From IMG/VR virus record IMGVR_UViG_3300025417_000566, positions 15,115-79,114 of that record: a stretch of DNA of 64,000 nucleotides, one strand, 5' to 3'. Shown here piece by piece: positions 1-64,000 of this stretch (within the stretch, counting starts at the first letter, position 1; each line of letters starts with the position of its first letter). Under the pieces are notes generated by a model. The model made no database searches. It was not told where the DNA came from and saw only the letters and a program-made list of their open reading frames with translations. This DNA is from a virus. Position numbers and translations under genes: made by a program.

Positions 1-1161
1 TCACAAAGTGGAACTTTTAGTGATTTAGAAATTGCACCAGACGGATCATCAATTACAGATACCGCAACAGGACAAGTATATAGCCCAACAGACTCTGCCG
101 ACATTGCCGCTCTTGCTTGTCAAGCCAATAATCCGTCGGCACTTGAAGATGCGGCTATCACAGCACAAGACAATTTGGATACACAAACTCCTGCTACAGG
201 AGCAAGCGCACCGGAAACTGTAGACCCAAATACTGATCCAGCAGTTCAACAACAACAAGACGCACAAGATGCTCAAGCAGGAACAACTGCTACAGTACAA
301 AATAGTAATGCCCCAAGTTCACAAGGTAGTTCTATTGGGTTACAAGGTGCAACCTCAAAAGCACAAGAATCAGCAACAGCACAAGATGCGGCAAACGCAT
401 CTGGAAAACTTGCAGACTGGAGAGTAGCAATAGCACTTGCGCCAGGTAGTAAGTATTTGTATAATGCACCTAATCCAGGAATACTTGCCCCACTTGCAGC
501 CACAGATGGTGTAATTTTTCCTTATACTCCAAGTATTAGTGTTGCATATCAGGCAAGTTATGACGTAGCAAATATTATTCATAGTAACTATAAAGTATAT
601 CAATATACAGGCAGTTCAGTAGAACAGGTTACTATTACAGGTGAATTTACTGCACAAGATACTTATGAAGCAAATTACTTAATGGCTGTAATTCACTTCT
701 TTAGATCAATGACTAAAATGTTTTATGGTCAGGATGAATATCCTAAGCCAGGCACACCACCCCCAGTAGCATTCTTATATGGCTTTGGTGCATTTCAATT
801 TGACGGACAACCATTAGCAATCACAGGCTTTACTTATAGTTTACCTGCTGACGTAGACTATATTCAAGCATATACAACAAGTGCAATTGCGGGTCAGCAA
901 ATAAGTGTACCTTCACAAGGCACTAGTCAAAACGGTAGATTAGGTACTCAAATACAACCAGGTGGTACTAGACCCCCACCTGGGTTCCAAGTAGCAGGGG
1001 CACCAAAAGCCCCAACATATGTACCAACAAAAATACAATTATCAATCAGTTGCGTACCTCTTGTTAGCAGAAATCAAGTATCTAATAATTTTAGTTTGGC
1101 TGAATATGCTACCGGAAACTTAACAAGAGCGCAACAAAACGGCGTAGGAGGATTTTGGTAA
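1..1161 (+). CDS. Baseplate tail-tube initiator / tube-cap-like protein (T4 gp48/gp54-like), 5'-truncated by the window
   Basis: Frame 1 is open from base 1 (SQSGTFSDLEIAPDG...), so the track start at 175 (TTG) is probably internal. The core GVIFPYTPSISVAYQASY...VTITGEFTAQ...PPVAFLYGFG resembles tube-like baseplate proteins. It is the first gene of the baseplate block. Confidence 0.6.
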   Translation, partial: SQSGTFSDLEIAPDGSSITDTATGQVYSPTDSADIAALACQANNPSALEDAAITAQDNLDTQTPATGASAPETVDPNTDPAVQQQQDAQDAQAGTTATVQNSNAPSSQGSSIGLQGATSKAQESATAQDAANASGKLADWRVAIALAPGSKYLYNAPNPGILAPLAATDGVIFPYTPSISVAYQASYDVANIIHSNYKVYQYTGSSVEQVTITGEFTAQDTYEANYLMAVIHFFRSMTKMFYGQDEYPKPGTPPPVAFLYGFGAFQFDGQPLAITGFTYSLPADVDYIQAYTTSAIAGQQISVPSQGTSQNGRLGTQIQPGGTRPPPGFQVAGAPKAPTYVPTKIQLSISCVPLVSRNQVSNNFSLAEYATGNLTRAQQNGVGGFW

Positions 1162-1475
1162 TGTCAAATCAAATACTATATCCAAAGACAAGTCCATATA
1201 ATACAACAAATGTTGTAAACAATAAATTTTTAGATGTAATAAACTATAGACCAATTCCTAAATATCCACAAGATGTTTATTTTATTATTACAGCAGTATA
1301 TGAATATAGACCTGATCTATTAGCCTACGACTTGTATGGCGATAGTAAGTTATGGTGGGTATTCGCAGAAAGAAATCCCAATCGATTGGGAGAAGATCCT
1401 TATTTTAATTTTGTACAAGGTTTAGGAATATACGTGCCAAAATTGTCAACACTTCAAACTGTTTTAGGAATCTAA
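1161..1475 (+). CDS. Baseplate wedge protein, gp53/LysM-like
   Basis: YEYRPDLLAYDLYGDSKLWWVFAERNP is the typical gp53/LysM-like signature. The ATG at 1161 overlaps the upstream TAA (TAATG). Confidence 0.75.
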   Translation: MSNQILYPKTSPYNTTNVVNNKFLDVINYRPIPKYPQDVYFIITAVYEYRPDLLAYDLYGDSKLWWVFAERNPNRLGEDPYFNFVQGLGIYVPKLSTLQTVLGI

Positions 1476-1476
1476 A

Positions 1477-4386
1477 GTGGCACAGTATACCAATACAAAA
1501 ACCAATTCTGGTGGCTATACGGTTTCTACAACACTGAATACTGACACCAACACAACCACGTATTCTGTAACAACACCTGACGGTCAAACTGCTACTACTG
1601 TTCAAAGTCCATCAGGTGTTGTTAATAATACAGTACTATTTGCACTAAGTGGACAACTAAAGGATCCGGTTACTGGGGGAGGAGTCCCGCCCTTAAACTA
1701 TGCAGGAGCACTAACTGATACTGCGGATAGTGTAAAGGCACAGGCTACAGCGGCAGCGGCAGCACCGCCTCCAAATCAACCGCCGGCTGATCCAAATTCA
1801 AACGAAAGTCAAACAGATGATGAGAATGATTTAGGTGATTCTTCAGGAGACGATGACAGTGGAGATGAATCAACTGATCCTACCAATGGATCAGCGCCTA
1901 GTAACAATAATACTGCAAGTGGCACAGCATTGGTCAATGGGCAAGGTTACAATCCAAATGATGATTTGCCAGGTAGAAGATTACAAAATCCTTTAGGTGA
2001 ATATGCAAGTTACACATATCAATTAAGTTTGTATATGGTAACACCTGAAGCATATATGTTATTCGCAAATTCAGGAAGACAAAACATTAATTTTCCAGGT
2101 ATTTACTTAGTTGCTCAAAACGGTGGTATTAACAACACATCACAAGTACAACGTGCACCTGGATTTAAATTTGATTATGGTATTGATAATTTAAAAATTA
2201 CCAATGCAATGTCTACAAAAGACAGCGGAACAAATGTCAACGTTACTGAAATGACATTTCAAGTTATTGAACCATATGGCTTTTCATTTGTTAAAAATTT
2301 AAAATATGCCGCACAACAAATTGCTAAAACATCAAACACATCAGGACAAAATCCTTCTGACGATCCTACTAAACAATTTTTTATCATTGGTATAAGATTT
2401 TTTGGTTATGATCAATTTGGCAACATATTAACAGGCAACGAGCAGTTTGGTAATGGTATTTTAGATCCAAATGCTGGTGCATCAGGTGAATCAGGTGGTT
2501 TGTTTACAAAATACTATGATATCAATTTTACAGCAATGACATTTAAGATAGATGGTAAAGCAGTTATATATGATATTACTGCGGCTGAAACTACAATCTT
2601 AGCAGGTGCAAGTGTTAAAAGAGGTATGATCAATCACGACACTAGTGTAACATCAGGCACAGTAGGTGATGCATTAAATCAACTTGCTAAAATTTTAAAT
2701 GACAATCAAAAACAATTGCTAGATGCAAAAAAGATAGGTGTAGCAAATAGTTACTCATTCTTATATACGCCATATGGAACTGAAGAAGATGAAATTGGTG
2801 ATGGTTCAGCAACCTCACGCATTGCACGTGCTAAACTAGTAAACCCTGCTGACCAAGACAAATATAAATGGCCTGGTAGTGGAGCAAAGTCAACAACAGA
2901 ATCTAATGCCGCAACAGAAGTTAAAGCAATTCCAAAAACTAATGCTAGAACATTGACATGGAATGCTGATACGCCTATTCCACAAGCAGTTGAAGACGTT
3001 GTTAAATCAAGTTCATACTTAACAGATGCATTAAAACTTTTATATACCACAAACATTGAAAGTGATCCAAAGAAAGACACGCCTGATCAAATTGATGGTA
3101 CATCAAAAGATCCTATCTCTTGGTTCAACTGTCAACCTTCTATCAATGGTATTAGTTGGGATAGTGTAATCAATGACTGGTCATTTGATATCTCATACAT
3201 TATTACTGAATATCAAACTCCAATTACTAACAGCGTGTACGCAAATCCAGCAGTACCATATTATGGCCCTGTAAAAAGATACAAGTATTGGTATACTGGA
3301 CAAAATTCAGAAATTTTGAGTTATTCTCAAACTTTTAATTGCTTGTACTATCAAGCAGTTCAAGATGCCAATGCCGATACTAATACACAAAGTACCAACG
3401 GCGGAACTAATCCAAGTAGCGGTACTACAGGTTCTGGTAATGCAGGGGCGGCTCCACAGGGCGGTGCAAAAACAGCAGATAAAAGAACAGGACAATCTAC
3501 ATTAGGTAAATTGGGTCCAGGTTTTGAAGCACAAAATAACTACTTAAACAGTTTGTATGATTCTAGTTCTGTAGTAGAAGCCGATTTAGAAATATTAGGT
3601 GATCCTGATTACCTAGTAACTAGTAGTAATGAAACTCTTAATGGTGTATATAGTAAATTCTATGGACAAGATGGCTTTACTATTAATGCCAATGGTGGAC
3701 AAGTTTTTATTGAAATTGATTTTAAGGAAGCAGTAGACTATACTTGGAATGAAGGACAAGTGCAAAACTCTAACGGTACTATTTCTTCAATGGGTGCAGG
3801 CATATTGAACATCAATGAGTCAATTCAATTTTGGCCTTATCCACCCAATATCGCTCAAATTGTTCAAGGACTTAGTTATCAAGTAATTACGATTGACAGT
3901 TCGTTTAGTAACGGTGCATTTAAACAGCATTTGCATCTAACATTAAATCAATTCCCTGATGCGGCAACACCACAAAACGAATCAGGAAGAGAAAATCCAG
4001 CAACACCACAAACACCAAGTCAAGGACAAGGAGCCGCAGGCCCCAATCCTGGTGCAGGTGGAAGTACTACATCATCTACTGGATTGGTACAAGACAATCC
4101 ATCTAATCAAGCGGCCCCTGCAACATTGCTTACAAGTAATGTTCAAGCACCAGATCAACCTACAACACAGTCATCAACTACAGGTAGTAACTCACGTGAT
4201 CCTAATGTGATAACAACTGATACAAACACAACAACTACTACAGTTACAGGTGGTACAACAGTAACCGGTGGCGGAGCAACAATAAGAAGAAGTGATGGTA
4301 GCGTAACTACAGTACCAGGCCCAGGAGTAGTAGCAGACGATGACGGAGGCAATGCCCCGCCTAACTTAGGACCAGGAGGACCATAA
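1477..4386 (+). CDS. Putative baseplate hub protein (gp27/gpD-like) with low-complexity termini
   Basis: 969 aa, GTG start, between gp53-like and gp5-like genes. Contains NPLGEYASYTYQLSLY and EADLEILGDPDYL...YQVITIDSSFSNGAFKQHLHL, which resemble hub proteins. Confidence 0.55.
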   Translation: MAQYTNTKTNSGGYTVSTTLNTDTNTTTYSVTTPDGQTATTVQSPSGVVNNTVLFALSGQLKDPVTGGGVPPLNYAGALTDTADSVKAQATAAAAAPPPNQPPADPNSNESQTDDENDLGDSSGDDDSGDESTDPTNGSAPSNNNTASGTALVNGQGYNPNDDLPGRRLQNPLGEYASYTYQLSLYMVTPEAYMLFANSGRQNINFPGIYLVAQNGGINNTSQVQRAPGFKFDYGIDNLKITNAMSTKDSGTNVNVTEMTFQVIEPYGFSFVKNLKYAAQQIAKTSNTSGQNPSDDPTKQFFIIGIRFFGYDQFGNILTGNEQFGNGILDPNAGASGESGGLFTKYYDINFTAMTFKIDGKAVIYDITAAETTILAGASVKRGMINHDTSVTSGTVGDALNQLAKILNDNQKQLLDAKKIGVANSYSFLYTPYGTEEDEIGDGSATSRIARAKLVNPADQDKYKWPGSGAKSTTESNAATEVKAIPKTNARTLTWNADTPIPQAVEDVVKSSSYLTDALKLLYTTNIESDPKKDTPDQIDGTSKDPISWFNCQPSINGISWDSVINDWSFDISYIITEYQTPITNSVYANPAVPYYGPVKRYKYWYTGQNSEILSYSQTFNCLYYQAVQDANADTNTQSTNGGTNPSSGTTGSGNAGAAPQGGAKTADKRTGQSTLGKLGPGFEAQNNYLNSLYDSSSVVEADLEILGDPDYLVTSSNETLNGVYSKFYGQDGFTINANGGQVFIEIDFKEAVDYTWNEGQVQNSNGTISSMGAGILNINESIQFWPYPPNIAQIVQGLSYQVITIDSSFSNGAFKQHLHLTLNQFPDAATPQNESGRENPATPQTPSQGQGAAGPNPGAGGSTTSSTGLVQDNPSNQAAPATLLTSNVQAPDQPTTQSSTTGSNSRDPNVITTDTNTTTTTVTGGTTVTGGGATIRRSDGSVTTVPGPGVVADDDGGNAPPNLGPGGP

Positions 4387-4387
4387 T

Positions 4388-7300
4388 ATGGCAGAAGACA
4401 TAATCAGAGCCAAAGGTTCGACAAAAGCAACTAAACCAGATGCAGGCGGTGCGAATCCTCGCAATGTACCTGTACTAGCAATCGTTAAAGATAACGTAGA
4501 CCCAACACGTTCAGGTAAACTTAAAGTTTATATTGGTGACAAGGGCGGCCCAGATTCAGACAACTCTAATACTTGGGTTAGTGTAAACTACATGACTACC
4601 TTCTTTGGTAAAGTAATACCACAAGCAGGCAGTGATGGATACGGAGATTATAAAAACAACCCAAGTTCATATGGTGAATGGCACGCTCCTCCCGATATTG
4701 GTACAACAGTAATTTGTATCTTTATCAATGGTGACCCTAACTATGGATTCTATATTGGATGTGTTCCCGATGCAGATGCACTACAAATGGTTCCTGCTAT
4801 TGGTGCAACTGATAACATTATTCCTAACGAAGGTGAAGCACAAAGTTATGGTGGTGCAGTAAGACTTCCTGTAACTAATATTAACACTAACAACGATAAA
4901 GTAACAAATAGTCCAGACTTTATCACAGCACCTAAACCAGTTCATAGTTATACTGCAAGTATTATGAATCAACAGGGTGTTATTCGTGATCCTATTCGTG
5001 GGCCTATTTCAAGTAGCGCACAACGTGAGGCTGCAAGTCGTGTGGGTTGGGGTGTAAGCACGCCGGGTAGACCAATCTATTCAGGTGGTTATAATGATAC
5101 CAGTGTAGCAAGTAATCTTACTGAAGAACAAGCACAAAAATTAAAAGTAGTTGCACGTAGAGGTGGTCACAGTTTTGTTATGGACGACGGTGACGTTATT
5201 GGACGTGACCAACTTATCAGAATTAGAACAGCATTGGGTCATCAGATATTAATGAGTGACGATGGTCAAACATTAATGATACTACACAGTAATGGACAAA
5301 GTTATATTGAGTTGGGTAAAGAAGGTACAATTGATATGTACTCTACTAACTCAGTTAATATTAGAACACAGGGTGACTTAAACTTACACGCAGACAATAA
5401 CATTAATCTTCATGCTGTCAAAGACATGAACTTTAAAGCAACAAACTTTAATGTCAATACAGATCAAAAGATTGCTTTAGGTGCATCTACTGATATCCAA
5501 ATGTCAGCAATTAATAATTTTACTGCCAAAGCAGGCGCCGCAGTTGCATTAGCATCAGGTGGCGATGGATCATTGGCAGCAGGTGGTGCGGCATATATTA
5601 ATGGTAGTAAAGTAAATTTAAATTCAGGTTCAGCAAGTACACAACCAGAACAAGTTGCAACAATTCCCGTTCTTGCACAAACTGATACACTATATGATCA
5701 ATCAACGGGGTTTAGTGCGGCCCCAGGTAAGTTATTATCAATTACTTCACGTGCCCCTGCACACGCACCATGGGCTAACGCAGGTCAAGGTGTTAACGTA
5801 CAAACAAACTTAGATGCAAATGCAAACTTACCGCCTACCCCAAGTCCAGCAGTTGCAAGCGCAAATGACGCAGGTGCGTCAACTAACCCAACACCAGTGA
5901 GCGTAGCAACAGCGGCAAGCGCACCAAACGTTCCTGCTGTATCTGATTCAATGGATCAAGGAACTACAAACGCAGTATTGGGCGCACAAGCACAGGCTGC
6001 GGCTCAAGGCCCATTAGCGGCAGCAACACAGCAAGGTGCAGCCGTAATTTCAACTGCGGCAGGCAATGTAGCCGCAGTTGGTGCTTTTGCACAGTCACCA
6101 AGTCAACTAGCATCAAGCGGTATTTTAAAACCAGGTTCAGATACTCTTATTAATGGTCTTGTACAATCAGGAGCCAATATTAGTCAAGCAATGCCTTCAG
6201 CATTGTTTGCAGGTGCATCGGGCGCAAAAAATTTACAACAATTAACATCAAGTGTTGGTGCACAAGCAACTAGTGTTGTAACTAATATGCAACAGGCACA
6301 AACGGGCTTAACACTAACCGGAGTTATTACAGGAAGAGAATCACCAACACAAGTTGCAGGTCTAGTAAATGCGGCTACAACAGTTGGATTGCATCAAACA
6401 GTTGGTGCAGTACAAAGTATATCAGGTGGTGGAATATCTACTAGAGCATTAACCGGAGCAGTAGGTTCAGTAACAACAGCATTGACAGGTTCTAAAGCGT
6501 TAGGATCATTAGCAGCCGGAGCAACTGGATTGGTATCAAGTGCTTTGGGATCAGCCGGCGGAGCAATAACTACAATTGGTACTTCTCAATCAGCATTAGG
6601 TGCTATTGGTTCAGGCGCCGCAGCCGCAGGTGTCGCAACACTGGCAGGTGGTGGACTAGGAGGCATTGCCAGTGGATTAAATGCTATGGCAGCAGTTCCA
6701 TCATTAACAGGATTACTAAATCTAACACAAGGTGTTTCTGGTTCAGCATTTAATGCAATTAAGAAACAATTTAAGCCAATGCAGGCTGGTATACCACAAA
6801 ATCTAACACAGATTGCCGCAGCCTCAGCAGTATCAAGTGCATTAGTTTCAGGACAAGGCACTGCTGGTAGCTTATTAGCAGGAGTTGCCGGTGGTGTTGC
6901 AGGTGGAATTGCGGGCAGTGCAGTCTATGGATCAGGTTTAATCAATGGGGCAAGTGCATTAGGAGTCAGCAGTATTGTTGGTGGTTCTGTGGGTAGTTTG
7001 GTAAGTGGAGCATTAAACTCAGTATCAGGTTTAACTTCAGCAACATCTATTGCAACAGGATCATTAGGATCAGTTACTAATATCTCAGGTGCTATTAATA
7101 ATAGCGTACCAGGTGTGTCTGGACTTGCAACTCAAGTATCAAGTTCATTGGGTTCTATTCCAAATCCATTAAATTCATCATCTGCTTCAATTGGTGCTAT
7201 TGGTGGAATTACAGGATTGATTAGCAAAACAACAGGAATTAATCCATCTAACCCTGCTAGTATCTTATCAGTTGCACAAAAAGGTGTAAATGGTGTCACA

Positions 7301-8410
7301 GCATTGGGCGGCGCCGGCGCATCATTAGCAACTGGTGGATTGGCACAACTATCGGCATCTGCGTCAATTATTAATTCAGGCGCCGGAGCAAGTGCATCAT
7401 CTGCCCTTGCTAGTGGTATGAGTAATCTGCCCGGTGGAATAGGAATTGCAGGCGCTGTAGTAAACAACGCATCAAATGCTGTTAACTCTATTCCGGGTGC
7501 AGGTCAATTGTCAGGACTTATTGGTTCTGCACAAACTGCGGCGATGAACGGGTTACCAATGCCAAGTATTCCAGGTGGTTTAGGCTCACTGTCAAGTCTA
7601 GCAAGTACTGGTCTAAGCGTAGGCGATGCGGCATCATTACAATCATCTATTTCAGCATTAAGTTCAGGCACAGCAGGGGCAATTCAGTTGCCTACATTTG
7701 GATTTAACACTACAGATAGATCATCAATAAGCGATCAAATCACCTCAGTATTGGGTGATCCTAGCATTCCCCCACCTGATTTAACAGGTGAAATATCTAC
7801 TGAGGCTGTAAATGATATTCAAGCATTAGACAATGCACAACAACAAGCAATTGATATTGAAGATCAACTCAATCAATATCAAGATGTAATTGATGCGGCA
7901 AACACAGCCTACGAAAACGCATTGGCAACATTGCCCGAGGGTGATCCTGGAATTGAAAGCGCAAGACAAGCATGGTTAGCCGCACTAAGTGATCCTGGAT
8001 ACATAGCGTTGTTGAATCAATATAATGCAGATACAAACGTTGACATTCCCTCTATAGCAGATGCATCACAAACTGCATCTTCTACAAATTCAAGTGCCAA
8101 CGAAACAACTATCAATGGATTAATTGCATCAGGAGCATCTAGTGCTAGTGGTTTAACAGGGTCATTAACTTCAAGTCTACCTAGCGTTAGTTCTCTTAGC
8201 AACTTAACTGGCTCAAGTGGAACAAGTTCATTGACATCATTAGTCAACAATCCTGAATCATTGAGTAGTCTAAAATCTACTGCTGGAACTGCTTTAGGTA
8301 CCGTAACTGGTCAAAATGCAACTGCATTACAATCATTACAAGGGTCTGTAGCATCAAATACCCAAGAAATTAACAATTCTATCTCAGGTATTATTGGCCC
8401 GGGCGGCTAA
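4388..8410 (+). CDS. Baseplate central spike, gp5/VgrG-like (OB-fold plus beta-helix) with ~870-aa Gly/Ala/Ser-rich C-terminal extension
   Basis: N-terminal AIVKDNVDPTRSGKLKVYI...PPDIGTTVICIFINGDPNYGFYIGC is a gp5 OB-fold pattern. GGHSFVMDD...IRIRTALGHQILMSDD and NIRTQGDLNLHADNNINL are beta-helix repeats. It lies immediately before gp25. Confidence 0.75.
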   Translation: MAEDIIRAKGSTKATKPDAGGANPRNVPVLAIVKDNVDPTRSGKLKVYIGDKGGPDSDNSNTWVSVNYMTTFFGKVIPQAGSDGYGDYKNNPSSYGEWHAPPDIGTTVICIFINGDPNYGFYIGCVPDADALQMVPAIGATDNIIPNEGEAQSYGGAVRLPVTNINTNNDKVTNSPDFITAPKPVHSYTASIMNQQGVIRDPIRGPISSSAQREAASRVGWGVSTPGRPIYSGGYNDTSVASNLTEEQAQKLKVVARRGGHSFVMDDGDVIGRDQLIRIRTALGHQILMSDDGQTLMILHSNGQSYIELGKEGTIDMYSTNSVNIRTQGDLNLHADNNINLHAVKDMNFKATNFNVNTDQKIALGASTDIQMSAINNFTAKAGAAVALASGGDGSLAAGGAAYINGSKVNLNSGSASTQPEQVATIPVLAQTDTLYDQSTGFSAAPGKLLSITSRAPAHAPWANAGQGVNVQTNLDANANLPPTPSPAVASANDAGASTNPTPVSVATAASAPNVPAVSDSMDQGTTNAVLGAQAQAAAQGPLAAATQQGAAVISTAAGNVAAVGAFAQSPSQLASSGILKPGSDTLINGLVQSGANISQAMPSALFAGASGAKNLQQLTSSVGAQATSVVTNMQQAQTGLTLTGVITGRESPTQVAGLVNAATTVGLHQTVGAVQSISGGGISTRALTGAVGSVTTALTGSKALGSLAAGATGLVSSALGSAGGAITTIGTSQSALGAIGSGAAAAGVATLAGGGLGGIASGLNAMAAVPSLTGLLNLTQGVSGSAFNAIKKQFKPMQAGIPQNLTQIAAASAVSSALVSGQGTAGSLLAGVAGGVAGGIAGSAVYGSGLINGASALGVSSIVGGSVGSLVSGALNSVSGLTSATSIATGSLGSVTNISGAINNSVPGVSGLATQVSSSLGSIPNPLNSSSASIGAIGGITGLISKTTGINPSNPASILSVAQKGVNGVTALGGAGASLATGGLAQLSASASIINSGAGASASSALASGMSNLPGGIGIAGAVVNNASNAVNSIPGAGQLSGLIGSAQTAAMNGLPMPSIPGGLGSLSSLASTGLSVGDAASLQSSISALSSGTAGAIQLPTFGFNTTDRSSISDQITSVLGDPSIPPPDLTGEISTEAVNDIQALDNAQQQAIDIEDQLNQYQDVIDAANTAYENALATLPEGDPGIESARQAWLAALSDPGYIALLNQYNADTNVDIPSIADASQTASSTNSSANETTINGLIASGASSASGLTGSLTSSLPSVSSLSNLTGSSGTSSLTSLVNNPESLSSLKSTAGTALGTVTGQNATALQSLQGSVASNTQEINNSISGIIGPGG

Positions 8411-8420
8411 AATAAGGAAA

Positions 8421-8426
8421 TAAATA
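8421..8426 (+). promoter_or_regulatory. T4-late-like promoter core (AATAAATA)
   Basis: TAAATA ends 4 nt before the gp25 ATG. The same hexamer recurs upstream of many genes in the window. Confidence 0.4.
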
Positions 8427-8430
8427 CTGT

Positions 8431-8892
8431 ATGGCACAATATATTGGATTTAGTACTATCAACGCTTGTTTACCCCAGACAACTAATAATGTATCTGGGT
8501 TGGCTGCCCGCAGTTTGGACGGGGGTTTAGGATTACAACAACCAATTAATCCGGGTAAAAAATTTAGATTATTAAATTCAGATTTAGTCGTAAGAGACTT
8601 GATTAATGCTCTTAATATACGTCAAGGAGAAAAAGTAGGCCAACCTAATTATGGTACTACAGTTTGGAGTTTCTTGTTTGATCCTAATACATTTGATGTT
8701 CAAACTCAACTTCAAAATGAAATTAAACGAGTTGCCTCACAGGATCCTAGAATAATTTTAAATGCTGTTAATGCTTTCCCCCAAGAAAATGGTATATTAG
8801 TTGAAATAGAAATGGCTGTTGCCCCCTTCAATAACCCAGCACTATTGAGTATATTTTTTAATCAAACGACTAGTGCGGCCGCAGTAGTTTAA
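8431..8892 (+). CDS. gp25: Baseplate wedge subunit gp25-like
   Basis: LVVRDLINALNIRQGEKVGQPNYGTTVWSFLFDP...EIKRVASQDPRI matches the GPW/gp25 family pattern. Synteny gp5-gp25-gp6. Confidence 0.85.
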   Translation: MAQYIGFSTINACLPQTTNNVSGLAARSLDGGLGLQQPINPGKKFRLLNSDLVVRDLINALNIRQGEKVGQPNYGTTVWSFLFDPNTFDVQTQLQNEIKRVASQDPRIILNAVNAFPQENGILVEIEMAVAPFNNPALLSIFFNQTTSAAAVV

Positions 8893-8912
8893 TCAAAAAC
8901 CGAGTTTTTGAT
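8892..8912. other. Perfect 9-bp inverted repeat (ATCAAAAAC-CGA-GTTTTTGAT), possible hairpin or operator
   Basis: Seen directly between the gp25 stop and the GATAAATA motif upstream of gp6. The stem is AT-rich, so function is uncertain. Confidence 0.3.
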
Positions 8913-8915
8913 AAT

Positions 8916-8923
8916 GATAAATA
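8916..8923 (+). promoter_or_regulatory. T4-late-like promoter (GATAAATA)
   Basis: Intergenic, 18 nt upstream of the gp6 ATG. Near match to the T4 late consensus TATAAATA. Confidence 0.5.
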
Positions 8924-8941
8924 TATCAAAAGAGAGTATCT

Positions 8942-11900
8942 ATGGCAACAAGTTCACGACAAGCGGCATTATTTGGACTTAATGATTGGCAATCATTATA
9001 CCAAACCTATTCTGCGGCTAATTTTCAAAGTTACGATTATGAAACCCTTCGTAAGAGTTTCATTGATTATCTCCAACTATATTACCCAGAAACATTCAAC
9101 GATTACACAGAATCAAGCGAATTTATTGCCTTGCTTGACGTTATGGCTTTTATGGGCCAAGGTCTTGCATTTAGAAATGACTTAAACAGCCGTGAAAACT
9201 TTATTGATACCGCAGAACGTAGAGATAGCGTTATCAAACTTGCCAATTTAGTTAGTTATACTCCAAAACGTAACATTGCTGGACAAGGATTTATCAAGGT
9301 AACTAGCGTATCAACTACACAAAATATCCAAGACATCAATGGATTAAACTTAAGTAATCTACAAATTCTATGGAATGACCCTGCTAATCCAAACTGGCTA
9401 GAACAATTCAATACAATCATCAATGCCGCATTGATCACTTCACAGCGAATTGGTAAACCAGGTAACTCTCAAGACATTTTAGGTATTACAACAAGTGAGT
9501 ATGCAATTCAAATTCCTGCTACATCACTACCAGTAGTTCCATTTAACGCAACTGTTGACAATCAAAATATGAATTTTGAATTAGTCAGCGCAAGTAGTGT
9601 TGGGGAAGACTATGTATATGAAGTTCCCCCTGCACCAAGTGGTAAGTTCAATATACTATATCGCAACGACCAATTAGGTTTTGGTAGCCCTAACACAGGA
9701 TTCTTTTTCTATTTTGTACAGGGCAGTTTACAAAACTACGATTTCACATTACAACAGCAAATTTCTAATCAAAATATTGCAATTGGTAATATTCAAGGTG
9801 TCAACAATAGTGATACTTGGTTATATCAATTAAATAGCGATGGAACTAGAACTCCTTGGGTTCAAGTAGACAACGTATATGCAAATGCACAACTGCAAAC
9901 AGAATTCTCTAACAAAGATATTTTTTCTGTAACTTCAGGTTTCAATGATACTGTTACATACATCTTTGGTGATGGTGTGTTCTCTGCTATCCCAGTAGGA
10001 AACTTTAGAGCATATGTTCGTTCAGGTAACGCATTAACATATGTAATTCAACCTAGCGAAATGAACGGAATCAGCGTTTCATTCACATATCTTGACCAAA
10101 CAGGTCGCGCCCAAACAATTACATTTGGCTTGACATTAACACAAACAGTAAGTACAGCGCAAGCAAGAGAAACACTTGCAAGTATTAAACAACGTGCCCC
10201 AACACGCTACTATACACAAAATCGTATGGTCAATGGTCAAGACTATAATGACTTCCCGTACTCACTGTATAGTTCAATCATTAAAAGTAAGGCTATTAAT
10301 CGCAGTAGCATTGGTGCTTCAAAAAGTTTAGATTTGCTTGATCCAACAGGTAAATTCTCAAGCATTAATTGTTTTGGGGATGACGGTGCTTTATATCAAG
10401 ACACTACCCCTGGTTTTTATACACTTACAATTAATAGTACCAGTGATATTATCAATTTCTTTACTGGCGCACTATCAGCAGTATTGGCAGCAAACAGAGC
10501 AACTCAATACTATATTCAAAACTATCCTCGATATGCAATTAATTCATCTACAGTAACTGGCGCACCAGTATACTGGAGTACAGCACAAGTTAATGCAAGC
10601 ACAGAATCAGGTTATTTTTATGAAATTAGTGGTGCATTACAAATTCCACAACCAATTGGCATCTATGCTTCAAGTAATTTGAAGTATTTGTCACCAGGTG
10701 CAGTATTACAATTTACTGCTCCTAATGGATATTACTTTGACAGCAACAATAGACTACATGCTGGTATTGGTGGTGCAGGTACAACTACTACGATTTGGTC
10801 AACAATTACTAACGTTATTGGTGACGGTAGTAACAGTGGTACTGGTAACTTTAGTAACGGCACTGGTCCCGTAACACTTAGTGGGTATGTTCCTGATGGC
10901 GTTACATTAACACAAGTTATTCCAGCATTCAGCAATGCGGTGCCAACAACTGTTATTCAAGAGTGTGTGGTTCTTATGGAACTACAACAGAATTTTAGTT
11001 TAGTATTTGATAATTCAATTGCTATCAATCAACAACGTTGGTTTATTGAAGCATATGATTACCCAAACAGTTTTGTTCAATTCCAAAGCATGGGTAACAA
11101 CATTTACAGTATTACATATCAAGCATTAACATATTATTTTGGTAGTGTTGCAAGTACACGTTTTGCATTTAACCCTAACCAAGTTGTGTTTGATCCATAC
11201 TCAGGTAAAGTGTTACAAGATTTTATTAACATTTTACAAGTTAACTCACAACCAGATTCAAGTCAGCCTTTAGGCAATGATGTTGTAGTTAATATTCTTG
11301 GTCAAACTGTACAAAGCGATGGTTATGTAGATGACTTCCAAGTTGAAGTTGCGGCAACCAGTGTGGATAACAATCAATTAGTATTAAGCCCTGACTTCTT
11401 TAGTGAAGTCACAGGTTATGTAAACGGTGGAACAAACATTGGTGTATATGTGTTCTTTCAAATCGTAACCGATCCATTAAACTTACAACAAAATTATATT
11501 ATTCCTACAAGTAGTGTTTGCTATACATATCCTACAATCACACAGATTGAAGTAAACAAATATCAATATCCTGTTGGTCAGTTATTCTTTGCTTATAGCG
11601 AAACCAATGCACAAGGTGGTACAGGTAATTTCTATGTTTCTGTTCAAGAACCAAATGTAATAACACCATCATATACAATGGTATTGCAATCAGATTATAC
11701 TTGGAAAGCAGGTCGTCAAGGTCTTGCATTCCAATATCGTCACAACAGTAACAACACAACTAGAATTGATCCAGTGACAACTAACATCATTGATTTGTAT
11801 GTTGTAACTCAATCATATTATACTGCTTACACACAATGGGTAACTGATATTACTAACACAGTACCATATCCTTCAATGCCAACCATAAATGATTTAACAC

Positions 11901-12343
11901 AAGAATATGGAAAACTAGACGATTATAAAATGTTGAGTGATGCATTGATATTAAATAGTGTAGTGTTCAAACCTTTGTTTGGACCTAAGGCAAATAGTGC
12001 GTTGCAAGCAACTATTAAAGTTGTTGCAAATTCAACCACTAATGCAAGTGATAGTGAAATTAGAAGTGCTGTTTTAACTGCTATGAATAATTATTTTGAT
12101 ATTAACAATTGGAATTTTGGTGACACATTCTACTTTAGTGAATTGGCATCATATCTTCATAATGAATGCGGCGATTTAATTAGTTCTGCTGTATTGGTAC
12201 CAAATGATCCAAGTCAGCCGTTTGGAACATTATATGAAATCAAATGTTTACCTTATGAAATTTTCGTAAATGCGGCTGTACCTGATACAGTGGTAGTGAT
12301 ACCAGCAAATACCCCTGCACAACTTCAGGTAGGATACTTATAA
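8942..12343 (+). CDS. gp6: Baseplate wedge subunit gp6-like
   Basis: YDYETLRKSFIDYLQLYYPETFNDYTESSEFIALLD...ENFIDTAERRDSVIKLANLVSYTPKR, YIFGDGVFSAIP and ETLASIKQRAPTRYYTQNRMVNGQDY are gp6/baseplate-J hallmarks. Confidence 0.85.
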   Translation: MATSSRQAALFGLNDWQSLYQTYSAANFQSYDYETLRKSFIDYLQLYYPETFNDYTESSEFIALLDVMAFMGQGLAFRNDLNSRENFIDTAERRDSVIKLANLVSYTPKRNIAGQGFIKVTSVSTTQNIQDINGLNLSNLQILWNDPANPNWLEQFNTIINAALITSQRIGKPGNSQDILGITTSEYAIQIPATSLPVVPFNATVDNQNMNFELVSASSVGEDYVYEVPPAPSGKFNILYRNDQLGFGSPNTGFFFYFVQGSLQNYDFTLQQQISNQNIAIGNIQGVNNSDTWLYQLNSDGTRTPWVQVDNVYANAQLQTEFSNKDIFSVTSGFNDTVTYIFGDGVFSAIPVGNFRAYVRSGNALTYVIQPSEMNGISVSFTYLDQTGRAQTITFGLTLTQTVSTAQARETLASIKQRAPTRYYTQNRMVNGQDYNDFPYSLYSSIIKSKAINRSSIGASKSLDLLDPTGKFSSINCFGDDGALYQDTTPGFYTLTINSTSDIINFFTGALSAVLAANRATQYYIQNYPRYAINSSTVTGAPVYWSTAQVNASTESGYFYEISGALQIPQPIGIYASSNLKYLSPGAVLQFTAPNGYYFDSNNRLHAGIGGAGTTTTIWSTITNVIGDGSNSGTGNFSNGTGPVTLSGYVPDGVTLTQVIPAFSNAVPTTVIQECVVLMELQQNFSLVFDNSIAINQQRWFIEAYDYPNSFVQFQSMGNNIYSITYQALTYYFGSVASTRFAFNPNQVVFDPYSGKVLQDFINILQVNSQPDSSQPLGNDVVVNILGQTVQSDGYVDDFQVEVAATSVDNNQLVLSPDFFSEVTGYVNGGTNIGVYVFFQIVTDPLNLQQNYIIPTSSVCYTYPTITQIEVNKYQYPVGQLFFAYSETNAQGGTGNFYVSVQEPNVITPSYTMVLQSDYTWKAGRQGLAFQYRHNSNNTTRIDPVTTNIIDLYVVTQSYYTAYTQWVTDITNTVPYPSMPTINDLTQEYGKLDDYKMLSDALILNSVVFKPLFGPKANSALQATIKVVANSTTNASDSEIRSAVLTAMNNYFDINNWNFGDTFYFSELASYLHNECGDLISSAVLVPNDPSQPFGTLYEIKCLPYEIFVNAAVPDTVVVIPANTPAQLQVGYL

Positions 12344-12344
12344 A

Positions 12345-15300
12345 ATGGCAAATACAAATAGAGTTAGAACACTTAATTTCTTACCAGAAATTTTTCAGAC
12401 TACTAGCAACCAACAATTTTTATCTGCTACACTTGACCAATTAGTAAATCCTCCCAACTTACAACGTATTCAAGGTTACATTGGAAGTAAGTTTGGTTAC
12501 GGTGTTAACCCAAACGATTACTATGTTACAGAACCTACAAAAACTAGAAGAGAATATCAACTAGATCCAGGCGTTGTAATTAAAAAGACAAATGAAAATA
12601 CTGCAAAAGATTTTATTACATACCCAGGTATCCTTGACGCATTAAATCTACAAAACGGTGTTACTAACAATAACAATCGTTTGTTTAATAGTCAGTTCTA
12701 CTCATGGGATAGTTTTACCAATCTAGATAAGATCATTAACTTTAATCAATACTATTGGTTACCTTTTGGTCCACCTTCAGTAACAGTAGCATCACAAACT
12801 GTTTATTCTACAGAGCAATATGTTGTAACGTCATTAGACAATGGTTATAATATTCGTATTGCTTCAGCTGAAACAGGTGAAATTAATCCAACACTAACAT
12901 TGTTGCGCGGTGGCACTTACACATTCTTAGTTGATCAAGATACTCAATTTTGGATTCAAGGTCAACCAGGTGTAACTGGCTACAGTCCTACGCAAACTAA
13001 CTTATATACACGTAATGTATATGGAGTAGAAAACAACGGTGCAACTCAAGGTTATGTAACATTTACAGTTCCTGCCGCAGACGCACAAAACGAATATCAA
13101 TTTCCTGCTAGTGGTGTAAATCTTGATTTAGTATGTACTACACCATTTAGCCAAATCAACGGACAACTATTGTCAACAATAGGTGCAATTGATGGTGTCA
13201 CATCATTGCAAGGTCTACAGATTATGTTTTATAACACAGGAATTCCTAACGAAACTGGGTATGTACAAACATATTATTCTGAAACTTCATATGACACTAA
13301 TGATAACACATTAGTTCAACCTCTTACAATTTCAGTTAACCAAACAGCGGCTAATGTCTTTACATTAGCAAGTGGAACAAACGCATCATTAAATGTAAAT
13401 GACACTATTACATTTAACAATCCTACATTCGGTGGAGTAACTGCGGGTAGCGTATATTTTATTAATGGTTTAGTGGGAACAACAGGCTTCACTATTTCTG
13501 CTACATTAGGGGGTTCTATTTTAACATTGACCAACGCAACAGGTTTAATGACTGCTAATACAAATCAAGGTTTGTTAGAAGAGGGTTATTATACCACTGT
13601 TGCAAACAACTTCTATACAGTTGAATATGTTGGTGATCCTGCTAACCCAGTTATTAGATTGATTCCAAGTGGAGTTATTCCTACTAATCAAACTATTACG
13701 CCAGCATTTGGTGTACAGTATAATAATTTACCCTTCTATCGCAACACAGTGGGTACAATTGCAGAAGTACCTTATATTAGTGCGCCCCTAAACACATTAT
13801 ACTATCAAGATGGTACAAACGCTGACAGCGTTGGTGTTATTAAATTAATTGAAAGCAATCTTTCAAACACAATAAACGTTACAACTGACATTTTAGGACA
13901 AAAAACATTTACTAGCACAAATGGTGTTGTGTTTACAAATGGATTAAAAGTAAGTTTTGACGGTGACGTTATCCCAACAAGTTATTTGTCAGGTGAATAC
14001 TACGTAGAAGGCGTGGGTACTGCTATTGAGTTGATCCCAGTTAACTCATTGATCTGCCCTGAAGGATTTACTGAGGCAGTTTATAATCCATATGATTCTA
14101 CTAATTATGATATTGGTAACTGGGACTTAACAGACTTTGTTCCTGTATTACCTGATTACATTACTATTGCTAGAAATAGTATTAACAAAAACGCATGGTC
14201 ACGTAGTAATCGTTGGTTCCACATTGATGTAATTAATGCAACTGCATCTTACAACAATGATCCTACGATTCTTACAATTTATGCGTCTGCTACAGCAAAA
14301 GCACAACGTCCAATTATTGAGTTTTACCCTAACCTACAATTGTTTAATTCAGGTATTATTGGTAAACAAGCAGTTGACTTTTTTGACACAAGAACAACAG
14401 ATGCATTAACACAAGTTGCAGATCAACAAAACTACTATCCTGATATCCAAGTATATAGTACATATACAGCAACCGTTGCCGGGGTTACAAATGCAACATC
14501 AACTACAATTACAATTAACGCAAGTGCAGTAACAGGAACACTACAACAGTACCAATATATTACTGATTCTACAAACTTGTTGCCTAGAAACTCACAAATT
14601 CAATCAATTGCATTGAATAATGGAGTATACACATTAAATGTATCATGGCAAAATGCAACTACATTTAATACAACTACTGTAGCAAGTATTGTTGCTAGCG
14701 ACACAACTGTAAACAATTATGCATTGTTCTCAGGTGCTAGAGTTATTTTCTCAGCAGACCCAACAGTAAGCAACACAATTTTTGTTGTCAACTTGTCTAC
14801 TCTAACAACTGGCTCAACACCAGTTATCACAATGACTCCTGCTGAAGATAGCCCATGCTTAACAAATGAACAAGTTGCTGTGTTGCGTGGTTACTATCAT
14901 CAGGGTGAAAGTTATTATTATACTGGCACAAGTTGGGATTTAGCACAAGAAAAAACCAATGTAAATCAAGCACCTTACTTTGATATGTTTGATAGCAATG
15001 GTGTAAGTTTTGGCGACCCATCAGTTTATCATAGTACAACATTTACAGGTACTACACTATTTCAGTATGGTGTAGGTATAGGCTCAATCGATACTGTTTT
15101 GGGTTTCCCTATATCGTACAGTTCTATTGATAACCAAGGCGATATTCAGTTTGACGTAACACTTAACTCAGACACATTTAATTATGTGAACGGCGCCACA
15201 CCTATAACTGAAAATATTAACACAGGTTACGTTTACAACTACACAGTGGACAGAACATTGTTCAGACAATTGGGTTGGCAAACTGCTGTAGCACCTAGTG

Positions 15301-18300
15301 TACAATATCAATATTTTGAAATTCCATATAGCCCTGCTACAACAACATACACGTGTGATATTGCGGCATTAACTGGAACAGCGGCAACTGATGCTGTTTG
15401 GCCAGTGGTACAAGTTTATATTGACAACGTATACCAATCTCCAACCTCATATACATACACAGTAGGAACAAATTCTACTACTATTGTACTTCCACAACAA
15501 CCTTCAACTGCAACACTAGTTCAAATTCTATTGTTAAGTAATCAGGTAAGTACAACTGGATATTATCAAATTCCTATCAATTTGAGTAATAATCCATTGA
15601 ACACAAATATTACTGTTGCTAACGTTGGTGATATTCGCAATCAATATCAAAGTATTTTTTACAATAATCCTAATACAACAGGTCAAGTATTTGGCCCTAA
15701 CAACTATAGAGACTTAGGAGATATTGTTCCATATGGTACTGCTATTATTCAAAATAGCGCAAGTCTAGTATTGCCCGGAGCACTACTACGTGTACCTGAT
15801 CACAATTTATTCAATGCGTTATTGTATAACAGCCGTGAATATGTTAACTATAAACAATTAATTGTAAGTACAGTTAGCAACACAAACTTTACACAAACAT
15901 ATAACCCTGCGCAAATTTTAGATATTGCACTAGCGCAAATTACTCAATCTAAGAGTCCTAACCAATCATTCTTCTGGTCAGACATGATTCCTTCACAAGC
16001 GCCTTATAGAAGTAATATCTATACATTTAACAATGCACTAGACACATCAATCTACCCATTGTCACAAGTTTATAATTTTGAAACAGCAAATTATAATGGT
16101 GTATTGGTATATCGCACAACAAAGATTAACGATTATCAAACTGTTACTGAACAGTTAATTAAGGGTCAAGATTATACAGTAAGTACAACTGCACCTTCAC
16201 TTGAAGTTACTATTGAGTTGAATGCAGGAGACACAATTACAATTAATGAATATAATCAAACTTATGGAAGTTATGCTCCAAATACTCCAACTAAGTTAGG
16301 ATTATATCCCGCATTTGTTCCTGAAGTTGTCTTAGATAGCGACTACTATACACCTACATATTTTATTAAAGGACACGATGGTTCATTTACTAAGTTATAC
16401 GGTGAGTATATAAACGGTGTATTACAAGACTATCGTGACCAAGCATTATTAGAATTTGAAACACGTGTTTACAATAACTTGAAGTTAAGTAACACAATTC
16501 CAATTCAAGCATATGATTTGATTCCTGGTTATTTCAGACAGGGTACACAGCAATATTCTAATCAAGAATGGTTAGAAATGTACAGTACTAATTTCTTAAA
16601 TTGGATTGGTCAAAATCGTTTAAATTACAAAACACAATACTATAACACAAACGATCCATTTAGTTATAACTATACCAACTCAGGTAACAAGTTAGACAGT
16701 ACTCCAATTCAGCAGGGTTACTGGAGAGGTGTATATCAATATTTCTATGATACAACAACTCCAAATGAAACACCTTGGGAAATGTTGTACTATCCAAATC
16801 AACCAAGTTGGTGGACAGAACGTTATGGTCCTGCCCCATATACAAGTGATAACTTAGTGTTATGGAACGACATTGCAAACGGCGTTCGTTGGGAAGATGG
16901 TGTACCTGTAACAGTTCCTGAACTAGCACGTCCTGGCTTACTAAACATACTACCAGTTGATAGCGCAGGTAACTTAGTAAGTCCTTTTGTATCAATTGTT
17001 GGTAACTATAATCCTAACACATTCCAAAAAGATTGGGTTGTTGGTGATGATGGCCCAACTGAATTAAGTTACAGAAGAAGTAGCACATGGCCGTTTGATT
17101 TCATGAGACTTCAAGCATTGATGAAACCTGCTGAATTCTTTAACTTGGGTGTATGGGTTGACAATTACAAATACAATGCAGAGTTTAATCAGTACCTAGT
17201 TAATGATAGAAGTCACTTAGTGCCTAATGAAATTCCTGTATATGGTAGTGGCACAGCCGTAACCAGTTACTTGAACTGGATTGTTGACTTTGAAAAACAA
17301 CAAGGTATCGATGCTACAACAAATCTAACAACGTTATTCAACAACTTAGATGTAAGATTGGTTTACAGATTGGCTGGCTTCAGCGATCAAAATCAATTGG
17401 CATTCTATGTTGAAAAAGCAAGTCCAAACACAACAAGTTCATCATTGTTGATTCCAAATGAGAGTTATAATATTCTTTTATATGATAACCAACCATTTGA
17501 TAGAATCCCTTATAGTTCTGTTGTTGTACAACAAAATGATGGTTACTACACAGTATTTGGTAACGCACAACAATTTGCATACTTTACTGTATTGAACCCA
17601 GTTTATGATGGTCAAACTTATGCAATTGACATTCAGTCAGCAAAAGTTAAGGTAGCAAAAAACTATTCAACAAAAGAAACAATTGTTCCTTATGGTACAT
17701 CGTTTTACAGTACACAAGAACTTGCACAATTCTTAACTAGTTATGGAGCATGGCTACAAGATAGAGGTATGATATTCCAAGACATTCAAAATGGTCTTGA
17801 AGTAACATGGAATCAAATGGTTGCTGAGTTCTTATACTGGTCACAAACAGGTTGGGGTACAGGCTCAGTAATTACATTGAATCCTGCGGCAACACTATTG
17901 ACTATCGATAAAGTTGATTGTGTTGTTCAACCATTAACTATCCAAGATCAAAACTTTGTATTGAATCAAAACTTATATCCAATTCAATTGAAGGATATGT
18001 GTATTGAACGTAATGATACACAGTTTACATTACACGCATTAAATCAAGGTGATGCATTTAGTTATGCACAATTTGATCTAGGTAATTTTGAACACGGCAT
18101 CGTATTTGACAATACAACACAATTCAATGATACAATTTATAACCTAGTAACAGGTCTACGTCAAATTAGAATTAATGTGCGTGGTGCAAAAACTGCGGAT
18201 TGGAACGGTACTGTAAATGCTTGGGGCTTTATCTTGAATCAAGATAACGTACAAGAATGGTCACCTAACTTAAAATATACTAAAGGACAGATCGTTCTTT

Positions 18301-21300
18301 ACAAGAACAAGTATTGGGTAGCACAACGTGTTATCGAACCAACAGCAACATTTAATCAACAGAATTGGAAAGAAACAAATTACAATGCTGTACAGATAGG
18401 TATGCTGCCTAACCCATCAACACGATCATTTGAAAGTGCGTTATATTATAACACAAATGTTAGTAACTTGTCACAAGATGCCAACTTACTAAGTTATAGT
18501 TTGATTGGTTACAGACCAAGAGATTACTTAGCAACAGCAGATTTGACAGACGTTACACAAATTAACGTTTATCAAAACTTAATTAAAAACAAAGGAACAC
18601 GTAATGCAGTAAACGCATTCCAAGGTGTTACTTTACCACAAGGTGGTATTAGTTATAATGTCTATGAAAACTGGGCAATCTTGCAAGGTGAGTTTGGTGG
18701 TGTAGCAAATAACAATTTTGTACAATTTAGAATTAACCAAGCAAATATGACCGGAGATCCATCAATCTTTAGTTTAACTAATGGTGTGTATACTCCTGGC
18801 TCAATGCAAGAAATTCCTATCTATAGTTTATACAACTATAAACACAATATTGATAATCCAAACATCTTGTTAACAACAAATGATGCAGAACCTAGCACAA
18901 CAAACATTTATCCAGACGCAGGTTATGTAAACTTTAACGATGTTAAAATGTCAAGTTACTTCTACTCTGGATTACCTAGAGCAACTGATATCACTGGTCA
19001 AATTGTTCCTATTCAGAATTTCTACGTAAGAGATTATGTATGGTTGGCTAATTTCTTGAACACATGGAATGTATATTCATTAAAACCAATTGGTCAAGTA
19101 ATTCAAGTTAGAAACAATTTAAACAAAACAGCAACAATTACATTTGCAGAACCACACGGACTAAGCAAATTACAACCATTAGCAATCGTCAACTTTGCAA
19201 ACAATGTAGACGGATATTATATCGTTACACAAGTTGTAAATTTAAATGAAGTTATTATCAATCTCAATGTAGCAACTGCAAATCAAAATACATTGACTGG
19301 TCAAGGTATTGGTTTAATCTTTGAAACACAAAGAGCTGCAACACCTTCAGAAATTGGATTGTTAGACTTAACTGAAGCAGACTTTATTACAAATACAGTT
19401 TGGGTTGATGAAAACACAGACGGTAACTGGGCAGTCTATCAAAAGACTATCAATTATCAATACAATCAGCAATTAGAAAAGCCATATGCAACTAATTTTG
19501 GTACTGCTGTTTCATACTCACCTGAAATGGGATACTTAGTTAGCGATGCACCTCAAGGTAATGTTTATAGATATGTGTACGACCCATTATCATCACAATC
19601 AACAGGACAACCTGTTTATGACATATCACAAACGTTAACTGGTGGTACAAGTTTTGGTACAACAATTGTTCATCAAAATAACATTTATGCTATTAGTGAA
19701 CCAACAAGTGGTACACCAAAAGTATACATTTACGCATTAAATGATAGCACAGTTTCAACTGCGGCTATTCTCTATCAAACTATTGCGGCACCCGGTGGTG
19801 TAACTAATTGGGGTAGTGCATTGGCAATGTCAGGGGATAACAATTGGTTGTATATTTCTGACATAGCAAATAATAATGTTTACGTATATCGCAGAGAACA
19901 AGTTCTATTGAACGCTGGTTACTTTGTAACAGGACAAACATATACAATTCAAAGTATTGGTACAACAGACTTTACAGCAATTGGCGCAGTTGCAAACGAT
20001 GTAGGTATTACGTTCGTTGCTACAGGTGCAGGTACCGGTACCGGCACAGCGTTGCAAGTAACATATGCGCAATCAACTGTAATCAGTGGTTCATCAACTG
20101 CTGGTTCAGTATCAGGCGATAATTTCAGTGCTTCATTGTCAACTGACTATTATGGTCAAACATTATTTGTTGGCGCACCTGATGTAAATTACAGTTCAAC
20201 AATTGAAAATTGGGGTAGTGCATATGCATACCAAAGAACAGTTCAAAACGTTGAAGCACAACAAACTAGTGTTGCTGGACAAATTCAGTCATTTACATTA
20301 GGTTGGACACCAACAGCAGGAGCAACAAGAACAGCAAGTGCAACTAATGGTAGCACAAACTACATTACATGTAATGCAGCCATGACTGGCTTTGCAGTAA
20401 ATCAAGCCGTAGTCTTTAATGGTAGTAACTTTGCTAACTGTGGTATTAAGCCAAACGTTGTTTACTACATTGCTGGTATTTCAGGTTCAACAATTTCTAT
20501 CAAAACATCACGTTCATCAACAACGCCTGTGCAATTAACTACTGCTAGTGGCTTGTCATTTGGTGTGTATGTACAAGTTGATCCATTATATGTTACAGTT
20601 AACGGTACATTAGTACAAGACAACAACTATGGTGTAATTGGTAATCAATTTGTTTACAGTGGTGCATTGCAAGCAGGTGACATTATCAACATTAGTGATA
20701 ATCAATACACATTAGTACAAAACTTCAATTCACAGTTCAATGACAGAACCGGGATACATTATGGTTATGCAATGGACATGAACACATTTGGTACTGAAGT
20801 ATTAGTGGGTTCACCATTTGAAATCAATGACACTACAGGTGAAGAAGGTGCTACTTATAGATATACTAATGTTGGTGCCAAATATGGTGTTATTATTGGT
20901 ACATCTGTATGTAATTTGTTGTCATCACAATACTTGTTTATAAATGGATACTTGTTATTCTTGACAGCAGGTGATGCAACATCAATTGCTAACCAAATCA
21001 ATTCAAGCAAAATTACTAACGTACAAGCATCTGTAACAACTGATGGTATGTTAGTGATTCAAGTAATTGATAGCGAAATTGCACAACCTAACAATCAACT
21101 ATCAATCTCTGTTGTTAATGAAGATGTGCTAGATCAATTGGGTCTTGATGTATTTGTTAATACACAAGTTCTTGTGTCACCATATGCAGTTGGCCCAACA
21201 GAATTTGGTACAGCAATTAAATTCAATGAATCTGGAAGTGTAGTAATTTCTGCGCCAGTTGGCACACGTTATGAGTTCACATCATTTGACTTTACTGACA

Positions 21301-24300
21301 ACGGTACACCTGATTTAGACACCGTGTTTGATAATAACGCAACACGATTTGTTGACAGTTATCCAAACGCAGGTGCAGTATACATGTATGATTATCTTGG
21401 TAACTACAATGAAAATGTTGCAAACCCTGGACAATTTGTATTTGCTCAATCTGTAAATTCACAAAACACAAGTTATGGATTCAATCCATTATACGGTGCA
21501 AGCCTAGATTTTAACAACAACACAGTTGTTGTTGGTTCACCTGACTTCTTGCCAGGAGTATCAGATGGGCAAGTTGTAATCTATGACAACTCAGTTGGTA
21601 CACAAGACTGGGGCATTTATAGACAAAGCGCACCTATTGTTGATATCAACAGTATCAGCAACTCACAATTGTTTAGTGCTACATCAAACAACACACTAGT
21701 AAATCTAGATTATATCGATCCATTACAAGGTAAGATTCTTGGCTCAGTAAGACAAAATCTAGATTTTGTAACAAATACTGATCCTGCAAGATACAATAGT
21801 GATTTAGCAAGCCAAACAGGTTATGTTTGGGGAGCAAACGAAGTTGGTAAAACATGGTTTAATACAAACAATGTACGCTTTGTTAACTATCATCAAAACG
21901 ATGTAGTGTATAATAGCAAGTACTGGGGTCAGGTATTCCCAGGAAGTGATGTTGCCGTTTACACATGGGTAGCAAGCAATGTGCCTCCTCAGAATTATCA
22001 AGGTCCGGGTACTCCGTTAGACATTACATTATATGCTATTAGCAGTACATTAAACGCAAGTAGTGTTGTTGTACCTATCTATTATTTCTGGGTGCGTAAC
22101 ACAAACTTGATTTTTAGCGAAACAGGAAAAACTCTAAGCGATACTATTCTTGCGCAATACATTGCTAACCCACGTGGGTCAGGTATTAGTTTTATGGCTC
22201 CTGTATTACCAAACACATTTGCAGTTTATAACAGTTTAAGTTATTTCAATGGTACTGATACTGTGTTCAATATTGCATATAGTAGCAATCAAGATTCAGG
22301 AAGTGATATCTATCACCAACAATTTGCTCTTATTAAAGAAAATTATGCAGAAGATTTCTTGCCAGGATTCCCGCAGTATGCGTATATAAGCAGTGCTTTG
22401 AGTGAACCTAATGGTTTATATTTAAGATTTATTAACAGTTTGGCAGGATGTGACGATGCAGGTGGAGTAGTACCTGATCCATACTTACCAATTCAAGTTC
22501 AATCGGGTGTTCAAGTAAGACCAAGACAAAGTTTCTTCCTTGATAGATTCTTAGCACTTAAAAACTATTTGACATTTGCTAATGAAGTGTTAGCACAATA
22601 TCCAATCGTTGAACTAAGAGAAAATTTAGACTTCTTGTACACAGTAGGAGATATTAATCCTGGTACAGGCTTACCATACTACGACACAACTAACTATTGG
22701 GAATTTGTCAACTGGTGGGCTCCTGGCTACAGCGACAACACACGCTCTGTACTACAAGTTCCATTATACGCTGACTTAGCAACATTGAATGTAAGTGCAG
22801 GTACAATTGTAACTGTTGCACAAAACGGTGCAGGTAAATTTGAAGTTTATATTACTGACGGATTAGGAAACTGGACACGTATTGGTTTACAACAAGGTAC
22901 TATTCAGTTTAGTAGCGCATTATGGGATTACTCAAGTGCAGGCTTAGGTTGGGACGGAAACTTCTTTGATACAAACGTATTTGATTTGTACCCAAGCGAA
23001 GAAACACGTTATATTGTTCGTGCATTAAACGAGCAAATTTATACTGCGGACTTGTTGATTTATAGAAATCAAAGTTTGATTTTACTATTCCAATATATCC
23101 AAAGCGAAACAACCTCATCACAAAACTTCTTACCTTGGTTGAATAAAACATCATTGGTTGACGTAGATCATAAGATTCGTGAATTGTTACCACTTGAAGT
23201 ATATCAAGGTGACAATGAAGTATTCTTAGAAGGTTACTTAAATGAAGTTAAACCTTATCACGTAACTATCAAACAATTTAGTTTTAGTTATACAGGTAAT
23301 GATGTATTTGAAGGTAACATCACAGACTTTGATTTGCCAGCACAATGGAATAATACTTATCAAGAGTTTATCAGCCCTGAATTAGTTTATACATTACCAA
23401 ACAACGAATATGAATATTTGCCAAGCAGTTCAATTTGGCAAACAGAAGCATATAACCAATGGTATCAAAACTATGGCGTTTCATTAACTGGTCAAGATAA
23501 TTACAACATTACAACACTAGTTTCATACTTAACTCCAAGTTCTAAGTATATTATTGTTGATAACGCTAATGGTTTCCCAATTAATGGTACAATCACTATT
23601 GACGGCGAACAAATTGGATATTCATCAGTAGACCGTGCATTAAATCAACTAAGTGGATTAGTACGTGGATACAACAGTACTGTTGTTACTAACCATATCC
23701 CTGGTGCTAAAATTTATATTGACTTACCTGCTGTCTTACTATTGAGCGGTGGTAATGGTTATAGTAATCCTCCAAGAGTAACTGCGGTAATTGATGAAAC
23801 ATTATACCCTGCTCCAAGAACTCCTGCTGTATTAGAAGCAGTAATGAATTTAGATTCGGTATTGGAAATTAATGTTATTATCCCAGGTTCAGGATATCCT
23901 GTATTACCCACAATTGTTATTGAACCATCATCTACAATTTATTTTGCAAATACACAAGTCAATTCAGTATTGCACACTATTACAGTTTATGCACCTGATT
24001 TAGTAACAGGTTCACAAGTTCAATACTTTAACGATACATCAACAAATAATGGAGTTGGTGAGTTAGCAGACGGACAATGGTACTATATCAATGTCTTAGA
24101 AACCACTCCTACTGCGGTAGTTGCACTTTATGTAACTTATTCAGATGCAATCAATGATGCTAACAGAATTCCAATCTTTAATAATGGAACAGGTAGCGCA
24201 TTCTCATTGAATCTTGGTGCTAGAGCATCAGCAATTTCTACTGCTTACCCAGTACGTGAAAACAGTATTAGAATGAAGTTCGATAGAACTACATACAATT

Positions 24301-27300
24301 CACAAGTACAAGATTGGCAGTCTAGTGCATACTACGGCGCATTCTTTGCTGGTAGTTATCGCAACAATGAAGACTTCTCAAGTTCAGATGTAAGTTTAGA
24401 AAGTACTACACCTCCTATTCAATATATTACTGCGGCTTCAGGTGGCGGCGTAGTATTTGAAATTAGTGATGTTACAAACGATCAACAAGTTGAATGGTCT
24501 TCATTTGTAAGATATGTTGGGGCCACAGTAGCATCTAACAATTCTATTAAATTGATTCCACAAGATGGAAACAATGATCCTAACAATCCACAGCCAAATG
24601 CTTCTGGTACAACTGTTGGTTTCTATGTTGGTATGCCAATTCAATTTAATGGAGTGGGCATTGGTGGACTTGTGGGTTCAACTACAAGTACCCCAGTAAT
24701 TTACTATGTACATAGCATTATTGATGAATTATACTTTACAGTATCATTATCAGTAGGTGGTCCTATTGTAACATTAACATACGCAACAGTTGGAGCCGCA
24801 GGCTTAGAATGTTTAACTGCAAGTGTTACAAACACAGCAGTATTGACTGTAAACTACCCAGGTATTATCACAGTTACAAATACTACAGCAGTAACTAATG
24901 TATTCACTGCCCCAGTATCAGCAATTGGTACAGGTGGTACTAATGGATTCTATGTGGGTATTCCATTATTCTTCACTGAAGGTTTAATTGGTGGTGTTGT
25001 ATTAAATCAAGTTTACTATGTTTCAACAATTATTGACGAAGAAAACTTTACAATTTCTTCATCACCTACGCCATTAAGCACTACCGTTCTTTCTACAGCA
25101 AGTTCAACTAATATTGTAACTGTTTATACTACAGAAGGTATGAAGGTTAACGATCCATTAATCTTTAACAACATGGTGATCAGTGGTAGTAGTGTAACTG
25201 ATTTTGGTAACATTATTTCAGGTGTAACTTATTACATTAAAGAAATTATTAATTCTACAGAAATTACAATTTCTCAATATGTAAACAGTACTGTATTCCC
25301 ATTAACAACCGTGGCTGCAAGTAGTACAACAAGTGCATTGGTAACTGATCAAAGTTCTAGCACACAGTTGACTACTGGTTTAGGCGCAATGATAATGAAT
25401 GTCAATTTACCAATTAGCCCAGGACAAATCAATGGACAATTGTTTAACTTGTATGAAACATCTGGACAATATCCTAATATTGGTACAGGTGTTATCAGTG
25501 AATTAATTGGCAACACAGTTAATGCTACAATTCAAACTGTAAATTATGTTGCATTTAGTAACCAACAACCAACTCAATTTATGTATGCTAACATGCCAGT
25601 TAGATTTAATACTTCAATTGGTGGATTAAGCACAAACACAACTTACTACATTAAATCACTTGGTGTAATTTCTGTAAACTGTACAACTACAAGTTCATCA
25701 ACCAATCAGATTACATGTAATAGTACATCTACATTGTATGTTGGCATGCCTATCAAATTCAGTGGTGTGTCATTAGGTGGTATTACAATTGGACAAACAT
25801 ATTTTGTTAAATCTATTGTAGACAGCACACACTTTACAATTAGTGCAACGTCAGGTGGTTCAACATTAGTGTTGTTCACATCAAACGGTGAAATGGTTGG
25901 TACTGGCGACCCGTACATGGTTGTTTCTGCAACATTGGGCGGTAGCGCAGTATCATTAACATCAAGTACAGCAAGATCAAGTTTTGTTCAATATCCAACT
26001 GCTAATCCAACATTTGATATTTCTTATGCGGTTGGTGGATATATTGCAATCATTAATTCTGCGGCATCTGGATTTGCAGTTAACAACGTAATCACAATTT
26101 ATGGATCATACGTTGGTGGTACAACACCTACTAATAATGTGACATTGACAGTAAACACAATTGGAACTGACGGACAAATCACTGGCGTAATTGCATCAGG
26201 AACTGTACCGGCAAGTTCATCAAGTTACTATCTAAAAGTCGTATCTCCAAATCAATTGGCAGTTTACAGTAATCCATTGTTGACTGTTCCTGTAAGTGGA
26301 CTAGACATACCTTATGTTGGATTCACAGTTGAAACAGTTACAGGTGTTAACTCATCAACCAATGCATTGACAATTGCAGATACTACACAATTCTCTCAAT
26401 ACGATGCGGTTGTGTTTACTGGCAATACAAGTATTGCACAAACTAATATTGTTCCTAACCAAACATATTACATTTATCAAATTCTAAGCCCAACAACATT
26501 TACAATTTCTACTGCACCAGGTGATGGTTCTACTGTAGTTACTATGGTAACTACAATCGCCGTAAACTTCACAATGGCAAAAGCAGGAAGTTTTGCAGTA
26601 TTACCTCAACCGTTCTACTTCAATCAAAGTATTGTGAAGTATAACAACAGAATATATCAATGTATTATTTCTAACAATGATAGTGAATTTATCTTTGGTA
26701 AGTGGCAGTTGTTAGACAGTGATAGTAATTTATTAAACGCTATGGACAGGGTAATTGGTTACTATCAACCAACTGCAAACATGCCAGGTGTAGACTTGAC
26801 ACAGTTGTTTGAGGGTGTAACTTATCCTAACTCGACATATTATGGTAATCAATTTGCTCCCGCAAATCAATATCCTGTAGATACAATTCTACAAGATCAA
26901 CCATTCTATCCAACAGAAGTAGATATTACTAGCGTAATTTGGAATGGCGCAACATACTTAGCAACAAGTAACTTACCAACATATTCGGCAGTATTGATTA
27001 GCCCAGATGGTATTAACTGGAGTATTGATACACTGGCAAATATTAATGTTGACATTACAGATATTCTTTATGCAGGTGGTTTCTATGTAATCACAACTAC
27101 AAATAGTGCAACACCTATCTATAGAAGCAATGACGGTATCAATTGGACAACAAATGGTTACTATACCCCATATAGCGATCAACCATACGATACTACAGAG
27201 TATGATTCAACATCAATCAACGTAGCCCAACTTGCATTGCAAGCAGTAACATATTCAAATGGATATTATATTGCAGTTGGTGACAACATTGTTAGAAGTG

Positions 27301-30300
27301 CAGACACATATAACTGGGTAGAAGTTCCAATCTTCCCTAACACATTAACAAGTTATGAGTTCTATGCAATTGCAAACGTTACATTGCCATCATTTACTGG
27401 ATTAATTGCAGTGGGTAGTGGTCTACGTCCTGACGTAACGTCAGGTGTTACTGAGCAAGTAAGCACTAATGTAATATTCTATAGTACAAACAATGGATTA
27501 AATTGGACACAAGTTAACTCATTAACACCAAATGGATTCTATGGAATTGCAGGCAACAACTCATTAATTCTTGCAGTTGGTTCAGGTGGTGTAATCTATT
27601 ACAGCACTAACGGTGCAAGTTGGTTAGGTCTAAATCAAGTTCAAGTGATTTCTATCAATGCCGCAACTAACGTTATTAACGTAACTAATAGTGCTGGATT
27701 TGTATTAAATCAACCTGTGCGATTCAGTCAAGCGTTTGGTGGTCTAAGCACAAATACAACATACTATATTGTAAGTATTACCGGCGGAGCAATTAAAGTT
27801 TCATTAACACCAAGTGGTTCAGCAATTGTATTGACAAATGTAAACCCAAGTGCAGACCAAACAATGATGTTTGCGTATAATTCTGCTAACCCAAATCCAG
27901 CAACGTTGCGTGATATCATTTATGCAAATGGTATTTGGATTACAGTTGGTGATACTGGTACTATTAAGACATCTACAAATGGATTTAGTTGGACTACACA
28001 ATCATCAGGTACTGTACAAAACTTACACTCAGTAACTTATAATAATACAACAAGCACATTTACAGTTGTTGGTGATAATAATACTATTTTAGAATCTACA
28101 AACAACGGTGTGTCTTGGTCAGATATTTCTGTATTCAATGTTGCTCCTACTGTATACGATGTACAGGGTGCAGAATTCCCATATGGTTATGGTCCAGAAG
28201 AATTAGTTCCAGGTGTTGTAACAGACAGTATGGCTATGACAGTTATTACACGTCCTGGTACATTGTGGCCAGTAGTTGAATATTCAAATGCAGGTTATAA
28301 TTCTGTATCATTAGAATTGACACCAACATCAGCAAGCCAAACTGTATACAGTTTTGCAAGTGCATCGCATTATCCTGCACAAGTTCGTGTGCAAGTACTT
28401 GATTCAACTACAATGTTGGGTACAACATTAGATGCAAGTGCATACACAGTTGATTGGATTAATAAGTCAATTACTCTTAACACTCCGTTGTCATACTTAC
28501 CAAACACACAAAAATTAAGAATTGATGTATATGAAGTTGGTAACGGTAGTCAATTGGTTAAATCTAATACTGATACTAACCCTATTAGAAACAACACAGT
28601 AACAGGATTTGATGAGATTTACTTAGATTGTAATTACAGCCAAAACATTTACAGTGGTAGCGGTGTGATTCAACAAGGTACATACCCTATCAACACATTA
28701 GCAACTGAAACTTTTGCAGAAACTAACTATATTACATGTGCAAGTATTAGTAATTTCATATTGAACACACCTATTACATTCTTAGGTAATGTGTTCGGTG
28801 GTATTGTTGCTGGTACACAATACTATGTAAAATCAATTAGTACTGCAACAAATCAAATTACAATTTCAGCAACATACAATAGTGTAACTGGTCAAGCAGG
28901 CCCAACCCTTGCATTGACTACTGCTACAGGTAGTATGGACGTTGCGATTGAAGTAGGTAACGGTCTTGTATGGACAGCACCAATTGTTTACTTAAACGGT
29001 ACACAATTGGTAATGGGCGTAACAAACAATGTTATTGCTACAACAGCAGGAACTAATGCAATCACAACAAACTCAACAAGTGGTTTGATTGTTGGCACTC
29101 CTATTATGTTCAGTAGCACAATTTTTGGTGGTGTCATTCAACCATTGACAACATACTATATTAGTAGTATTATTGATATATATGACATTACAATCAGTGC
29201 AACTTTAGGCGGACCGACACTAGCATTAACTAACGCTAACGGTGGTGCAAGTTTTGTAACTAATGATTATGCGTTTGGAATTCAACCAAATGGCATCCAA
29301 GCAAAAATGATCTTTAGTAGCAACACATATAACACAACAAATGATTATATTGTATATTCTGTATTTGGTCAAACTGAACCAGTGCAGATTGGTTATTCAT
29401 TACCAACTGTACAAGAATTCATTGCAACAGGTCAAACATCATCTTATAACCTAAATAACTACTTAGGTGGAACAAATGCATACAACGCAATTGTTGAAAT
29501 TGATGGTGTAAGACAAACTATTTCTCAGTACACTATTAGTGAATTTGCTAAAACAATTAACTTTGTATCTAACCTATCAGCAGGTTCTAAGATAACTGTA
29601 ACAACGTTTAATGACACACAACAGCAATACCTAACTACTCAGTATGGTATCACAGGTACCCCTGGCTCACAATTTATTGATCTAACTGTTGGTTCAACAA
29701 CTCACACTGTTGTAACATACGATCAAGGTGGCACAGCGGGCTTTGATAGTAATGGTTCTGTAAACGCTGGATCATTTGTTGTTGGAACACAATATGAGAT
29801 CACTACAGTAGGTACAACCAATTGGGTAGCAATTGGTGCAAGTTCTAATAACGTTGGTATTGTCTTTACTGCAACTGGTGTAGGATCAGGTACTGGTGTT
29901 GCATTAGCAGTTGGCTTGTATGCAGAAAATTATAACTACTTAACATTGTCATCAGGAACAACAGCATCATTACAAGTCAATAACAGTTTGGTGTTCAGTG
30001 ATGTTATTGGTGGAATTGTTGCTGGAAAAACATATTATGTTACACAGATTATTAACAGTACACAATTTGTAATTTCTGAATTAGTAGGAGGAGAACCTTT
30101 AACGTTAACAAACGCCACAGGCTCAATGTTGGCTACAGCAAATGGATTAACAGTAGCCCCAATTAGTAACATTTCAAACCAATTAACAGCACCTCTTGCA
30201 GTTACATTTGCTAGTGCTACAACATCAGGTACTAACGCAATTACAGTAACAAGCACAAATGGATTTGTTGTTGGTAGAACTGCAATATTCCAAGGCACAG

Positions 30301-31772
30301 GCTTTGGTGGTATTGTAACTGACGGAACAGTATACTTTGTTGATACCGTAATTGATGATACTAATTTCACAATTATGGATCAATATGGTAATCAAATTTC
30401 GTTGTCAAACGGAAGTGGCGACATGCAAGTCACAATTGATGGACAACCTGCAATTCGTGTAACTACAAGTATTGATAATTATTTTAATGAAAATCAATTG
30501 GTCAACATCAATGGTACACAGGGTTCAGTACAACTCAACGGTAACACTTATTATGCAAGAATAATTACTAATACAACCTTTGACTTATACACACAACCAT
30601 ATGATCCATCAATTAATGCTGTTAACTACCCAGTAACTACAGCGGCTTCTTGGACAGGTGGCGGATATGCTTGGAGATCAGGCGTGTTTGTACTGTCAAC
30701 TACAACAGCAACAGCAACAACTTCAACTAATAACATTATTACTGTAGCAGACACAAGTAATTTGGTACAAGGTACTCCGATATTATTCAATGAAATTGGA
30801 TCAGTGCCCGGTGATGTAATCATGGGTGGACTAGTACAGGGAACAACTTATTATGTTGGAAGTATCTTTAACGGAACTGAATTCAATGTAACAAGTTCAC
30901 TATATGGAAGTACTGTAACGTTGACCAACGACAGTGGTAGTATGAATGTGGTACAATGGGTACAAAGCAATGTAGATCGTCTATGGGTAACTGTAAACGG
31001 CTTACGTGTACCTTCAAGTAACTTAAGTGTAAACCAATACAATGAAGTAGGTATTCTAACAGAGATTGTTCCGGGTGATGAAGTTATCATTACTAACATG
31101 ATTCCACAAGCAACACCTAATGAATTGACATACTTGAATCTAGTAAACACAGTGGGTGAGGCAGTTGTATACAGAGCCAACACACAAACTAGAACTTGGT
31201 TAACTCAACCAATCTATGATTTAAGCACAACGATTTATGTTAACGATGTGACTAGAATCACAACTACAATTACTGAAAATGCAACTGTACCTGCTGAAGT
31301 TGACGGATACTATTATGTTGGATTGAACGCTAACAAGAATAGTATTTCTAGTATCACAGTATTTGACACAACTACAAATAGTTTGATTAATTCTAGTGAG
31401 TATGAACTTGTTATTGTAGATACTGCTCCTCAGATTAAAATCAATGGAACAGCAGTTTCAGCAGGAAATTCATTAGTTATTACTATTTTAGAAGGTAATG
31501 TAATCTTAGTTAACGGAGAACAAATCAAGTTTACTACTGTTGATTTTGTTGCAAATTCAATTTCAGGTCTACAACGCGGGGCAAATGGAACTGCAAGACA
31601 GCCGTTTATTCCAACTTATACTGAAGTATACGGATTATTACCAACTGGCATGTTGTCTAATAATTACTATAATCAGACTTGGAATTCATACGTTTACAAT
31701 CAAACTTTGGGCGATCCACTGCAAATTAGTAACACAGTTCCTGCAGAATTCTTAAATACGGATGTTACCTAA
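12345..31772 (+). CDS. Giant (6475 aa) modular baseplate/virion structural protein (gp7-like wedge scaffold with FG-GAP propeller, BNR-like propeller and ~15 small beta-domain repeats)
   Basis: One uninterrupted ORF following gp6. N-terminal RTLNFLPEIFQT and internal YLNEVKPYH motifs as in wedge proteins. About 7 FG-GAP-like blades at ~19490-21610, SxDGxxW BNR-like repeats at ~26920-28130, and repeated GG.....YY(V/I)..I....F.IS units. Confidence 0.7.
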   Translation: MANTNRVRTLNFLPEIFQTTSNQQFLSATLDQLVNPPNLQRIQGYIGSKFGYGVNPNDYYVTEPTKTRREYQLDPGVVIKKTNENTAKDFITYPGILDALNLQNGVTNNNNRLFNSQFYSWDSFTNLDKIINFNQYYWLPFGPPSVTVASQTVYSTEQYVVTSLDNGYNIRIASAETGEINPTLTLLRGGTYTFLVDQDTQFWIQGQPGVTGYSPTQTNLYTRNVYGVENNGATQGYVTFTVPAADAQNEYQFPASGVNLDLVCTTPFSQINGQLLSTIGAIDGVTSLQGLQIMFYNTGIPNETGYVQTYYSETSYDTNDNTLVQPLTISVNQTAANVFTLASGTNASLNVNDTITFNNPTFGGVTAGSVYFINGLVGTTGFTISATLGGSILTLTNATGLMTANTNQGLLEEGYYTTVANNFYTVEYVGDPANPVIRLIPSGVIPTNQTITPAFGVQYNNLPFYRNTVGTIAEVPYISAPLNTLYYQDGTNADSVGVIKLIESNLSNTINVTTDILGQKTFTSTNGVVFTNGLKVSFDGDVIPTSYLSGEYYVEGVGTAIELIPVNSLICPEGFTEAVYNPYDSTNYDIGNWDLTDFVPVLPDYITIARNSINKNAWSRSNRWFHIDVINATASYNNDPTILTIYASATAKAQRPIIEFYPNLQLFNSGIIGKQAVDFFDTRTTDALTQVADQQNYYPDIQVYSTYTATVAGVTNATSTTITINASAVTGTLQQYQYITDSTNLLPRNSQIQSIALNNGVYTLNVSWQNATTFNTTTVASIVASDTTVNNYALFSGARVIFSADPTVSNTIFVVNLSTLTTGSTPVITMTPAEDSPCLTNEQVAVLRGYYHQGESYYYTGTSWDLAQEKTNVNQAPYFDMFDSNGVSFGDPSVYHSTTFTGTTLFQYGVGIGSIDTVLGFPISYSSIDNQGDIQFDVTLNSDTFNYVNGATPITENINTGYVYNYTVDRTLFRQLGWQTAVAPSVQYQYFEIPYSPATTTYTCDIAALTGTAATDAVWPVVQVYIDNVYQSPTSYTYTVGTNSTTIVLPQQPSTATLVQILLLSNQVSTTGYYQIPINLSNNPLNTNITVANVGDIRNQYQSIFYNNPNTTGQVFGPNNYRDLGDIVPYGTAIIQNSASLVLPGALLRVPDHNLFNALLYNSREYVNYKQLIVSTVSNTNFTQTYNPAQILDIALAQITQSKSPNQSFFWSDMIPSQAPYRSNIYTFNNALDTSIYPLSQVYNFETANYNGVLVYRTTKINDYQTVTEQLIKGQDYTVSTTAPSLEVTIELNAGDTITINEYNQTYGSYAPNTPTKLGLYPAFVPEVVLDSDYYTPTYFIKGHDGSFTKLYGEYINGVLQDYRDQALLEFETRVYNNLKLSNTIPIQAYDLIPGYFRQGTQQYSNQEWLEMYSTNFLNWIGQNRLNYKTQYYNTNDPFSYNYTNSGNKLDSTPIQQGYWRGVYQYFYDTTTPNETPWEMLYYPNQPSWWTERYGPAPYTSDNLVLWNDIANGVRWEDGVPVTVPELARPGLLNILPVDSAGNLVSPFVSIVGNYNPNTFQKDWVVGDDGPTELSYRRSSTWPFDFMRLQALMKPAEFFNLGVWVDNYKYNAEFNQYLVNDRSHLVPNEIPVYGSGTAVTSYLNWIVDFEKQQGIDATTNLTTLFNNLDVRLVYRLAGFSDQNQLAFYVEKASPNTTSSSLLIPNESYNILLYDNQPFDRIPYSSVVVQQNDGYYTVFGNAQQFAYFTVLNPVYDGQTYAIDIQSAKVKVAKNYSTKETIVPYGTSFYSTQELAQFLTSYGAWLQDRGMIFQDIQNGLEVTWNQMVAEFLYWSQTGWGTGSVITLNPAATLLTIDKVDCVVQPLTIQDQNFVLNQNLYPIQLKDMCIERNDTQFTLHALNQGDAFSYAQFDLGNFEHGIVFDNTTQFNDTIYNLVTGLRQIRINVRGAKTADWNGTVNAWGFILNQDNVQEWSPNLKYTKGQIVLYKNKYWVAQRVIEPTATFNQQNWKETNYNAVQIGMLPNPSTRSFESALYYNTNVSNLSQDANLLSYSLIGYRPRDYLATADLTDVTQINVYQNLIKNKGTRNAVNAFQGVTLPQGGISYNVYENWAILQGEFGGVANNNFVQFRINQANMTGDPSIFSLTNGVYTPGSMQEIPIYSLYNYKHNIDNPNILLTTNDAEPSTTNIYPDAGYVNFNDVKMSSYFYSGLPRATDITGQIVPIQNFYVRDYVWLANFLNTWNVYSLKPIGQVIQVRNNLNKTATITFAEPHGLSKLQPLAIVNFANNVDGYYIVTQVVNLNEVIINLNVATANQNTLTGQGIGLIFETQRAATPSEIGLLDLTEADFITNTVWVDENTDGNWAVYQKTINYQYNQQLEKPYATNFGTAVSYSPEMGYLVSDAPQGNVYRYVYDPLSSQSTGQPVYDISQTLTGGTSFGTTIVHQNNIYAISEPTSGTPKVYIYALNDSTVSTAAILYQTIAAPGGVTNWGSALAMSGDNNWLYISDIANNNVYVYRREQVLLNAGYFVTGQTYTIQSIGTTDFTAIGAVANDVGITFVATGAGTGTGTALQVTYAQSTVISGSSTAGSVSGDNFSASLSTDYYGQTLFVGAPDVNYSSTIENWGSAYAYQRTVQNVEAQQTSVAGQIQSFTLGWTPTAGATRTASATNGSTNYITCNAAMTGFAVNQAVVFNGSNFANCGIKPNVVYYIAGISGSTISIKTSRSSTTPVQLTTASGLSFGVYVQVDPLYVTVNGTLVQDNNYGVIGNQFVYSGALQAGDIINISDNQYTLVQNFNSQFNDRTGIHYGYAMDMNTFGTEVLVGSPFEINDTTGEEGATYRYTNVGAKYGVIIGTSVCNLLSSQYLFINGYLLFLTAGDATSIANQINSSKITNVQASVTTDGMLVIQVIDSEIAQPNNQLSISVVNEDVLDQLGLDVFVNTQVLVSPYAVGPTEFGTAIKFNESGSVVISAPVGTRYEFTSFDFTDNGTPDLDTVFDNNATRFVDSYPNAGAVYMYDYLGNYNENVANPGQFVFAQSVNSQNTSYGFNPLYGASLDFNNNTVVVGSPDFLPGVSDGQVVIYDNSVGTQDWGIYRQSAPIVDINSISNSQLFSATSNNTLVNLDYIDPLQGKILGSVRQNLDFVTNTDPARYNSDLASQTGYVWGANEVGKTWFNTNNVRFVNYHQNDVVYNSKYWGQVFPGSDVAVYTWVASNVPPQNYQGPGTPLDITLYAISSTLNASSVVVPIYYFWVRNTNLIFSETGKTLSDTILAQYIANPRGSGISFMAPVLPNTFAVYNSLSYFNGTDTVFNIAYSSNQDSGSDIYHQQFALIKENYAEDFLPGFPQYAYISSALSEPNGLYLRFINSLAGCDDAGGVVPDPYLPIQVQSGVQVRPRQSFFLDRFLALKNYLTFANEVLAQYPIVELRENLDFLYTVGDINPGTGLPYYDTTNYWEFVNWWAPGYSDNTRSVLQVPLYADLATLNVSAGTIVTVAQNGAGKFEVYITDGLGNWTRIGLQQGTIQFSSALWDYSSAGLGWDGNFFDTNVFDLYPSEETRYIVRALNEQIYTADLLIYRNQSLILLFQYIQSETTSSQNFLPWLNKTSLVDVDHKIRELLPLEVYQGDNEVFLEGYLNEVKPYHVTIKQFSFSYTGNDVFEGNITDFDLPAQWNNTYQEFISPELVYTLPNNEYEYLPSSSIWQTEAYNQWYQNYGVSLTGQDNYNITTLVSYLTPSSKYIIVDNANGFPINGTITIDGEQIGYSSVDRALNQLSGLVRGYNSTVVTNHIPGAKIYIDLPAVLLLSGGNGYSNPPRVTAVIDETLYPAPRTPAVLEAVMNLDSVLEINVIIPGSGYPVLPTIVIEPSSTIYFANTQVNSVLHTITVYAPDLVTGSQVQYFNDTSTNNGVGELADGQWYYINVLETTPTAVVALYVTYSDAINDANRIPIFNNGTGSAFSLNLGARASAISTAYPVRENSIRMKFDRTTYNSQVQDWQSSAYYGAFFAGSYRNNEDFSSSDVSLESTTPPIQYITAASGGGVVFEISDVTNDQQVEWSSFVRYVGATVASNNSIKLIPQDGNNDPNNPQPNASGTTVGFYVGMPIQFNGVGIGGLVGSTTSTPVIYYVHSIIDELYFTVSLSVGGPIVTLTYATVGAAGLECLTASVTNTAVLTVNYPGIITVTNTTAVTNVFTAPVSAIGTGGTNGFYVGIPLFFTEGLIGGVVLNQVYYVSTIIDEENFTISSSPTPLSTTVLSTASSTNIVTVYTTEGMKVNDPLIFNNMVISGSSVTDFGNIISGVTYYIKEIINSTEITISQYVNSTVFPLTTVAASSTTSALVTDQSSSTQLTTGLGAMIMNVNLPISPGQINGQLFNLYETSGQYPNIGTGVISELIGNTVNATIQTVNYVAFSNQQPTQFMYANMPVRFNTSIGGLSTNTTYYIKSLGVISVNCTTTSSSTNQITCNSTSTLYVGMPIKFSGVSLGGITIGQTYFVKSIVDSTHFTISATSGGSTLVLFTSNGEMVGTGDPYMVVSATLGGSAVSLTSSTARSSFVQYPTANPTFDISYAVGGYIAIINSAASGFAVNNVITIYGSYVGGTTPTNNVTLTVNTIGTDGQITGVIASGTVPASSSSYYLKVVSPNQLAVYSNPLLTVPVSGLDIPYVGFTVETVTGVNSSTNALTIADTTQFSQYDAVVFTGNTSIAQTNIVPNQTYYIYQILSPTTFTISTAPGDGSTVVTMVTTIAVNFTMAKAGSFAVLPQPFYFNQSIVKYNNRIYQCIISNNDSEFIFGKWQLLDSDSNLLNAMDRVIGYYQPTANMPGVDLTQLFEGVTYPNSTYYGNQFAPANQYPVDTILQDQPFYPTEVDITSVIWNGATYLATSNLPTYSAVLISPDGINWSIDTLANINVDITDILYAGGFYVITTTNSATPIYRSNDGINWTTNGYYTPYSDQPYDTTEYDSTSINVAQLALQAVTYSNGYYIAVGDNIVRSADTYNWVEVPIFPNTLTSYEFYAIANVTLPSFTGLIAVGSGLRPDVTSGVTEQVSTNVIFYSTNNGLNWTQVNSLTPNGFYGIAGNNSLILAVGSGGVIYYSTNGASWLGLNQVQVISINAATNVINVTNSAGFVLNQPVRFSQAFGGLSTNTTYYIVSITGGAIKVSLTPSGSAIVLTNVNPSADQTMMFAYNSANPNPATLRDIIYANGIWITVGDTGTIKTSTNGFSWTTQSSGTVQNLHSVTYNNTTSTFTVVGDNNTILESTNNGVSWSDISVFNVAPTVYDVQGAEFPYGYGPEELVPGVVTDSMAMTVITRPGTLWPVVEYSNAGYNSVSLELTPTSASQTVYSFASASHYPAQVRVQVLDSTTMLGTTLDASAYTVDWINKSITLNTPLSYLPNTQKLRIDVYEVGNGSQLVKSNTDTNPIRNNTVTGFDEIYLDCNYSQNIYSGSGVIQQGTYPINTLATETFAETNYITCASISNFILNTPITFLGNVFGGIVAGTQYYVKSISTATNQITISATYNSVTGQAGPTLALTTATGSMDVAIEVGNGLVWTAPIVYLNGTQLVMGVTNNVIATTAGTNAITTNSTSGLIVGTPIMFSSTIFGGVIQPLTTYYISSIIDIYDITISATLGGPTLALTNANGGASFVTNDYAFGIQPNGIQAKMIFSSNTYNTTNDYIVYSVFGQTEPVQIGYSLPTVQEFIATGQTSSYNLNNYLGGTNAYNAIVEIDGVRQTISQYTISEFAKTINFVSNLSAGSKITVTTFNDTQQQYLTTQYGITGTPGSQFIDLTVGSTTHTVVTYDQGGTAGFDSNGSVNAGSFVVGTQYEITTVGTTNWVAIGASSNNVGIVFTATGVGSGTGVALAVGLYAENYNYLTLSSGTTASLQVNNSLVFSDVIGGIVAGKTYYVTQIINSTQFVISELVGGEPLTLTNATGSMLATANGLTVAPISNISNQLTAPLAVTFASATTSGTNAITVTSTNGFVVGRTAIFQGTGFGGIVTDGTVYFVDTVIDDTNFTIMDQYGNQISLSNGSGDMQVTIDGQPAIRVTTSIDNYFNENQLVNINGTQGSVQLNGNTYYARIITNTTFDLYTQPYDPSINAVNYPVTTAASWTGGGYAWRSGVFVLSTTTATATTSTNNIITVADTSNLVQGTPILFNEIGSVPGDVIMGGLVQGTTYYVGSIFNGTEFNVTSSLYGSTVTLTNDSGSMNVVQWVQSNVDRLWVTVNGLRVPSSNLSVNQYNEVGILTEIVPGDEVIITNMIPQATPNELTYLNLVNTVGEAVVYRANTQTRTWLTQPIYDLSTTIYVNDVTRITTTITENATVPAEVDGYYYVGLNANKNSISSITVFDTTTNSLINSSEYELVIVDTAPQIKINGTAVSAGNSLVITILEGNVILVNGEQIKFTTVDFVANSISGLQRGANGTARQPFIPTYTEVYGLLPTGMLSNNYYNQTWNSYVYNQTLGDPLQISNTVPAEFLNTDVT

Positions 31773-31774
31773 AT

Positions 31775-31782
31775 GATAAATA
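31775..31782 (+). promoter_or_regulatory. T4-late-like promoter (GATAAATA)
   Basis: In the short gap after the giant gene, 5 nt before the ATG at 31788. Confidence 0.45.
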
Positions 31783-31787
31783 AAGAA

Positions 31788-31943
31788 ATGAACAATATTA
31801 AATCAAAAAGTCAAGGAAATCAGGGTAAAAAACAACCTCCTACCAAACCTAACGAGCATGGTGGGTTCTACTTTTCCTCTAGTGTAAAGATTTTTGATCC
31901 AAATAGTAAACAAGTTTTGGTACAGAAAAGAGGGGATGCTTAA
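31788..31943 (+). CDS. Small 51-aa protein (not in ORF track), similar to the N-terminus of the next gene
   Basis: MNNIKSKSQGNQGKKQPPTKPNEHGGFYFSSSVKIFDPNSKQVLVQKRGDA*. It fills the gap exactly, and its TAA overlaps the next ATG. Confidence 0.7.
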   Translation: MNNIKSKSQGNQGKKQPPTKPNEHGGFYFSSSVKIFDPNSKQVLVQKRGDA

Positions 31944-32563
31944 TGTCGGTTATTAATTTATCCTTGAAAGTTGAGGGATTCTTGAAAATCTACGACCCCA
32001 ATTCAGGTGAAATTTTCGTAGATAAAAAGAATGCAATCAATTATGAAAACATGTCAGAAGCCATTGCTGATACACTAAGTGATCGTGGGTATGGAGAAAT
32101 CTTCCAAATGGCGTTTGGTAACGGTGCGGCTTCAGTATCAGATACTGGAGTTATTACGTATTTGCCACCAAACGTAACTGGACAGAATGCGGCATTGTAT
32201 AATCAAACATATGCTAAGATCGTAGATGATACTAACGTACTTAATTTGGATCCTACACGCAATAATATGACAGTTTACCATACTTCTGGTAACGTTTATA
32301 CTGACATTTTGGTTCAATGTCTACTAGATTACGGTGAGCCTGCAGGTCAGGCCGCGTTCGATAACAGTACGCAGACGGATTCTAGTTACATTTTTGATGA
32401 ATTAGGCTTATTGGCCAACTACGGAACAGATGCTAACGGTAATACAATTACAAGACTATTGACACACGTGATTTTTCACCCTGTTCAAAAGTCATTGAAC
32501 AGACAAATTCAAATTGATTATACGGTTAGAATACAAGCGTTAACCAACTTGGTAACAATATAA
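31943..32563 (+). CDS. Putative baseplate/tail structural protein
   Basis: 206 aa within the structural block. C-terminal FDELGL...LLTHVIFHPVQKSLNRQIQIDYTVRI resembles phage baseplate/fibre-attachment proteins. Confidence 0.55.
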   Translation: MSVINLSLKVEGFLKIYDPNSGEIFVDKKNAINYENMSEAIADTLSDRGYGEIFQMAFGNGAASVSDTGVITYLPPNVTGQNAALYNQTYAKIVDDTNVLNLDPTRNNMTVYHTSGNVYTDILVQCLLDYGEPAGQAAFDNSTQTDSSYIFDELGLLANYGTDANGNTITRLLTHVIFHPVQKSLNRQIQIDYTVRIQALTNLVTI

Positions 32564-32571
32564 GATAAATA
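32564..32571 (+). promoter_or_regulatory. T4-late-like promoter (GATAAATA)
   Basis: Intergenic, upstream of the GGAG RBS and the ATG at 32593. Confidence 0.5.
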
Positions 32572-32592
32572 AAGATAACGGAGTGATAGATT

Positions 32593-33822
32593 ATGGCATA
32601 TACAATTGTTAAAAGTAATGGTACAGTACTAACAACCATTGCTGACGGTACTATTAATACAACTAGTACCTCTCTAGGGTTACCAGGTAGAAATTATCCT
32701 GGTTACGGTCAACCAATGGACGAAAACTTTGTTTGGCTTACTGAGAATTTTGCAAATGCAACTCCTCCAGCAAATCCATTGACAGGTCAACTTTGGTATA
32801 ATACAAATAACCAAACAATGTATATCTGTCCAACAGATGGACAGTCAAATGCCGCAGCCTGGTTATCATTAACGGCAACTAGTTCAGGTGGCGCAACAAC
32901 ATTTGGTGCTGTTACTGTTACAGGAAACTTAGCAGCCGGAAATCTATCAGCAGTAAGCAATCTATCAGCAAATGCTACTACAACAGCATTCTTAACCGTA
33001 TCAGCAAACGCAAATATCGCTAATGCTAACATCACTCAAGCAAGCATTGGAACATTAACTACATCAAATATCACAACAGGTAGCGCCACAACCGGCGGAA
33101 ACTTAACTGGTGTTTGGACTGTTACTGGTTCAGCAGGTGGAAACAACGCTGTAGCATTTAACTTTATTCAAGGTGGTATTGCTATTAGTAACTCAGCCGG
33201 CGCCAATCTATATGGTATTGCTACTGACAAGTACATGTATGCTAATGGTACCCCAGTAAGTTTTGCAGGTACATATAGTAACAGCAACGTGGCTGCATAT
33301 ATGCCAACATACGCTGGTAACGGTTTATTTACACAAGTACAATGTAATGTGTTCACAACAGGTGCAAACACAACAGCAGGAACTATCACAGGTAACTGGA
33401 CATTGACAACAGGATCAAGATTACAAGCAACATACGCTGACTTGGCAGAACGCTTTGAGGCAGACGATGTTTACGACCCGGGTACAGTTGTACAATTGGG
33501 CGGTGAAGCAGAAATTACTGCCGTAGAATACGAATTAAGTGAAGACGTATTTGGTGTTATCAGTAACACAGCGGCTTATTTGATGAACGCAGGGGCAGGT
33601 AGTGATGCTACTCACCCACCAGTAGCAGTTTCGGGTCGTGTTGAAGTTAAAGTAACAGGTAAAGTTACAAAAGGACAACGTTTAGTTAGTGCTGGTAACG
33701 GTATAGCACGTGCGGCTCAACCAAATGAAGCAACAGCATTTAATGTCATTGGCCGCGCATTAGCAAACAAAACAGACGATGGTTTAGGCACAGTTGAAGC
33801 CATTGTTTCGATTACGAAATAA
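32593..33822 (+). CDS. Tail fibre/spike protein with C-terminal intramolecular chaperone (peptidase G2-like) domain
   Basis: N-terminal ENFVWLTENFANATPPANPLTGQLWY anchor motif, then an N/T/A/G-rich beta shaft. The C-terminal ATYADLAERFEADDVYDPGTVV...VAVSGRVEVKVTG is typical of autocleaving fibre chaperones. Confidence 0.7.
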   Translation: MAYTIVKSNGTVLTTIADGTINTTSTSLGLPGRNYPGYGQPMDENFVWLTENFANATPPANPLTGQLWYNTNNQTMYICPTDGQSNAAAWLSLTATSSGGATTFGAVTVTGNLAAGNLSAVSNLSANATTTAFLTVSANANIANANITQASIGTLTTSNITTGSATTGGNLTGVWTVTGSAGGNNAVAFNFIQGGIAISNSAGANLYGIATDKYMYANGTPVSFAGTYSNSNVAAYMPTYAGNGLFTQVQCNVFTTGANTTAGTITGNWTLTTGSRLQATYADLAERFEADDVYDPGTVVQLGGEAEITAVEYELSEDVFGVISNTAAYLMNAGAGSDATHPPVAVSGRVEVKVTGKVTKGQRLVSAGNGIARAAQPNEATAFNVIGRALANKTDDGLGTVEAIVSITK

Positions 33823-33831
33823 GGATAAGAA

Positions 33832-34785
33832 ATGAGTTACGCACAATATGGATTAGTACAGGCAACTGACTTTAACACGTTCGTAGGTGGTAATCCAACC
33901 ACTACATCTAATACACTAAACGCAGTTTGGGCAACAGGTGGTGGTAGTGCAGGATATGGACAAACATCAGTAGCAAACGTTGCTACTGGTAACACAGTTG
34001 TCGCTACTGGACAATGGAACGCATTGGTTGCTAACACAGCAAGCGCCGCAACTCACCAAGGCTCATCAATTACAGCAGTAACAGCGCCTACAGCAGGTGG
34101 TACAATTACATATCTTAGTGCTATCCCAACTAACCTATCAACAATTTACACAAATAAATTGAATGCCGCAAGTCAAGGCTCAACTTCTTCAAACACAGCA
34201 ACTTTTGGTAGCACATGGAGTAGTGCATTAACATTTACATTTAGTGCATCATTTGCGAACGGTGACGCCGCACGTTATTTCTTTAACGCAGGTGGTCAAT
34301 TAAAACTAACTTGTTCACACCCAACAGGTACAGGTATTAATTTACTGTTGAACAACTTAGCAAGTAACGTTGGTACAGTTGTTATGAGCGCACCAAGTTC
34401 AGGTTCTGTATCTATTGCAAGTACTTCATTTAATGGTATTACTAAGATCGGTGGCGGTGGTAACTCTCCAACAATCAGCACAAACAGTGGATACTATGCG
34501 ATGACCACATCAAACGTCACAGTATTCACACAAACAGCGTCAACAGGTCCTTCTGGATATTTGGCAACAAACATCAAGTTTATTGCTAAGTCAAACGGTA
34601 CTGTTGGTTCAAACGCTGACGCAGGTAACGTAATTACCATTTATTCAACATGGACTGAAATCCCAACTGGATTGGTTGCAAGTTCTGGTTCTGCTGTAAC
34701 TCTTACAGTTGTACCACCAGAAACAACTAATATTGCCAATACTTGGGGTACTATTACATTAACCGGTTCAGTAACAGGTTCATAA
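33832..34785 (+). CDS. Virion structural protein (Thr/Ser/Gly-rich, fibre-associated)
   Basis: 317 aa, AAGGA RBS, composition like the neighbouring structural proteins. Contains FANGDAARYFFNAGG. Confidence 0.55.
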   Translation: MSYAQYGLVQATDFNTFVGGNPTTTSNTLNAVWATGGGSAGYGQTSVANVATGNTVVATGQWNALVANTASAATHQGSSITAVTAPTAGGTITYLSAIPTNLSTIYTNKLNAASQGSTSSNTATFGSTWSSALTFTFSASFANGDAARYFFNAGGQLKLTCSHPTGTGINLLLNNLASNVGTVVMSAPSSGSVSIASTSFNGITKIGGGGNSPTISTNSGYYAMTTSNVTVFTQTASTGPSGYLATNIKFIAKSNGTVGSNADAGNVITIYSTWTEIPTGLVASSGSAVTLTVVPPETTNIANTWGTITLTGSVTGS

Positions 34786-34811
34786 CATTTTTAGGGTAGA
34801 CGTTGTATCCA

Positions 34812-34819
34812 TCTAAATA
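34812..34819 (+). promoter_or_regulatory. T4-late-like promoter (TCTAAATA) at the head of the modification island
   Basis: Intergenic, followed by AGGAG RBS and the ATG at 34836. Confidence 0.45.
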
Positions 34820-34835
34820 CTCATAGGAGTGTACG

Positions 34836-35141
34836 ATGGATACAAAACAATTAATTGCAGACGCCAAAGCCCGTTTCAGTCACAATTCTGCCAAAGCATA
34901 TCTAGCAGAAAAATACCGTAACAAACTACTTGTCGCAGAACAAGGCGGCTTATGGAAAGCCGACGGTGAAACCATTACCTTATTAACCTCAATCAATTCA
35001 AAACGAGCAGTACTTATTGATACTTTTGACAATCCAGTAGAAGTTGACCGTAACGTATTATTAACTAAACTAAAAGAAGTCTATTCAGAAGTCATGGATC
35101 AATGGCTAAAAGAATGGAAAGAACTAGAGGCTAAACGATGA
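34836..35141 (+). CDS. Hypothetical protein, possibly tail-fibre assembly chaperone-like
   Basis: 101 aa with a strong RBS. The GGLWKAD...LIDTFDNPVEV pattern is loosely like small fibre-assembly proteins (by eye only). Confidence 0.45.
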   Translation: MDTKQLIADAKARFSHNSAKAYLAEKYRNKLLVAEQGGLWKADGETITLLTSINSKRAVLIDTFDNPVEVDRNVLLTKLKEVYSEVMDQWLKEWKELEAKR

Positions 35142-35944
35142 GTAGAGGGGCAATATTATTTGCTTTTAACTCACCTAAATATGATTATTATGCAATGGCT
35201 AAGTACACAGCCAAACGCATTAATCATTTCTTAGACTTGCCAGTTACAATTGTAACTGACGAACAATCATTGCCGAAAACAGAAGACTATGTTTGGGATA
35301 GTATTGTAACAACCACTCCAGATAAAAATAATATCAGAGACTATGGTGTTTGGATTAACAAGGGTAGATATCAAGCATATGAATTCAGCCCATATGAAGA
35401 AACATTATTATTAGATGCTGACTATGTTGTAAACTCAGATAAGTTATTGAAAACCTTTGAGTTTTACGATGACTTTTGCTGTCACAATAAAACAAACTTT
35501 TTAATGCATCCTGGCGTACCCCAAGAAGTATTAAGTGTTTATAGTTATGAAACACTTTGGGCAACTGCCGTAACCTTTAAGAAAAGTAAACGGGCAGAGC
35601 AAATTTTTAACTGTTTAGAAATGGTACAAAATAATTATGATCACTACGCTAATATTCATAGTTTCATTGGTGGAGTATATCGTAACGACTATGCACTTAC
35701 TTTGGCTCTTCGCATTGTTAATGGTCATAGTACTAATCCTAGAGATATAATACCCTGGGACTTAGTACACGTAGGTAAAAACACTAGTGTGTATGCAAAT
35801 AGTAATGATGAGTTTAATACTGAATACACAGTAATGTTTGACAATTGGCAACGTGGCAAGATTCGTAAAGAATATATTACAATTAAAGACATGGACTTTC
35901 ATGTAATGAATAAAGATAACTTTGTGGAGATGATTAATGAATAA
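35138..35944 (+). CDS. Glycosyltransferase-like protein (GT-A fold, GT8-like)
   Basis: LPVTIVTD, KGRYQAYEFSPYEETLLLDADY (DxD motif) and RNDYALTLAL. Confidence 0.7.
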   Translation: MSRGAILFAFNSPKYDYYAMAKYTAKRINHFLDLPVTIVTDEQSLPKTEDYVWDSIVTTTPDKNNIRDYGVWINKGRYQAYEFSPYEETLLLDADYVVNSDKLLKTFEFYDDFCCHNKTNFLMHPGVPQEVLSVYSYETLWATAVTFKKSKRAEQIFNCLEMVQNNYDHYANIHSFIGGVYRNDYALTLALRIVNGHSTNPRDIIPWDLVHVGKNTSVYANSNDEFNTEYTVMFDNWQRGKIRKEYITIKDMDFHVMNKDNFVEMINE

Positions 35945-36683
35945 AGGATTTGTTATCATGGCACAAGGTGACGATTATGTTAAGTGTGCCGAAGTATTAA
36001 AGAAAAACATTAAGCGTACTATGCCTAAAGCCAAAGTAACTATCATTACAACTGATATGCTACCCTATGGTGATCAAGCACCTGATACTAATTGGAAACT
36101 ACAAAACGATTGGCAAGTATATGAAGCCAGTCCATATGAATATACAATCAAACTAGAAGCAGATATGTATTTACCGCGATCAATTGATTATTGGTGGGAC
36201 GTATTGCAACATAGAGATATGGTTGTTAGTACTACAATTAGAAACTTTAAACAAGAAATTAGTGATATCAAGGCATATCGTAGATTTATCTATGATAATA
36301 AACTACCTGACACATACAATAGCATTACTTACTTTAAGAAATCTGACACAGCACAGCAATTTTATGAAATTGTTCGTGATGTTTTTGAGAACTGGCCTTT
36401 CTATCGCAACTCACTACAATGTAACAAAGATGAATTGGCTACAACAGATTGGGCATATGCGATTGCTAGTCATATCATTGGCGCAGAGAAAACAACATTA
36501 CCCCAGTTTACTGATATGAGCATGATTCACATGAAACAATTTATTAATGGAACTCCTACACAAGATTGGAGAGATGTTTTATTATATGAAGTATCCAAAG
36601 ATTCGTTGAGGGTAAACACAATTCCCCAAATGTATCCTTTTCACTATCATATGAAAGACTTTTGTGATAACATTAAGGTATAA
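35937..36683 (+). CDS. Glycosyltransferase-like protein (GT-A fold), paralog of the upstream gene
   Basis: KVTIITTD, YEASPYEYTIKLEADM (ExD variant of DxD), TTDWAYAIA and a C-terminal FHYH. Parallel motif order to 35138-35944. Confidence 0.65.
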   Translation: MNKGFVIMAQGDDYVKCAEVLKKNIKRTMPKAKVTIITTDMLPYGDQAPDTNWKLQNDWQVYEASPYEYTIKLEADMYLPRSIDYWWDVLQHRDMVVSTTIRNFKQEISDIKAYRRFIYDNKLPDTYNSITYFKKSDTAQQFYEIVRDVFENWPFYRNSLQCNKDELATTDWAYAIASHIIGAEKTTLPQFTDMSMIHMKQFINGTPTQDWRDVLLYEVSKDSLRVNTIPQMYPFHYHMKDFCDNIKV

Positions 36684-36686
36684 TAA

Positions 36687-37040
36687 ATGACAGAAGCCAA
36701 AGAAGAAGATTACGTATTATTTTGGGAAGCACCCAAAATTGAAAAACCTGAATTCAGACTTTACTATGACGCAAAAGGCAGTGTTGTTTGTTATACTTGT
36801 GAAAAGTTAGACGGGGATTATATTGTAATTGATGCACTTACTTATGCAGAAGGACGCCCCGATGTTCGTGTTGTTAACGGAAAATTAGTAAAAATTAACA
36901 ACAATGCAGTAGTAAGTAAATTAGTTCCTGATGAAGAAGAAGGTCAACTTTGTTCTATTGATGATGTTAGTATCATCGTTACAAAGAAAGACAAAGTAAA
37001 AAAACAAAAATGGAAATTAGCAACTTATGAACTCGGATGA
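36687..37040 (+). CDS. Hypothetical protein
   Basis: 117-aa ORF filling the gap, overlapping the next gene. FRLYYDAKG...YIVID...RVVNGKLV is loosely like small fibre-chaperone N-terminal domains. Confidence 0.5.
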   Translation: MTEAKEEDYVLFWEAPKIEKPEFRLYYDAKGSVVCYTCEKLDGDYIVIDALTYAEGRPDVRVVNGKLVKINNNAVVSKLVPDEEEGQLCSIDDVSIIVTKKDKVKKQKWKLATYELG

Positions 37041-37980
37041 TATTGTTGATGTAGCAGACTTAGATTGCATTTATCTAAGTTATGACGAACCACAGAAAGA
37101 AGAATTTTGGTTAAAGATTAAGAACATGGTTCCTTGGGCAAAGCGTGTTGATGGGGTCAAAGGTAGTGATGCCGCACACAAAGCCGCAGGTGAGGCAAGT
37201 GAAACAGAACGTTTTATTCTTATTGACGGTGACAACATGCCTGATGAAGAATTCTTCAACATTCAGTTAGACTTTACTGATAAGAGTCCTAACTATAAAC
37301 AAGCACAGTTTCGTTGGAAAGCAGTTAATGCTATCAACGGACTACGATACGGTAACGGTGGCATGAGCAGTTGGACAAAGACTTATGTTGCTAATATGAA
37401 AACACACGAAAATCAAAATGAAGGTGATGTTTCACGTATTGCTGACTTTTGTTTAGATAGCGCAGACAACTTATACTGGGCTATGTACGATTGCTATAGC
37501 ACGACCTACCCTAATTACACTCCCTTTCAGGCTTGGCGTGCAGGTTTTCGTGAAGGTGTCAAGATGTGTTTGAATCGCGGTGCTGTACCCAGCATTGAAG
37601 AATTCAAAGAAACAGTTGCCAGTCGCAATCTAAACAACCTTACAATTTGGCACAATGTGGGCACAGATGTTGAGAATGGTATTTGGGCTATCTATGGTGC
37701 TAGATTAGGCACATACATGACTATGTTATCTGATTGGGATCATACTAATGTTCAATGGTTTGATAACTATATTGAAATGTGGGACCAATACAAAGACAGA
37801 GATCCTCAACACTCAGCAGAATTTTTTGGTGAAGCATTGAGTGACAAGTTAGGTCTACCTATCTGTACACTTAGCCCAGAACAAAGCAAGTTTTTCAAAC
37901 GTCATTATAATAGTGATAAACATAACTTAGGTCCTTTAGTAACTGAAATGGATGTTATTCGTAGGATCGAAGGCTGGTAA
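37027..37980 (+). CDS. Glycosyltransferase-like protein (GT-A/GT2-like)
   Basis: DCIYLSYDEP, RVDGVKGSDAAHKAA, FILIDGDN (DxD), YGNGG and QAWRAGFREGVKM. Confidence 0.7.
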   Translation: MNSDDIVDVADLDCIYLSYDEPQKEEFWLKIKNMVPWAKRVDGVKGSDAAHKAAGEASETERFILIDGDNMPDEEFFNIQLDFTDKSPNYKQAQFRWKAVNAINGLRYGNGGMSSWTKTYVANMKTHENQNEGDVSRIADFCLDSADNLYWAMYDCYSTTYPNYTPFQAWRAGFREGVKMCLNRGAVPSIEEFKETVASRNLNNLTIWHNVGTDVENGIWAIYGARLGTYMTMLSDWDHTNVQWFDNYIEMWDQYKDRDPQHSAEFFGEALSDKLGLPICTLSPEQSKFFKRHYNSDKHNLGPLVTEMDVIRRIEGW

Positions 37981-39383
37981 TGTCAAACGAAACAGATAGA
38001 ATTAAACAGATTAAAATTCGTGTACAGAACGAATCTACACCTACATTCTGTTTGGCAAAGTGGCATCACGTTACAATGTACTTACAAAGTGGTGAGACGC
38101 ATAGTTGTTATCATCCACGACCGCACAAGATTCCATTAGAAGAATTGCGTGACAATCCCAGTGCATTGCACAATACGCACGAAAAGAAATTAGAACGCAA
38201 AATGATGCTTGAGGGTAAAAAGCCTGAAGGGTGTCAATATTGCTGGAACATTGAAGCAATGGGACCTGACTATATCAGCGACCGTCATATTCGCAACAGC
38301 AGTATCTTTACTGAAGAACGCTTTGAGCAAACAGCGAAAGGTCCTTGGGATCAAAATATCAATCCAGAATACTTAGAGATTAACTTTGGTAACGAGTGTA
38401 ATTTCAAATGCGGTTACTGTCATCCAAAGTATAGTACAAGTTTCTATAAAGAGATTGAAAAGTTTGGTCCTGTTACTAATGTAAAGAATCATCGTTGCGA
38501 CATTGACTGGATGAAACTATATCAACGTGAAGAAGAAAATCCTTATGTTGATGCGTTTTGGAAATGGTGGCCTGAACTGCGCAAGACATTAAACATCATG
38601 CGTGTTACTGGTGGCGAACCCACACTTCATAAATCTACATGGCAACTGTTAGATAAGATTGAAGAAGAACCCATGCCTTGGCTTGAACTAAACATTAACA
38701 GCAATCTTGGAACAAAGCCAGTTCTCATAGAACGTTTAGCAGACAAGGTCAAAAAGTTAGTAGACGAAAATAAAATTCAAAGTTTTAAATTGTTTACTAG
38801 CATGGATACATGGGGAGAACGTGCTGAGTATATTCGCACTGGGTTAGACTTAGAATTGTGGGAACAAAACTTTCACACTTATGTACAACGTAGTAACAGC
38901 CCAATTACATTCATGATTACATTCAATATCTTTAGTGTGACTTCATTTAAGTCATTGCTTGAGAAGTTTTTAGAATGGCGTGAACAATATGGTTGGTTTG
39001 AAGAAAAGTCACACGACAAACATAGAATTCGTTTTGATACTCCATACCTTCGTGACCCTATTCAATATGACATGAACATTCTTCCCAAAGAAGAGTTTAT
39101 GCCCTATATGTATGAATCATTACAGTTTATGAAGGACAATGTAGACGATACTGCTAGTAACAAGTTTACAACAATAGAATATGAAAAGTTTAAGCGTGTA
39201 GTTGACTACATGGCTGAAACTAATTATGAAGAAAAGAAATTGATTGAAGGTCGTAGAGACTTTTACAACTGGTTCAATGAGTTAGATGATCGCAGAGAAA
39301 ATGACTTATTAACCGTGTACCCAGAAATGTTGGAGTTTTATAGATTATGCCAGGAAACCAGCCTAACGAATCCTCTTTCGTAA
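37980..39383 (+). CDS. Radical SAM enzyme with N-terminal Twitch/SPASM-like domain
   Basis: CNFKCGYC (CxxxCxxC), TGGEP, and an N-terminal FCLAKW...SCYH...GCQYC auxiliary Cys set. Confidence 0.9.
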   Translation: MSNETDRIKQIKIRVQNESTPTFCLAKWHHVTMYLQSGETHSCYHPRPHKIPLEELRDNPSALHNTHEKKLERKMMLEGKKPEGCQYCWNIEAMGPDYISDRHIRNSSIFTEERFEQTAKGPWDQNINPEYLEINFGNECNFKCGYCHPKYSTSFYKEIEKFGPVTNVKNHRCDIDWMKLYQREEENPYVDAFWKWWPELRKTLNIMRVTGGEPTLHKSTWQLLDKIEEEPMPWLELNINSNLGTKPVLIERLADKVKKLVDENKIQSFKLFTSMDTWGERAEYIRTGLDLELWEQNFHTYVQRSNSPITFMITFNIFSVTSFKSLLEKFLEWREQYGWFEEKSHDKHRIRFDTPYLRDPIQYDMNILPKEEFMPYMYESLQFMKDNVDDTASNKFTTIEYEKFKRVVDYMAETNYEEKKLIEGRRDFYNWFNELDDRRENDLLTVYPEMLEFYRLCQETSLTNPLS

Positions 39384-40648
39384 AAAAGTTATTGCTTGGT
39401 AAGAGCAAGACTTTTTGTATGATACCTTGGGTTCATTTGCACACTACACCCACCGGTGTAGCCGCGCCTTGCTGTATTGCAGAATCGTGCGCAACTCCTG
39501 ACGGTGTTGGTGATTCTAAGACGCAAGGACTAATGGAATTAGTTAACAGCGAAAAGATGAATCAACTACGACTTGACATGTTGACTGGTAAAGAAAACAT
39601 TGAATGTAGTAAGTGTTATAACCATGATGCTCAGGGCATTGATAGTTTTAGAACCACATCTAATGAGCAGTGGAAAAATGCTTTTGATGACGTATTAGAA
39701 AATACCAATCTTGAAGATGGGTCACTAAAGAAATTCAAGATGCGTTACTTTGATATTCGTTTTAGCAATATCTGTAACTTTAAATGTCGCACATGTGGTT
39801 CAGCATTTAGTACTCAGTGGGAACAAGAAGATTTAAAGAGTGGAGTATTCTACGCAAAGATCATTCCAAAAAACAATAACAAAAAGTTCTTGCAAGACGT
39901 AGTAGATCAAATTCCAAATATGGAAGTTGCATACTTTGCAGGTGGTGAACCATTGATTACTGAAGAACATTATATTCTATTAGAAGAAATGATTCGCAGT
40001 AACCATACAGATATACTATTGCGTTACAATACTAACCTAAGTAATTTAAAATTTAAAGACAAAGACTTGCTTGGACTATGGAAACACTTTAGTAAGAAAA
40101 TTCAGATTTACGCAAGTATTGACCACTGCAAAGAACGTGCTGAGTATATCAGACATGGAACTGATTGGGGACAAGTTGAAACAAACTTTATGCTTGCTAA
40201 ACAAACGCCTTATGTTAATATTCAAATTAACACAGTATTGAGTGTGTTTAATTATTTGACTATTGATGAGTTTTATCAATACTTGATTGACAAGAATATG
40301 TATACTAACAAAGATGCAGTATTCACATTGTACAATATGACAACTCCTGATCATTTAACATGTCATATCTTGCCACCTGAGTATAAAGCAAAGGGTGAAG
40401 AAAGTATCAACCGAGCAATTGCATACATGAAAACCAATAGATTTATTGACAAACATCTACAACAACTAGAAGTTGCTCCTGGTTGGGTAAATCACAAAGA
40501 TAATTGGGATGAGCAAAAAGTTAAATTTAGAGAAGAAGTAAAAAGACTTGATATACTAAGGGGTGAATCATTTATGGAAACATTCCCTGAGATTGCAAAT
40601 CTTTATATACCAGAACAACGAGTAAGAGCAAGAATGGCACCAGTATGA
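39347..40648 (+). CDS. Radical SAM enzyme with N-terminal Twitch domain
   Basis: CNFKCRTC, FAGGEP, YNTN, and N-terminal FCMIPW...PCC...ECSKC. Confidence 0.9.
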   Translation: MPGNQPNESSFVKKLLLGKSKTFCMIPWVHLHTTPTGVAAPCCIAESCATPDGVGDSKTQGLMELVNSEKMNQLRLDMLTGKENIECSKCYNHDAQGIDSFRTTSNEQWKNAFDDVLENTNLEDGSLKKFKMRYFDIRFSNICNFKCRTCGSAFSTQWEQEDLKSGVFYAKIIPKNNNKKFLQDVVDQIPNMEVAYFAGGEPLITEEHYILLEEMIRSNHTDILLRYNTNLSNLKFKDKDLLGLWKHFSKKIQIYASIDHCKERAEYIRHGTDWGQVETNFMLAKQTPYVNIQINTVLSVFNYLTIDEFYQYLIDKNMYTNKDAVFTLYNMTTPDHLTCHILPPEYKAKGEESINRAIAYMKTNRFIDKHLQQLEVAPGWVNHKDNWDEQKVKFREEVKRLDILRGESFMETFPEIANLYIPEQRVRARMAPV

Positions 40649-41880
40649 ACCTAGACAAAGAATTTTTATTGAATGAAAGCAAAACGTTTTGCATGTTCCC
40701 CTGGGTTCATCTTAATGTAACACCTAAAGGTGATATTTATCCTTGCTGTAGTAATGATTACACTAAGCCATTTGGAAACACTAAAAAGACTTCTCTTAAA
40801 GAAGCATTTAACAGTGACCAAATGAAACAGTTACGTTTAGATATGCTAAACGAAAAGAAAAACGATATTTGCACATTTTGTTATAAACACGAAGAAGCAG
40901 GCCCACATAGTTTTAGAAACTACAGTAAAGAACAATTTAGCAAACGCTTTGATGAAATCGTTCCAACTACACAGGCTGATGGAACAGTAGAAGAATTCAA
41001 AATGCGTTACTTTGATATTCGTTTTAGCAATATCTGTAACTTCAAGTGCAGAACATGTGGTAGCGAATTCAGTAGTCAATGGGGTGCAGAAATGCAAAAG
41101 CACTTTGATGACAAACACCCAATTGTTATTCATGCTGACGATGGTAAGGGGACAGTACTACAAGAAGTATTGTCACATATTGAATATATCGACCTCGCTT
41201 ATTTTGCAGGTGGTGAACCATTGATTACTGATGAACATTATGTAATGTTGGAAGAAATGATTCGTTTGGGTAAAACTGACATTACACTACGTTACAATAC
41301 CAATGCAAGTAATATCAAGTATAAGAAACATGATATCCTAGACTTATGGAAATACTTTAAAAAGATCGAATTGAGTTGTAGTGTAGATCATTATGGTGAA
41401 CGAGCAGAATGGTTACGCAAGGGAACTGATTGGGGTAAAGTAGAAAACAATCTATTGACTTTCCGTGATTTAGATTACATTAGTTTCCAAATGAATACTG
41501 TGTTTAGTATTTTCAACTATAGCACTATTGGTGAATTTTATAGTTATTTAAAGAGTAAGAACATTGTAAGGCGTGAAGATTGGTATCATAGTCTTTACCT
41601 AGCAGTTCATCCTAGTTACTATTGTGCTAAGAGTTTACCCAAAGAATTAAAAGTAGAGGCAAGTGCCAAAGCATTAGCCTGGGCAGAGGCAAATAAAGAT
41701 GATAATACTTCATTGTCAAGATTGGTAACAGACGCAGTTAATTTTGCTAGCGACCGTGATCAATGGCACGAAGTTAAGGATCAATTTATAATGCATACCC
41801 GAAGTATTGACAGGATCAGAGAAGAAAACTTCTGGGAAGTTTTCCCCGAATTAAATAAGTTACAAGACTTAGAGGAATAA
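40645..41880 (+). CDS. Radical SAM enzyme with N-terminal Twitch domain
   Basis: CNFKCRTC, FAGGEP, and N-terminal FCMFPW...PCC...ICTFC. Close paralog of the preceding gene. Confidence 0.9.
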   Translation: MNLDKEFLLNESKTFCMFPWVHLNVTPKGDIYPCCSNDYTKPFGNTKKTSLKEAFNSDQMKQLRLDMLNEKKNDICTFCYKHEEAGPHSFRNYSKEQFSKRFDEIVPTTQADGTVEEFKMRYFDIRFSNICNFKCRTCGSEFSSQWGAEMQKHFDDKHPIVIHADDGKGTVLQEVLSHIEYIDLAYFAGGEPLITDEHYVMLEEMIRLGKTDITLRYNTNASNIKYKKHDILDLWKYFKKIELSCSVDHYGERAEWLRKGTDWGKVENNLLTFRDLDYISFQMNTVFSIFNYSTIGEFYSYLKSKNIVRREDWYHSLYLAVHPSYYCAKSLPKELKVEASAKALAWAEANKDDNTSLSRLVTDAVNFASDRDQWHEVKDQFIMHTRSIDRIREENFWEVFPELNKLQDLEE

Positions 41881-41882
41881 AC

Positions 41883-42140
41883 ATGGCAACTTTTGAAGCA
41901 GGAAATAAAGACGTAAGATTACAAGGTATGGTAAAAGACATCATGGCAAAGTATGTCGATAAAACACCTTTTACTGAAGAAATTTGTGATCAAATCATGG
42001 CAGATGTATTAGAAACATTTGGCAAAGAAGCCGATGCAAAGGTTATGATTGATACAGATACTAACGAAATTGAAATCACAGTACGTGATTTAATCAAAGT
42101 ACCAATGACATTTTCATCACTAAAACTTTTCAAGGCATAA
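41883..42140 (+). CDS. Small acidic hypothetical protein within the radical SAM array
   Basis: 85 aa with GAGG RBS. It fills the gap between two rSAM genes exactly. Confidence 0.65.
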   Translation: MATFEAGNKDVRLQGMVKDIMAKYVDKTPFTEEICDQIMADVLETFGKEADAKVMIDTDTNEIEITVRDLIKVPMTFSSLKLFKA

Positions 42141-42141
42141 G

Positions 42142-43413
42142 ATGGACAAGGCAGTAGTCAAAAATCTAGTAGAAAACGGTAAACACTTTTGTGTGTTACC
42201 TTGGGTACACTTTCATGCATGGCCTGATAGCCGTGTAATGCCTTGCTGTGTTGCAGATAGCAACATGCCTGTGGCAAAGATTGAAAGTGATCAGTCTATC
42301 ATTGAAATGATGAACAGCGAAGACTACAAAAAGATTCGCACAGCAATGATGAATGACGAGCCTGTTGAGGCTTGCAAACGTTGTTATGACTTAGAATTAA
42401 TGGGCACATGGACTATGCGCCAAAGTCATAACAAGCGCAGAGGTCTAGATTATGTTGACTACATCGGTGACGTTACAAATGATGATGGCTCATTAAAAGA
42501 GTTTGAAATGAAATACATGGATATTCGTTTCAGTAATCTATGTAATATGAAATGTCGTAGTTGTGGCCCTGCATGTTCAAGTCAATGGGCACAAGAGTTC
42601 ATGGATCAACGTGGCGAAGAAGTATTCAAAGAGTACTTCCCTAATCAAAAAATTGTTGTTAACAACAACGAAGACCAAACACTTATGCTTAAACTAAAGC
42701 CATATCTTGCTGATGTGACTGAAGTATATTTTGCTGGTGGCGAAATCATTATTACACCTGAGCATTACGAATGTTTAGACTATTGGATTGAAAATGGATT
42801 AACAGATCAAGTTGAATTAAACTATACAACAAACTTCTCTTCATTGAAGTACAAGAAAAATGTAGACTTGATTGAATACTGGAGTAAGTTCCCCAACTTA
42901 CAAGTATGGGCTTCATTAGATGCACATGGCGACCTTGCTGAATGTATTCGCAAGGGTACTGATTGGTCTAAGATTGAAGCAAACATTCGTGAGATTAAAG
43001 AAAAAGTCCCGCATGTTAAGTTTCAAATCACTCCTACAATTAGTATTTGGAATGTGTTTGACTTCCCAGACTTCTTTGACTACATGATTGAAAAAGGATT
43101 TATCGATACTAGCAGTAGTCCACGATTTAATCTTGCAACTAACCCATGGTATGCAAACATTATGATTCTACCTAAACACGTTAAGCGTAGACTAACAGAA
43201 TTGTATAGAGTATACCAAGAAAAGTATAAAGATAACATTGATATCTATAATGGATTCAAAATGATTATCTATAACTTAAACGTGGGTGATGAAAACAAAG
43301 GTGGTATCTTAGAGTTCAAGCAGTTTAATGATGAACTTGACGGATTCCGTGATGAAAAACTTGAAAACATAGTACCAGAATTAAAAGAGGTTTATGAGTG
43401 GGCCGCAAGTTAA
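42142..43413 (+). CDS. Radical SAM enzyme with N-terminal Twitch domain
   Basis: CNMKCRSC, FAGGE, and N-terminal FCVLPW...PCC...ACKRC. Confidence 0.9.
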   Translation: MDKAVVKNLVENGKHFCVLPWVHFHAWPDSRVMPCCVADSNMPVAKIESDQSIIEMMNSEDYKKIRTAMMNDEPVEACKRCYDLELMGTWTMRQSHNKRRGLDYVDYIGDVTNDDGSLKEFEMKYMDIRFSNLCNMKCRSCGPACSSQWAQEFMDQRGEEVFKEYFPNQKIVVNNNEDQTLMLKLKPYLADVTEVYFAGGEIIITPEHYECLDYWIENGLTDQVELNYTTNFSSLKYKKNVDLIEYWSKFPNLQVWASLDAHGDLAECIRKGTDWSKIEANIREIKEKVPHVKFQITPTISIWNVFDFPDFFDYMIEKGFIDTSSSPRFNLATNPWYANIMILPKHVKRRLTELYRVYQEKYKDNIDIYNGFKMIIYNLNVGDENKGGILEFKQFNDELDGFRDEKLENIVPELKEVYEWAAS

Positions 43414-44369
43414 TAGCAATCGAAGCACCGCAGCCTTATGTTGCAGTAACATGGCAAGTTAACAATTTTTGTAACTTTCGTTGTAGTTACTGCAACCCTG
43501 GCAACTGGGGTGGAGAAAACCCAAACAACGGTAACTTAGATATCTATCTTAAAAACTTGCACGTAATCGCACAGCGTTATAAACGTTCAGGGTATAAGAA
43601 TTTTAAGTTCTTTTTTAGCGGCGGTGAACCTACTGCATGGCGCAACTTTATTCCTATCTGTGAATGGATTCGTCAAGAACTACCTGACAGCACTATTGCA
43701 GTTAACACTAATTTAAGTCGCCCACTAGCATGGTGGGAAAAACATCATCATTTGTTTGATGACATCGTTGCTAGTTTCCACGTAGAGTTTAGCGATAAAA
43801 AACGCTATGAAGAAAACAGCATTTACCTATGTGAACGTGTGAATTATCTTTCTAGTAAGATGCTAATGCACGAAGAAAGATTTTGGGAAATCGTTGAGTT
43901 TGCAGAATATCTTAAATCTGTAATGCCAAATTACTTTATTGAATGGACTCCGTTGTATGACGAACTAAGTCATGTTACTGGTCCATGGAATTACAAAGAC
44001 CCTGCTAAAACAGAATTCTTTAAAACACATAACATTGAAATGCAACAAACCAAAGACAAACCTGCCAAAAGTACTGAGTTTGCAGTAAGTTACAATCGTT
44101 ATGACGATGATTCAACACAAGTATGTAATGCTAACGACATTATTGTAAATGGGCAAAACTTCTTTAGTGGTTGGCAGTGCAATGTGGGCGACTGTATTTT
44201 CATTAATCCGGTTGGTGATGTTAGTCTAGCAAGTTGTGGACAAACTGAAAAGATAGGTCACATACTAGAAGATATCACTAGAGTGGGTCCAAAGCAAATC
44301 ACATGTAACAAAGAGATGTGCATGTGTGGTACAGATATTATCATTCCTAAATTTATAGTCGATAAATAA
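43398..44369 (+). CDS. Radical SAM enzyme with C-terminal Cys-rich (Twitch-like) domain
   Basis: CNFRCSYC near the N-terminus, FSGGEP, and C-terminal CNVG...SCG...CNKEMCMC. GTG start with GAGG RBS. Confidence 0.88.
   Translation: MGRKLIAIEAPQPYVAVTWQVNNFCNFRCSYCNPGNWGGENPNNGNLDIYLKNLHVIAQRYKRSGYKNFKFFFSGGEPTAWRNFIPICEWIRQELPDSTIAVNTNLSRPLAWWEKHHHLFDDIVASFHVEFSDKKRYEENSIYLCERVNYLSSKMLMHEERFWEIVEFAEYLKSVMPNYFIEWTPLYDELSHVTGPWNYKDPAKTEFFKTHNIEMQQTKDKPAKSTEFAVSYNRYDDDSTQVCNANDIIVNGQNFFSGWQCNVGDCIFINPVGDVSLASCGQTEKIGHILEDITRVGPKQITCNKEMCMCGTDIIIPKFIVDK
44361..44368 (+). promoter_or_regulatory. T4-late-like promoter (GATAAATA)
   Basis: Overlaps the stop of the rSAM gene, 5 nt before the ATG at 44374. 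Confidence 0.4.
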
Positions 44370-44373
44370 AAAC

Positions 44374-45717
44374 ATGCAAAAAATAAAGATTTGTTATAGT
44401 TGGATCGGCCCTAGAGGCCCCATATGGAATACTGAAATTCCTAATGTATTAAGTTTCGCAAGCGTAGCCGAAGGTAGCACAACAACCTCACATAACTTTT
44501 GGGCTGATGATTTGTGGAACAGATTGTTTAGTAAACGCAAAGATATATTTGAAATGTATCCTGCAATTAGTGTAGACATTGATTCTGATGAACCTTTTAT
44601 TTTTCCTTACTCATTAACATGGCGTATTGGATTTGAAAATTATTTCTGTGGCAAAACGGGAATCTTAGAGTTCTCTCATATTCCATGGCATCTAATAAGA
44701 TTGATTAGGATGAATCGAGGTTACATATTAATTGATCATAGTGTGGAAGCGTTTATGAATTCTGGGCATTTGAATTCGTTACATGGATACTTTAGAGGTA
44801 TTCATGGATTGCCACTTAACAAAATCATATACCTAACTGGCTGCATGAATTCAAAAGAAATGTATGAAGACTATTGCAGACAGCACAATATCCCTGATAG
44901 ACCTGAAGAACGATTAACAATCATTTCATATCCATCATCACATAATATTTTTGCAGTACAACTTACACGTCCTGATTTAATTGAATTAAATGGCGTACCA
45001 GAATACGATACTGAAACTGTTCCACCAAAGGTATTTTTAATGTGGAATCGTAGATATAGAAGACATCGTATTGAACTTGCATTAGGTTTGGAAAAGAATA
45101 ATTTAGTAGATAGAAGTCATATCAGTTTCAGTAAATTTGATTTGGAACATCCAACAACTACACTTGAAGGATGGATAGACACATATCTTACTAATAACAA
45201 TTACTTAGAAATTACACCTGATGTAACTGACAGATTTAAAAATAAATTGCCATTAGTTTTAGATAACGAAACTGATGTTAATAAAATGTGTACGGATGAA
45301 GTCAATGCTACAGGTGATTACTATAAAACTAGTTTAGTAAGTATTGTAACAGAAACAAACTTTGATTTGCCAGAATTAACACTAACTGAAAAATCATTTA
45401 AACCTATGAAACACAAGCATCCTTTTATTGTTGTTGGTGTCCCTGGCGCATTGAAAGCAATGCGTGATATGGGCTTTAAAACATTCAGCGATTTTTGGGA
45501 CGAATCATATGATGAAATTGCTGATCCTAATATGCGCATGAGAAAACTTGTACAATTAACAGCAACGATTGGTAATTGGTCAAATGATCAGATACTTGAT
45601 TTTAAACGTAGAGTAAAACCTATATTAGATCACAACTATGAACAACTAAAAGTTCCAAGTTCTGACATGGTTGTTAGTAAACTTATTAATATTGTAGGAA
45701 CACCTAATCCAGTATGA
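44374..45717 (+). CDS. Putative glycosyltransferase, GT10/GT-B-like 'TET...TEK' family
   Basis: FLMWNRRYRRHR, SLVSIVTETNF...LTEKSFKPMKHKHPFIVVG...LKAMRDMGFKTF..FWDESYD. The TEK motif recalls the GT10 fucosyltransferase motif. Confidence 0.5.
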   Translation: MQKIKICYSWIGPRGPIWNTEIPNVLSFASVAEGSTTTSHNFWADDLWNRLFSKRKDIFEMYPAISVDIDSDEPFIFPYSLTWRIGFENYFCGKTGILEFSHIPWHLIRLIRMNRGYILIDHSVEAFMNSGHLNSLHGYFRGIHGLPLNKIIYLTGCMNSKEMYEDYCRQHNIPDRPEERLTIISYPSSHNIFAVQLTRPDLIELNGVPEYDTETVPPKVFLMWNRRYRRHRIELALGLEKNNLVDRSHISFSKFDLEHPTTTLEGWIDTYLTNNNYLEITPDVTDRFKNKLPLVLDNETDVNKMCTDEVNATGDYYKTSLVSIVTETNFDLPELTLTEKSFKPMKHKHPFIVVGVPGALKAMRDMGFKTFSDFWDESYDEIADPNMRMRKLVQLTATIGNWSNDQILDFKRRVKPILDHNYEQLKVPSSDMVVSKLINIVGTPNPV

Positions 45718-46697
45718 AAACATTAAACGTAAAGAAAATTTTAGTATGCGGAGCCGGTGGTTTCATTGGTACATACCTAGTTGAAAAATTAAAAGAACAA
45801 GGTCATTACGTAGTTGGAGCCGACCTTAAAAAGCCATTATATTCAGAAACAGTTGCAGATGAATTTCATACTGTAGATTTAAGAGTCTGGGATAACGTTA
45901 ATAAAATTATCACCGATGGCATTGATGAAGTATATCAACTAGCCGCGGATATGGGCGGAGCCGGATATATTTTTATTGGCGAAAATGATGCTGACATTAT
46001 GCACAACTCTGTTACAATCAATTTAAATGTATTAGATGTAATGAAAAATAAGGGCATTAAAAAAGTATTCTATAGTTCTAGTGCATGTGCATATCCTGCA
46101 TACAATCAGGTTGATCCCGACAATCCAACAACAAGTGAAGACAGCGCATACCCCGCTGAACCTGATAGTGAGTATGGTTGGGAAAAACTATTCAGCGAAC
46201 GCTTGTACATGACCTATGCTAGAAATCATGGCATTGAATGTCGTATCGCACGTTTTCACAATATCTTTGGGCCCAGAGGTAGTTGGAACAATGGTAAAGA
46301 AAAAGCACCTGCGGCATTATGTCGTAAAGTTGCAATGAGTGATGGCACCGTATCAGTATGGGGACCCGGTAATCAAACACGTAGTTTTTTGTATATTGAT
46401 GAATGCATCGAAGGTATTCAACGTATCATGGAAAGCAACTATAGCGAACCTCTTAACTTAGGTAGCACACGTATGATTAGTATCAACGACTTAGTATTGT
46501 TGATTGCTAAACTAAACAACAAATCAGTAACTATACATAATATCCCTGGTCCAATGGGCGTTATGGGTCGTAATAGTGACAACAGACTAATAAAAGAAAC
46601 TATTGGCTGGCAACCTAAAGAAGATTTAGAAACTGGCTTAATCAAAACTTATGAATGGATTAGTGAACAAATTAGGTTGAAAAAAGGTGACGTATGA
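45714..46697 (+). CDS. GDP-mannose 3',5'-epimerase-like NAD-dependent epimerase (extended SDR)
   Basis: GAGGFIG, QLAADMGGAGYI, YSSSACAYP, PAEPDSEYGWEK, RFHNIFGP and KEKAPAALCRK are all diagnostic of the GME subfamily. Confidence 0.88.
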   Translation: MKTLNVKKILVCGAGGFIGTYLVEKLKEQGHYVVGADLKKPLYSETVADEFHTVDLRVWDNVNKIITDGIDEVYQLAADMGGAGYIFIGENDADIMHNSVTINLNVLDVMKNKGIKKVFYSSSACAYPAYNQVDPDNPTTSEDSAYPAEPDSEYGWEKLFSERLYMTYARNHGIECRIARFHNIFGPRGSWNNGKEKAPAALCRKVAMSDGTVSVWGPGNQTRSFLYIDECIEGIQRIMESNYSEPLNLGSTRMISINDLVLLIAKLNNKSVTIHNIPGPMGVMGRNSDNRLIKETIGWQPKEDLETGLIKTYEWISEQIRLKKGDV

Positions 46698-47770
46698 TCA
46701 CTGCTTATTTTGTATACTGCAATAATCTTCCTATGCCGGGTCACAAATATGACTGGCAAAAAGAAATTGATGAAGTTAAACAATTAAATCCTGATTTATT
46801 GTTTGCAAATTGCATTTACGAATATCAACCTGAATTTATTTTTAATAATTTTATTAGTGGAATTTCAGATTGGTTAGTAGAAAATAATAAAAAATTAATT
46901 ATATTTTGTTCGGGGCCTGATGGTTTAGAACTAGCACCAAACGTTATTATTGAAAAAACATATGGATATTATGTTGTAAATTATGATAGATGCAGACAAG
47001 AACTTTTTAAAACTGTAAATTCAAACTTCACACGAATTGAACCTTATCAAGAAATCCAAGCAGAAAAATGGTTTACTTGCTATAATAACAATCCTAAATA
47101 TGAACGTGGGTTATTAGTAGATCAATTAGCAAAGCATAATTTATTTCAACATGGCATAGTTACATTTCAATTTCCTGAAAGAGTACAATCACCTAACAAC
47201 ATAGGTTTTACATGGAAATATCACGACGGATCTAAATTGATTGACGAAGACGATTTTGTACTTAGCAAGATTCCTGAATATAGTCCTAATAGTTTTGCTA
47301 GAAGTTATTTCAAAGGATTTATTGATATAGTAACTGAAAGTTCGTTTGGCACTAATAATTTTTTTGTAACAGAAAAAACATGTAAACCTATTGTTGGTTT
47401 AAAGCCATTTCTGATTTTGTCTTGTGAAAACTATCACAAAAATCTAGTTGAAGACTATGGACTAGTATTATATGACGAATTATTCGATTATAGTTTTGAT
47501 AGTATGCCAGACATTAATGATAGAATACAAGGAATCATTGACAATTTAAATAAAATTGTACAGTGGGACTTAAGTAAGATAAAAAAGATTCATAAAACTC
47601 TATTACCTAAAATGTTGTATAACAGACAAAAATTTTTAGATTATGGTAGTATTAAAGAAAAAATGGTGCCCAAATCATTACAGTTTTTAACAGAAACTAC
47701 TGATTATAAATTGTATGGTAATGGATACCAGCAAATGTTAAATATGATGGAGCCTTGGTTAGCAAAATGA
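46694..47770 (+). CDS. Putative glycosyltransferase, GT10-like 'TES...TEK' family
   Basis: FIDIVTESSF...FVTEKTCKPIVGLKPFLIL...YDELFDYSFD. Paralog of 44374-45717 and noticeably AT-rich. Confidence 0.5.
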   Translation: MITAYFVYCNNLPMPGHKYDWQKEIDEVKQLNPDLLFANCIYEYQPEFIFNNFISGISDWLVENNKKLIIFCSGPDGLELAPNVIIEKTYGYYVVNYDRCRQELFKTVNSNFTRIEPYQEIQAEKWFTCYNNNPKYERGLLVDQLAKHNLFQHGIVTFQFPERVQSPNNIGFTWKYHDGSKLIDEDDFVLSKIPEYSPNSFARSYFKGFIDIVTESSFGTNNFFVTEKTCKPIVGLKPFLILSCENYHKNLVEDYGLVLYDELFDYSFDSMPDINDRIQGIIDNLNKIVQWDLSKIKKIHKTLLPKMLYNRQKFLDYGSIKEKMVPKSLQFLTETTDYKLYGNGYQQMLNMMEPWLAK

Positions 47771-48666
47771 AAAAGAAATATATTATCGGATTGGGTTGTA
47801 GTTGGACACAGGGTGAAGGTGGATACCCGGACGAAATCGTTAAACAATATAACGGTAGAGTACAGATTAGTAATAGGGGTAAAAATGATTACCACTTACG
47901 CAAATATGAACTCGAAAATAGTTGGGTTAACCAATTAGCACGTGATCATTTCCCTGATTATACCCCATTGAATTTGGGAATTAAGGGTATTGGCAACAGA
48001 GCAGCCGTTCATCAACTACACTTTGTAGACAACATTGATTGGAGTAATAGCACAGGTATTATTGTGTTTATGATGTCCGGTGTTGAGCGTTTTGACTTCT
48101 TTAGAGAACATCCCAAAACCATTAGTGATCATCGAATTACTCAACCAGATGGATACAGTAATGGTGAGTTTGAACATAATAAATGGAGAACAATGTGGCC
48201 AGCACCAGATAATGGTGGTGAGGAGGGGCCGCTTTGGAACTGCTATGCAAAAATGTTATGGAGTGAACAGTTTGCTGCCTGTGAGCAAATGATGGCACTA
48301 TTAGATTTACAGGCATTTGCAAAAGCACATGGATTTAAAGTGGTAATTGCTAATGCATTTAATCATCATAATCCACAAGGTATTAAATACTATCTACAAG
48401 AGAACGCGGGTTCATTGGCAAATAAATTTGATTGGAATGGATACATACACGATGAAGTCCCCTATATTGCATTTATGCAAAAACTTGTTTGGTGTGATGG
48501 ATTAATGGATCCAATGCAATGGGGAGGATTTTATCAGTTTTATAAACAACGTGATTGGCCTGCTGAATACTTGACTAATTGCGACGGTTCACACCCAACA
48601 ACCAAGGGTTACAAAGTAATTGCAGATGAGTTAGCAGAATTTATAAAGTTGCGAGGATATGCCTAA
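47767..48666 (+). CDS. SGNH/GDSL-fold protein (esterase or O-acyltransferase-like)
   Basis: GLGCSWTQG (block I), NLGIKGIGN (block II) and DGSHPTTKGYKVIADEL (block V). The ATG at 47767 forms an ATGA overlap. Confidence 0.7.
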   Translation: MKKKYIIGLGCSWTQGEGGYPDEIVKQYNGRVQISNRGKNDYHLRKYELENSWVNQLARDHFPDYTPLNLGIKGIGNRAAVHQLHFVDNIDWSNSTGIIVFMMSGVERFDFFREHPKTISDHRITQPDGYSNGEFEHNKWRTMWPAPDNGGEEGPLWNCYAKMLWSEQFAACEQMMALLDLQAFAKAHGFKVVIANAFNHHNPQGIKYYLQENAGSLANKFDWNGYIHDEVPYIAFMQKLVWCDGLMDPMQWGGFYQFYKQRDWPAEYLTNCDGSHPTTKGYKVIADELAEFIKLRGYA

Positions 48667-50584
48667 AAAGAAAATAAGTTTCGTAAGTCCAAACTTTCAG
48701 CAAGGTCCGAAAGAGTATAATGCTTTCTACTTGCCTTATAGCCCTGCGGTATTATGGAGTTACGTAAACCAATTCCCTCATATCAGTGATCATTATGAAC
48801 TTGGGGAATTCATTTGGCGTAGAGATTATATTGAAGAAGCAGTAGAATTATTAAAAGATAGTGCTATTGTTGGCTTCAGCACTTATATTTGGAATCGTAG
48901 TTATAGTGCAGTTCTTGGTAGAGAACTAAAGAAGGCTAATCCAGATATCTTTATCATTGCAGGTGGACCTGAATATCCTATTGAAAAAGAAGGGTTCTTT
49001 GAAAAGTATCCTTTCATTGATGTATGTGTTAAACTTGAAGGCGAAATATCTTTTAGAAGAATATTAGAGAATTTGCATACAGGCGATACTTTTACTGATA
49101 TTCCAGGCTTGCTTATCAATGATAACGGCAAAACTATCGACACAGGTAGTAGCCCACGCATTGACGAATTAGACACAATTCCTAGTCCATATTTAACAGG
49201 TATCTTTGACAAACTAATGGCAAAGCATCCTGAGATTCGTTGGAATGCAACACTAGAAACAAATCGCGGATGCCCTTATGCATGTACATTCTGCGACTGG
49301 GGAAGTTTAACATACAACAAAGTTAAGAAGTTTAACTTAGAACGTGTATATGCTGAATTAGAATGGATTGGTCAAAAGGGATTAGACTTTGTTAGTTTTA
49401 CTGATGCCAACTTTGGTATCTTCCCTGAGCGTGATGGTCTTATTGCTGACAAACTAATTGAAGTACAACAGACTTATGGTAATCCCAAAGCATATACAAT
49501 TGCATGGGCAAAGAATCAAAAGCAAGAAGTTGTTGACATTGTGCGCAAGTTAATTTATGAAGGTGGTGCAAAGATTGGATTGAATCTAAGCGTACAATCA
49601 ATGGATGACAATGTATTGGACATCATTAAGCGTAAGAACTTAGAGATGAACAAGATTGAAGAAGTGTTTAAGATGTGTGAAGAACACAACATCCCATTAT
49701 ACACAGAATTGATTTTAGGATTGCCCGGTGAAACATTAGACAGTTGGAAGGAAAACTTTTATAAACTATATAAGAGTGGTAACCACACTGGTATCACAAT
49801 CTATCAAGCACAGTTACTTGAAAATGCTGAAATGAATTTAACACAGCGTAAACTCTACAAGTTAGAAGGTCGTGTTGTGTATGATTATCTTGTTGGTACA
49901 TATAACGAACATGAATTGCGTGAAGGTGTTGAAGTTGTTATTTCTACCCGTGACTTGCCAATTGAAAAGATGACGCAAGCACAAGTACACAGTTGGTTTC
50001 AGAACACATTTCACATTAATGGTATCACTAACTACATCAGCCGTGTGTTGTATAAACTTAAGGGAATAGAGTATCGTGAATTCTATGAAAAGTTGTATGC
50101 ACACATTGAAAAGGATCCTTGGCTAGCAAGTGAGATTCATCGTATTGCAGAACACTATCAAAACTGGGGTAAGTATGGTCGCATTGATCATACTCCGATT
50201 CAAGGTATGGAAATTCATGGATGGAATTTAGTGCATAGTACGACAATTAATATACATAGTGAAGATAAACACAAACATGTGTTTGATGTAATTGAAGATT
50301 TCTTGCATACTGAGTTTGATATTGAAGAAAGTTTATTACAAGAACTAATGATATTCCAAAGAAATTATTTGGTTGATCACAAAGACATTGCAAACTATCC
50401 TAAGGTACTATCCTTTAAGCATGATATCCCTAGTTACGTGCAAGATGCTAGTGAATTGGTTAGCCCTTGTGAATATGAATTTGATTTCCCTGAAGATAAA
50501 GATCAATCATTGCAAAGATTCTGTGAACAAATCTTTTTTGCAAGACGTAGAAATTTTGGTAAGTCATGGATCACGAAGAAATAA
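48659..50584 (+). CDS. Cobalamin-binding radical SAM enzyme (class B methylase-like)
   Basis: N-terminal B12-binding-type IVGFSTYIWN...IIAGGP...LEGE, then LETNRGCPYACTFCDW and ELILGLPGET. Confidence 0.88.
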   Translation: MPKKKISFVSPNFQQGPKEYNAFYLPYSPAVLWSYVNQFPHISDHYELGEFIWRRDYIEEAVELLKDSAIVGFSTYIWNRSYSAVLGRELKKANPDIFIIAGGPEYPIEKEGFFEKYPFIDVCVKLEGEISFRRILENLHTGDTFTDIPGLLINDNGKTIDTGSSPRIDELDTIPSPYLTGIFDKLMAKHPEIRWNATLETNRGCPYACTFCDWGSLTYNKVKKFNLERVYAELEWIGQKGLDFVSFTDANFGIFPERDGLIADKLIEVQQTYGNPKAYTIAWAKNQKQEVVDIVRKLIYEGGAKIGLNLSVQSMDDNVLDIIKRKNLEMNKIEEVFKMCEEHNIPLYTELILGLPGETLDSWKENFYKLYKSGNHTGITIYQAQLLENAEMNLTQRKLYKLEGRVVYDYLVGTYNEHELREGVEVVISTRDLPIEKMTQAQVHSWFQNTFHINGITNYISRVLYKLKGIEYREFYEKLYAHIEKDPWLASEIHRIAEHYQNWGKYGRIDHTPIQGMEIHGWNLVHSTTINIHSEDKHKHVFDVIEDFLHTEFDIEESLLQELMIFQRNYLVDHKDIANYPKVLSFKHDIPSYVQDASELVSPCEYEFDFPEDKDQSLQRFCEQIFFARRRNFGKSWITKK

Positions 50585-51795
50585 ACGCTGTACCTGCCAG
50601 ACAAGGCCCAATGACCGATTTAAGAAAGTGCGTTGAAGATTGGCCATGGTGTTTAGACCTCGCCGCATCTATTTTAGAAAAGGCTTTTAATAAGCCGGTT
50701 ACTACCTCTGAAATAATTTATATACACGAATCTACTAATATTTCAAACCCTAATGAAGTCAAAGAAAAAACAGAGAGTGCAATAAAATATATATTAGAAG
50801 AAATAGCAAATAAATCGGGCCAATACTATATTGTTCTAGCATTACCAAGTGAAGCGTTTGATTTCAACTTTTTAAAATTTACAGATGCATTTGTTAAAAA
50901 ACTAGTATTGGAATATAAAATAAATTATAACGATATTGTATATTTGACAGGAGCATCCGATACGGTAAATAACAGAAAACTGTATTATGATTACTGCATA
51001 AAAAACAATTATCTTCCAACACAAATAGTTTATCACAACTATTTTGAATATTTACAATGTAAATATGCTAATCGTGACGCACATATTGAAGAGATTGAAT
51101 TTAATTCAAATCCAAACTCAACAAAAAAGTTTTTGTTTTTAAATGGTGTAGCAAGACCGCATAGATTGTTTTTATTGGGTGAACTAATAAAACGAGATTT
51201 GTTGGAGTTATCATATTATTCTATGGTAGATACTCCTCAGTCGATATACCAATATCAATACGAACCTATTTCTAATTTTAGTAAAATGATCAAAGAATAT
51301 GTGTCCACAATTCAAGATAGATTGCCTATAAATTTATCATTAAAGCAAGATTTAAGTAACATGGGGAAAGTAACTAAAGAAGATGAAGTGTTTTATCAAA
51401 CATCATTGTTTAGTTTAATATCTGAAACATTATTTTTGAGTAATATGGATACCAGCACTTTAAACTATAGACTAGCAACTTGGTGTTATCCTTGCCATTT
51501 TGTAACTGAAAAAACATGGAAACCCATAAAAGCAAAACATCCTTTTATTGTGGCTAGCACACCTTATTTTTTAAGAGAATTGCGTGAATTGGGTTATAAA
51601 ACATTTAGTCCTTATATTGATGAATCATATGATTTAATAGAAAATGATGAACAAAGAATTTATGCTATCGTTGACGAAGTAGAACGTTTATGTAAAATGA
51701 ATGAAACAGAAACACAAGAGTGGTTAAATAATGTAGAACGTATATGTGATTATAACTATAGACTTTTGAAACGTAGAGGATTTCAAGCAAAATGA
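50566..51795 (+). CDS. Putative glycosyltransferase, GT10-like 'SET...TEK' family
   Basis: FLFLNGVARPHR, FSLISETLF, FVTEKTWKPIKAKHPFIV and LRELGYKTFSPYIDESYD. The true start may be the ATG at 50611. Confidence 0.5.
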   Translation: MDHEEINAVPARQGPMTDLRKCVEDWPWCLDLAASILEKAFNKPVTTSEIIYIHESTNISNPNEVKEKTESAIKYILEEIANKSGQYYIVLALPSEAFDFNFLKFTDAFVKKLVLEYKINYNDIVYLTGASDTVNNRKLYYDYCIKNNYLPTQIVYHNYFEYLQCKYANRDAHIEEIEFNSNPNSTKKFLFLNGVARPHRLFLLGELIKRDLLELSYYSMVDTPQSIYQYQYEPISNFSKMIKEYVSTIQDRLPINLSLKQDLSNMGKVTKEDEVFYQTSLFSLISETLFLSNMDTSTLNYRLATWCYPCHFVTEKTWKPIKAKHPFIVASTPYFLRELRELGYKTFSPYIDESYDLIENDEQRIYAIVDEVERLCKMNETETQEWLNNVERICDYNYRLLKRRGFQAK

Positions 51796-52514
51796 AAATA
51801 TTATTTACAAATGGTTGTAGTTGGACCTATGGTGGCGGGTTAGATAACTTATATGACGATGAAACACTACGTAATGAAATTACATGGCCAGCACAATTAA
51901 AAACATTAATGAATTTTGACAGACATGTTAATTTGGCTGAAGGATGCGGTAGTAACCAACGCATTATTAGAACCACATTAGAATGGATATGGCAACAAAC
52001 ACCAGAAACATTACAGAATACTACAGCAGTAATTCAATGGACTGAACCTTCACGCTACGAATATTATTATCCTAAGGATATGAATAATAGTTTTGAAAGT
52101 TTACCTGATCGATGGGCAAGAGTTAAAGTAGGAACTGTTATTAGCAAGACTGAATTAAAAGACAGAAGTTCTTATGAAGAAATGTTTATAGATTCACAAA
52201 AACGTTATGAAAATTATACAGATATTGAGGGTCTTTATCAACACATCACTCATTGTGAATCATTAGCAAGTATATTTAAATCATATGGTATCAAATATTA
52301 CTATTGGAGTTATTGTGCTACACATGGTAATATGCCACCTCCCTACAAAAGATTTTTTATGGATAGATACAATTGGTTAGAATCATCAGGTAGACACGAT
52401 TGGAAATACGAAAGAATTAGTGAAAAAGATCATCACCCAAGCACACTGGGACATAAACAACTAGCAGAATATATCAAAGAAACAATTGAAGAGACTTTTG
52501 GCTATTATGGATGA
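51792..52514 (+). CDS. SGNH/GDSL-fold protein
   Basis: TNGCSWTYG, NLAEGCGSNQRIIR, IQWT and DHHPSTLGHKQLAEYI. Confidence 0.7.
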   Translation: MKILFTNGCSWTYGGGLDNLYDDETLRNEITWPAQLKTLMNFDRHVNLAEGCGSNQRIIRTTLEWIWQQTPETLQNTTAVIQWTEPSRYEYYYPKDMNNSFESLPDRWARVKVGTVISKTELKDRSSYEEMFIDSQKRYENYTDIEGLYQHITHCESLASIFKSYGIKYYYWSYCATHGNMPPPYKRFFMDRYNWLESSGRHDWKYERISEKDHHPSTLGHKQLAEYIKETIEETFGYYG

Positions 52515-52638
52515 AGTGGAAAGATTACTAAAAATGACCAAACCAGAAATCAGACAATGGATAAAAGAGTTGACACCTGTGTTACACTATAATAAAATAC
52601 TGTTATCACAACATACAACACATATTATTTCTGACTAG
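52486..52638 (+). pseudogene. Remnant 3' end of a fourth TEK-family gene
   Basis: Reads LKRLLAIMDEVERLLKMTKPEIRQWIKELTPVLHYNKILL..., which aligns with the C-terminus of 50566-51795 (QRIYAIVDEVERLCKMNETETQEWLNNVERICDYNYRLL). An in-frame TAG at 52462 lies upstream, and the rest of the gene is absent. Confidence 0.65.
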
Positions 52639-52649
52639 AATCAATTACC

Positions 52650-52657
52650 TATAAATA
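52650..52657 (+). promoter_or_regulatory. T4 late promoter consensus TATAAATA
   Basis: Perfect consensus, 5 nt before the ATG at 52663. Confidence 0.55.
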
Positions 52658-52662
52658 TTCAC

Positions 52663-54534
52663 ATGAAAAAGGTTGCAATGATCGGGGTAGGAAAATTAGG
52701 CGAACCCTGCGCCACTGTAATGGCTCAACAATACGATGTTGTTGGGTTCGATAGCGTACACGTAAATGCTAGTTTTCCAATGAAAAGTAGCATACAAGAG
52801 GCAGTACAAGATAGAGATATCATTTTTATTGCTGTACCAACCCCACATGACCCTAGATATGGTGGAGAAACACCATCAAGTCATTTACCCAATACAGATT
52901 TTGATTATAGTATTGTTACTAACACATTGAACGAAATCAACAAATATGTTAGTAAAGATCAACTTGTTGTATTGATTAGTACTGTGCTACCGGGCACTGT
53001 TCGAAGTCGTTTTATCAATTACATTACTAATGCACGTTTCATTTATAACCCATACTTGATTGCTATGGGCACTGTTGCTGATGACTTTGTTAATCCTGAG
53101 ATGATTATCATTGGAACTGAAGACGGATCAATAACAGGTGATGCAAGTGAGTTGATTGACTTTTATGCACCATTAATGCAAAACAATCCACGCATTGAAG
53201 TTGGTACTTGGGACGAAGCCGAAGCAATCAAGATTTTCTATAACACCTTTATTAGTACAAAACTTGCATTAGTAAATATGATTCAAGACGTTGCAGAGAC
53301 TAGTGGCAATATTAATGTTGACGTTGTTACTAACGCATTAGCAAAGTCAACATATCGCATCATGGGCCCTGCATATATGAAAGCAGGTATGGGCGATGGT
53401 GGTGCATGTCATCCACGTGATAACATTGCATTACGTTATCTAGCAGATAAATTAAATTTAGGTTATGATTTGTTTGATAGCATTATGACTGCTAGAGAAG
53501 TGCAGGCAAAAAGACTTGCACAAAAGTGTTTAAAATATGGTAACAATGTAACTATCATTGGCAAAGCATATAAGCCTAACGTAAATTATACTAACGGTAG
53601 CAGTAGTTTGTTAGTTGGACATTATGTCACTGAGTTAGGTGGTAACGTAAATTACTATGATGTTCACACAGGGGACACCGATCTCAAAACAGATACCACA
53701 GATGTTTATATGATTGGTTATTGGGACAAATATGTTACTGATTTGCAATTGCCAAATACTGCGGTAGTTATTGATCCATGGCGTCAATACAACGGAACAT
53801 CAAAACAAACAGTACATTACGGTAATACAAGACAAACTAAAGAAAAACAATACAGAGAATCATTAGACCATATCGATACCATAAGATTAAAAAGTGGTAT
53901 AATGATTAAGCACCCTAAAAAAATTGACGGTGGTGGATTATACTTTAGAGATGACTTAATTGAAGTTATTAAAAAGACAGGAAAGTATGTCTATAACAGA
54001 GGCTTTGAATGGTGTGCTGGCTTTGGCGTATTAGGTTACGAAATGCTGGGTTTGGGAATCTGTAACTATATTGTATTTTCAGATATGTTTGAACCAGCCA
54101 TTGAAAACTGCAAACAAACAGCAAAGAACAATAATCTATCAAATTATGTTACAACATATTTGACTCCTAATATTGCTGATATCCCTGATAGCGAAAAATG
54201 GGATTTAGTTATCAGTAACCCTCCCCATAGTGATATTACTTACGAAGATTTTAAAGCAGATATGCTCAACAAAAATAGTGAAATGTTTGACTTTATTTTA
54301 GAAAATACTGCCAGACTTGTTATTGATCCTGATTTTAAGATTCACGGCGAATTCTTCAATAATATATCAAAACATTTAACTGCTGATGCCGATGTTTACT
54401 TGATTGAAAATCATTATTATGAAAAAATGGAACATATGGCTAAAGTCAATAATTTAAAATTGGTAGGAATGTATCCAATGAAGGATAAGTCTATGCAAAA
54501 CGGAGTAATCCTTCACTTTAAACCTATGACTTAA
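52663..54534 (+). CDS. ugd: UDP-glucose/GDP-mannose 6-dehydrogenase fused to a C-terminal class I SAM methyltransferase
   Basis: IGVGKLG, FIAVPTP, ISTVLPGT, YNPYLIAMG, IKIFYNTFISTK and GDGGACHPRD form the dehydrogenase. After ~53860, FEWCAGFGVLG and WDLVISNPPH are MTase motifs I and IV. Confidence 0.85.
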   Translation: MKKVAMIGVGKLGEPCATVMAQQYDVVGFDSVHVNASFPMKSSIQEAVQDRDIIFIAVPTPHDPRYGGETPSSHLPNTDFDYSIVTNTLNEINKYVSKDQLVVLISTVLPGTVRSRFINYITNARFIYNPYLIAMGTVADDFVNPEMIIIGTEDGSITGDASELIDFYAPLMQNNPRIEVGTWDEAEAIKIFYNTFISTKLALVNMIQDVAETSGNINVDVVTNALAKSTYRIMGPAYMKAGMGDGGACHPRDNIALRYLADKLNLGYDLFDSIMTAREVQAKRLAQKCLKYGNNVTIIGKAYKPNVNYTNGSSSLLVGHYVTELGGNVNYYDVHTGDTDLKTDTTDVYMIGYWDKYVTDLQLPNTAVVIDPWRQYNGTSKQTVHYGNTRQTKEKQYRESLDHIDTIRLKSGIMIKHPKKIDGGGLYFRDDLIEVIKKTGKYVYNRGFEWCAGFGVLGYEMLGLGICNYIVFSDMFEPAIENCKQTAKNNNLSNYVTTYLTPNIADIPDSEKWDLVISNPPHSDITYEDFKADMLNKNSEMFDFILENTARLVIDPDFKIHGEFFNNISKHLTADADVYLIENHYYEKMEHMAKVNNLKLVGMYPMKDKSMQNGVILHFKPMT

Positions 54535-54556
54535 ATTATACGCCTCTGTTTACTGC

Positions 54557-54564
54557 TCTAAATA
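54557..54564 (+). promoter_or_regulatory. T4-late-like promoter (TCTAAATA)
   Basis: Intergenic, followed by AGGAG RBS and a TTG start at 54585. Confidence 0.45.
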
Positions 54565-54584
54565 GATAAGACTAGGAGCGATCA

Positions 54585-56900
54585 TTGGATTTTAATTTAC
54601 GTAGTTTGGCTGTAGACGAGTTAAAGCCAAAAGAAAGACCAACAGAAGATATAGCAGATGCACGCCATCGTAGCATGATGGAAGCCATTGCCCCTTATGC
54701 CAAATCAGTAGTAGTAAATCAAAAGAATCTTACTCCGGTATATGTAGATTACAAGACAAGAAACACTAAACTTGTGCTTGTACTATGCCCTGAATGGAGT
54801 CCCTATATGCCCCCATTTAGTCTTGCTAGACTTAGTGGTGTGGCAAAAAGTGCGGGATACGAAACGCACATCATGGACTTGAATGTTAAAGCATATAATG
54901 CTTATCGTGATGATTGGCAACCAAACAAGAAATTACCATTTAGACTTTGGGACCCTGCAAGTTCATGGCACTGGTTAGGTGACACGTACATGAATGATAT
55001 TCATCCTGTGTTAGAACCTATTCTTAGCGAAGCAGTAGACAAGATTATTGAAATGAACCCAAGTGTTGTTGGATTCAGTATCTATTACATTAGCGAAGAG
55101 CCTAGCAAATGGATGTGCCAAGAAATTAAACGTAGAGCACCTCATATTAAGATTGCAGTTGGTGGGCCTAATGTACACAAGAGTTGGTTTAAGATTGAAG
55201 ACTATTATGATTATGTTATTGTAGGTGAAGGCGAACAGAATTTATTAGTAATGCTTGATGAAATCGAAGCAGGATCAGATCACAGTGGTGCAGCCAGAGT
55301 ATTAACACAGCCTGAAGATCAACGTATCAATATCAATGGTCTTCCTATGCCAGACTATGAGAGTATTGACTTTAGTTTGTACGAAGTACCTAATGGAGTT
55401 AACAGTGAGATTAGTCGTGGATGTACAGCAAAGTGTACATTCTGTGAAGAAACACACTTTTGGAAATATCGTCAACGTCAAAGTGTTGACTTAATTACCG
55501 AAGTTGAATGGTTATACTACAACAAAGGCACTGACATCATTTGGTTCATTGATAGTTTGATCAATGGTAATATTAAAGAACTACGTGCATTTGCATTAGG
55601 ACTTAAAGCCAAATACTTAAAGGTTCGTTGGACTGGTTATGCACGTTGCGATGGTCGTATGACATTAGACTATCTGCAAGACTTAGCAGATGGTGGATGC
55701 ATTATGTTTAACTTTGGTTGTGAATCAGGATCACAAAAAGTATTAGACGATATGCACAAAGGTGTTACCATTCAAGAAATGGAACAGAACTTTATTGACT
55801 GTAAAAAAGTAGGCATCTGGGCCGCAACTAACTGGATCGTTGGATTCCCCACTGAAGAGTATCAAGACTATAGCGATACAATGACATTCATGTGGCGTAT
55901 GCGTAACAACAATATCAATAACATGGGTCTTGGTGTGGGATATGGATTAGGTCCTGAAACAATTGTAGGACAGAATCCACACGCATACAATGTATCGTGG
56001 CACAAATATCAAGGTCACTGGATCAGCAATGATTTAAAAATGGGTGGCACACACGTTATGACACGTGTTAAGTGCATTCACATTTGGCTAGATATGTTTA
56101 ATGGTTGCACAGAAGTTCCTGTGACATATCCTGTACGTCATGCACTTGCACAGCGTCATTACAACATCAGATTGAATAATCCTGCAAAACAAAAAGAAAT
56201 GCATTATGAAGAATTTGATTACAATATCATTCCACCTGTTGACTCAAACAATCCATTTGCAAATGCATTAGTAAATGAAATGTGGCCTTTCTTTAGAAAT
56301 CTATGGCGCGCACGTGGTGGCTATGAAGCAGAAATCTTATTTCACCCTGACTTAGATATCAAAGAGTTTGGCCAACAGTTTGGTCCTGAAATGTATTATG
56401 CAAAGTACAAGTTTAAGATCACTGATGAAGGTCAATGGGAAGCAGACTTTGATATTAAGTTTGAACAAATTGATAATCCTTGGGATGATCGTAAACCACC
56501 ACCAGAAGGTCGTAAAGGCCCATTCTATGCACAAGATTATTCACGCTTGCAAAGTAACACAGTTAAACGTGCAAGAAAGTTAGCAAAAGCAACTTGGAGT
56601 GAAGAAGAAGGTCGTAGTGGACAAGACTTTGCTGACTTATTAAATGAAGAAGCAGTACTTAATGCTACTATTGATTTTAGTTTTGAATTAAAGTGGCAAG
56701 GCACAGGTGATTGGAGTAACTACATGGACTATGTAGTTACACTAGAAGAGAAAGAACAGAAACGTGACAAGAGTAAAGACTTGTCTATGCCAGAAAAAGA
56801 AACGTTTGAGGGCACTGAAGTTAAATCAGTTGTGCCAGCAACAACCGTAATTACTTTAGACAGCATCAAACGAACAAGACCAAAGCATTTATTACCATGA
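54585..56900 (+). CDS. Cobalamin-binding radical SAM enzyme (class B methylase-like) with long C-terminal extension
   Basis: PPFSLARL, VVGFSIY, IAVGGP, VGEGE, EISRGCTAKCTFC, FGCESGSQKVLDDMHKG and WIVGFPTE. Confidence 0.88.
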   Translation: MDFNLRSLAVDELKPKERPTEDIADARHRSMMEAIAPYAKSVVVNQKNLTPVYVDYKTRNTKLVLVLCPEWSPYMPPFSLARLSGVAKSAGYETHIMDLNVKAYNAYRDDWQPNKKLPFRLWDPASSWHWLGDTYMNDIHPVLEPILSEAVDKIIEMNPSVVGFSIYYISEEPSKWMCQEIKRRAPHIKIAVGGPNVHKSWFKIEDYYDYVIVGEGEQNLLVMLDEIEAGSDHSGAARVLTQPEDQRININGLPMPDYESIDFSLYEVPNGVNSEISRGCTAKCTFCEETHFWKYRQRQSVDLITEVEWLYYNKGTDIIWFIDSLINGNIKELRAFALGLKAKYLKVRWTGYARCDGRMTLDYLQDLADGGCIMFNFGCESGSQKVLDDMHKGVTIQEMEQNFIDCKKVGIWAATNWIVGFPTEEYQDYSDTMTFMWRMRNNNINNMGLGVGYGLGPETIVGQNPHAYNVSWHKYQGHWISNDLKMGGTHVMTRVKCIHIWLDMFNGCTEVPVTYPVRHALAQRHYNIRLNNPAKQKEMHYEEFDYNIIPPVDSNNPFANALVNEMWPFFRNLWRARGGYEAEILFHPDLDIKEFGQQFGPEMYYAKYKFKITDEGQWEADFDIKFEQIDNPWDDRKPPPEGRKGPFYAQDYSRLQSNTVKRARKLAKATWSEEEGRSGQDFADLLNEEAVLNATIDFSFELKWQGTGDWSNYMDYVVTLEEKEQKRDKSKDLSMPEKETFEGTEVKSVVPATTVITLDSIKRTRPKHLLP

Positions 56901-57652
56901 ACAAAGAAAAAATAATGTTAATTGCAGGATGTAGCCATGCCGCTGGATCAGAAATAAACGGGCAAGAAGACAGCGTTTATAATAGACAGCATAGTTTTGG
57001 TGCACGACTTGCAGACAAGATGGGTTATAGACCTATTAATATTGCAACCAATGGTGCATCAAATAGTTGTATTGCTAGAAGCATATTAAACTGGTTTGAT
57101 CAAAACTATAATGAAAACTCTATGGATGTTTTTGTATTGACTTCATGGACAGAAAGCGTTAGATTGGAAGTTCCATCTACGAGAAACTTTATTTACAATG
57201 TAAGTAGTAAGGCTGCCGATTGGTTTGACAACACAATCAATACATATTTTAGAATCACATTTGGTTGGGACGGCGGTGACCCCGAAGAAAAAGAATTGTT
57301 TCCCAAATACCATCGTTTCATGGCTGAGAATGAGCCTATGTTAGAAATGTGGAGCGCAAACTACGTGCTACAGATTCAATACTTTTTAAAATCCAAAAAT
57401 GTAAAATATCTAATGTGTAATGCTATGCATATGTTTACAAAAGATTCTCCTCATGTAGCACAAATAACAAAACTTATTGACAGAAATAACTATTATAAGT
57501 TAGATTCAGAAAAAGATGATGCATTCTTTTGGAAGTACAAGAATTTGGGCTATACTAATCCAAAGGCTAAATACTGGCATCACGATGAAGTACCCCACCA
57601 ACTCTACGCAGAAGAGTTATATAATTTTTTAAAGGAAAACAACAATGTTTAA
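56897..57652 (+). CDS. SGNH/GDSL-fold protein
   Basis: IAGCSHAAG, NIATNGASNSCIAR and YWHHDEVPHQLYAEEL. Confidence 0.65.
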   Translation: MNKEKIMLIAGCSHAAGSEINGQEDSVYNRQHSFGARLADKMGYRPINIATNGASNSCIARSILNWFDQNYNENSMDVFVLTSWTESVRLEVPSTRNFIYNVSSKAADWFDNTINTYFRITFGWDGGDPEEKELFPKYHRFMAENEPMLEMWSANYVLQIQYFLKSKNVKYLMCNAMHMFTKDSPHVAQITKLIDRNNYYKLDSEKDDAFFWKYKNLGYTNPKAKYWHHDEVPHQLYAEELYNFLKENNNV

Positions 57653-57749
57653 TTGGGTAAAAAGAATTTACAATAAAATCAAACGTGAGATACAATATAG
57701 AAAACGTATCAAAGAATTAAAAAAGCGTGACCCTTTCATCTATAAATAA
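57645..57749 (+). CDS. 34-aa basic peptide ending ...KRDPFIYK (not in ORF track)
   Basis: MFNWVKRIYNKIKREIQYRKRIKELKKRDPFIYK*. It has an AAGGA RBS and fills the gap before the carbamoyltransferase. Confidence 0.7.
   Translation: MFNWVKRIYNKIKREIQYRKRIKELKKRDPFIYK
57741..57748 (+). promoter_or_regulatory. T4 late promoter consensus TATAAATA
   Basis: Perfect consensus overlapping the end of the peptide gene, 5 nt before the ATG at 57754. Confidence 0.45.
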
Positions 57750-57753
57750 GCAC

Positions 57754-59238
57754 ATGAAATACTTAGGAATCAGTTGCGGCTTTCATGATGCAGGTATAAC
57801 TGTCATTAATGACAGTGGTGATATCCTATTTGCTGGTCACAGCGAAAGATACAGTAAAATCAAACATGATGCTAATCTTTGTGTTGATTTAGTGCATGAT
57901 GCTAAAAAACATGTTAGAGACCTATATGAAGTTCACTACTATGAAAAGCCCTGGGTAAAGGCTATACGTCAACTTAGAGCAGGACAAAGTGTTGGACCGC
58001 TTAATATGAAAAAACTATTAGGTGAAAATATCATTGATAAATTTAATGATCGTAGTGGTTCAATTAAAACACATAGTCATCACTTAACACATGCGGCAGC
58101 AGGATTCCAAACTAGCCCCTTTGACAATGCAACTGTAGTAGTTATTGACGCTATTGGGGAACTCGACACTATCAGCATTTATAATGCATACTATGATAAA
58201 AATGGTATGGCACGTTATGAAAAACTATGGAGTAAACAATATCCTAACAGCATTGGATTGATGTACTCAGCAATGACAAAACGTGTGGGGTTGAAACCAT
58301 TAGATGAAGAATACATTCTCATGGGTATGGTTGCATATGGCAAAGCATTGCACAGTGAAGAAATTAGTCGTGAGTTTTTGTCAGACAAAGATAACTTAGA
58401 TTTTGCACAAAACTTGCACACCGGAGTAAGAGAAAAATTCTTAGAGAATGCCAACGATATGGATATCGCCGCATCAACTCAACTTCTTACTGAAGAACTA
58501 ATTGAAATCATTATGCGTAAGGCTAGATCATTGGGTACTAGCAGTAATCTAGTATATGGTGGCGGTGTTGCATTAAACTGTTTAGCAAATAGATTGTTAG
58601 GTAATCATTTTAGCAAAATTTGGATCATGCCTAATCCAGGTGATGCAGGTAATAGTTTAGGTGCGGCAGCATTAGGCTATGGTAAAAAGTTAAATTGGAA
58701 GAATGCATTTTTAGGACACGAAATACCTGGTCGTTATCCTATTTTAAACTTGTATAAAGAATTAAAACATAGTAAGATAGTAGGTATAGCAAGTGGTCGT
58801 GCAGAGTTTGGGCCACGTGCTTTAGGTAACAGAAGTTTATTAGCGGATCCCCGTGGGGATGAAATTAAGGATAAAGTAAATGAAATCAAACGTAGACAAA
58901 AATTCAGACCATTTGCGCCTCTCATTTTGGAGGAGTTGGTTCATGATTACTTTGATATGCCTGTTGGCTGGGACAACTCTAGGTATATGCAAGTCATCGC
59001 TACTTGTAGGCATCCTGACCTATTTCCTGCTATCGTTCACGCTGACGGCACTAGTCGTGTCCAGACTGTTCCTAAAGATGGAAGTGGAATCAGAATTCTC
59101 TTAGAACTTTGGTATCAAGCCACAGGATGTCCAATATTGCTTAATACATCACTAAACATCCGTGGCGAACCAATGGTCAATGACCGTAGTGATGCAGATA
59201 GATTTGAAAAACTTTATGGCGTAAAAGTTTACTCTTAA
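57754..59238 (+). CDS. O-carbamoyltransferase, NodU/CmcH/TobZ family
   Basis: YLGISCGFHDA, HSERYSKIKHD, HHLTHAAAGF, VIDAIGE, GGVALNC, PNPGDAG, EFGPRALGNRSLLADP, FRPFAP, HADGTSRVQTV and LLNTSLN. The likely start is the ATG at 57754, not the GTG at 57727. Confidence 0.93.
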   Translation: MKYLGISCGFHDAGITVINDSGDILFAGHSERYSKIKHDANLCVDLVHDAKKHVRDLYEVHYYEKPWVKAIRQLRAGQSVGPLNMKKLLGENIIDKFNDRSGSIKTHSHHLTHAAAGFQTSPFDNATVVVIDAIGELDTISIYNAYYDKNGMARYEKLWSKQYPNSIGLMYSAMTKRVGLKPLDEEYILMGMVAYGKALHSEEISREFLSDKDNLDFAQNLHTGVREKFLENANDMDIAASTQLLTEELIEIIMRKARSLGTSSNLVYGGGVALNCLANRLLGNHFSKIWIMPNPGDAGNSLGAAALGYGKKLNWKNAFLGHEIPGRYPILNLYKELKHSKIVGIASGRAEFGPRALGNRSLLADPRGDEIKDKVNEIKRRQKFRPFAPLILEELVHDYFDMPVGWDNSRYMQVIATCRHPDLFPAIVHADGTSRVQTVPKDGSGIRILLELWYQATGCPILLNTSLNIRGEPMVNDRSDADRFEKLYGVKVYS

Positions 59239-59241
59239 ATA
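59234..59241 (+). promoter_or_regulatory. T4-late-like promoter core (CTTAAATA)
   Basis: Overlaps the carbamoyltransferase stop, 4 nt before the ATG at 59246. Confidence 0.35.
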
Positions 59242-59245
59242 CAAG

Positions 59246-62200
59246 ATGCTTAGAGATGTATTCTATTACGGAAATAAACCAAACGTTCACCCCAGAGAAA
59301 GATTTGCAGAATCATTAGAAGATGCAAGAGAAAAGTGTACAACCGAACACTTTTGGATCATCAATGAATTCTGTGACTATCGAGGATTCGACTGGGATTT
59401 TGATTTTGAATTCTTACCTGATGAAGAAGTGTGGGCAGAAGAACATAACAATGTCTGGCCCAGCCAACATCAAAAAGACAGTGGCACATGGTTATGCCCC
59501 AAAGAACCAGGTGAAGTTATCATATATCGCAGTGATGTAGACCCTGTTGTTAGAAAAAACGAAAAGAATGATAACTGGGTATTATTAGATAATATAGACG
59601 AATACAAATTTGATTTTAGTTGGCATCCAGACCCAACTGATCCTCCCTATATCTATCGCTGGGGTTCAAAGTTTGCACCAGTACAATTAAAACCTGTATT
59701 AGAATATCATACACCTAATGCAACTGAAGTCAAATACATGGCTACAACAGTTGAACTTACGATTGAAAGAGATAAATGGGTATTCTATCAACAGCCTGAT
59801 CCTAATAAATTTGACTTTACATGGAGACCTAATCCATTGGATCCGCCATACATTTACGTATGGGGTAACAAACATATTGATGGTACATTAAAACCCACTG
59901 TTGAATATCATGTACCAGGCGCAACTGATAAAAAGTACATGCCTGAAAAATTAGAAGTATTACCTGAATGGGACAAGTGGGCGCTTTTAAAAGAAGTAGA
60001 TAAAACAAAATTTGATTTTACATGGAGACCCGACCCACGTGAGCCGGCTTACATTTATACATGGGGCAATAAATACGAACCTGCTGAAATAACACCTACG
60101 TTGCAGTATGTGTGTGATGGTGCTACAGAAATAAAATACATGGGTGATACTATAGATGTGCTACCACAATGGGACAAGTGGGATATCATTTTACCTATAG
60201 ATAAATCTACATTTGATTTTACATGGAGACCTGATCCACGTGAACCTAATTTAAATTATGTGTTTGGCAATGACCAGTATGATAGTACTATCATGCCTAC
60301 ACTTATCTATAAGATGGAAGGTGCTACAGATGAAAAGCACATGCCAAGTAACACAAAGTTATTACCACAAAAGCAAAACTTTGAATTTTTAGAAAACAGC
60401 GATGGCATTGATTATAGTTGGGTACCTAATCCAACTGCGCCTCCTTATATCTATGCATGGGGCAATCAATGGAACAAAGCAGAAGATAAGATTAGTATTC
60501 AATATGTAGTTGAAGGTGCAACAGAATATCAATACATGGATGAACGTGCTATTCGTAAATTCTGTATGGATAATTGGATTATTCCTGACAATGTTGACAC
60601 AACAGGCTTTGATTTTAGTTGGGAACCTAATCCTAATGATCCTCCTTATATTTATGAATTTGCTACGCAGTGGCAAAAGACAGGTGGACCTCGCTATGTA
60701 GTAGAGGGTGCAACTGAAACAAAGTACATGGACTTTCAAAAGGCTAAAAAGTTAGTTGATATGACTAACTGGACTATTCCTAAGAATGTTGATGTTAGCA
60801 ACTTTGACTTTAGTTGGCATCCAGATGCAACAAGTCCTCCTTATATCTATAACTTCCCTACGCAATGGGCATTAAGCGGTGGACCAACATATACTGTTCC
60901 TAATGCAACAGAAGTAAAATACGTAGATGATCAATCGGCAAAGGCAATTCCTAATAAAGATAATTGGGATTTTGATCCAACGTTGATTGACGAAAACAGT
61001 TTTGATTTTAGTTGGCATCCGTATGCTGAAGACGAACCCTATATCTATCAGTTTGGTACACAGTGGCAAAAAACAGGTGGACCAAGATATATTACACCTG
61101 GAGTACATAAGAACAGTCCAGTTAGTTATGTAGACACACGTGTATTAAAAGCAAAGCGTTTACCTAATCAAAAGAACTGGGCTGTACTTGATAACTTAGT
61201 TATAATTGATTTTGATTATAGTTGGCATCCTGACGAAACAGAAGAACCTTACATTTATCAGTTTGGTAATAACTTGTATCCAGCAGAGATTATGCCAACA
61301 GTAGAGTATAGTGTTCCTAAGGCAAAACAAGTTAAGTATGTTAGTGATATCATTGCTACACTAGGGCAAGATAGAACTAACTGGGAAATCCCCGACAACG
61401 TTGATACTACAGGATTTGATTTTAGTTGGAAGCCTAATCCCAAAGACCCACCCTATATCTATGAGTTTGCAACTCAGTGGCAGAAGACTGGCGGTCCTAA
61501 ATATATTGTAGAAGGTGCAACTGAAACAAAGTATATTGACACATGCAAAGTTAAAAGATTGCCTTCCGAAGAAAACTGGACTGTACCTACTAACATTGAT
61601 ATTACTGATTTTGATTTTAGTTGGCATCCAGATGCGACAAGTCCACCATACATTTATAACTTTGCAACTCAGTGGGCATTAAGTGGTGGTCCTGTATATA
61701 CTGTACCTGGGGCAACAGAAATCAAATATGTAGAAGATCAAACTGCACGTGCATTGCCTGATAAAACGAATTGGCAATACGATAGTAATTTAATTGATGA
61801 AAACAGTTTTGATTTTAGTTGGCATCCCTATGTAGAAGATCAACCTTATATCTATATCTTTGGTACACAATGGCAAAAGACTGGTGGTCCAAAATATATT
61901 ACACCAGGCTGTCATAAAAACAGTCCTGTAAAATATATTGACACACGTATTATTAAAGCAAAACGTTTGCCATCAATGAACCACTGGAATATGATATATG
62001 ATATTGATATGTCAAGTTTTGATTTTAGTTGGCATCCAGATGATACAGATGATCCTTTTATTTACCAATTCGGTAATACACAATATCCTGCAGAAGAAAT
62101 GCCTACAGTAGAGTATTGCGTTGAAGGTGCTAAGAAATTCAAATATGTGTCAGATGTTGTTGCTAAGTTAGCACCTAATACTGATAACTGGATTATACCT

Positions 62201-64000
62201 AAAGGTATAGATACAACTGAATTTGATTTTAGTTGGCATCCACATCCTAAGGATCCTCCTTATATCTATGAGTTTGCAACTCAATGGCAAAAAACAGGTG
62301 GACCACAATACAAAGTATACGGTGCAACTGAAGTCAAGTATGTTTCTGAACCCAAAGCAAAGAAACTACCTAATATGAAAAACTGGGTAGTACCAGACAA
62401 TATTGATGTTGATGGTTTTGATTTTAGTTGGCACCCTGACGATACTGCACCACCTTACACGTATCAATTCCCCACGCAGTGGGCATTGACAGGCGGACCC
62501 GTGTATGTGGTGCCTAATGCAACTATAAAGAAATATGAAGAATGTCAAACAGCAAGAGTTCTTCCTAGTACAAAAAACTGGGAATATGATGCTACACAGA
62601 TTGACGTAAGTTCATTTGACTTTAGTTGGCATCCATATGCAGAAGATGATCCTTTCATTTATCAGTTTGGTACTCAATGGCAAAAGACAGGTGGACCAAA
62701 ATATATTACGCCAGGCACCACTGCTGATAGCCCAGTAAAATACGTAGACACACGTATTATTAAAGCAAAGCGTTTGCCAAACAAAGATAACTTTGTTGTG
62801 CTGCCTGGCTTTAACATTAAAGAGTTTGATTATAGTTGGCATCCAGATGATACTGAACCTGCATACACCTATGTATTTGGTAACGAATGGCATAGTGCAG
62901 AGCGTGAACCTACACTTGAGTATCGTGTAATTAATTCAACAGATAAAAAATATATTAATAATGTATTTGCTAAGTTAACTCCTGATATGAGTTTGTGGGA
63001 TATTCCCGACAACGTTGATATATCTAAGTTTGACTTTAGTTGGCATCCAGACCCACATTCACCACCTTATATCTATGAGTTTGCAACAGTGTGGCAAAAT
63101 CGAGGAGGTCCTAAATACAAAACTCCAGGTGCAACTGAAGTAAAATATATTGAAGACATTAAAGCACCGTTAGTGCCTAGTAAAAAGAATTGGTTGATTC
63201 CTGAAAATGTAGATGTATCAACATTTGATTTTTCATGGGTACCTCATCCACTAGCGCCACCTTATATCTATCAGTTTGGTACAATTTTAGATGAGAAAGA
63301 TGGCCCAAGATATCTTACACCAGGTAATAACGGAGAGATTGTATACTTAGATCGTATTGAAGTTGATCCTGCAACATTAGTTGAAGTAAAGATTGGTCAA
63401 TACTTTATTGATACAACACTTGAAGATTTAGTAAAGAAACATCCTGACGAAATCTTTTGGGCGATGCAAAAAAACATTGACTATTCTACATTTGATTTTG
63501 CATGGAGACCTGAAGTTATCAACATTGCTTGGGAATCTGATTACGTTAACGTGTTCGGTTCACCTGATAGTGAAGTTACGCAGACATACTTTGTTAATGC
63601 AAAGTCTTATTTGAAAGGCAAAACAGATTTCAAATTTATTGAGGAGACTGCAATTGATGATAAGTCATTGGCTAAACTGTTTAAAAAGCCAGACATGTTC
63701 TACGTTGACAAAGGCAATAAAGAATCATCAGCACGTTTTGAATTACTCAAAGCCAAGTTCCCGCACATTCAAAAGACACGTTATCTAAACAGTTGGGTAG
63801 ACACAATCAATCGTTGTACTAATCGTGCAACCACTCCCATATTATGGATATTGAATAGTGAGTTAGATTACAGTAACTTTGACTTTGAATACTATCCTAA
63901 CCCTTGGCAGATGAAAATGGTTCATGTATTTGGTACTCAATGGAGTCATTGGGGAACCACATTCATGGTCAATCGTGAAACGTTTAGCAATGATACCAAA
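59246..64000 (+). CDS. Large repeat protein (>1585 aa, runs off the window; absent from the ORF track) with ~19 tandem FDFSWxP repeats flanked by degenerate GT-A-like segments
   Basis: ATG at 59246 (MLRDVFYYGNKPNVHPRE...). The repeats and the last codons (...FMVNRETFSNDTK) are in the same frame, and I saw no stop. Repeat core FDF(S/T)WxPxxxxPPYIYxF(G/A)xQW. Confidence 0.85.
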   Translation, partial: MLRDVFYYGNKPNVHPRERFAESLEDAREKCTTEHFWIINEFCDYRGFDWDFDFEFLPDEEVWAEEHNNVWPSQHQKDSGTWLCPKEPGEVIIYRSDVDPVVRKNEKNDNWVLLDNIDEYKFDFSWHPDPTDPPYIYRWGSKFAPVQLKPVLEYHTPNATEVKYMATTVELTIERDKWVFYQQPDPNKFDFTWRPNPLDPPYIYVWGNKHIDGTLKPTVEYHVPGATDKKYMPEKLEVLPEWDKWALLKEVDKTKFDFTWRPDPREPAYIYTWGNKYEPAEITPTLQYVCDGATEIKYMGDTIDVLPQWDKWDIILPIDKSTFDFTWRPDPREPNLNYVFGNDQYDSTIMPTLIYKMEGATDEKHMPSNTKLLPQKQNFEFLENSDGIDYSWVPNPTAPPYIYAWGNQWNKAEDKISIQYVVEGATEYQYMDERAIRKFCMDNWIIPDNVDTTGFDFSWEPNPNDPPYIYEFATQWQKTGGPRYVVEGATETKYMDFQKAKKLVDMTNWTIPKNVDVSNFDFSWHPDATSPPYIYNFPTQWALSGGPTYTVPNATEVKYVDDQSAKAIPNKDNWDFDPTLIDENSFDFSWHPYAEDEPYIYQFGTQWQKTGGPRYITPGVHKNSPVSYVDTRVLKAKRLPNQKNWAVLDNLVIIDFDYSWHPDETEEPYIYQFGNNLYPAEIMPTVEYSVPKAKQVKYVSDIIATLGQDRTNWEIPDNVDTTGFDFSWKPNPKDPPYIYEFATQWQKTGGPKYIVEGATETKYIDTCKVKRLPSEENWTVPTNIDITDFDFSWHPDATSPPYIYNFATQWALSGGPVYTVPGATEIKYVEDQTARALPDKTNWQYDSNLIDENSFDFSWHPYVEDQPYIYIFGTQWQKTGGPKYITPGCHKNSPVKYIDTRIIKAKRLPSMNHWNMIYDIDMSSFDFSWHPDDTDDPFIYQFGNTQYPAEEMPTVEYCVEGAKKFKYVSDVVAKLAPNTDNWIIPKGIDTTEFDFSWHPHPKDPPYIYEFATQWQKTGGPQYKVYGATEVKYVSEPKAKKLPNMKNWVVPDNIDVDGFDFSWHPDDTAPPYTYQFPTQWALTGGPVYVVPNATIKKYEECQTARVLPSTKNWEYDATQIDVSSFDFSWHPYAEDDPFIYQFGTQWQKTGGPKYITPGTTADSPVKYVDTRIIKAKRLPNKDNFVVLPGFNIKEFDYSWHPDDTEPAYTYVFGNEWHSAEREPTLEYRVINSTDKKYINNVFAKLTPDMSLWDIPDNVDISKFDFSWHPDPHSPPYIYEFATVWQNRGGPKYKTPGATEVKYIEDIKAPLVPSKKNWLIPENVDVSTFDFSWVPHPLAPPYIYQFGTILDEKDGPRYLTPGNNGEIVYLDRIEVDPATLVEVKIGQYFIDTTLEDLVKKHPDEIFWAMQKNIDYSTFDFAWRPEVINIAWESDYVNVFGSPDSEVTQTYFVNAKSYLKGKTDFKFIEETAIDDKSLAKLFKKPDMFYVDKGNKESSARFELLKAKFPHIQKTRYLNSWVDTINRCTNRATTPILWILNSELDYSNFDFEYYPNPWQMKMVHVFGTQWSHWGTTFMVNRETFSNDTK
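59570..63330 (+). repeat. Coding tandem repeat, ~195-210-nt unit, with an exact 807-nt four-unit super-repeat
   Basis: FDF/FDY anchors at ~59609, 59810, 60011, 60212, 60407, 60608, 60803, 61001, 61211, 61415, 61610, 61808, 62018, 62222, 62417, 62615, 62825, 63029 and 63224. Confidence 0.9.

What the first reader, a model, noticed from the sequence alone, without database searches (positions are those of the whole stretch)
59246..64000. Hidden >1585-aa protein of ~19 tandem FDFSWxP repeats, seemingly amplified from a glycosyltransferase sub-domain
The ORF track misses it because no stop occurs in the window. Each 65-70-aa unit reads W..P..(V/I)D...FDFSWxP....PPYIYxF.TQW...GGP.Y...GAT..KY. The non-repeat ends (FWIINEFCDYRGFDWDF near the start; LWILNSELDYSNFDFEYYP...VHVFG near the end) resemble the strand carrying the DxD region in GT-A proteins such as 37027-37980. 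Inference: a Trp/Pro/Tyr-rich array of sugar- or nucleotide-binding modules acting as scaffold, ruler or processivity track for the island's glycan. I do not recognise it as a named repeat family.
Basis: partly seen in the sequence, partly recalled or inferred. Interest (0 to 1): 0.8.

Follow-up and report, generated by a model that had tools for sequence, protein, structure and literature searches.

The report
Giant phage protein of glycosyltransferase-fragment repeats
An uncultured jumbo phage encodes a roughly 2,050-residue protein in which a 67-residue piece of a sugar-transferase (GT-A) fold is copied 19 times between a conserved head and three fuller GT-A-like domains that all lack the usual metal-binding motif; the design is common in jumbo-phage metagenomes, has no name, and has no tested function.

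Summary
The frame at 59246-64000 is open for 1585 codons and holds 19 strong tandem units of 65-70 aa. Three degenerate copies flank them. The window ends where the contig ends. A 99.94%-identical contig (L007) extends the gene by 468 codons, giving about 2053 aa.

The idea of an amplified glycosyltransferase sub-domain is supported:
- Profile comparison links the unit to FDF modules inside the C-terminal domains.
- An AlphaFold model of five units is all-beta (pLDDT 95).
- Its only structural neighbours, all weak, are GT-A or nucleotidyltransferase folds, each aligning one unit.

The C-terminal 678 aa fold (pLDDT 87.6) into three GT-A-like domains. None keeps a DxD motif. The last domain has an invariant Lys/Arg where its stand-alone paralog (ORF 37027-37980) has DGD.

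In 58 relatives, both ends are about 74% identical. The array runs from 6 to 33 units in a conserved order, a-b-c-d-e, then ABCD cassettes, then z. Forms with 1-3 units also exist.

The gene sits beside a carbamoyltransferase in a sugar-nucleotide and radical-SAM operon. Its function is untested. My best guess is a transferase or glycan-binding protein held on a rigid spacer of variable length.

The scan has already met this family on other genomes. I found no paper and no matching Pfam, NCBIfam or PHROG family.

The parts
59246..59569 (+). N-terminal head module (aa 1-108). It is a short GT-A-like module with its own FDF motif (HFWIINEFCDYRGFDWDFDFEF).
   Evidence: Mean pairwise identity is 74% over 68 homologs. 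HMMs of C-terminal modules m1, m2 and m3 detect it at i-E 7e-5, 3e-4 and 6e-5.
59570..63385 (+). Array of 19 tandem units of 65-70 aa (aa 109-1380). Consensus: NW.IP.N(V/I)D...FDFSWHPD...PPYIY.FGTQW...GGP.Y.V.GAT..KY. Unit order: a b c d e ABCD ABCD ABCD A z.
   Evidence: The AF2 model of units 6-10 has pLDDT 95 and pTM 0.78 and is all-beta.
60569..62989 (+). Three copies of the four-unit A-B-C-D super-repeat (269 aa, 807 nt each).
   Evidence: DNA self-matches are about 70% identical. Homologs match best at 4-unit offsets. The unit order is shared across 58 relatives.
63371..63682 (+). D0, a transitional unit-like module (aa 1376-1479) with FWAMQKNIDYSTFDFAWRP.
   Evidence: hhalign of the unit profile against this module gives 97.8% probability, E 9e-13.
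63683..64000 (+). First part of GT-A-like domain D1 (aa 1480-1585 of about 1610), cut by the contig end. It contains LWILNSELDYSNFDFEYYP. D2, D3 and a helical tail follow only on L007:3484-4812.
   Evidence: AF2 model of the C-terminal 678 aa: pLDDT 87.6. VIA gives Z of about 10 to IspD/MobA-type folds for residues 105-236. Mean pairwise identity is 74%.
57727..59238 (+). Carbamoyltransferase gene directly upstream (7-nt gap); the conserved neighbour.
   Evidence: Pfam Carbam_trans_N and Carbam_trans_C, E 2e-33 and 1e-46. A homolog is present in 63 of 74 related loci.
37027..37980 (+). Stand-alone paralog of the last domain (D3). It keeps a canonical DGD motif.
   Evidence: The D3 HMM hits it at E 2.8e-15. 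The alignment shows DGD against AKL. More than 8000 close relatives exist, all unnamed.
59236..59241 (+). TAAATA, 4 nt before the ATG, overlapping the upstream stop codon. It resembles a T4-type late promoter. Consensus match only.
Evidence: Sequence read.

Best explanation
The gene encodes a cytoplasmic protein of about 2053 aa built almost entirely from one GT-A-like glycosyltransferase module.

Architecture:
- A conserved short module at the N-terminus.
- 19 tandem copies of only the second, strand-rich half of the module. This half runs from the strand that normally ends in DxD, through the FDFSWxPD loop, to the next two strands. Together the copies are predicted to form a continuous all-beta array.
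- A transitional unit, D0.
- Three fuller GT-A-like domains, D1-D3, and a helical tail.

Origin (shown): the array arose by amplifying and trimming a D1-like or N-terminal-like module. It changes length between phages by gain and loss of internal cassettes (ABCD, AD, runs of c), while the end units stay fixed.

Function (inferred): the protein works inside the phage's sugar-nucleotide, radical-SAM and carbamoyltransferase operon. D1 and/or D3 would bind or transfer a sugar without the usual metal, with the invariant Lys/Arg at the DxD position of D3 taking the metal's place. The rigid array would hold the conserved N-terminal head at a set distance from that end, or bind the polymeric acceptor.

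The architecture and origin are well supported, at about 0.9. The enzymatic and spacer role is a guess, at about 0.4-0.5.
For: - Real gene: 1585 codons without a stop in DNA of about 37% G+C. A near-identical contig gives a complete C-terminus.
- Unit is a domain fragment: hhalign of the unit profile against C-terminal modules gives E 9e-13, 2e-7 and 7e-5. In the VIA-wide search of 48,161 chains, only 24 reached Z>=2. All 24 are GT-A or nucleotidyltransferase folds, each aligning one unit of 57-67 residues at rmsd 2.3-3.5 A.
- Repeat model: pLDDT 95, pTM 0.78, all strands, with long strands that run to the unit borders.
- C-terminal model: pLDDT 87.6. Three GT-A-like domains, with Z 11.6 to B4GALNT1 and Z 9-10.8 to WrtF, SunS, STIV A197, PBCV-1 A64R, SpsA, IspD and MobA. 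Top Foldseek hits are multi-GT-A enzymes: R699, K4CP, LH3 and PmHS2.
- Conservation: the N-terminus is 74% identical, D1 74%, D3 73% and the array 57%. The flanking carbamoyltransferase is 69% identical to the window's copy.
- DxD position: D3 has (A/G)(K/R) in every fused protein and sister-family member aligned, where the stand-alone paralogs have DGD.
- Sister families have 95-120-aa units that look like fuller modules, and they share D2 and D3 at E 1e-48 to 1e-100. Forms with 1 and 3 units exist.
- Operon context: a 7-nt gap to the carbamoyltransferase, and an overlapping start for the downstream SPASM/radical-SAM gene on L007. The carbamoyltransferase is nearby in 63 of 74 loci and the B12 radical-SAM gene in 47 of 74.
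Against: - No domain keeps a DxD motif. The positions read NSE, CSS and AKL, so all could be catalytically dead.
- No Pfam GT family reaches threshold. The best is Glyco_tranf_2_4 at E 0.024. A PDB sequence search finds nothing.
- The unit-to-GT-A structural matches are individually weak (Z <= 3.5). The case rests on their uniformity and on the profile match.
- There is no experimental data, and no cultured phage carries the gene.
Confidence: 0.5

Rival explanations
1. Catalytically dead scaffold. All GT-A-derived modules have lost catalysis. The protein is a pseudo-enzyme that organises the island's real enzymes (the stand-alone DGD paralog, carbamoyltransferase, radical-SAM enzymes) or holds the glycan substrate, much like the non-catalytic accessory GT-A-like domain of LH3 and R699.
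For: There is no DxD in any module, while the stand-alone paralog in the same operon keeps DGD. Top fold matches include LH3 and R699, which pair an active GT-A domain with an accessory one (PMC12279948 listed). The units lack the nucleotide-binding half.
Against: D1 and D3 are as conserved as enzymes, with many invariant polar residues (D, H, K, R, E, N, S). The basic residue at the DxD site is kept even in distant sister families, which suggests a compensating role rather than decay. From general knowledge, metal-independent GT-A enzymes such as GT14 C2GnT-L use basic residues in place of the metal.
Confidence: 0.27
2. Virion fibre or decoration protein. The beta array is a structural rod attached to the particle, and the GT-A-like end domains act as glycan-binding (lectin-like) heads for adsorption.
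For: The gene lies downstream of the baseplate genes and a 6475-aa virion protein. The predicted shape is elongated and the copy number varies, as in phage fibres. A TAAATA late-promoter-like motif sits 4 nt before the start.
Against: Both ends are highly conserved, whereas receptor-binding tips usually vary. The immediate neighbours on both sides are enzymes in a tight operon. No structural PHROG matches; the only hit is tail sheath at E 0.0034. The array length does not track the giant virion protein.
Confidence: 0.13
3. Molecular ruler. The array length sets the chain length of a phage-made polysaccharide, or the spacing of its modification, by separating a polymerising end (D1-D3) from a terminating or docking end (the N-terminal head, with carbamoyl- or methyl-transferases as cappers). 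This would be analogous to the WbdD coiled-coil ruler of E. coli O9a.
For: Two conserved ends are separated by an element whose length varies 1-33 units in discrete cassettes. Candidate capping enzymes are conserved next to the gene: carbamoyltransferase in 63 of 74 loci and a methyltransferase downstream in 14.
Against: There is no evidence of a polymer product and no polymerase signature. A rigid rod is predicted but not measured. The WbdD analogy comes from memory, not from a test.
Confidence: 0.1

Closest known systems
Multi-GT-A-domain transferases: E. coli K4 chondroitin polymerase (2z86/2z87), Pasteurella heparosan synthase 2 (8vh7), LARGE1
   Same: Several GT-A-fold domains sit in one chain, and these are among the top Foldseek matches of the C-terminal model.
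   Different: Those enzymes have two active domains, each with DxD, and no fragment-repeat array. Here there is no DxD and sequence identity is 7-10%.
Collagen glycosyltransferases LH3 (6fxk) and Mimivirus R699 (9dyt)
   Same: A GT-A domain is paired with a GT-A-like accessory domain. R699 is the top Foldseek hit (E 3e-6). It is viral.
   Different: They have no tandem half-domain array, their catalytic domain keeps the metal site, and their substrate is collagen.
Stand-alone phage GT-A-like family (window ORF 37027-37980; Ralstonia phage RsoM2USA gp348, annotated hypothetical)
   Same: True sequence homologs of D3: E 2.8e-15 for the window ORF, and 32% identity over 138 aa for gp348. They share RVDGV.G..A..AA.EAS.T and WR.AFRE.
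   Different: They keep DGD and YGNGG where the fused protein has AKL and YGHQA. They are single-domain proteins with no repeats.
Metal-independent GT-A enzymes (e.g. GT14 C2GnT-L), from general knowledge
   Same: GT-A fold without DxD, with basic residues taking the metal's role.
   Different: No sequence relationship was shown, and the analogy was not tested here.
WbdD coiled-coil ruler of O9a O-antigen synthesis, from general knowledge
   Same: A rod of variable length separates functional ends in a glycan pathway.
   Different: WbdD uses a coiled coil rather than a beta array. This is a functional analogy only.

Membership tests
GT-A fold glycosyltransferases (GT2-like) | Alpha/beta/alpha nucleotide-binding half plus a mixed sheet (the GT-A fold) | tested here: met
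   In the AF2 model (pLDDT 87.6), residues 105-236, 235-365 and 457-597 align to GT-A or nucleotidyltransferase chains at Z 9.2-11.6, rmsd about 3 A, over 120-143 residues.
GT-A fold glycosyltransferases (GT2-like) | DxD (or a close variant) metal-binding motif at the end of the fourth strand | tested here: not met
   The equivalent positions read NSE (D1), CSS (D2), AKL (D3) and PxN (units). The paralog ORF 37027-37980 has DGD.
GT-A fold glycosyltransferases (GT2-like) | Match to a curated GT sequence family | tested here: not met
   The best Pfam hit is Glyco_tranf_2_4 at E 0.024 and 15.6 bits, against a cutoff of 27.5. NCBIfam gives nothing relevant. PDB sequence searches give nothing.
GT-A fold glycosyltransferases (GT2-like) | Sugar transfer from an activated donor | not testable with these tools
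   This needs biochemistry.
Stand-alone phage D3-like family (ORF 37027-37980 / RsoM2USA gp348) | Significant sequence homology over the domain | tested here: met
   The D3 HMM against ORF 37027-37980 gives E 2.8e-15 over 165 profile positions. tblastn to RsoM2USA gives E 6e-8.
Stand-alone phage D3-like family (ORF 37027-37980 / RsoM2USA gp348) | DGD motif and single-domain architecture | tested here: not met
   AKL replaces DGD, and the domain is fused to the array.
Phage tail fibre or virion structural proteins | Match to structural PHROGs or to fibre folds | tested here: inconclusive
   The only PHROG hit is tail sheath at E 0.0034. Foldseek hits to S-layer and fibre proteins all have E > 1. 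No proteomics is available.
Named protein repeat families (Pfam) | Unit matches a curated repeat model | tested here: not met
   No Pfam family matches the repeat. The best hit is DUF4185 at E 9e-4 and 19 bits, against a cutoff of 39.5.

The most novel reading that the evidence does not exclude
The array is a molecular ruler or tether of discrete, evolvable length, built from amplified acceptor-side halves of a GT-A fold. It would set the length or spacing of a phage-made, carbamoylated or methylated glycan by separating a metal-independent transferase end from a conserved docking head. That would be a new way to build a rigid beta rod and a new type of chain-length control.
Probability: 0.12. 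Interest if true: 0.85.

Novelty: new variant of a known kind. Interest (0 to 1): 0.62.

Why it matters
This is a clear natural case of a fragment of an enzyme fold being amplified into a new, confidently predicted all-beta repeat architecture. Intermediates still exist: sister families with 95-120-aa units and forms with 1-3 units.

The family is common in an abundant, uncultured group of roughly 350-kb phages. It has no name in Pfam, NCBIfam or PHROGs, and I found no paper on it. It sits in a large operon of sugar-nucleotide, radical-SAM and carbamoyltransferase genes whose product is unknown.

The systematic change from DGD to (A/G)(K/R) gives a direct, testable hypothesis about metal-independent GT-A chemistry versus pseudo-enzyme evolution.

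Tried and rejected
- A full-length search of P0001 in the 5.8-billion-protein database timed out.
- Megablast of the gene and tblastn of a super-repeat against 50,697 cultured phage records found nothing. The C-terminus matched only RsoM2USA gp348.
- Tandem Repeats Finder sees no DNA-level array at the unit or cassette period.
- Pfam, PHROG and NCBIfam scans of the repeats, the N-terminus, D1, D2, D3 and the paralog gave no family above threshold.
- PDB sequence searches with a single sequence and with a profile were empty.
- Foldseek of the repeat model against the PDB found nothing with E <= 1e-3. The S-layer and adhesin rows have E > 1 and I set them aside as generic elongated beta proteins.
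- The unit HMM does not hit ORF 37027-37980 or any other window ORF significantly.
- P0136, a distant hit of the unit profile, is an unrelated Ig/cadherin-repeat protein.
- Ruler test against the neighbouring giant virion protein: its length is 6334-6571 aa in six genomes, while the unit number is 13-30. There is no meaningful scaling.
- The sigma-70 promoter and terminator scans were at shuffle level.
- Literature searches found nothing relevant ('jumbo phage' + carbamoyltransferase + radical SAM; 'FDFSW').
- The ESM Atlas returned only unnamed viral clusters. The nearest named cluster, Glycos_transf_2 at 0.87, is only a lead.

Full report
**1. The observation**

The + strand frame from 59246 runs 1585 codons to the window end without a stop. 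The window end is also the end of a 79,114-nt IMG/VR contig that CheckV rates 22% complete.

A motif scan shows FDF(S/T)W-type cores every 65-70 residues. I cut out 19 units, aligned them and built an HMM. It recovers the 19 units with per-unit i-E-values of 1e-25 to 1e-34. It also finds significant degenerate copies at aa 1405-1470 (3.7e-8) and 1534-1587 (8e-7), and weak ones further downstream.

Units 6-17 form three A-B-C-D cassettes of 269 aa whose DNA is only about 70% identical. Tandem Repeats Finder sees no DNA-level array at the unit or cassette period. This is therefore an old, protein-level repeat, not a recent slippage product or an assembly artefact.

**2. The missing C-terminus**

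A scan of viral contigs returned 76 loci. L007 and L008 overlap window 60593-64000 with 2 mismatches in 3408 nt and extend the frame by 468 codons to a stop. The protein is therefore about 2053 aa.

In 58 distinct homologs the plan is constant:
- about 108 aa at the N-terminus;
- 6 to 33 strong units;
- a C-terminal region that is nearly constant at about 675 aa (540-736).

**3. What the parts are**

*C-terminal region.* An alignment of 59 C-terminal regions (A1) gave an AlphaFold model with pLDDT 87.6 and pTM 0.74. Foldseek's top hits are multi-GT-A enzymes: Mimivirus R699, K4 chondroitin polymerase, LH3 and heparosan synthase 2. VIA-align resolves three GT-A or nucleotidyltransferase-like domains:
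- residues 105-236 (Z about 10, IspD/MobA);
- residues 235-365 (Z 9.2, a beta-1,4-galactosyltransferase);
- residues 457-597 plus helices (Z 11.6 to B4GALNT1, and 9-10.8 to WrtF, SunS/ThuS, STIV A197, PBCV-1 A64R, SpsA and hyaluronan synthases).

No sequence library names any of these domains.

*The repeat unit.* hhalign of the unit profile against the C-terminal modules gives:
- 97.8% probability (E 9e-13) for D0;
- 93.6% (E 2e-7) for the FDF segment of D1;
- 63.8% (E 7e-5) for that of D3;
- a weak 9.5% for D2.

In the model, the matching segment is the strand that normally ends in DxD, the FDFxWxPD loop, and the following strands.

A five-unit model (A3, 89 rows) has pLDDT 95 and pTM 0.78 and is all-beta, with long strands that run to the unit borders. 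Foldseek finds nothing in the PDB. The Foldseek-independent VIA search of 48,161 chains returns only 24 chains with Z>=2, and none above 3.5. Every one is a GT-A or nucleotidyltransferase-fold protein aligning exactly one unit. Each match is weak on its own. The uniformity, together with the profile match, is what makes the case. The unit is thus the acceptor-side half of a GT-A-like domain, without the Rossmann half that binds the nucleotide.

**4. Catalytic motifs**

The D3 HMM hits window ORF 37027-37980 at E 2.8e-15. That stand-alone paralog, and Ralstonia phage RsoM2USA gp348, read ...IDGDN... at the DxD position and YGNGG further on. The fused protein, the short forms and all six sister-family members examined read (F/W/P)(A/G)(K/R) and YGH(Q/M/G)(A/G) at those positions.

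By register with this alignment, D1 has NSE, D2 has CSS and the units have PxN at the DxD position. No module keeps a canonical metal site. The basic residue in D3 is nevertheless conserved over large evolutionary distances. D1 and D3 (74% and 73% mean pairwise identity) and the N-terminal head (74%) are clearly more conserved than the array (57%), D2 (59%) or D0 (49%).

I read this as two functional ends joined by an adjustable middle. D3 would be either metal-independent or a ligand-binding pseudo-enzyme.

**5. How the array evolves**

This shows a shared order: a b (c) d e, then a variable number of ABCD cassettes (also AD pairs and runs of c), then a terminal z. The shortest array is abcdez and the longest has 33 units.

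Two contigs binned with a Haliscomenobacter MAG carry 613-aa and 743-aa forms with 1 and 3 units. They again lie near a carbamoyltransferase and among phage-type genes (ThyX, DUF2201/VWA), so they are probably jumbo-phage contigs.

The exhaustive profile search of 1.84 billion representatives found only 184 proteins at E<=1e-3. The distant ones have units of 95-120 aa that resemble fuller N-terminal or D1-type modules, and they share D2 and D3 at E 1e-48 to 1e-100. Together these look like stages of amplification followed by trimming.

**6. Context**

The window starts with baseplate hub and wedge genes and a 6475-aa virion protein. The wedge protein is about 32% identical to those of Rak2/121Q/BF-type jumbo myoviruses.

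A same-strand block follows. It encodes SPASM and B12 radical-SAM enzymes, an SDR epimerase, a UDP-glucose dehydrogenase-methyltransferase fusion, two DUF6071 proteins and a carbamoyltransferase that ends 7 nt before our ATG. On L007 the next gene, a SPASM/radical-SAM enzyme, overlaps the stop codon, and a methyltransferase-like gene follows. A carbamoyltransferase homolog lies within 10 kb in 63 of 74 loci and the B12 radical-SAM gene in 47.

The protein has no signal peptide or membrane segment in its N-terminus as read.

**7. Mechanism**

Shown: the gene is real, and the architecture, the fold assignments, the fragment origin of the unit, the loss of DxD, the conserved ends, the cassette-wise length variation and the operon context are all as described above.

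Inferred: the protein acts in the island's glycan pathway as a transferase or glycan-binding protein whose two ends are held apart by a rigid array. Alternatively, the array binds a polymeric acceptor.

Rivals are a fully dead scaffold, a virion fibre and a chain-length ruler. A simple ruler relation to the neighbouring giant virion protein is not seen: that protein is 6334-6571 aa while the unit number is 13-30.

**8. Novelty**

UniProt/BFVD holds two uncharacterised relatives, A0A6J5L5L5 and A0A6J5LK21. The Atlas shows only unnamed viral clusters, and I found no paper.

This scan had already flagged the same family on other genomes, with follow-up conclusions much like mine. New here are:
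- the unit order across 58 homologs;
- the forms with 1-3 units;
- the sister families with 95-120-aa units;
- the conservation of the Lys/Arg-for-DGD swap across all of them;
- the quantified conservation of both ends.

I rate it a new variant of a known kind: a GT-A derivative with a new repeat architecture.

Noticed in passing
window 12345-31772 (+): A single 6475-aa ORF matches a PHROG virion structural protein (E 3e-182 for its first 2000 aa). Its length is tightly conserved, at 6334-6571 aa, in five related jumbo-phage contigs.
   Followed up: partly
window 59236-59241: TAAATA overlaps the carbamoyltransferase stop codon and lies 4 nt before the ATG of the repeat gene. It resembles a T4-type late promoter, which would give a nearly leaderless transcript. 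This is a consensus match only.
   Followed up: no
L084:5926-7764 and L085:5938-8166 (MAG labelled Haliscomenobacter sp., NZ_JBBAKG01): Short 613-aa and 743-aa members of the family have 1 and 3 units. They sit on 148-kb and 183-kb contigs that also carry carbamoyltransferase, radical SAM, ThyX and DUF2201/VWA genes. These are probably jumbo-phage contigs binned with a Bacteroidota MAG, which gives a possible host lead.
   Followed up: partly
P0082, P0091, P0094, P0138, P0146, P0152 (metagenome proteins): Sister families share D2 and D3, but their tandem units are 95-120 aa (for example EW.WV.D.RIDY..FDF.WLPDAWD...HCFTMK in P0082). They look like less-trimmed versions of the same amplification.
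   Followed up: partly
window 39347-43413 and L007:4812-5963: Several radical-SAM enzymes have the SPASM/Twitch auxiliary cluster domain N-terminal to the radical-SAM core, the reverse of the usual order.
   Followed up: no
window 37027-37980: The stand-alone DGD-containing GT-A-like paralog has more than 8000 close database relatives, at 82-89% identity among the best 120 listed. All are unnamed and have no Pfam domain. It is a very abundant, conserved and unannotated jumbo-phage gene.
   Followed up: partly
window 51792-52514 and 56897-57652: Two DUF6071 paralogs (E 7.5e-12 and 1.6e-4) are interleaved with the B12 radical-SAM genes. Their function is unknown.
   Followed up: no
L007 / L008: Two 8321-nt contigs from different samples (3300013093 and 3300013094) carry the same gene end. 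L007 is 99.94% identical to the window. This suggests the same phage population was sampled repeatedly.
   Followed up: no

What the first reader, a model, noticed from the sequence alone, without database searches (positions are those of the whole stretch)
60560..63330. Exact 807-nt (269-aa) four-unit super-repeat: an ordered A-B-C-D pattern within the repeat protein
The units cycle through four types. A (W(E/K/H)P(N/H)PxDPPYIYEFATQWQKTGGP) is at 60608, 61415 and 62222, with a diverged copy at 63029. B (WHPDxTxPPY...QWAL(S/T)GGP) is at 60803, 61610 and 62417. C (WHPYxEDxP...QWQKTGGP, with a longer linker) is at 61001, 61808 and 62615. D (WHPDxT...FGN) is at 61211, 62018 and 62825. Every same-type spacing is exactly 807 nt even though synonymous sites have diverged, so the length and order of the tetrad appear to be selected. 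This is compatible with a four-module structural turn or with reading a periodic ligand such as a repeating oligosaccharide.
Basis: partly seen in the sequence, partly recalled or inferred. Interest (0 to 1): 0.7.

Follow-up and report, generated by a model that had tools for sequence, protein, structure and literature searches.

The report
Ordered four-unit repeat in phage protein
A giant protein of an uncultured jumbo phage carries three old, strictly ordered copies of a four-module block. Each module is an amplified fragment of a sugar-transferase (GT-A) fold, the design is common in environmental phages, and its function has never been tested.

Summary
Units of types A, B, C and D (65, 66, 70 and 68 aa) sit at the stated coordinates and form three 807-nt tetrads with no indel, followed by a fourth A. 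The tetrads are old: they share 67-71% of bases, dS is 1.4-1.7 and dN/dS is 0.13-0.22.

The order is conserved in relatives. ABCD occurs 218 times in 120 cluster representatives, against about 3 after shuffling. Tetrad length is 268-270 aa in 95 of 109 cases. Relatives also use AD dimers and ABCDN pentads, so four is not obligatory.

The ORF is the first 1585 codons of a 2053-aa gene cut by the contig end. Each unit is a small, confidently modelled all-beta domain that matches the half of a GT-A fold after the DXD strand. Three fuller GT-A-like modules follow the array; none has a canonical DXD.

An O-carbamoyltransferase gene lies directly upstream in 56 of 57 related loci, inside a phage sugar-tailoring cluster.

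My best reading is a non-catalytic, cassette-quantised stalk or glycan-binding scaffold inside a glycosyltransferase-like protein. The function is inferred, not shown. This scan has already noted the family on other DNA. I found no Pfam family and no paper describing it.

The parts
59246..64000 (+). First 1585 codons of a 2053-aa gene, cut by the contig end. The full length is P0017, and L009 carries residues 450-2053.
59246..59608 (+). Conserved N-terminal head module (residues 1-121). It is a reduced Rossmann-like beta-alpha-beta ending in an FDF..LPD motif. Even short relatives with 2-6 units have it.
   Evidence: reading of the sequence
59609..60607 (+). Five N-type units (65-67 aa, about 201-nt period). 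They are of the PT.EY flavour and are closest to type D.
60608..61414 (+). Tetrad 1 (A1 B1 C1 D1), 807 nt or 269 aa, counted from the FDFSW anchor. The structural domain boundary lies 45 nt upstream, at the NW..IP..N(I/V)D strand.
61415..62221 (+). Tetrad 2 (A2 B2 C2 D2), 807 nt.
62222..63028 (+). Tetrad 3 (A3 B3 C3 D3), 807 nt.
63029..63421 (+). A4, which lies 807 nt after A3, followed by one degenerate unit (X5) that occupies the B position but is not B-like.
63428..64000 (+). Start of the conserved C-terminal region. It holds one degenerate unit (anchor at 63491) and the first half of GT-A-like module M1, which begins near 63671. M1's second half, M2 and M3 lie beyond the window, in L009:3406-4812.
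57727..59238 (+). NodU/CmcH-type carbamoyltransferase, the conserved upstream partner. It is found directly upstream in 56 of 57 related loci.
37027..37980 (+). Stand-alone paralog of module M3 that keeps D-G-D where M3 has F-A-K.

Best explanation
The 807-nt period is a real, ancient and selectively maintained super-repeat of four diverged modules, A-B-C-D. Each module (65-70 aa, all-beta) is an amplified copy of the C-terminal half of a GT-A-like module, starting at the strand that normally carries DXD. Fuller versions of that module survive in the C-terminal third of the same protein. The modules lack the nucleotide-binding half, so the array itself is not catalytic. It forms a long, acidic stalk rich in aromatic residues and proline, placed between a conserved head module and three GT-A-like modules. 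The array grows and shrinks by whole cassettes of the form A[B][C]D[N], which explains why length and order are preserved. The protein is a fixed partner of an O-carbamoyltransferase inside a jumbo-phage sugar-synthesis and tailoring cluster. From this I infer that the array is a spacer, scaffold or multivalent acceptor/glycan-binding platform for that glycan machinery.

Shown here: the repeat anatomy, its age, purifying selection, conserved order, the GT-A relationship and the gene neighbourhood. Inferred only: rigidity of the array, glycan binding and any enzyme activity.
For: Whole-tetrad birth and death: some lineages show tetrads grouped by position and others show tetrads grouped by protein. 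Full-length relatives range from 2 to 33 units with the same head and tail, and a repeat-less 607-aa form exists.

The double-tetrad model has pLDDT 91.9 and pTM 0.63 and is all-beta. All 18 VIA hits (Z 2.0-3.8) are GT-A or nucleotidyltransferase folds, each aligned to a single unit. Nine of those chains are also among the top 50 for the C-terminal modules.

The unit-A profile aligns to the post-DXD half of module M1 (hhalign E 1.8e-5). The C-terminal model has pLDDT 87.8 and three GT-A-fold modules with Z 8-10.2. Foldseek matches it to tandem GT-A enzymes (K4CP, LH3, Mimivirus R699) at E about 1e-5 and probability 0.98.

The carbamoyltransferase is adjacent in 56 of 57 loci, and other cluster genes are conserved in 41-48 loci. 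The cluster content is shown.
Against: No activity, binding or localisation data exist. The unit-level fold matches are weak (Z below 4). I could not read model coordinates, so rigidity, rise and twist were not measured. None of the three full modules has a canonical DXD: M1 has N-S-E, M2 has S-S-I and M3 has F-A-K. The protein may therefore be a pseudo-enzyme, or it may use a metal-independent mechanism. Unit typing in distant relatives relies on HMMs built from this one protein. In-register duplication is also what unequal recombination would give mechanically, so conserved order is not by itself proof of selection for order.
Confidence: 0.6

Rival explanations
1. The tetrad is a historical accident. 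A four-unit block happened to be duplicated by unequal crossing-over. Each unit is kept only for foldability as a generic spacer bead, and neither unit type nor order has a function of its own.
For: Recombination between like units yields in-register whole-cassette changes automatically. Relatives tolerate 2-, 3-, 4- and 5-unit periods and 2-33 units. Some lineages show recent, protein-specific tetrad duplications.
Against: Type-specific residues are at least 90% conserved across proteins whose arrays are only about 50-70% identical. Examples are WHPY and SPVKY.DTRI in C, QWAL(S/T)GGP in B and FGN..Y.AE.MPT.EY in D. dN/dS is 0.13-0.22 with saturated dS. The types carry distinct, conserved charges: median net charge is A -2, B -7, C +2 and D -9. 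The transition grammar is strict: B is followed by C in 253 of 292 cases and C by D in 287 of 346.
Confidence: 0.2
2. The protein is a virion component: a fibre, whisker or decoration shaft built from GT-A-derived beads. The tetrad would set the fibre's length or its periodic contacts.
For: The gene lies on the same strand downstream of the baseplate and giant-fibre genes of a Rak2/121Q-like myophage. The array is an elongated, beta-rich model. The weak Foldseek neighbours are S-layer, cadherin and fibre-like multi-domain rods.
Against: There is no structural PHROG or Pfam match; the only hit is a tail-sheath match at E 0.0034. The gene is embedded among enzymes and coupled to a carbamoyltransferase. 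The head and the triple GT-A tail are more conserved than the array, with many invariant polar residues, which looks like an enzyme. A repeat-less form exists. No trimerisation or fibre-tip domains were seen.
Confidence: 0.12
3. The array binds DNA or another non-glycan polymer. In that case the cluster would serve DNA hypermodification, with the repeats tracking the helix.
For: Phage glycosyltransferases and carbamoyltransferases can act on modified DNA bases (general knowledge; cited as background in PMC12619734). The array is periodic.
Against: The array is strongly acidic, with pI 4.7, and three of the four unit types have net negative charge. The neighbours are nucleotide-sugar enzymes: UDP-Glc/GDP-Man dehydrogenase, an epimerase and, in a relative, DegT. 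No nucleic-acid-binding fold was matched.
Confidence: 0.04

Closest known systems
Tandem GT-A enzymes: E. coli K4 chondroitin polymerase (PDB 2z87), Pasteurella heparosan synthase 2 (8vh8), human LH3 (6fxr), Mimivirus R699 (9dyt)
   Same: They carry several GT-A-fold modules in one chain and act in glycan synthesis. They are the best Foldseek matches to the C-terminal 659 aa (E about 1e-5, probability 0.98).
   Different: They have two modules with functional DXD motifs and no array of half-domains. Here none of the three modules has a canonical DXD, there is no sequence-level match to any curated GT family, and 19 half-domain units are inserted.
Stand-alone phage GT-A-like proteins of about 300-380 aa (window 37027-37980; a hypothetical protein of Ralstonia phage RsoM2USA)
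   Same: They are homologous to the last module, M3 (BLASTP 32% identity over 177 aa; tblastn E 2e-8; Atlas clusters of viral proteins).
   Different: The stand-alone form keeps D-G-D and has no repeats. M3 has F-A-K with an invariant Lys.
Super-repeat proteins such as titin (7- and 11-domain Ig/Fn3 super-repeats) and nebulin (7-module super-repeat); from my own knowledge
   Same: Small modules have diverged into ordered types. The higher-order period is conserved better than the individual copies.
   Different: Those folds are unrelated and eukaryotic, and their period is known to match a periodic filament partner. No partner is known here, and the period varies among relatives (2, 3, 4 or 5 units).
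Bacterial stalk repeats (SasG/Aap G5-E, SHIRT) and the WbdD coiled-coil ruler of O-antigen length; from my own knowledge
   Same: They are variable-number rigid spacers that set a distance. For WbdD that distance sets glycan chain length.
   Different: The folds differ. No evidence here bears on membrane anchoring or on chain-length control.

Membership tests
GT-A fold glycosyltransferases (C-terminal modules M1-M3) | Rossmann-like alpha/beta/alpha GT-A fold | tested here: met
   VIA Z 8-10.2 over 122-144 aligned residues for model ranges 82-214, 216-346 and 435-580. Foldseek gives probability 0.98 to tandem GT-A enzymes. The model has pLDDT 87.8.
GT-A fold glycosyltransferases (C-terminal modules M1-M3) | DXD (metal and nucleotide-sugar binding) motif at the end of strand beta4 | tested here: not met
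   M3 has F-A-K where its stand-alone paralog has D-G-D. In the same register M2 has S-S-I, and M1 has N-S-E, which keeps one acidic residue. The M1-to-M3 register rests on a non-significant global alignment, so M1 remains ambiguous.
GT-A fold glycosyltransferases (C-terminal modules M1-M3) | Match to a curated GT sequence family | tested here: not met
   No Pfam GT family was hit at E up to 1 or 0.1. No PDB sequence was hit with the single protein or with the profile. The Atlas gives only a weak GT2 lead of 0.85.
GT-A fold glycosyltransferases (C-terminal modules M1-M3) | Sugar transfer activity | not testable with these tools
   This needs an enzyme assay.
GT-A domain (the repeat units themselves) | Complete domain including the nucleotide-binding half | tested here: not met
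   The units are 65-70 aa and all-beta. They align to about 60-66 residues of GT-A chains only and to the post-DXD half of M1.
Ordered super-repeat proteins (titin/nebulin-like organisation) | Diverged unit types in a fixed order that is conserved among homologs | tested here: met
   ABCD occurs 218 times against 3.1 after shuffling. Type signatures are conserved. Tetrad length is 268-270 aa in 95 of 109 cases.
Ordered super-repeat proteins (titin/nebulin-like organisation) | Period matched to a periodic binding partner | not testable with these tools
   No partner is known. The period varies among relatives: AD, ACD, ABCD and ABCDN.
Phage tail fibre or virion structural protein | Similarity to known structural families | tested here: inconclusive
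   The only PHROG match is marginal, at E 0.0034. BFVD matches only two uncharacterised uncultured Caudovirales proteins.

The most novel reading that the evidence does not exclude
The cassette-quantised array is a molecular ruler or template. Its ordered A-B-C-D modules, derived from the acceptor side of a glycosyltransferase, would each hold one position of a repeating phage-made glycan, or would set the distance between the head module and the catalytic modules. The number of cassettes would then dictate glycan length or pattern. This would be a protein-encoded template for a polysaccharide.
Probability: 0.12. Interest if true: 0.85.

Novelty: new variant of a known kind. Interest (0 to 1): 0.55.

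Why it matters
The array shows a way of making a repeat protein that I have not seen described: a fragment of an enzyme fold is amplified and then differentiated into ordered module types. The family is very common in environmental jumbo phages, with more than 4000 clusters at 90% identity, yet it has no name, no Pfam model and no tested function. It sits at the heart of a large phage-encoded sugar-tailoring cluster containing radical SAM enzymes, B12-dependent radical SAM enzymes, a carbamoyltransferase and nucleotide-sugar enzymes. If the array binds or measures glycans, it would give a handle on how large phages build complex glycans. It would also be a rare case of a super-repeat outside eukaryotic filament rulers.

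Tried and rejected
- Tandem Repeats Finder found nothing, because its longest period is 500 and the copies are too diverged.
- tblastn of the window part against 50,697 cultured phage records found nothing. The C-terminal domain hit only one hypothetical protein, in Ralstonia phage RsoM2USA.
- Pfam, PHROGs and PDB sequence searches gave only sub-threshold noise.
- Foldseek of the eight-unit model against the PDB gave nothing below E 0.6.
- 'Recent duplication' is rejected, because dS is 1.4-1.7.
- A strict four-module turn is disfavoured by the AD and ABCDN periods in relatives.
- DNA binding is disfavoured, because the array has pI 4.7.
- I looked for periodicity in the neighbouring 6475-aa protein as a possible periodic substrate. 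It has no Pfam match and almost no DNA repeats.
- Two literature searches and two papers (PMC12619734 and bioRxiv 10.64898/2026.10.24.761521) gave no description of this family.
- Model coordinates are not exposed, so helical rise and twist per tetrad could not be measured.

Full report
**Setting**

The window is the last 64 kb of a 79-kb IMG/VR viral contig, which CheckV rates at about 22% complete. Its baseplate genes match those of Rak2/121Q-like jumbo myophages of about 350 kb at roughly 33% identity.

All genes lie on the + strand. Baseplate genes come first, followed by a 6475-aa ORF. A long enzyme cluster follows, containing:
- several radical SAM enzymes with an N-terminal SPASM domain;
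- two B12-binding radical SAM enzymes;
- a GDP-mannose-epimerase-like SDR;
- a UDP-Glc/GDP-Man dehydrogenase fused to a methyltransferase;
- DUF6071 proteins;
- a NodU/CmcH-type carbamoyltransferase.

The finding is the next ORF, 59246..64000, which runs off the contig end.

**Observation**

Every coordinate in the finding is correct. The units are anchored by FDFSW(H)P...PYIY.FG. After a 121-aa head module come five N-type units of about 67 aa. Then come A (65 aa), B (66), C (70) and D (68), repeated three times at exactly 807 nt, then a fourth A at 63029, then a degenerate unit.

The tetrads share 67-71% of bases and 62-70% of residues. Third codon positions are 52-55% identical. dS is 1.42-1.66 and dN/dS is 0.13-0.22. 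In a maximum-likelihood tree of the 19 units, B, C and D are clades. A is a grade next to B and C, and the N units group near D. Profile comparison agrees: A is closest to B and C, and D is closest to N.

**Relatives**

A search of 5.8 billion proteins returned 1389 relatives in the 871-2774 aa length band. The shorter length band returned 3039 more, even though only the top 8000 candidates were scored. Where a source gives any name, it is 'hypothetical protein'.

P0017 is identical to the window protein over all 1585 residues and has 2053 aa. L009 supplies the DNA for residues 450-2053.

ABCD appears in 95 of 120 cluster representatives, in 1-5 copies, 218 times in all. Shuffling unit order within proteins gives 3.1 on average, with a maximum of 10 in 1000 shuffles. 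The transitions are:

| Transition | Count |
|---|---|
| B followed by C | 253 of 292 |
| C followed by D | 287 of 346 |
| D followed by A | 418 of 536 |
| B preceded by A | 288 of 324 |

In 79 viral loci the tetrad is 268-270 aa in 95 of 109 cases. Unit lengths are nearly fixed: A is 65 aa in 100 of 109, C is 70 in 93 and D is 68 in 97. Each type keeps its own signature at 90% or more across 74-77 distinct copies.

The order in homologs is therefore not random. The tetrad is not universal, however. Some relatives have true AD alternation (133 aa) and others have ABCDN pentads, which I checked by reading the units. ACD trimers appear in the HMM typing only. The general grammar is A[B][C]D[N].

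A tree of 57 tetrads from 17 proteins shows both patterns. Some first and last tetrads are positional orthologues. In other lineages the tetrads group by protein, which indicates whole-cassette duplication within that lineage. Full-length relatives with the same head and tail carry from 2 to 33 units. A repeat-less 607-aa form lies on a contig binned as Haliscomenobacter, again near a carbamoyltransferase, a DegT aminotransferase and an epimerase.

**What the units are**

AlphaFold2 on an alignment of 31 double tetrads gives pLDDT 91.9 and pTM 0.63, with an all-beta model. Foldseek finds nothing in the PDB.

The Foldseek-independent VIA search finds only 18 chains with Z of 2 or more. All 18 are GT-A glycosyltransferases or the related nucleotidyltransferase fold, and each aligns to exactly one unit over 60-68 residues. 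These Z values (2.0-3.8) are weak taken singly. Two things give them weight: the list is uniform, and nine of these chains recur among the top 50 for the C-terminal modules.

The aligned ranges put the structural boundary about 15 residues before FDFSW, at the conserved NW.IP.N(I/V)D strand.

The C-terminal 659 aa, modelled from 45 sequences (pLDDT 87.8, pTM 0.73), contain three GT-A-fold modules at model residues 82-214, 216-346 and 435-580 (Z 8-10.2). This region resembles tandem GT-A enzymes such as K4CP, LH3, Mimivirus R699 and heparosan synthase (E about 1e-5, probability 0.98). M1 and M2 are clear paralogs (hhalign 98.5%, E 2e-14).

The unit-A profile aligns to the part of M1 that follows the DXD-position strand (FDFEYYPNP...VFGTQWSHWGTT; E 1.8e-5). 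The units are thus amplified copies of the C-terminal half of such a module, without the nucleotide-binding half.

**Catalytic motifs**

The stand-alone paralog at 37027-37980 has D-G-D where M3 has F-A-K, with an invariant Lys. In the same register M2 has S-S-I and M1 has N-S-E (this register is by fold logic, not by a significant alignment). The units have P-x-N. No module has a canonical DXD.

Even so, M1 and M3 carry many invariant polar residues. Either a non-canonical activity or a conserved binding role is therefore plausible. I cannot decide between these.

**Context**

tblastn of the window's genes against 77 related loci finds the carbamoyltransferase directly upstream (median distance 744 nt) in 56 of the 57 loci that have at least 8 kb of upstream flank. 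The B12 radical SAM genes and two unassigned genes are present in 41-48 of them. Downstream in L009 lie another radical SAM gene, a methyltransferase-like gene and a glycine-zipper protein. The protein is therefore a core member of this sugar-tailoring cluster.

**Properties of the array**

The array has pI 4.7, 16% aromatic residues and 10% proline. Median net charge by type is A -2, B -7, C +2 and D -9. This gives a periodic charge pattern, and it argues against nucleic-acid binding.

**Interpretation**

The following are shown: a real, old, selected and ordered super-repeat of GT-A half-domains, evolving by whole cassettes, inside a GT-A-like multi-module protein that is tied to a carbamoyltransferase.

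The following are inferred: the array is a non-catalytic stalk, scaffold or multivalent glycan-binding platform.

Three rivals remain:
- the order is only a by-product of in-register recombination;
- the protein is a virion fibre;
- the array binds DNA (unlikely).

The ruler or template reading is the most novel possibility and is untested.

**Novelty**

No Pfam family, PDB relative or paper describing the family was found. BFVD holds only two uncharacterised uncultured Caudovirales proteins with this fold.

This scan has already noted the family on other DNA, including two followed-up reports with the same overall reading. I reached the GT-A-fragment reading, the FAK-versus-DGD point and the variable super-repeat period from my own runs.

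This report adds the tetrad's age and selection, the family-wide cassette grammar, the evidence for cassette birth and death, the carbamoyltransferase linkage and the repeat-less form.

Noticed in passing
window 12345-31772 (+): A 6475-aa ORF directly after the baseplate wedge gene. It has no Pfam match and almost no DNA repeats. It is presumably a giant fibre or structural protein.
   Followed up: partly
window 37980-44369 (+) and L009:4812-5963: A run of radical SAM enzymes in which the SPASM/Twitch auxiliary domain lies at the N-terminus, before the radical SAM core. A further copy lies just downstream of the repeat-protein gene.
   Followed up: partly
window 52663-54534 (+): A UDP-Glc/GDP-Man dehydrogenase fused to a small methyltransferase domain (MTS).
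   Followed up: no
window 48659-50584 and 54585-56900 (+): Two B12-binding radical SAM enzymes, conserved next to the repeat-protein gene in 41 of 57 related loci.
   Followed up: partly
L088 (contig NZ_JBBAKG010000003.1, binned as Haliscomenobacter sp.): A repeat-less 607-aa relative (39% identity to the C-terminal region) near a carbamoyltransferase, DegT, an epimerase and ThyX, on a 148-kb contig. It may be a mis-binned phage contig or a weak hint of a Bacteroidota host.
   Followed up: partly
L009:7291-7707: A small glycine-zipper (Rick_17kDa_Anti / Gly-zipper_Omp) protein two genes downstream of the repeat-protein gene.
   Followed up: no
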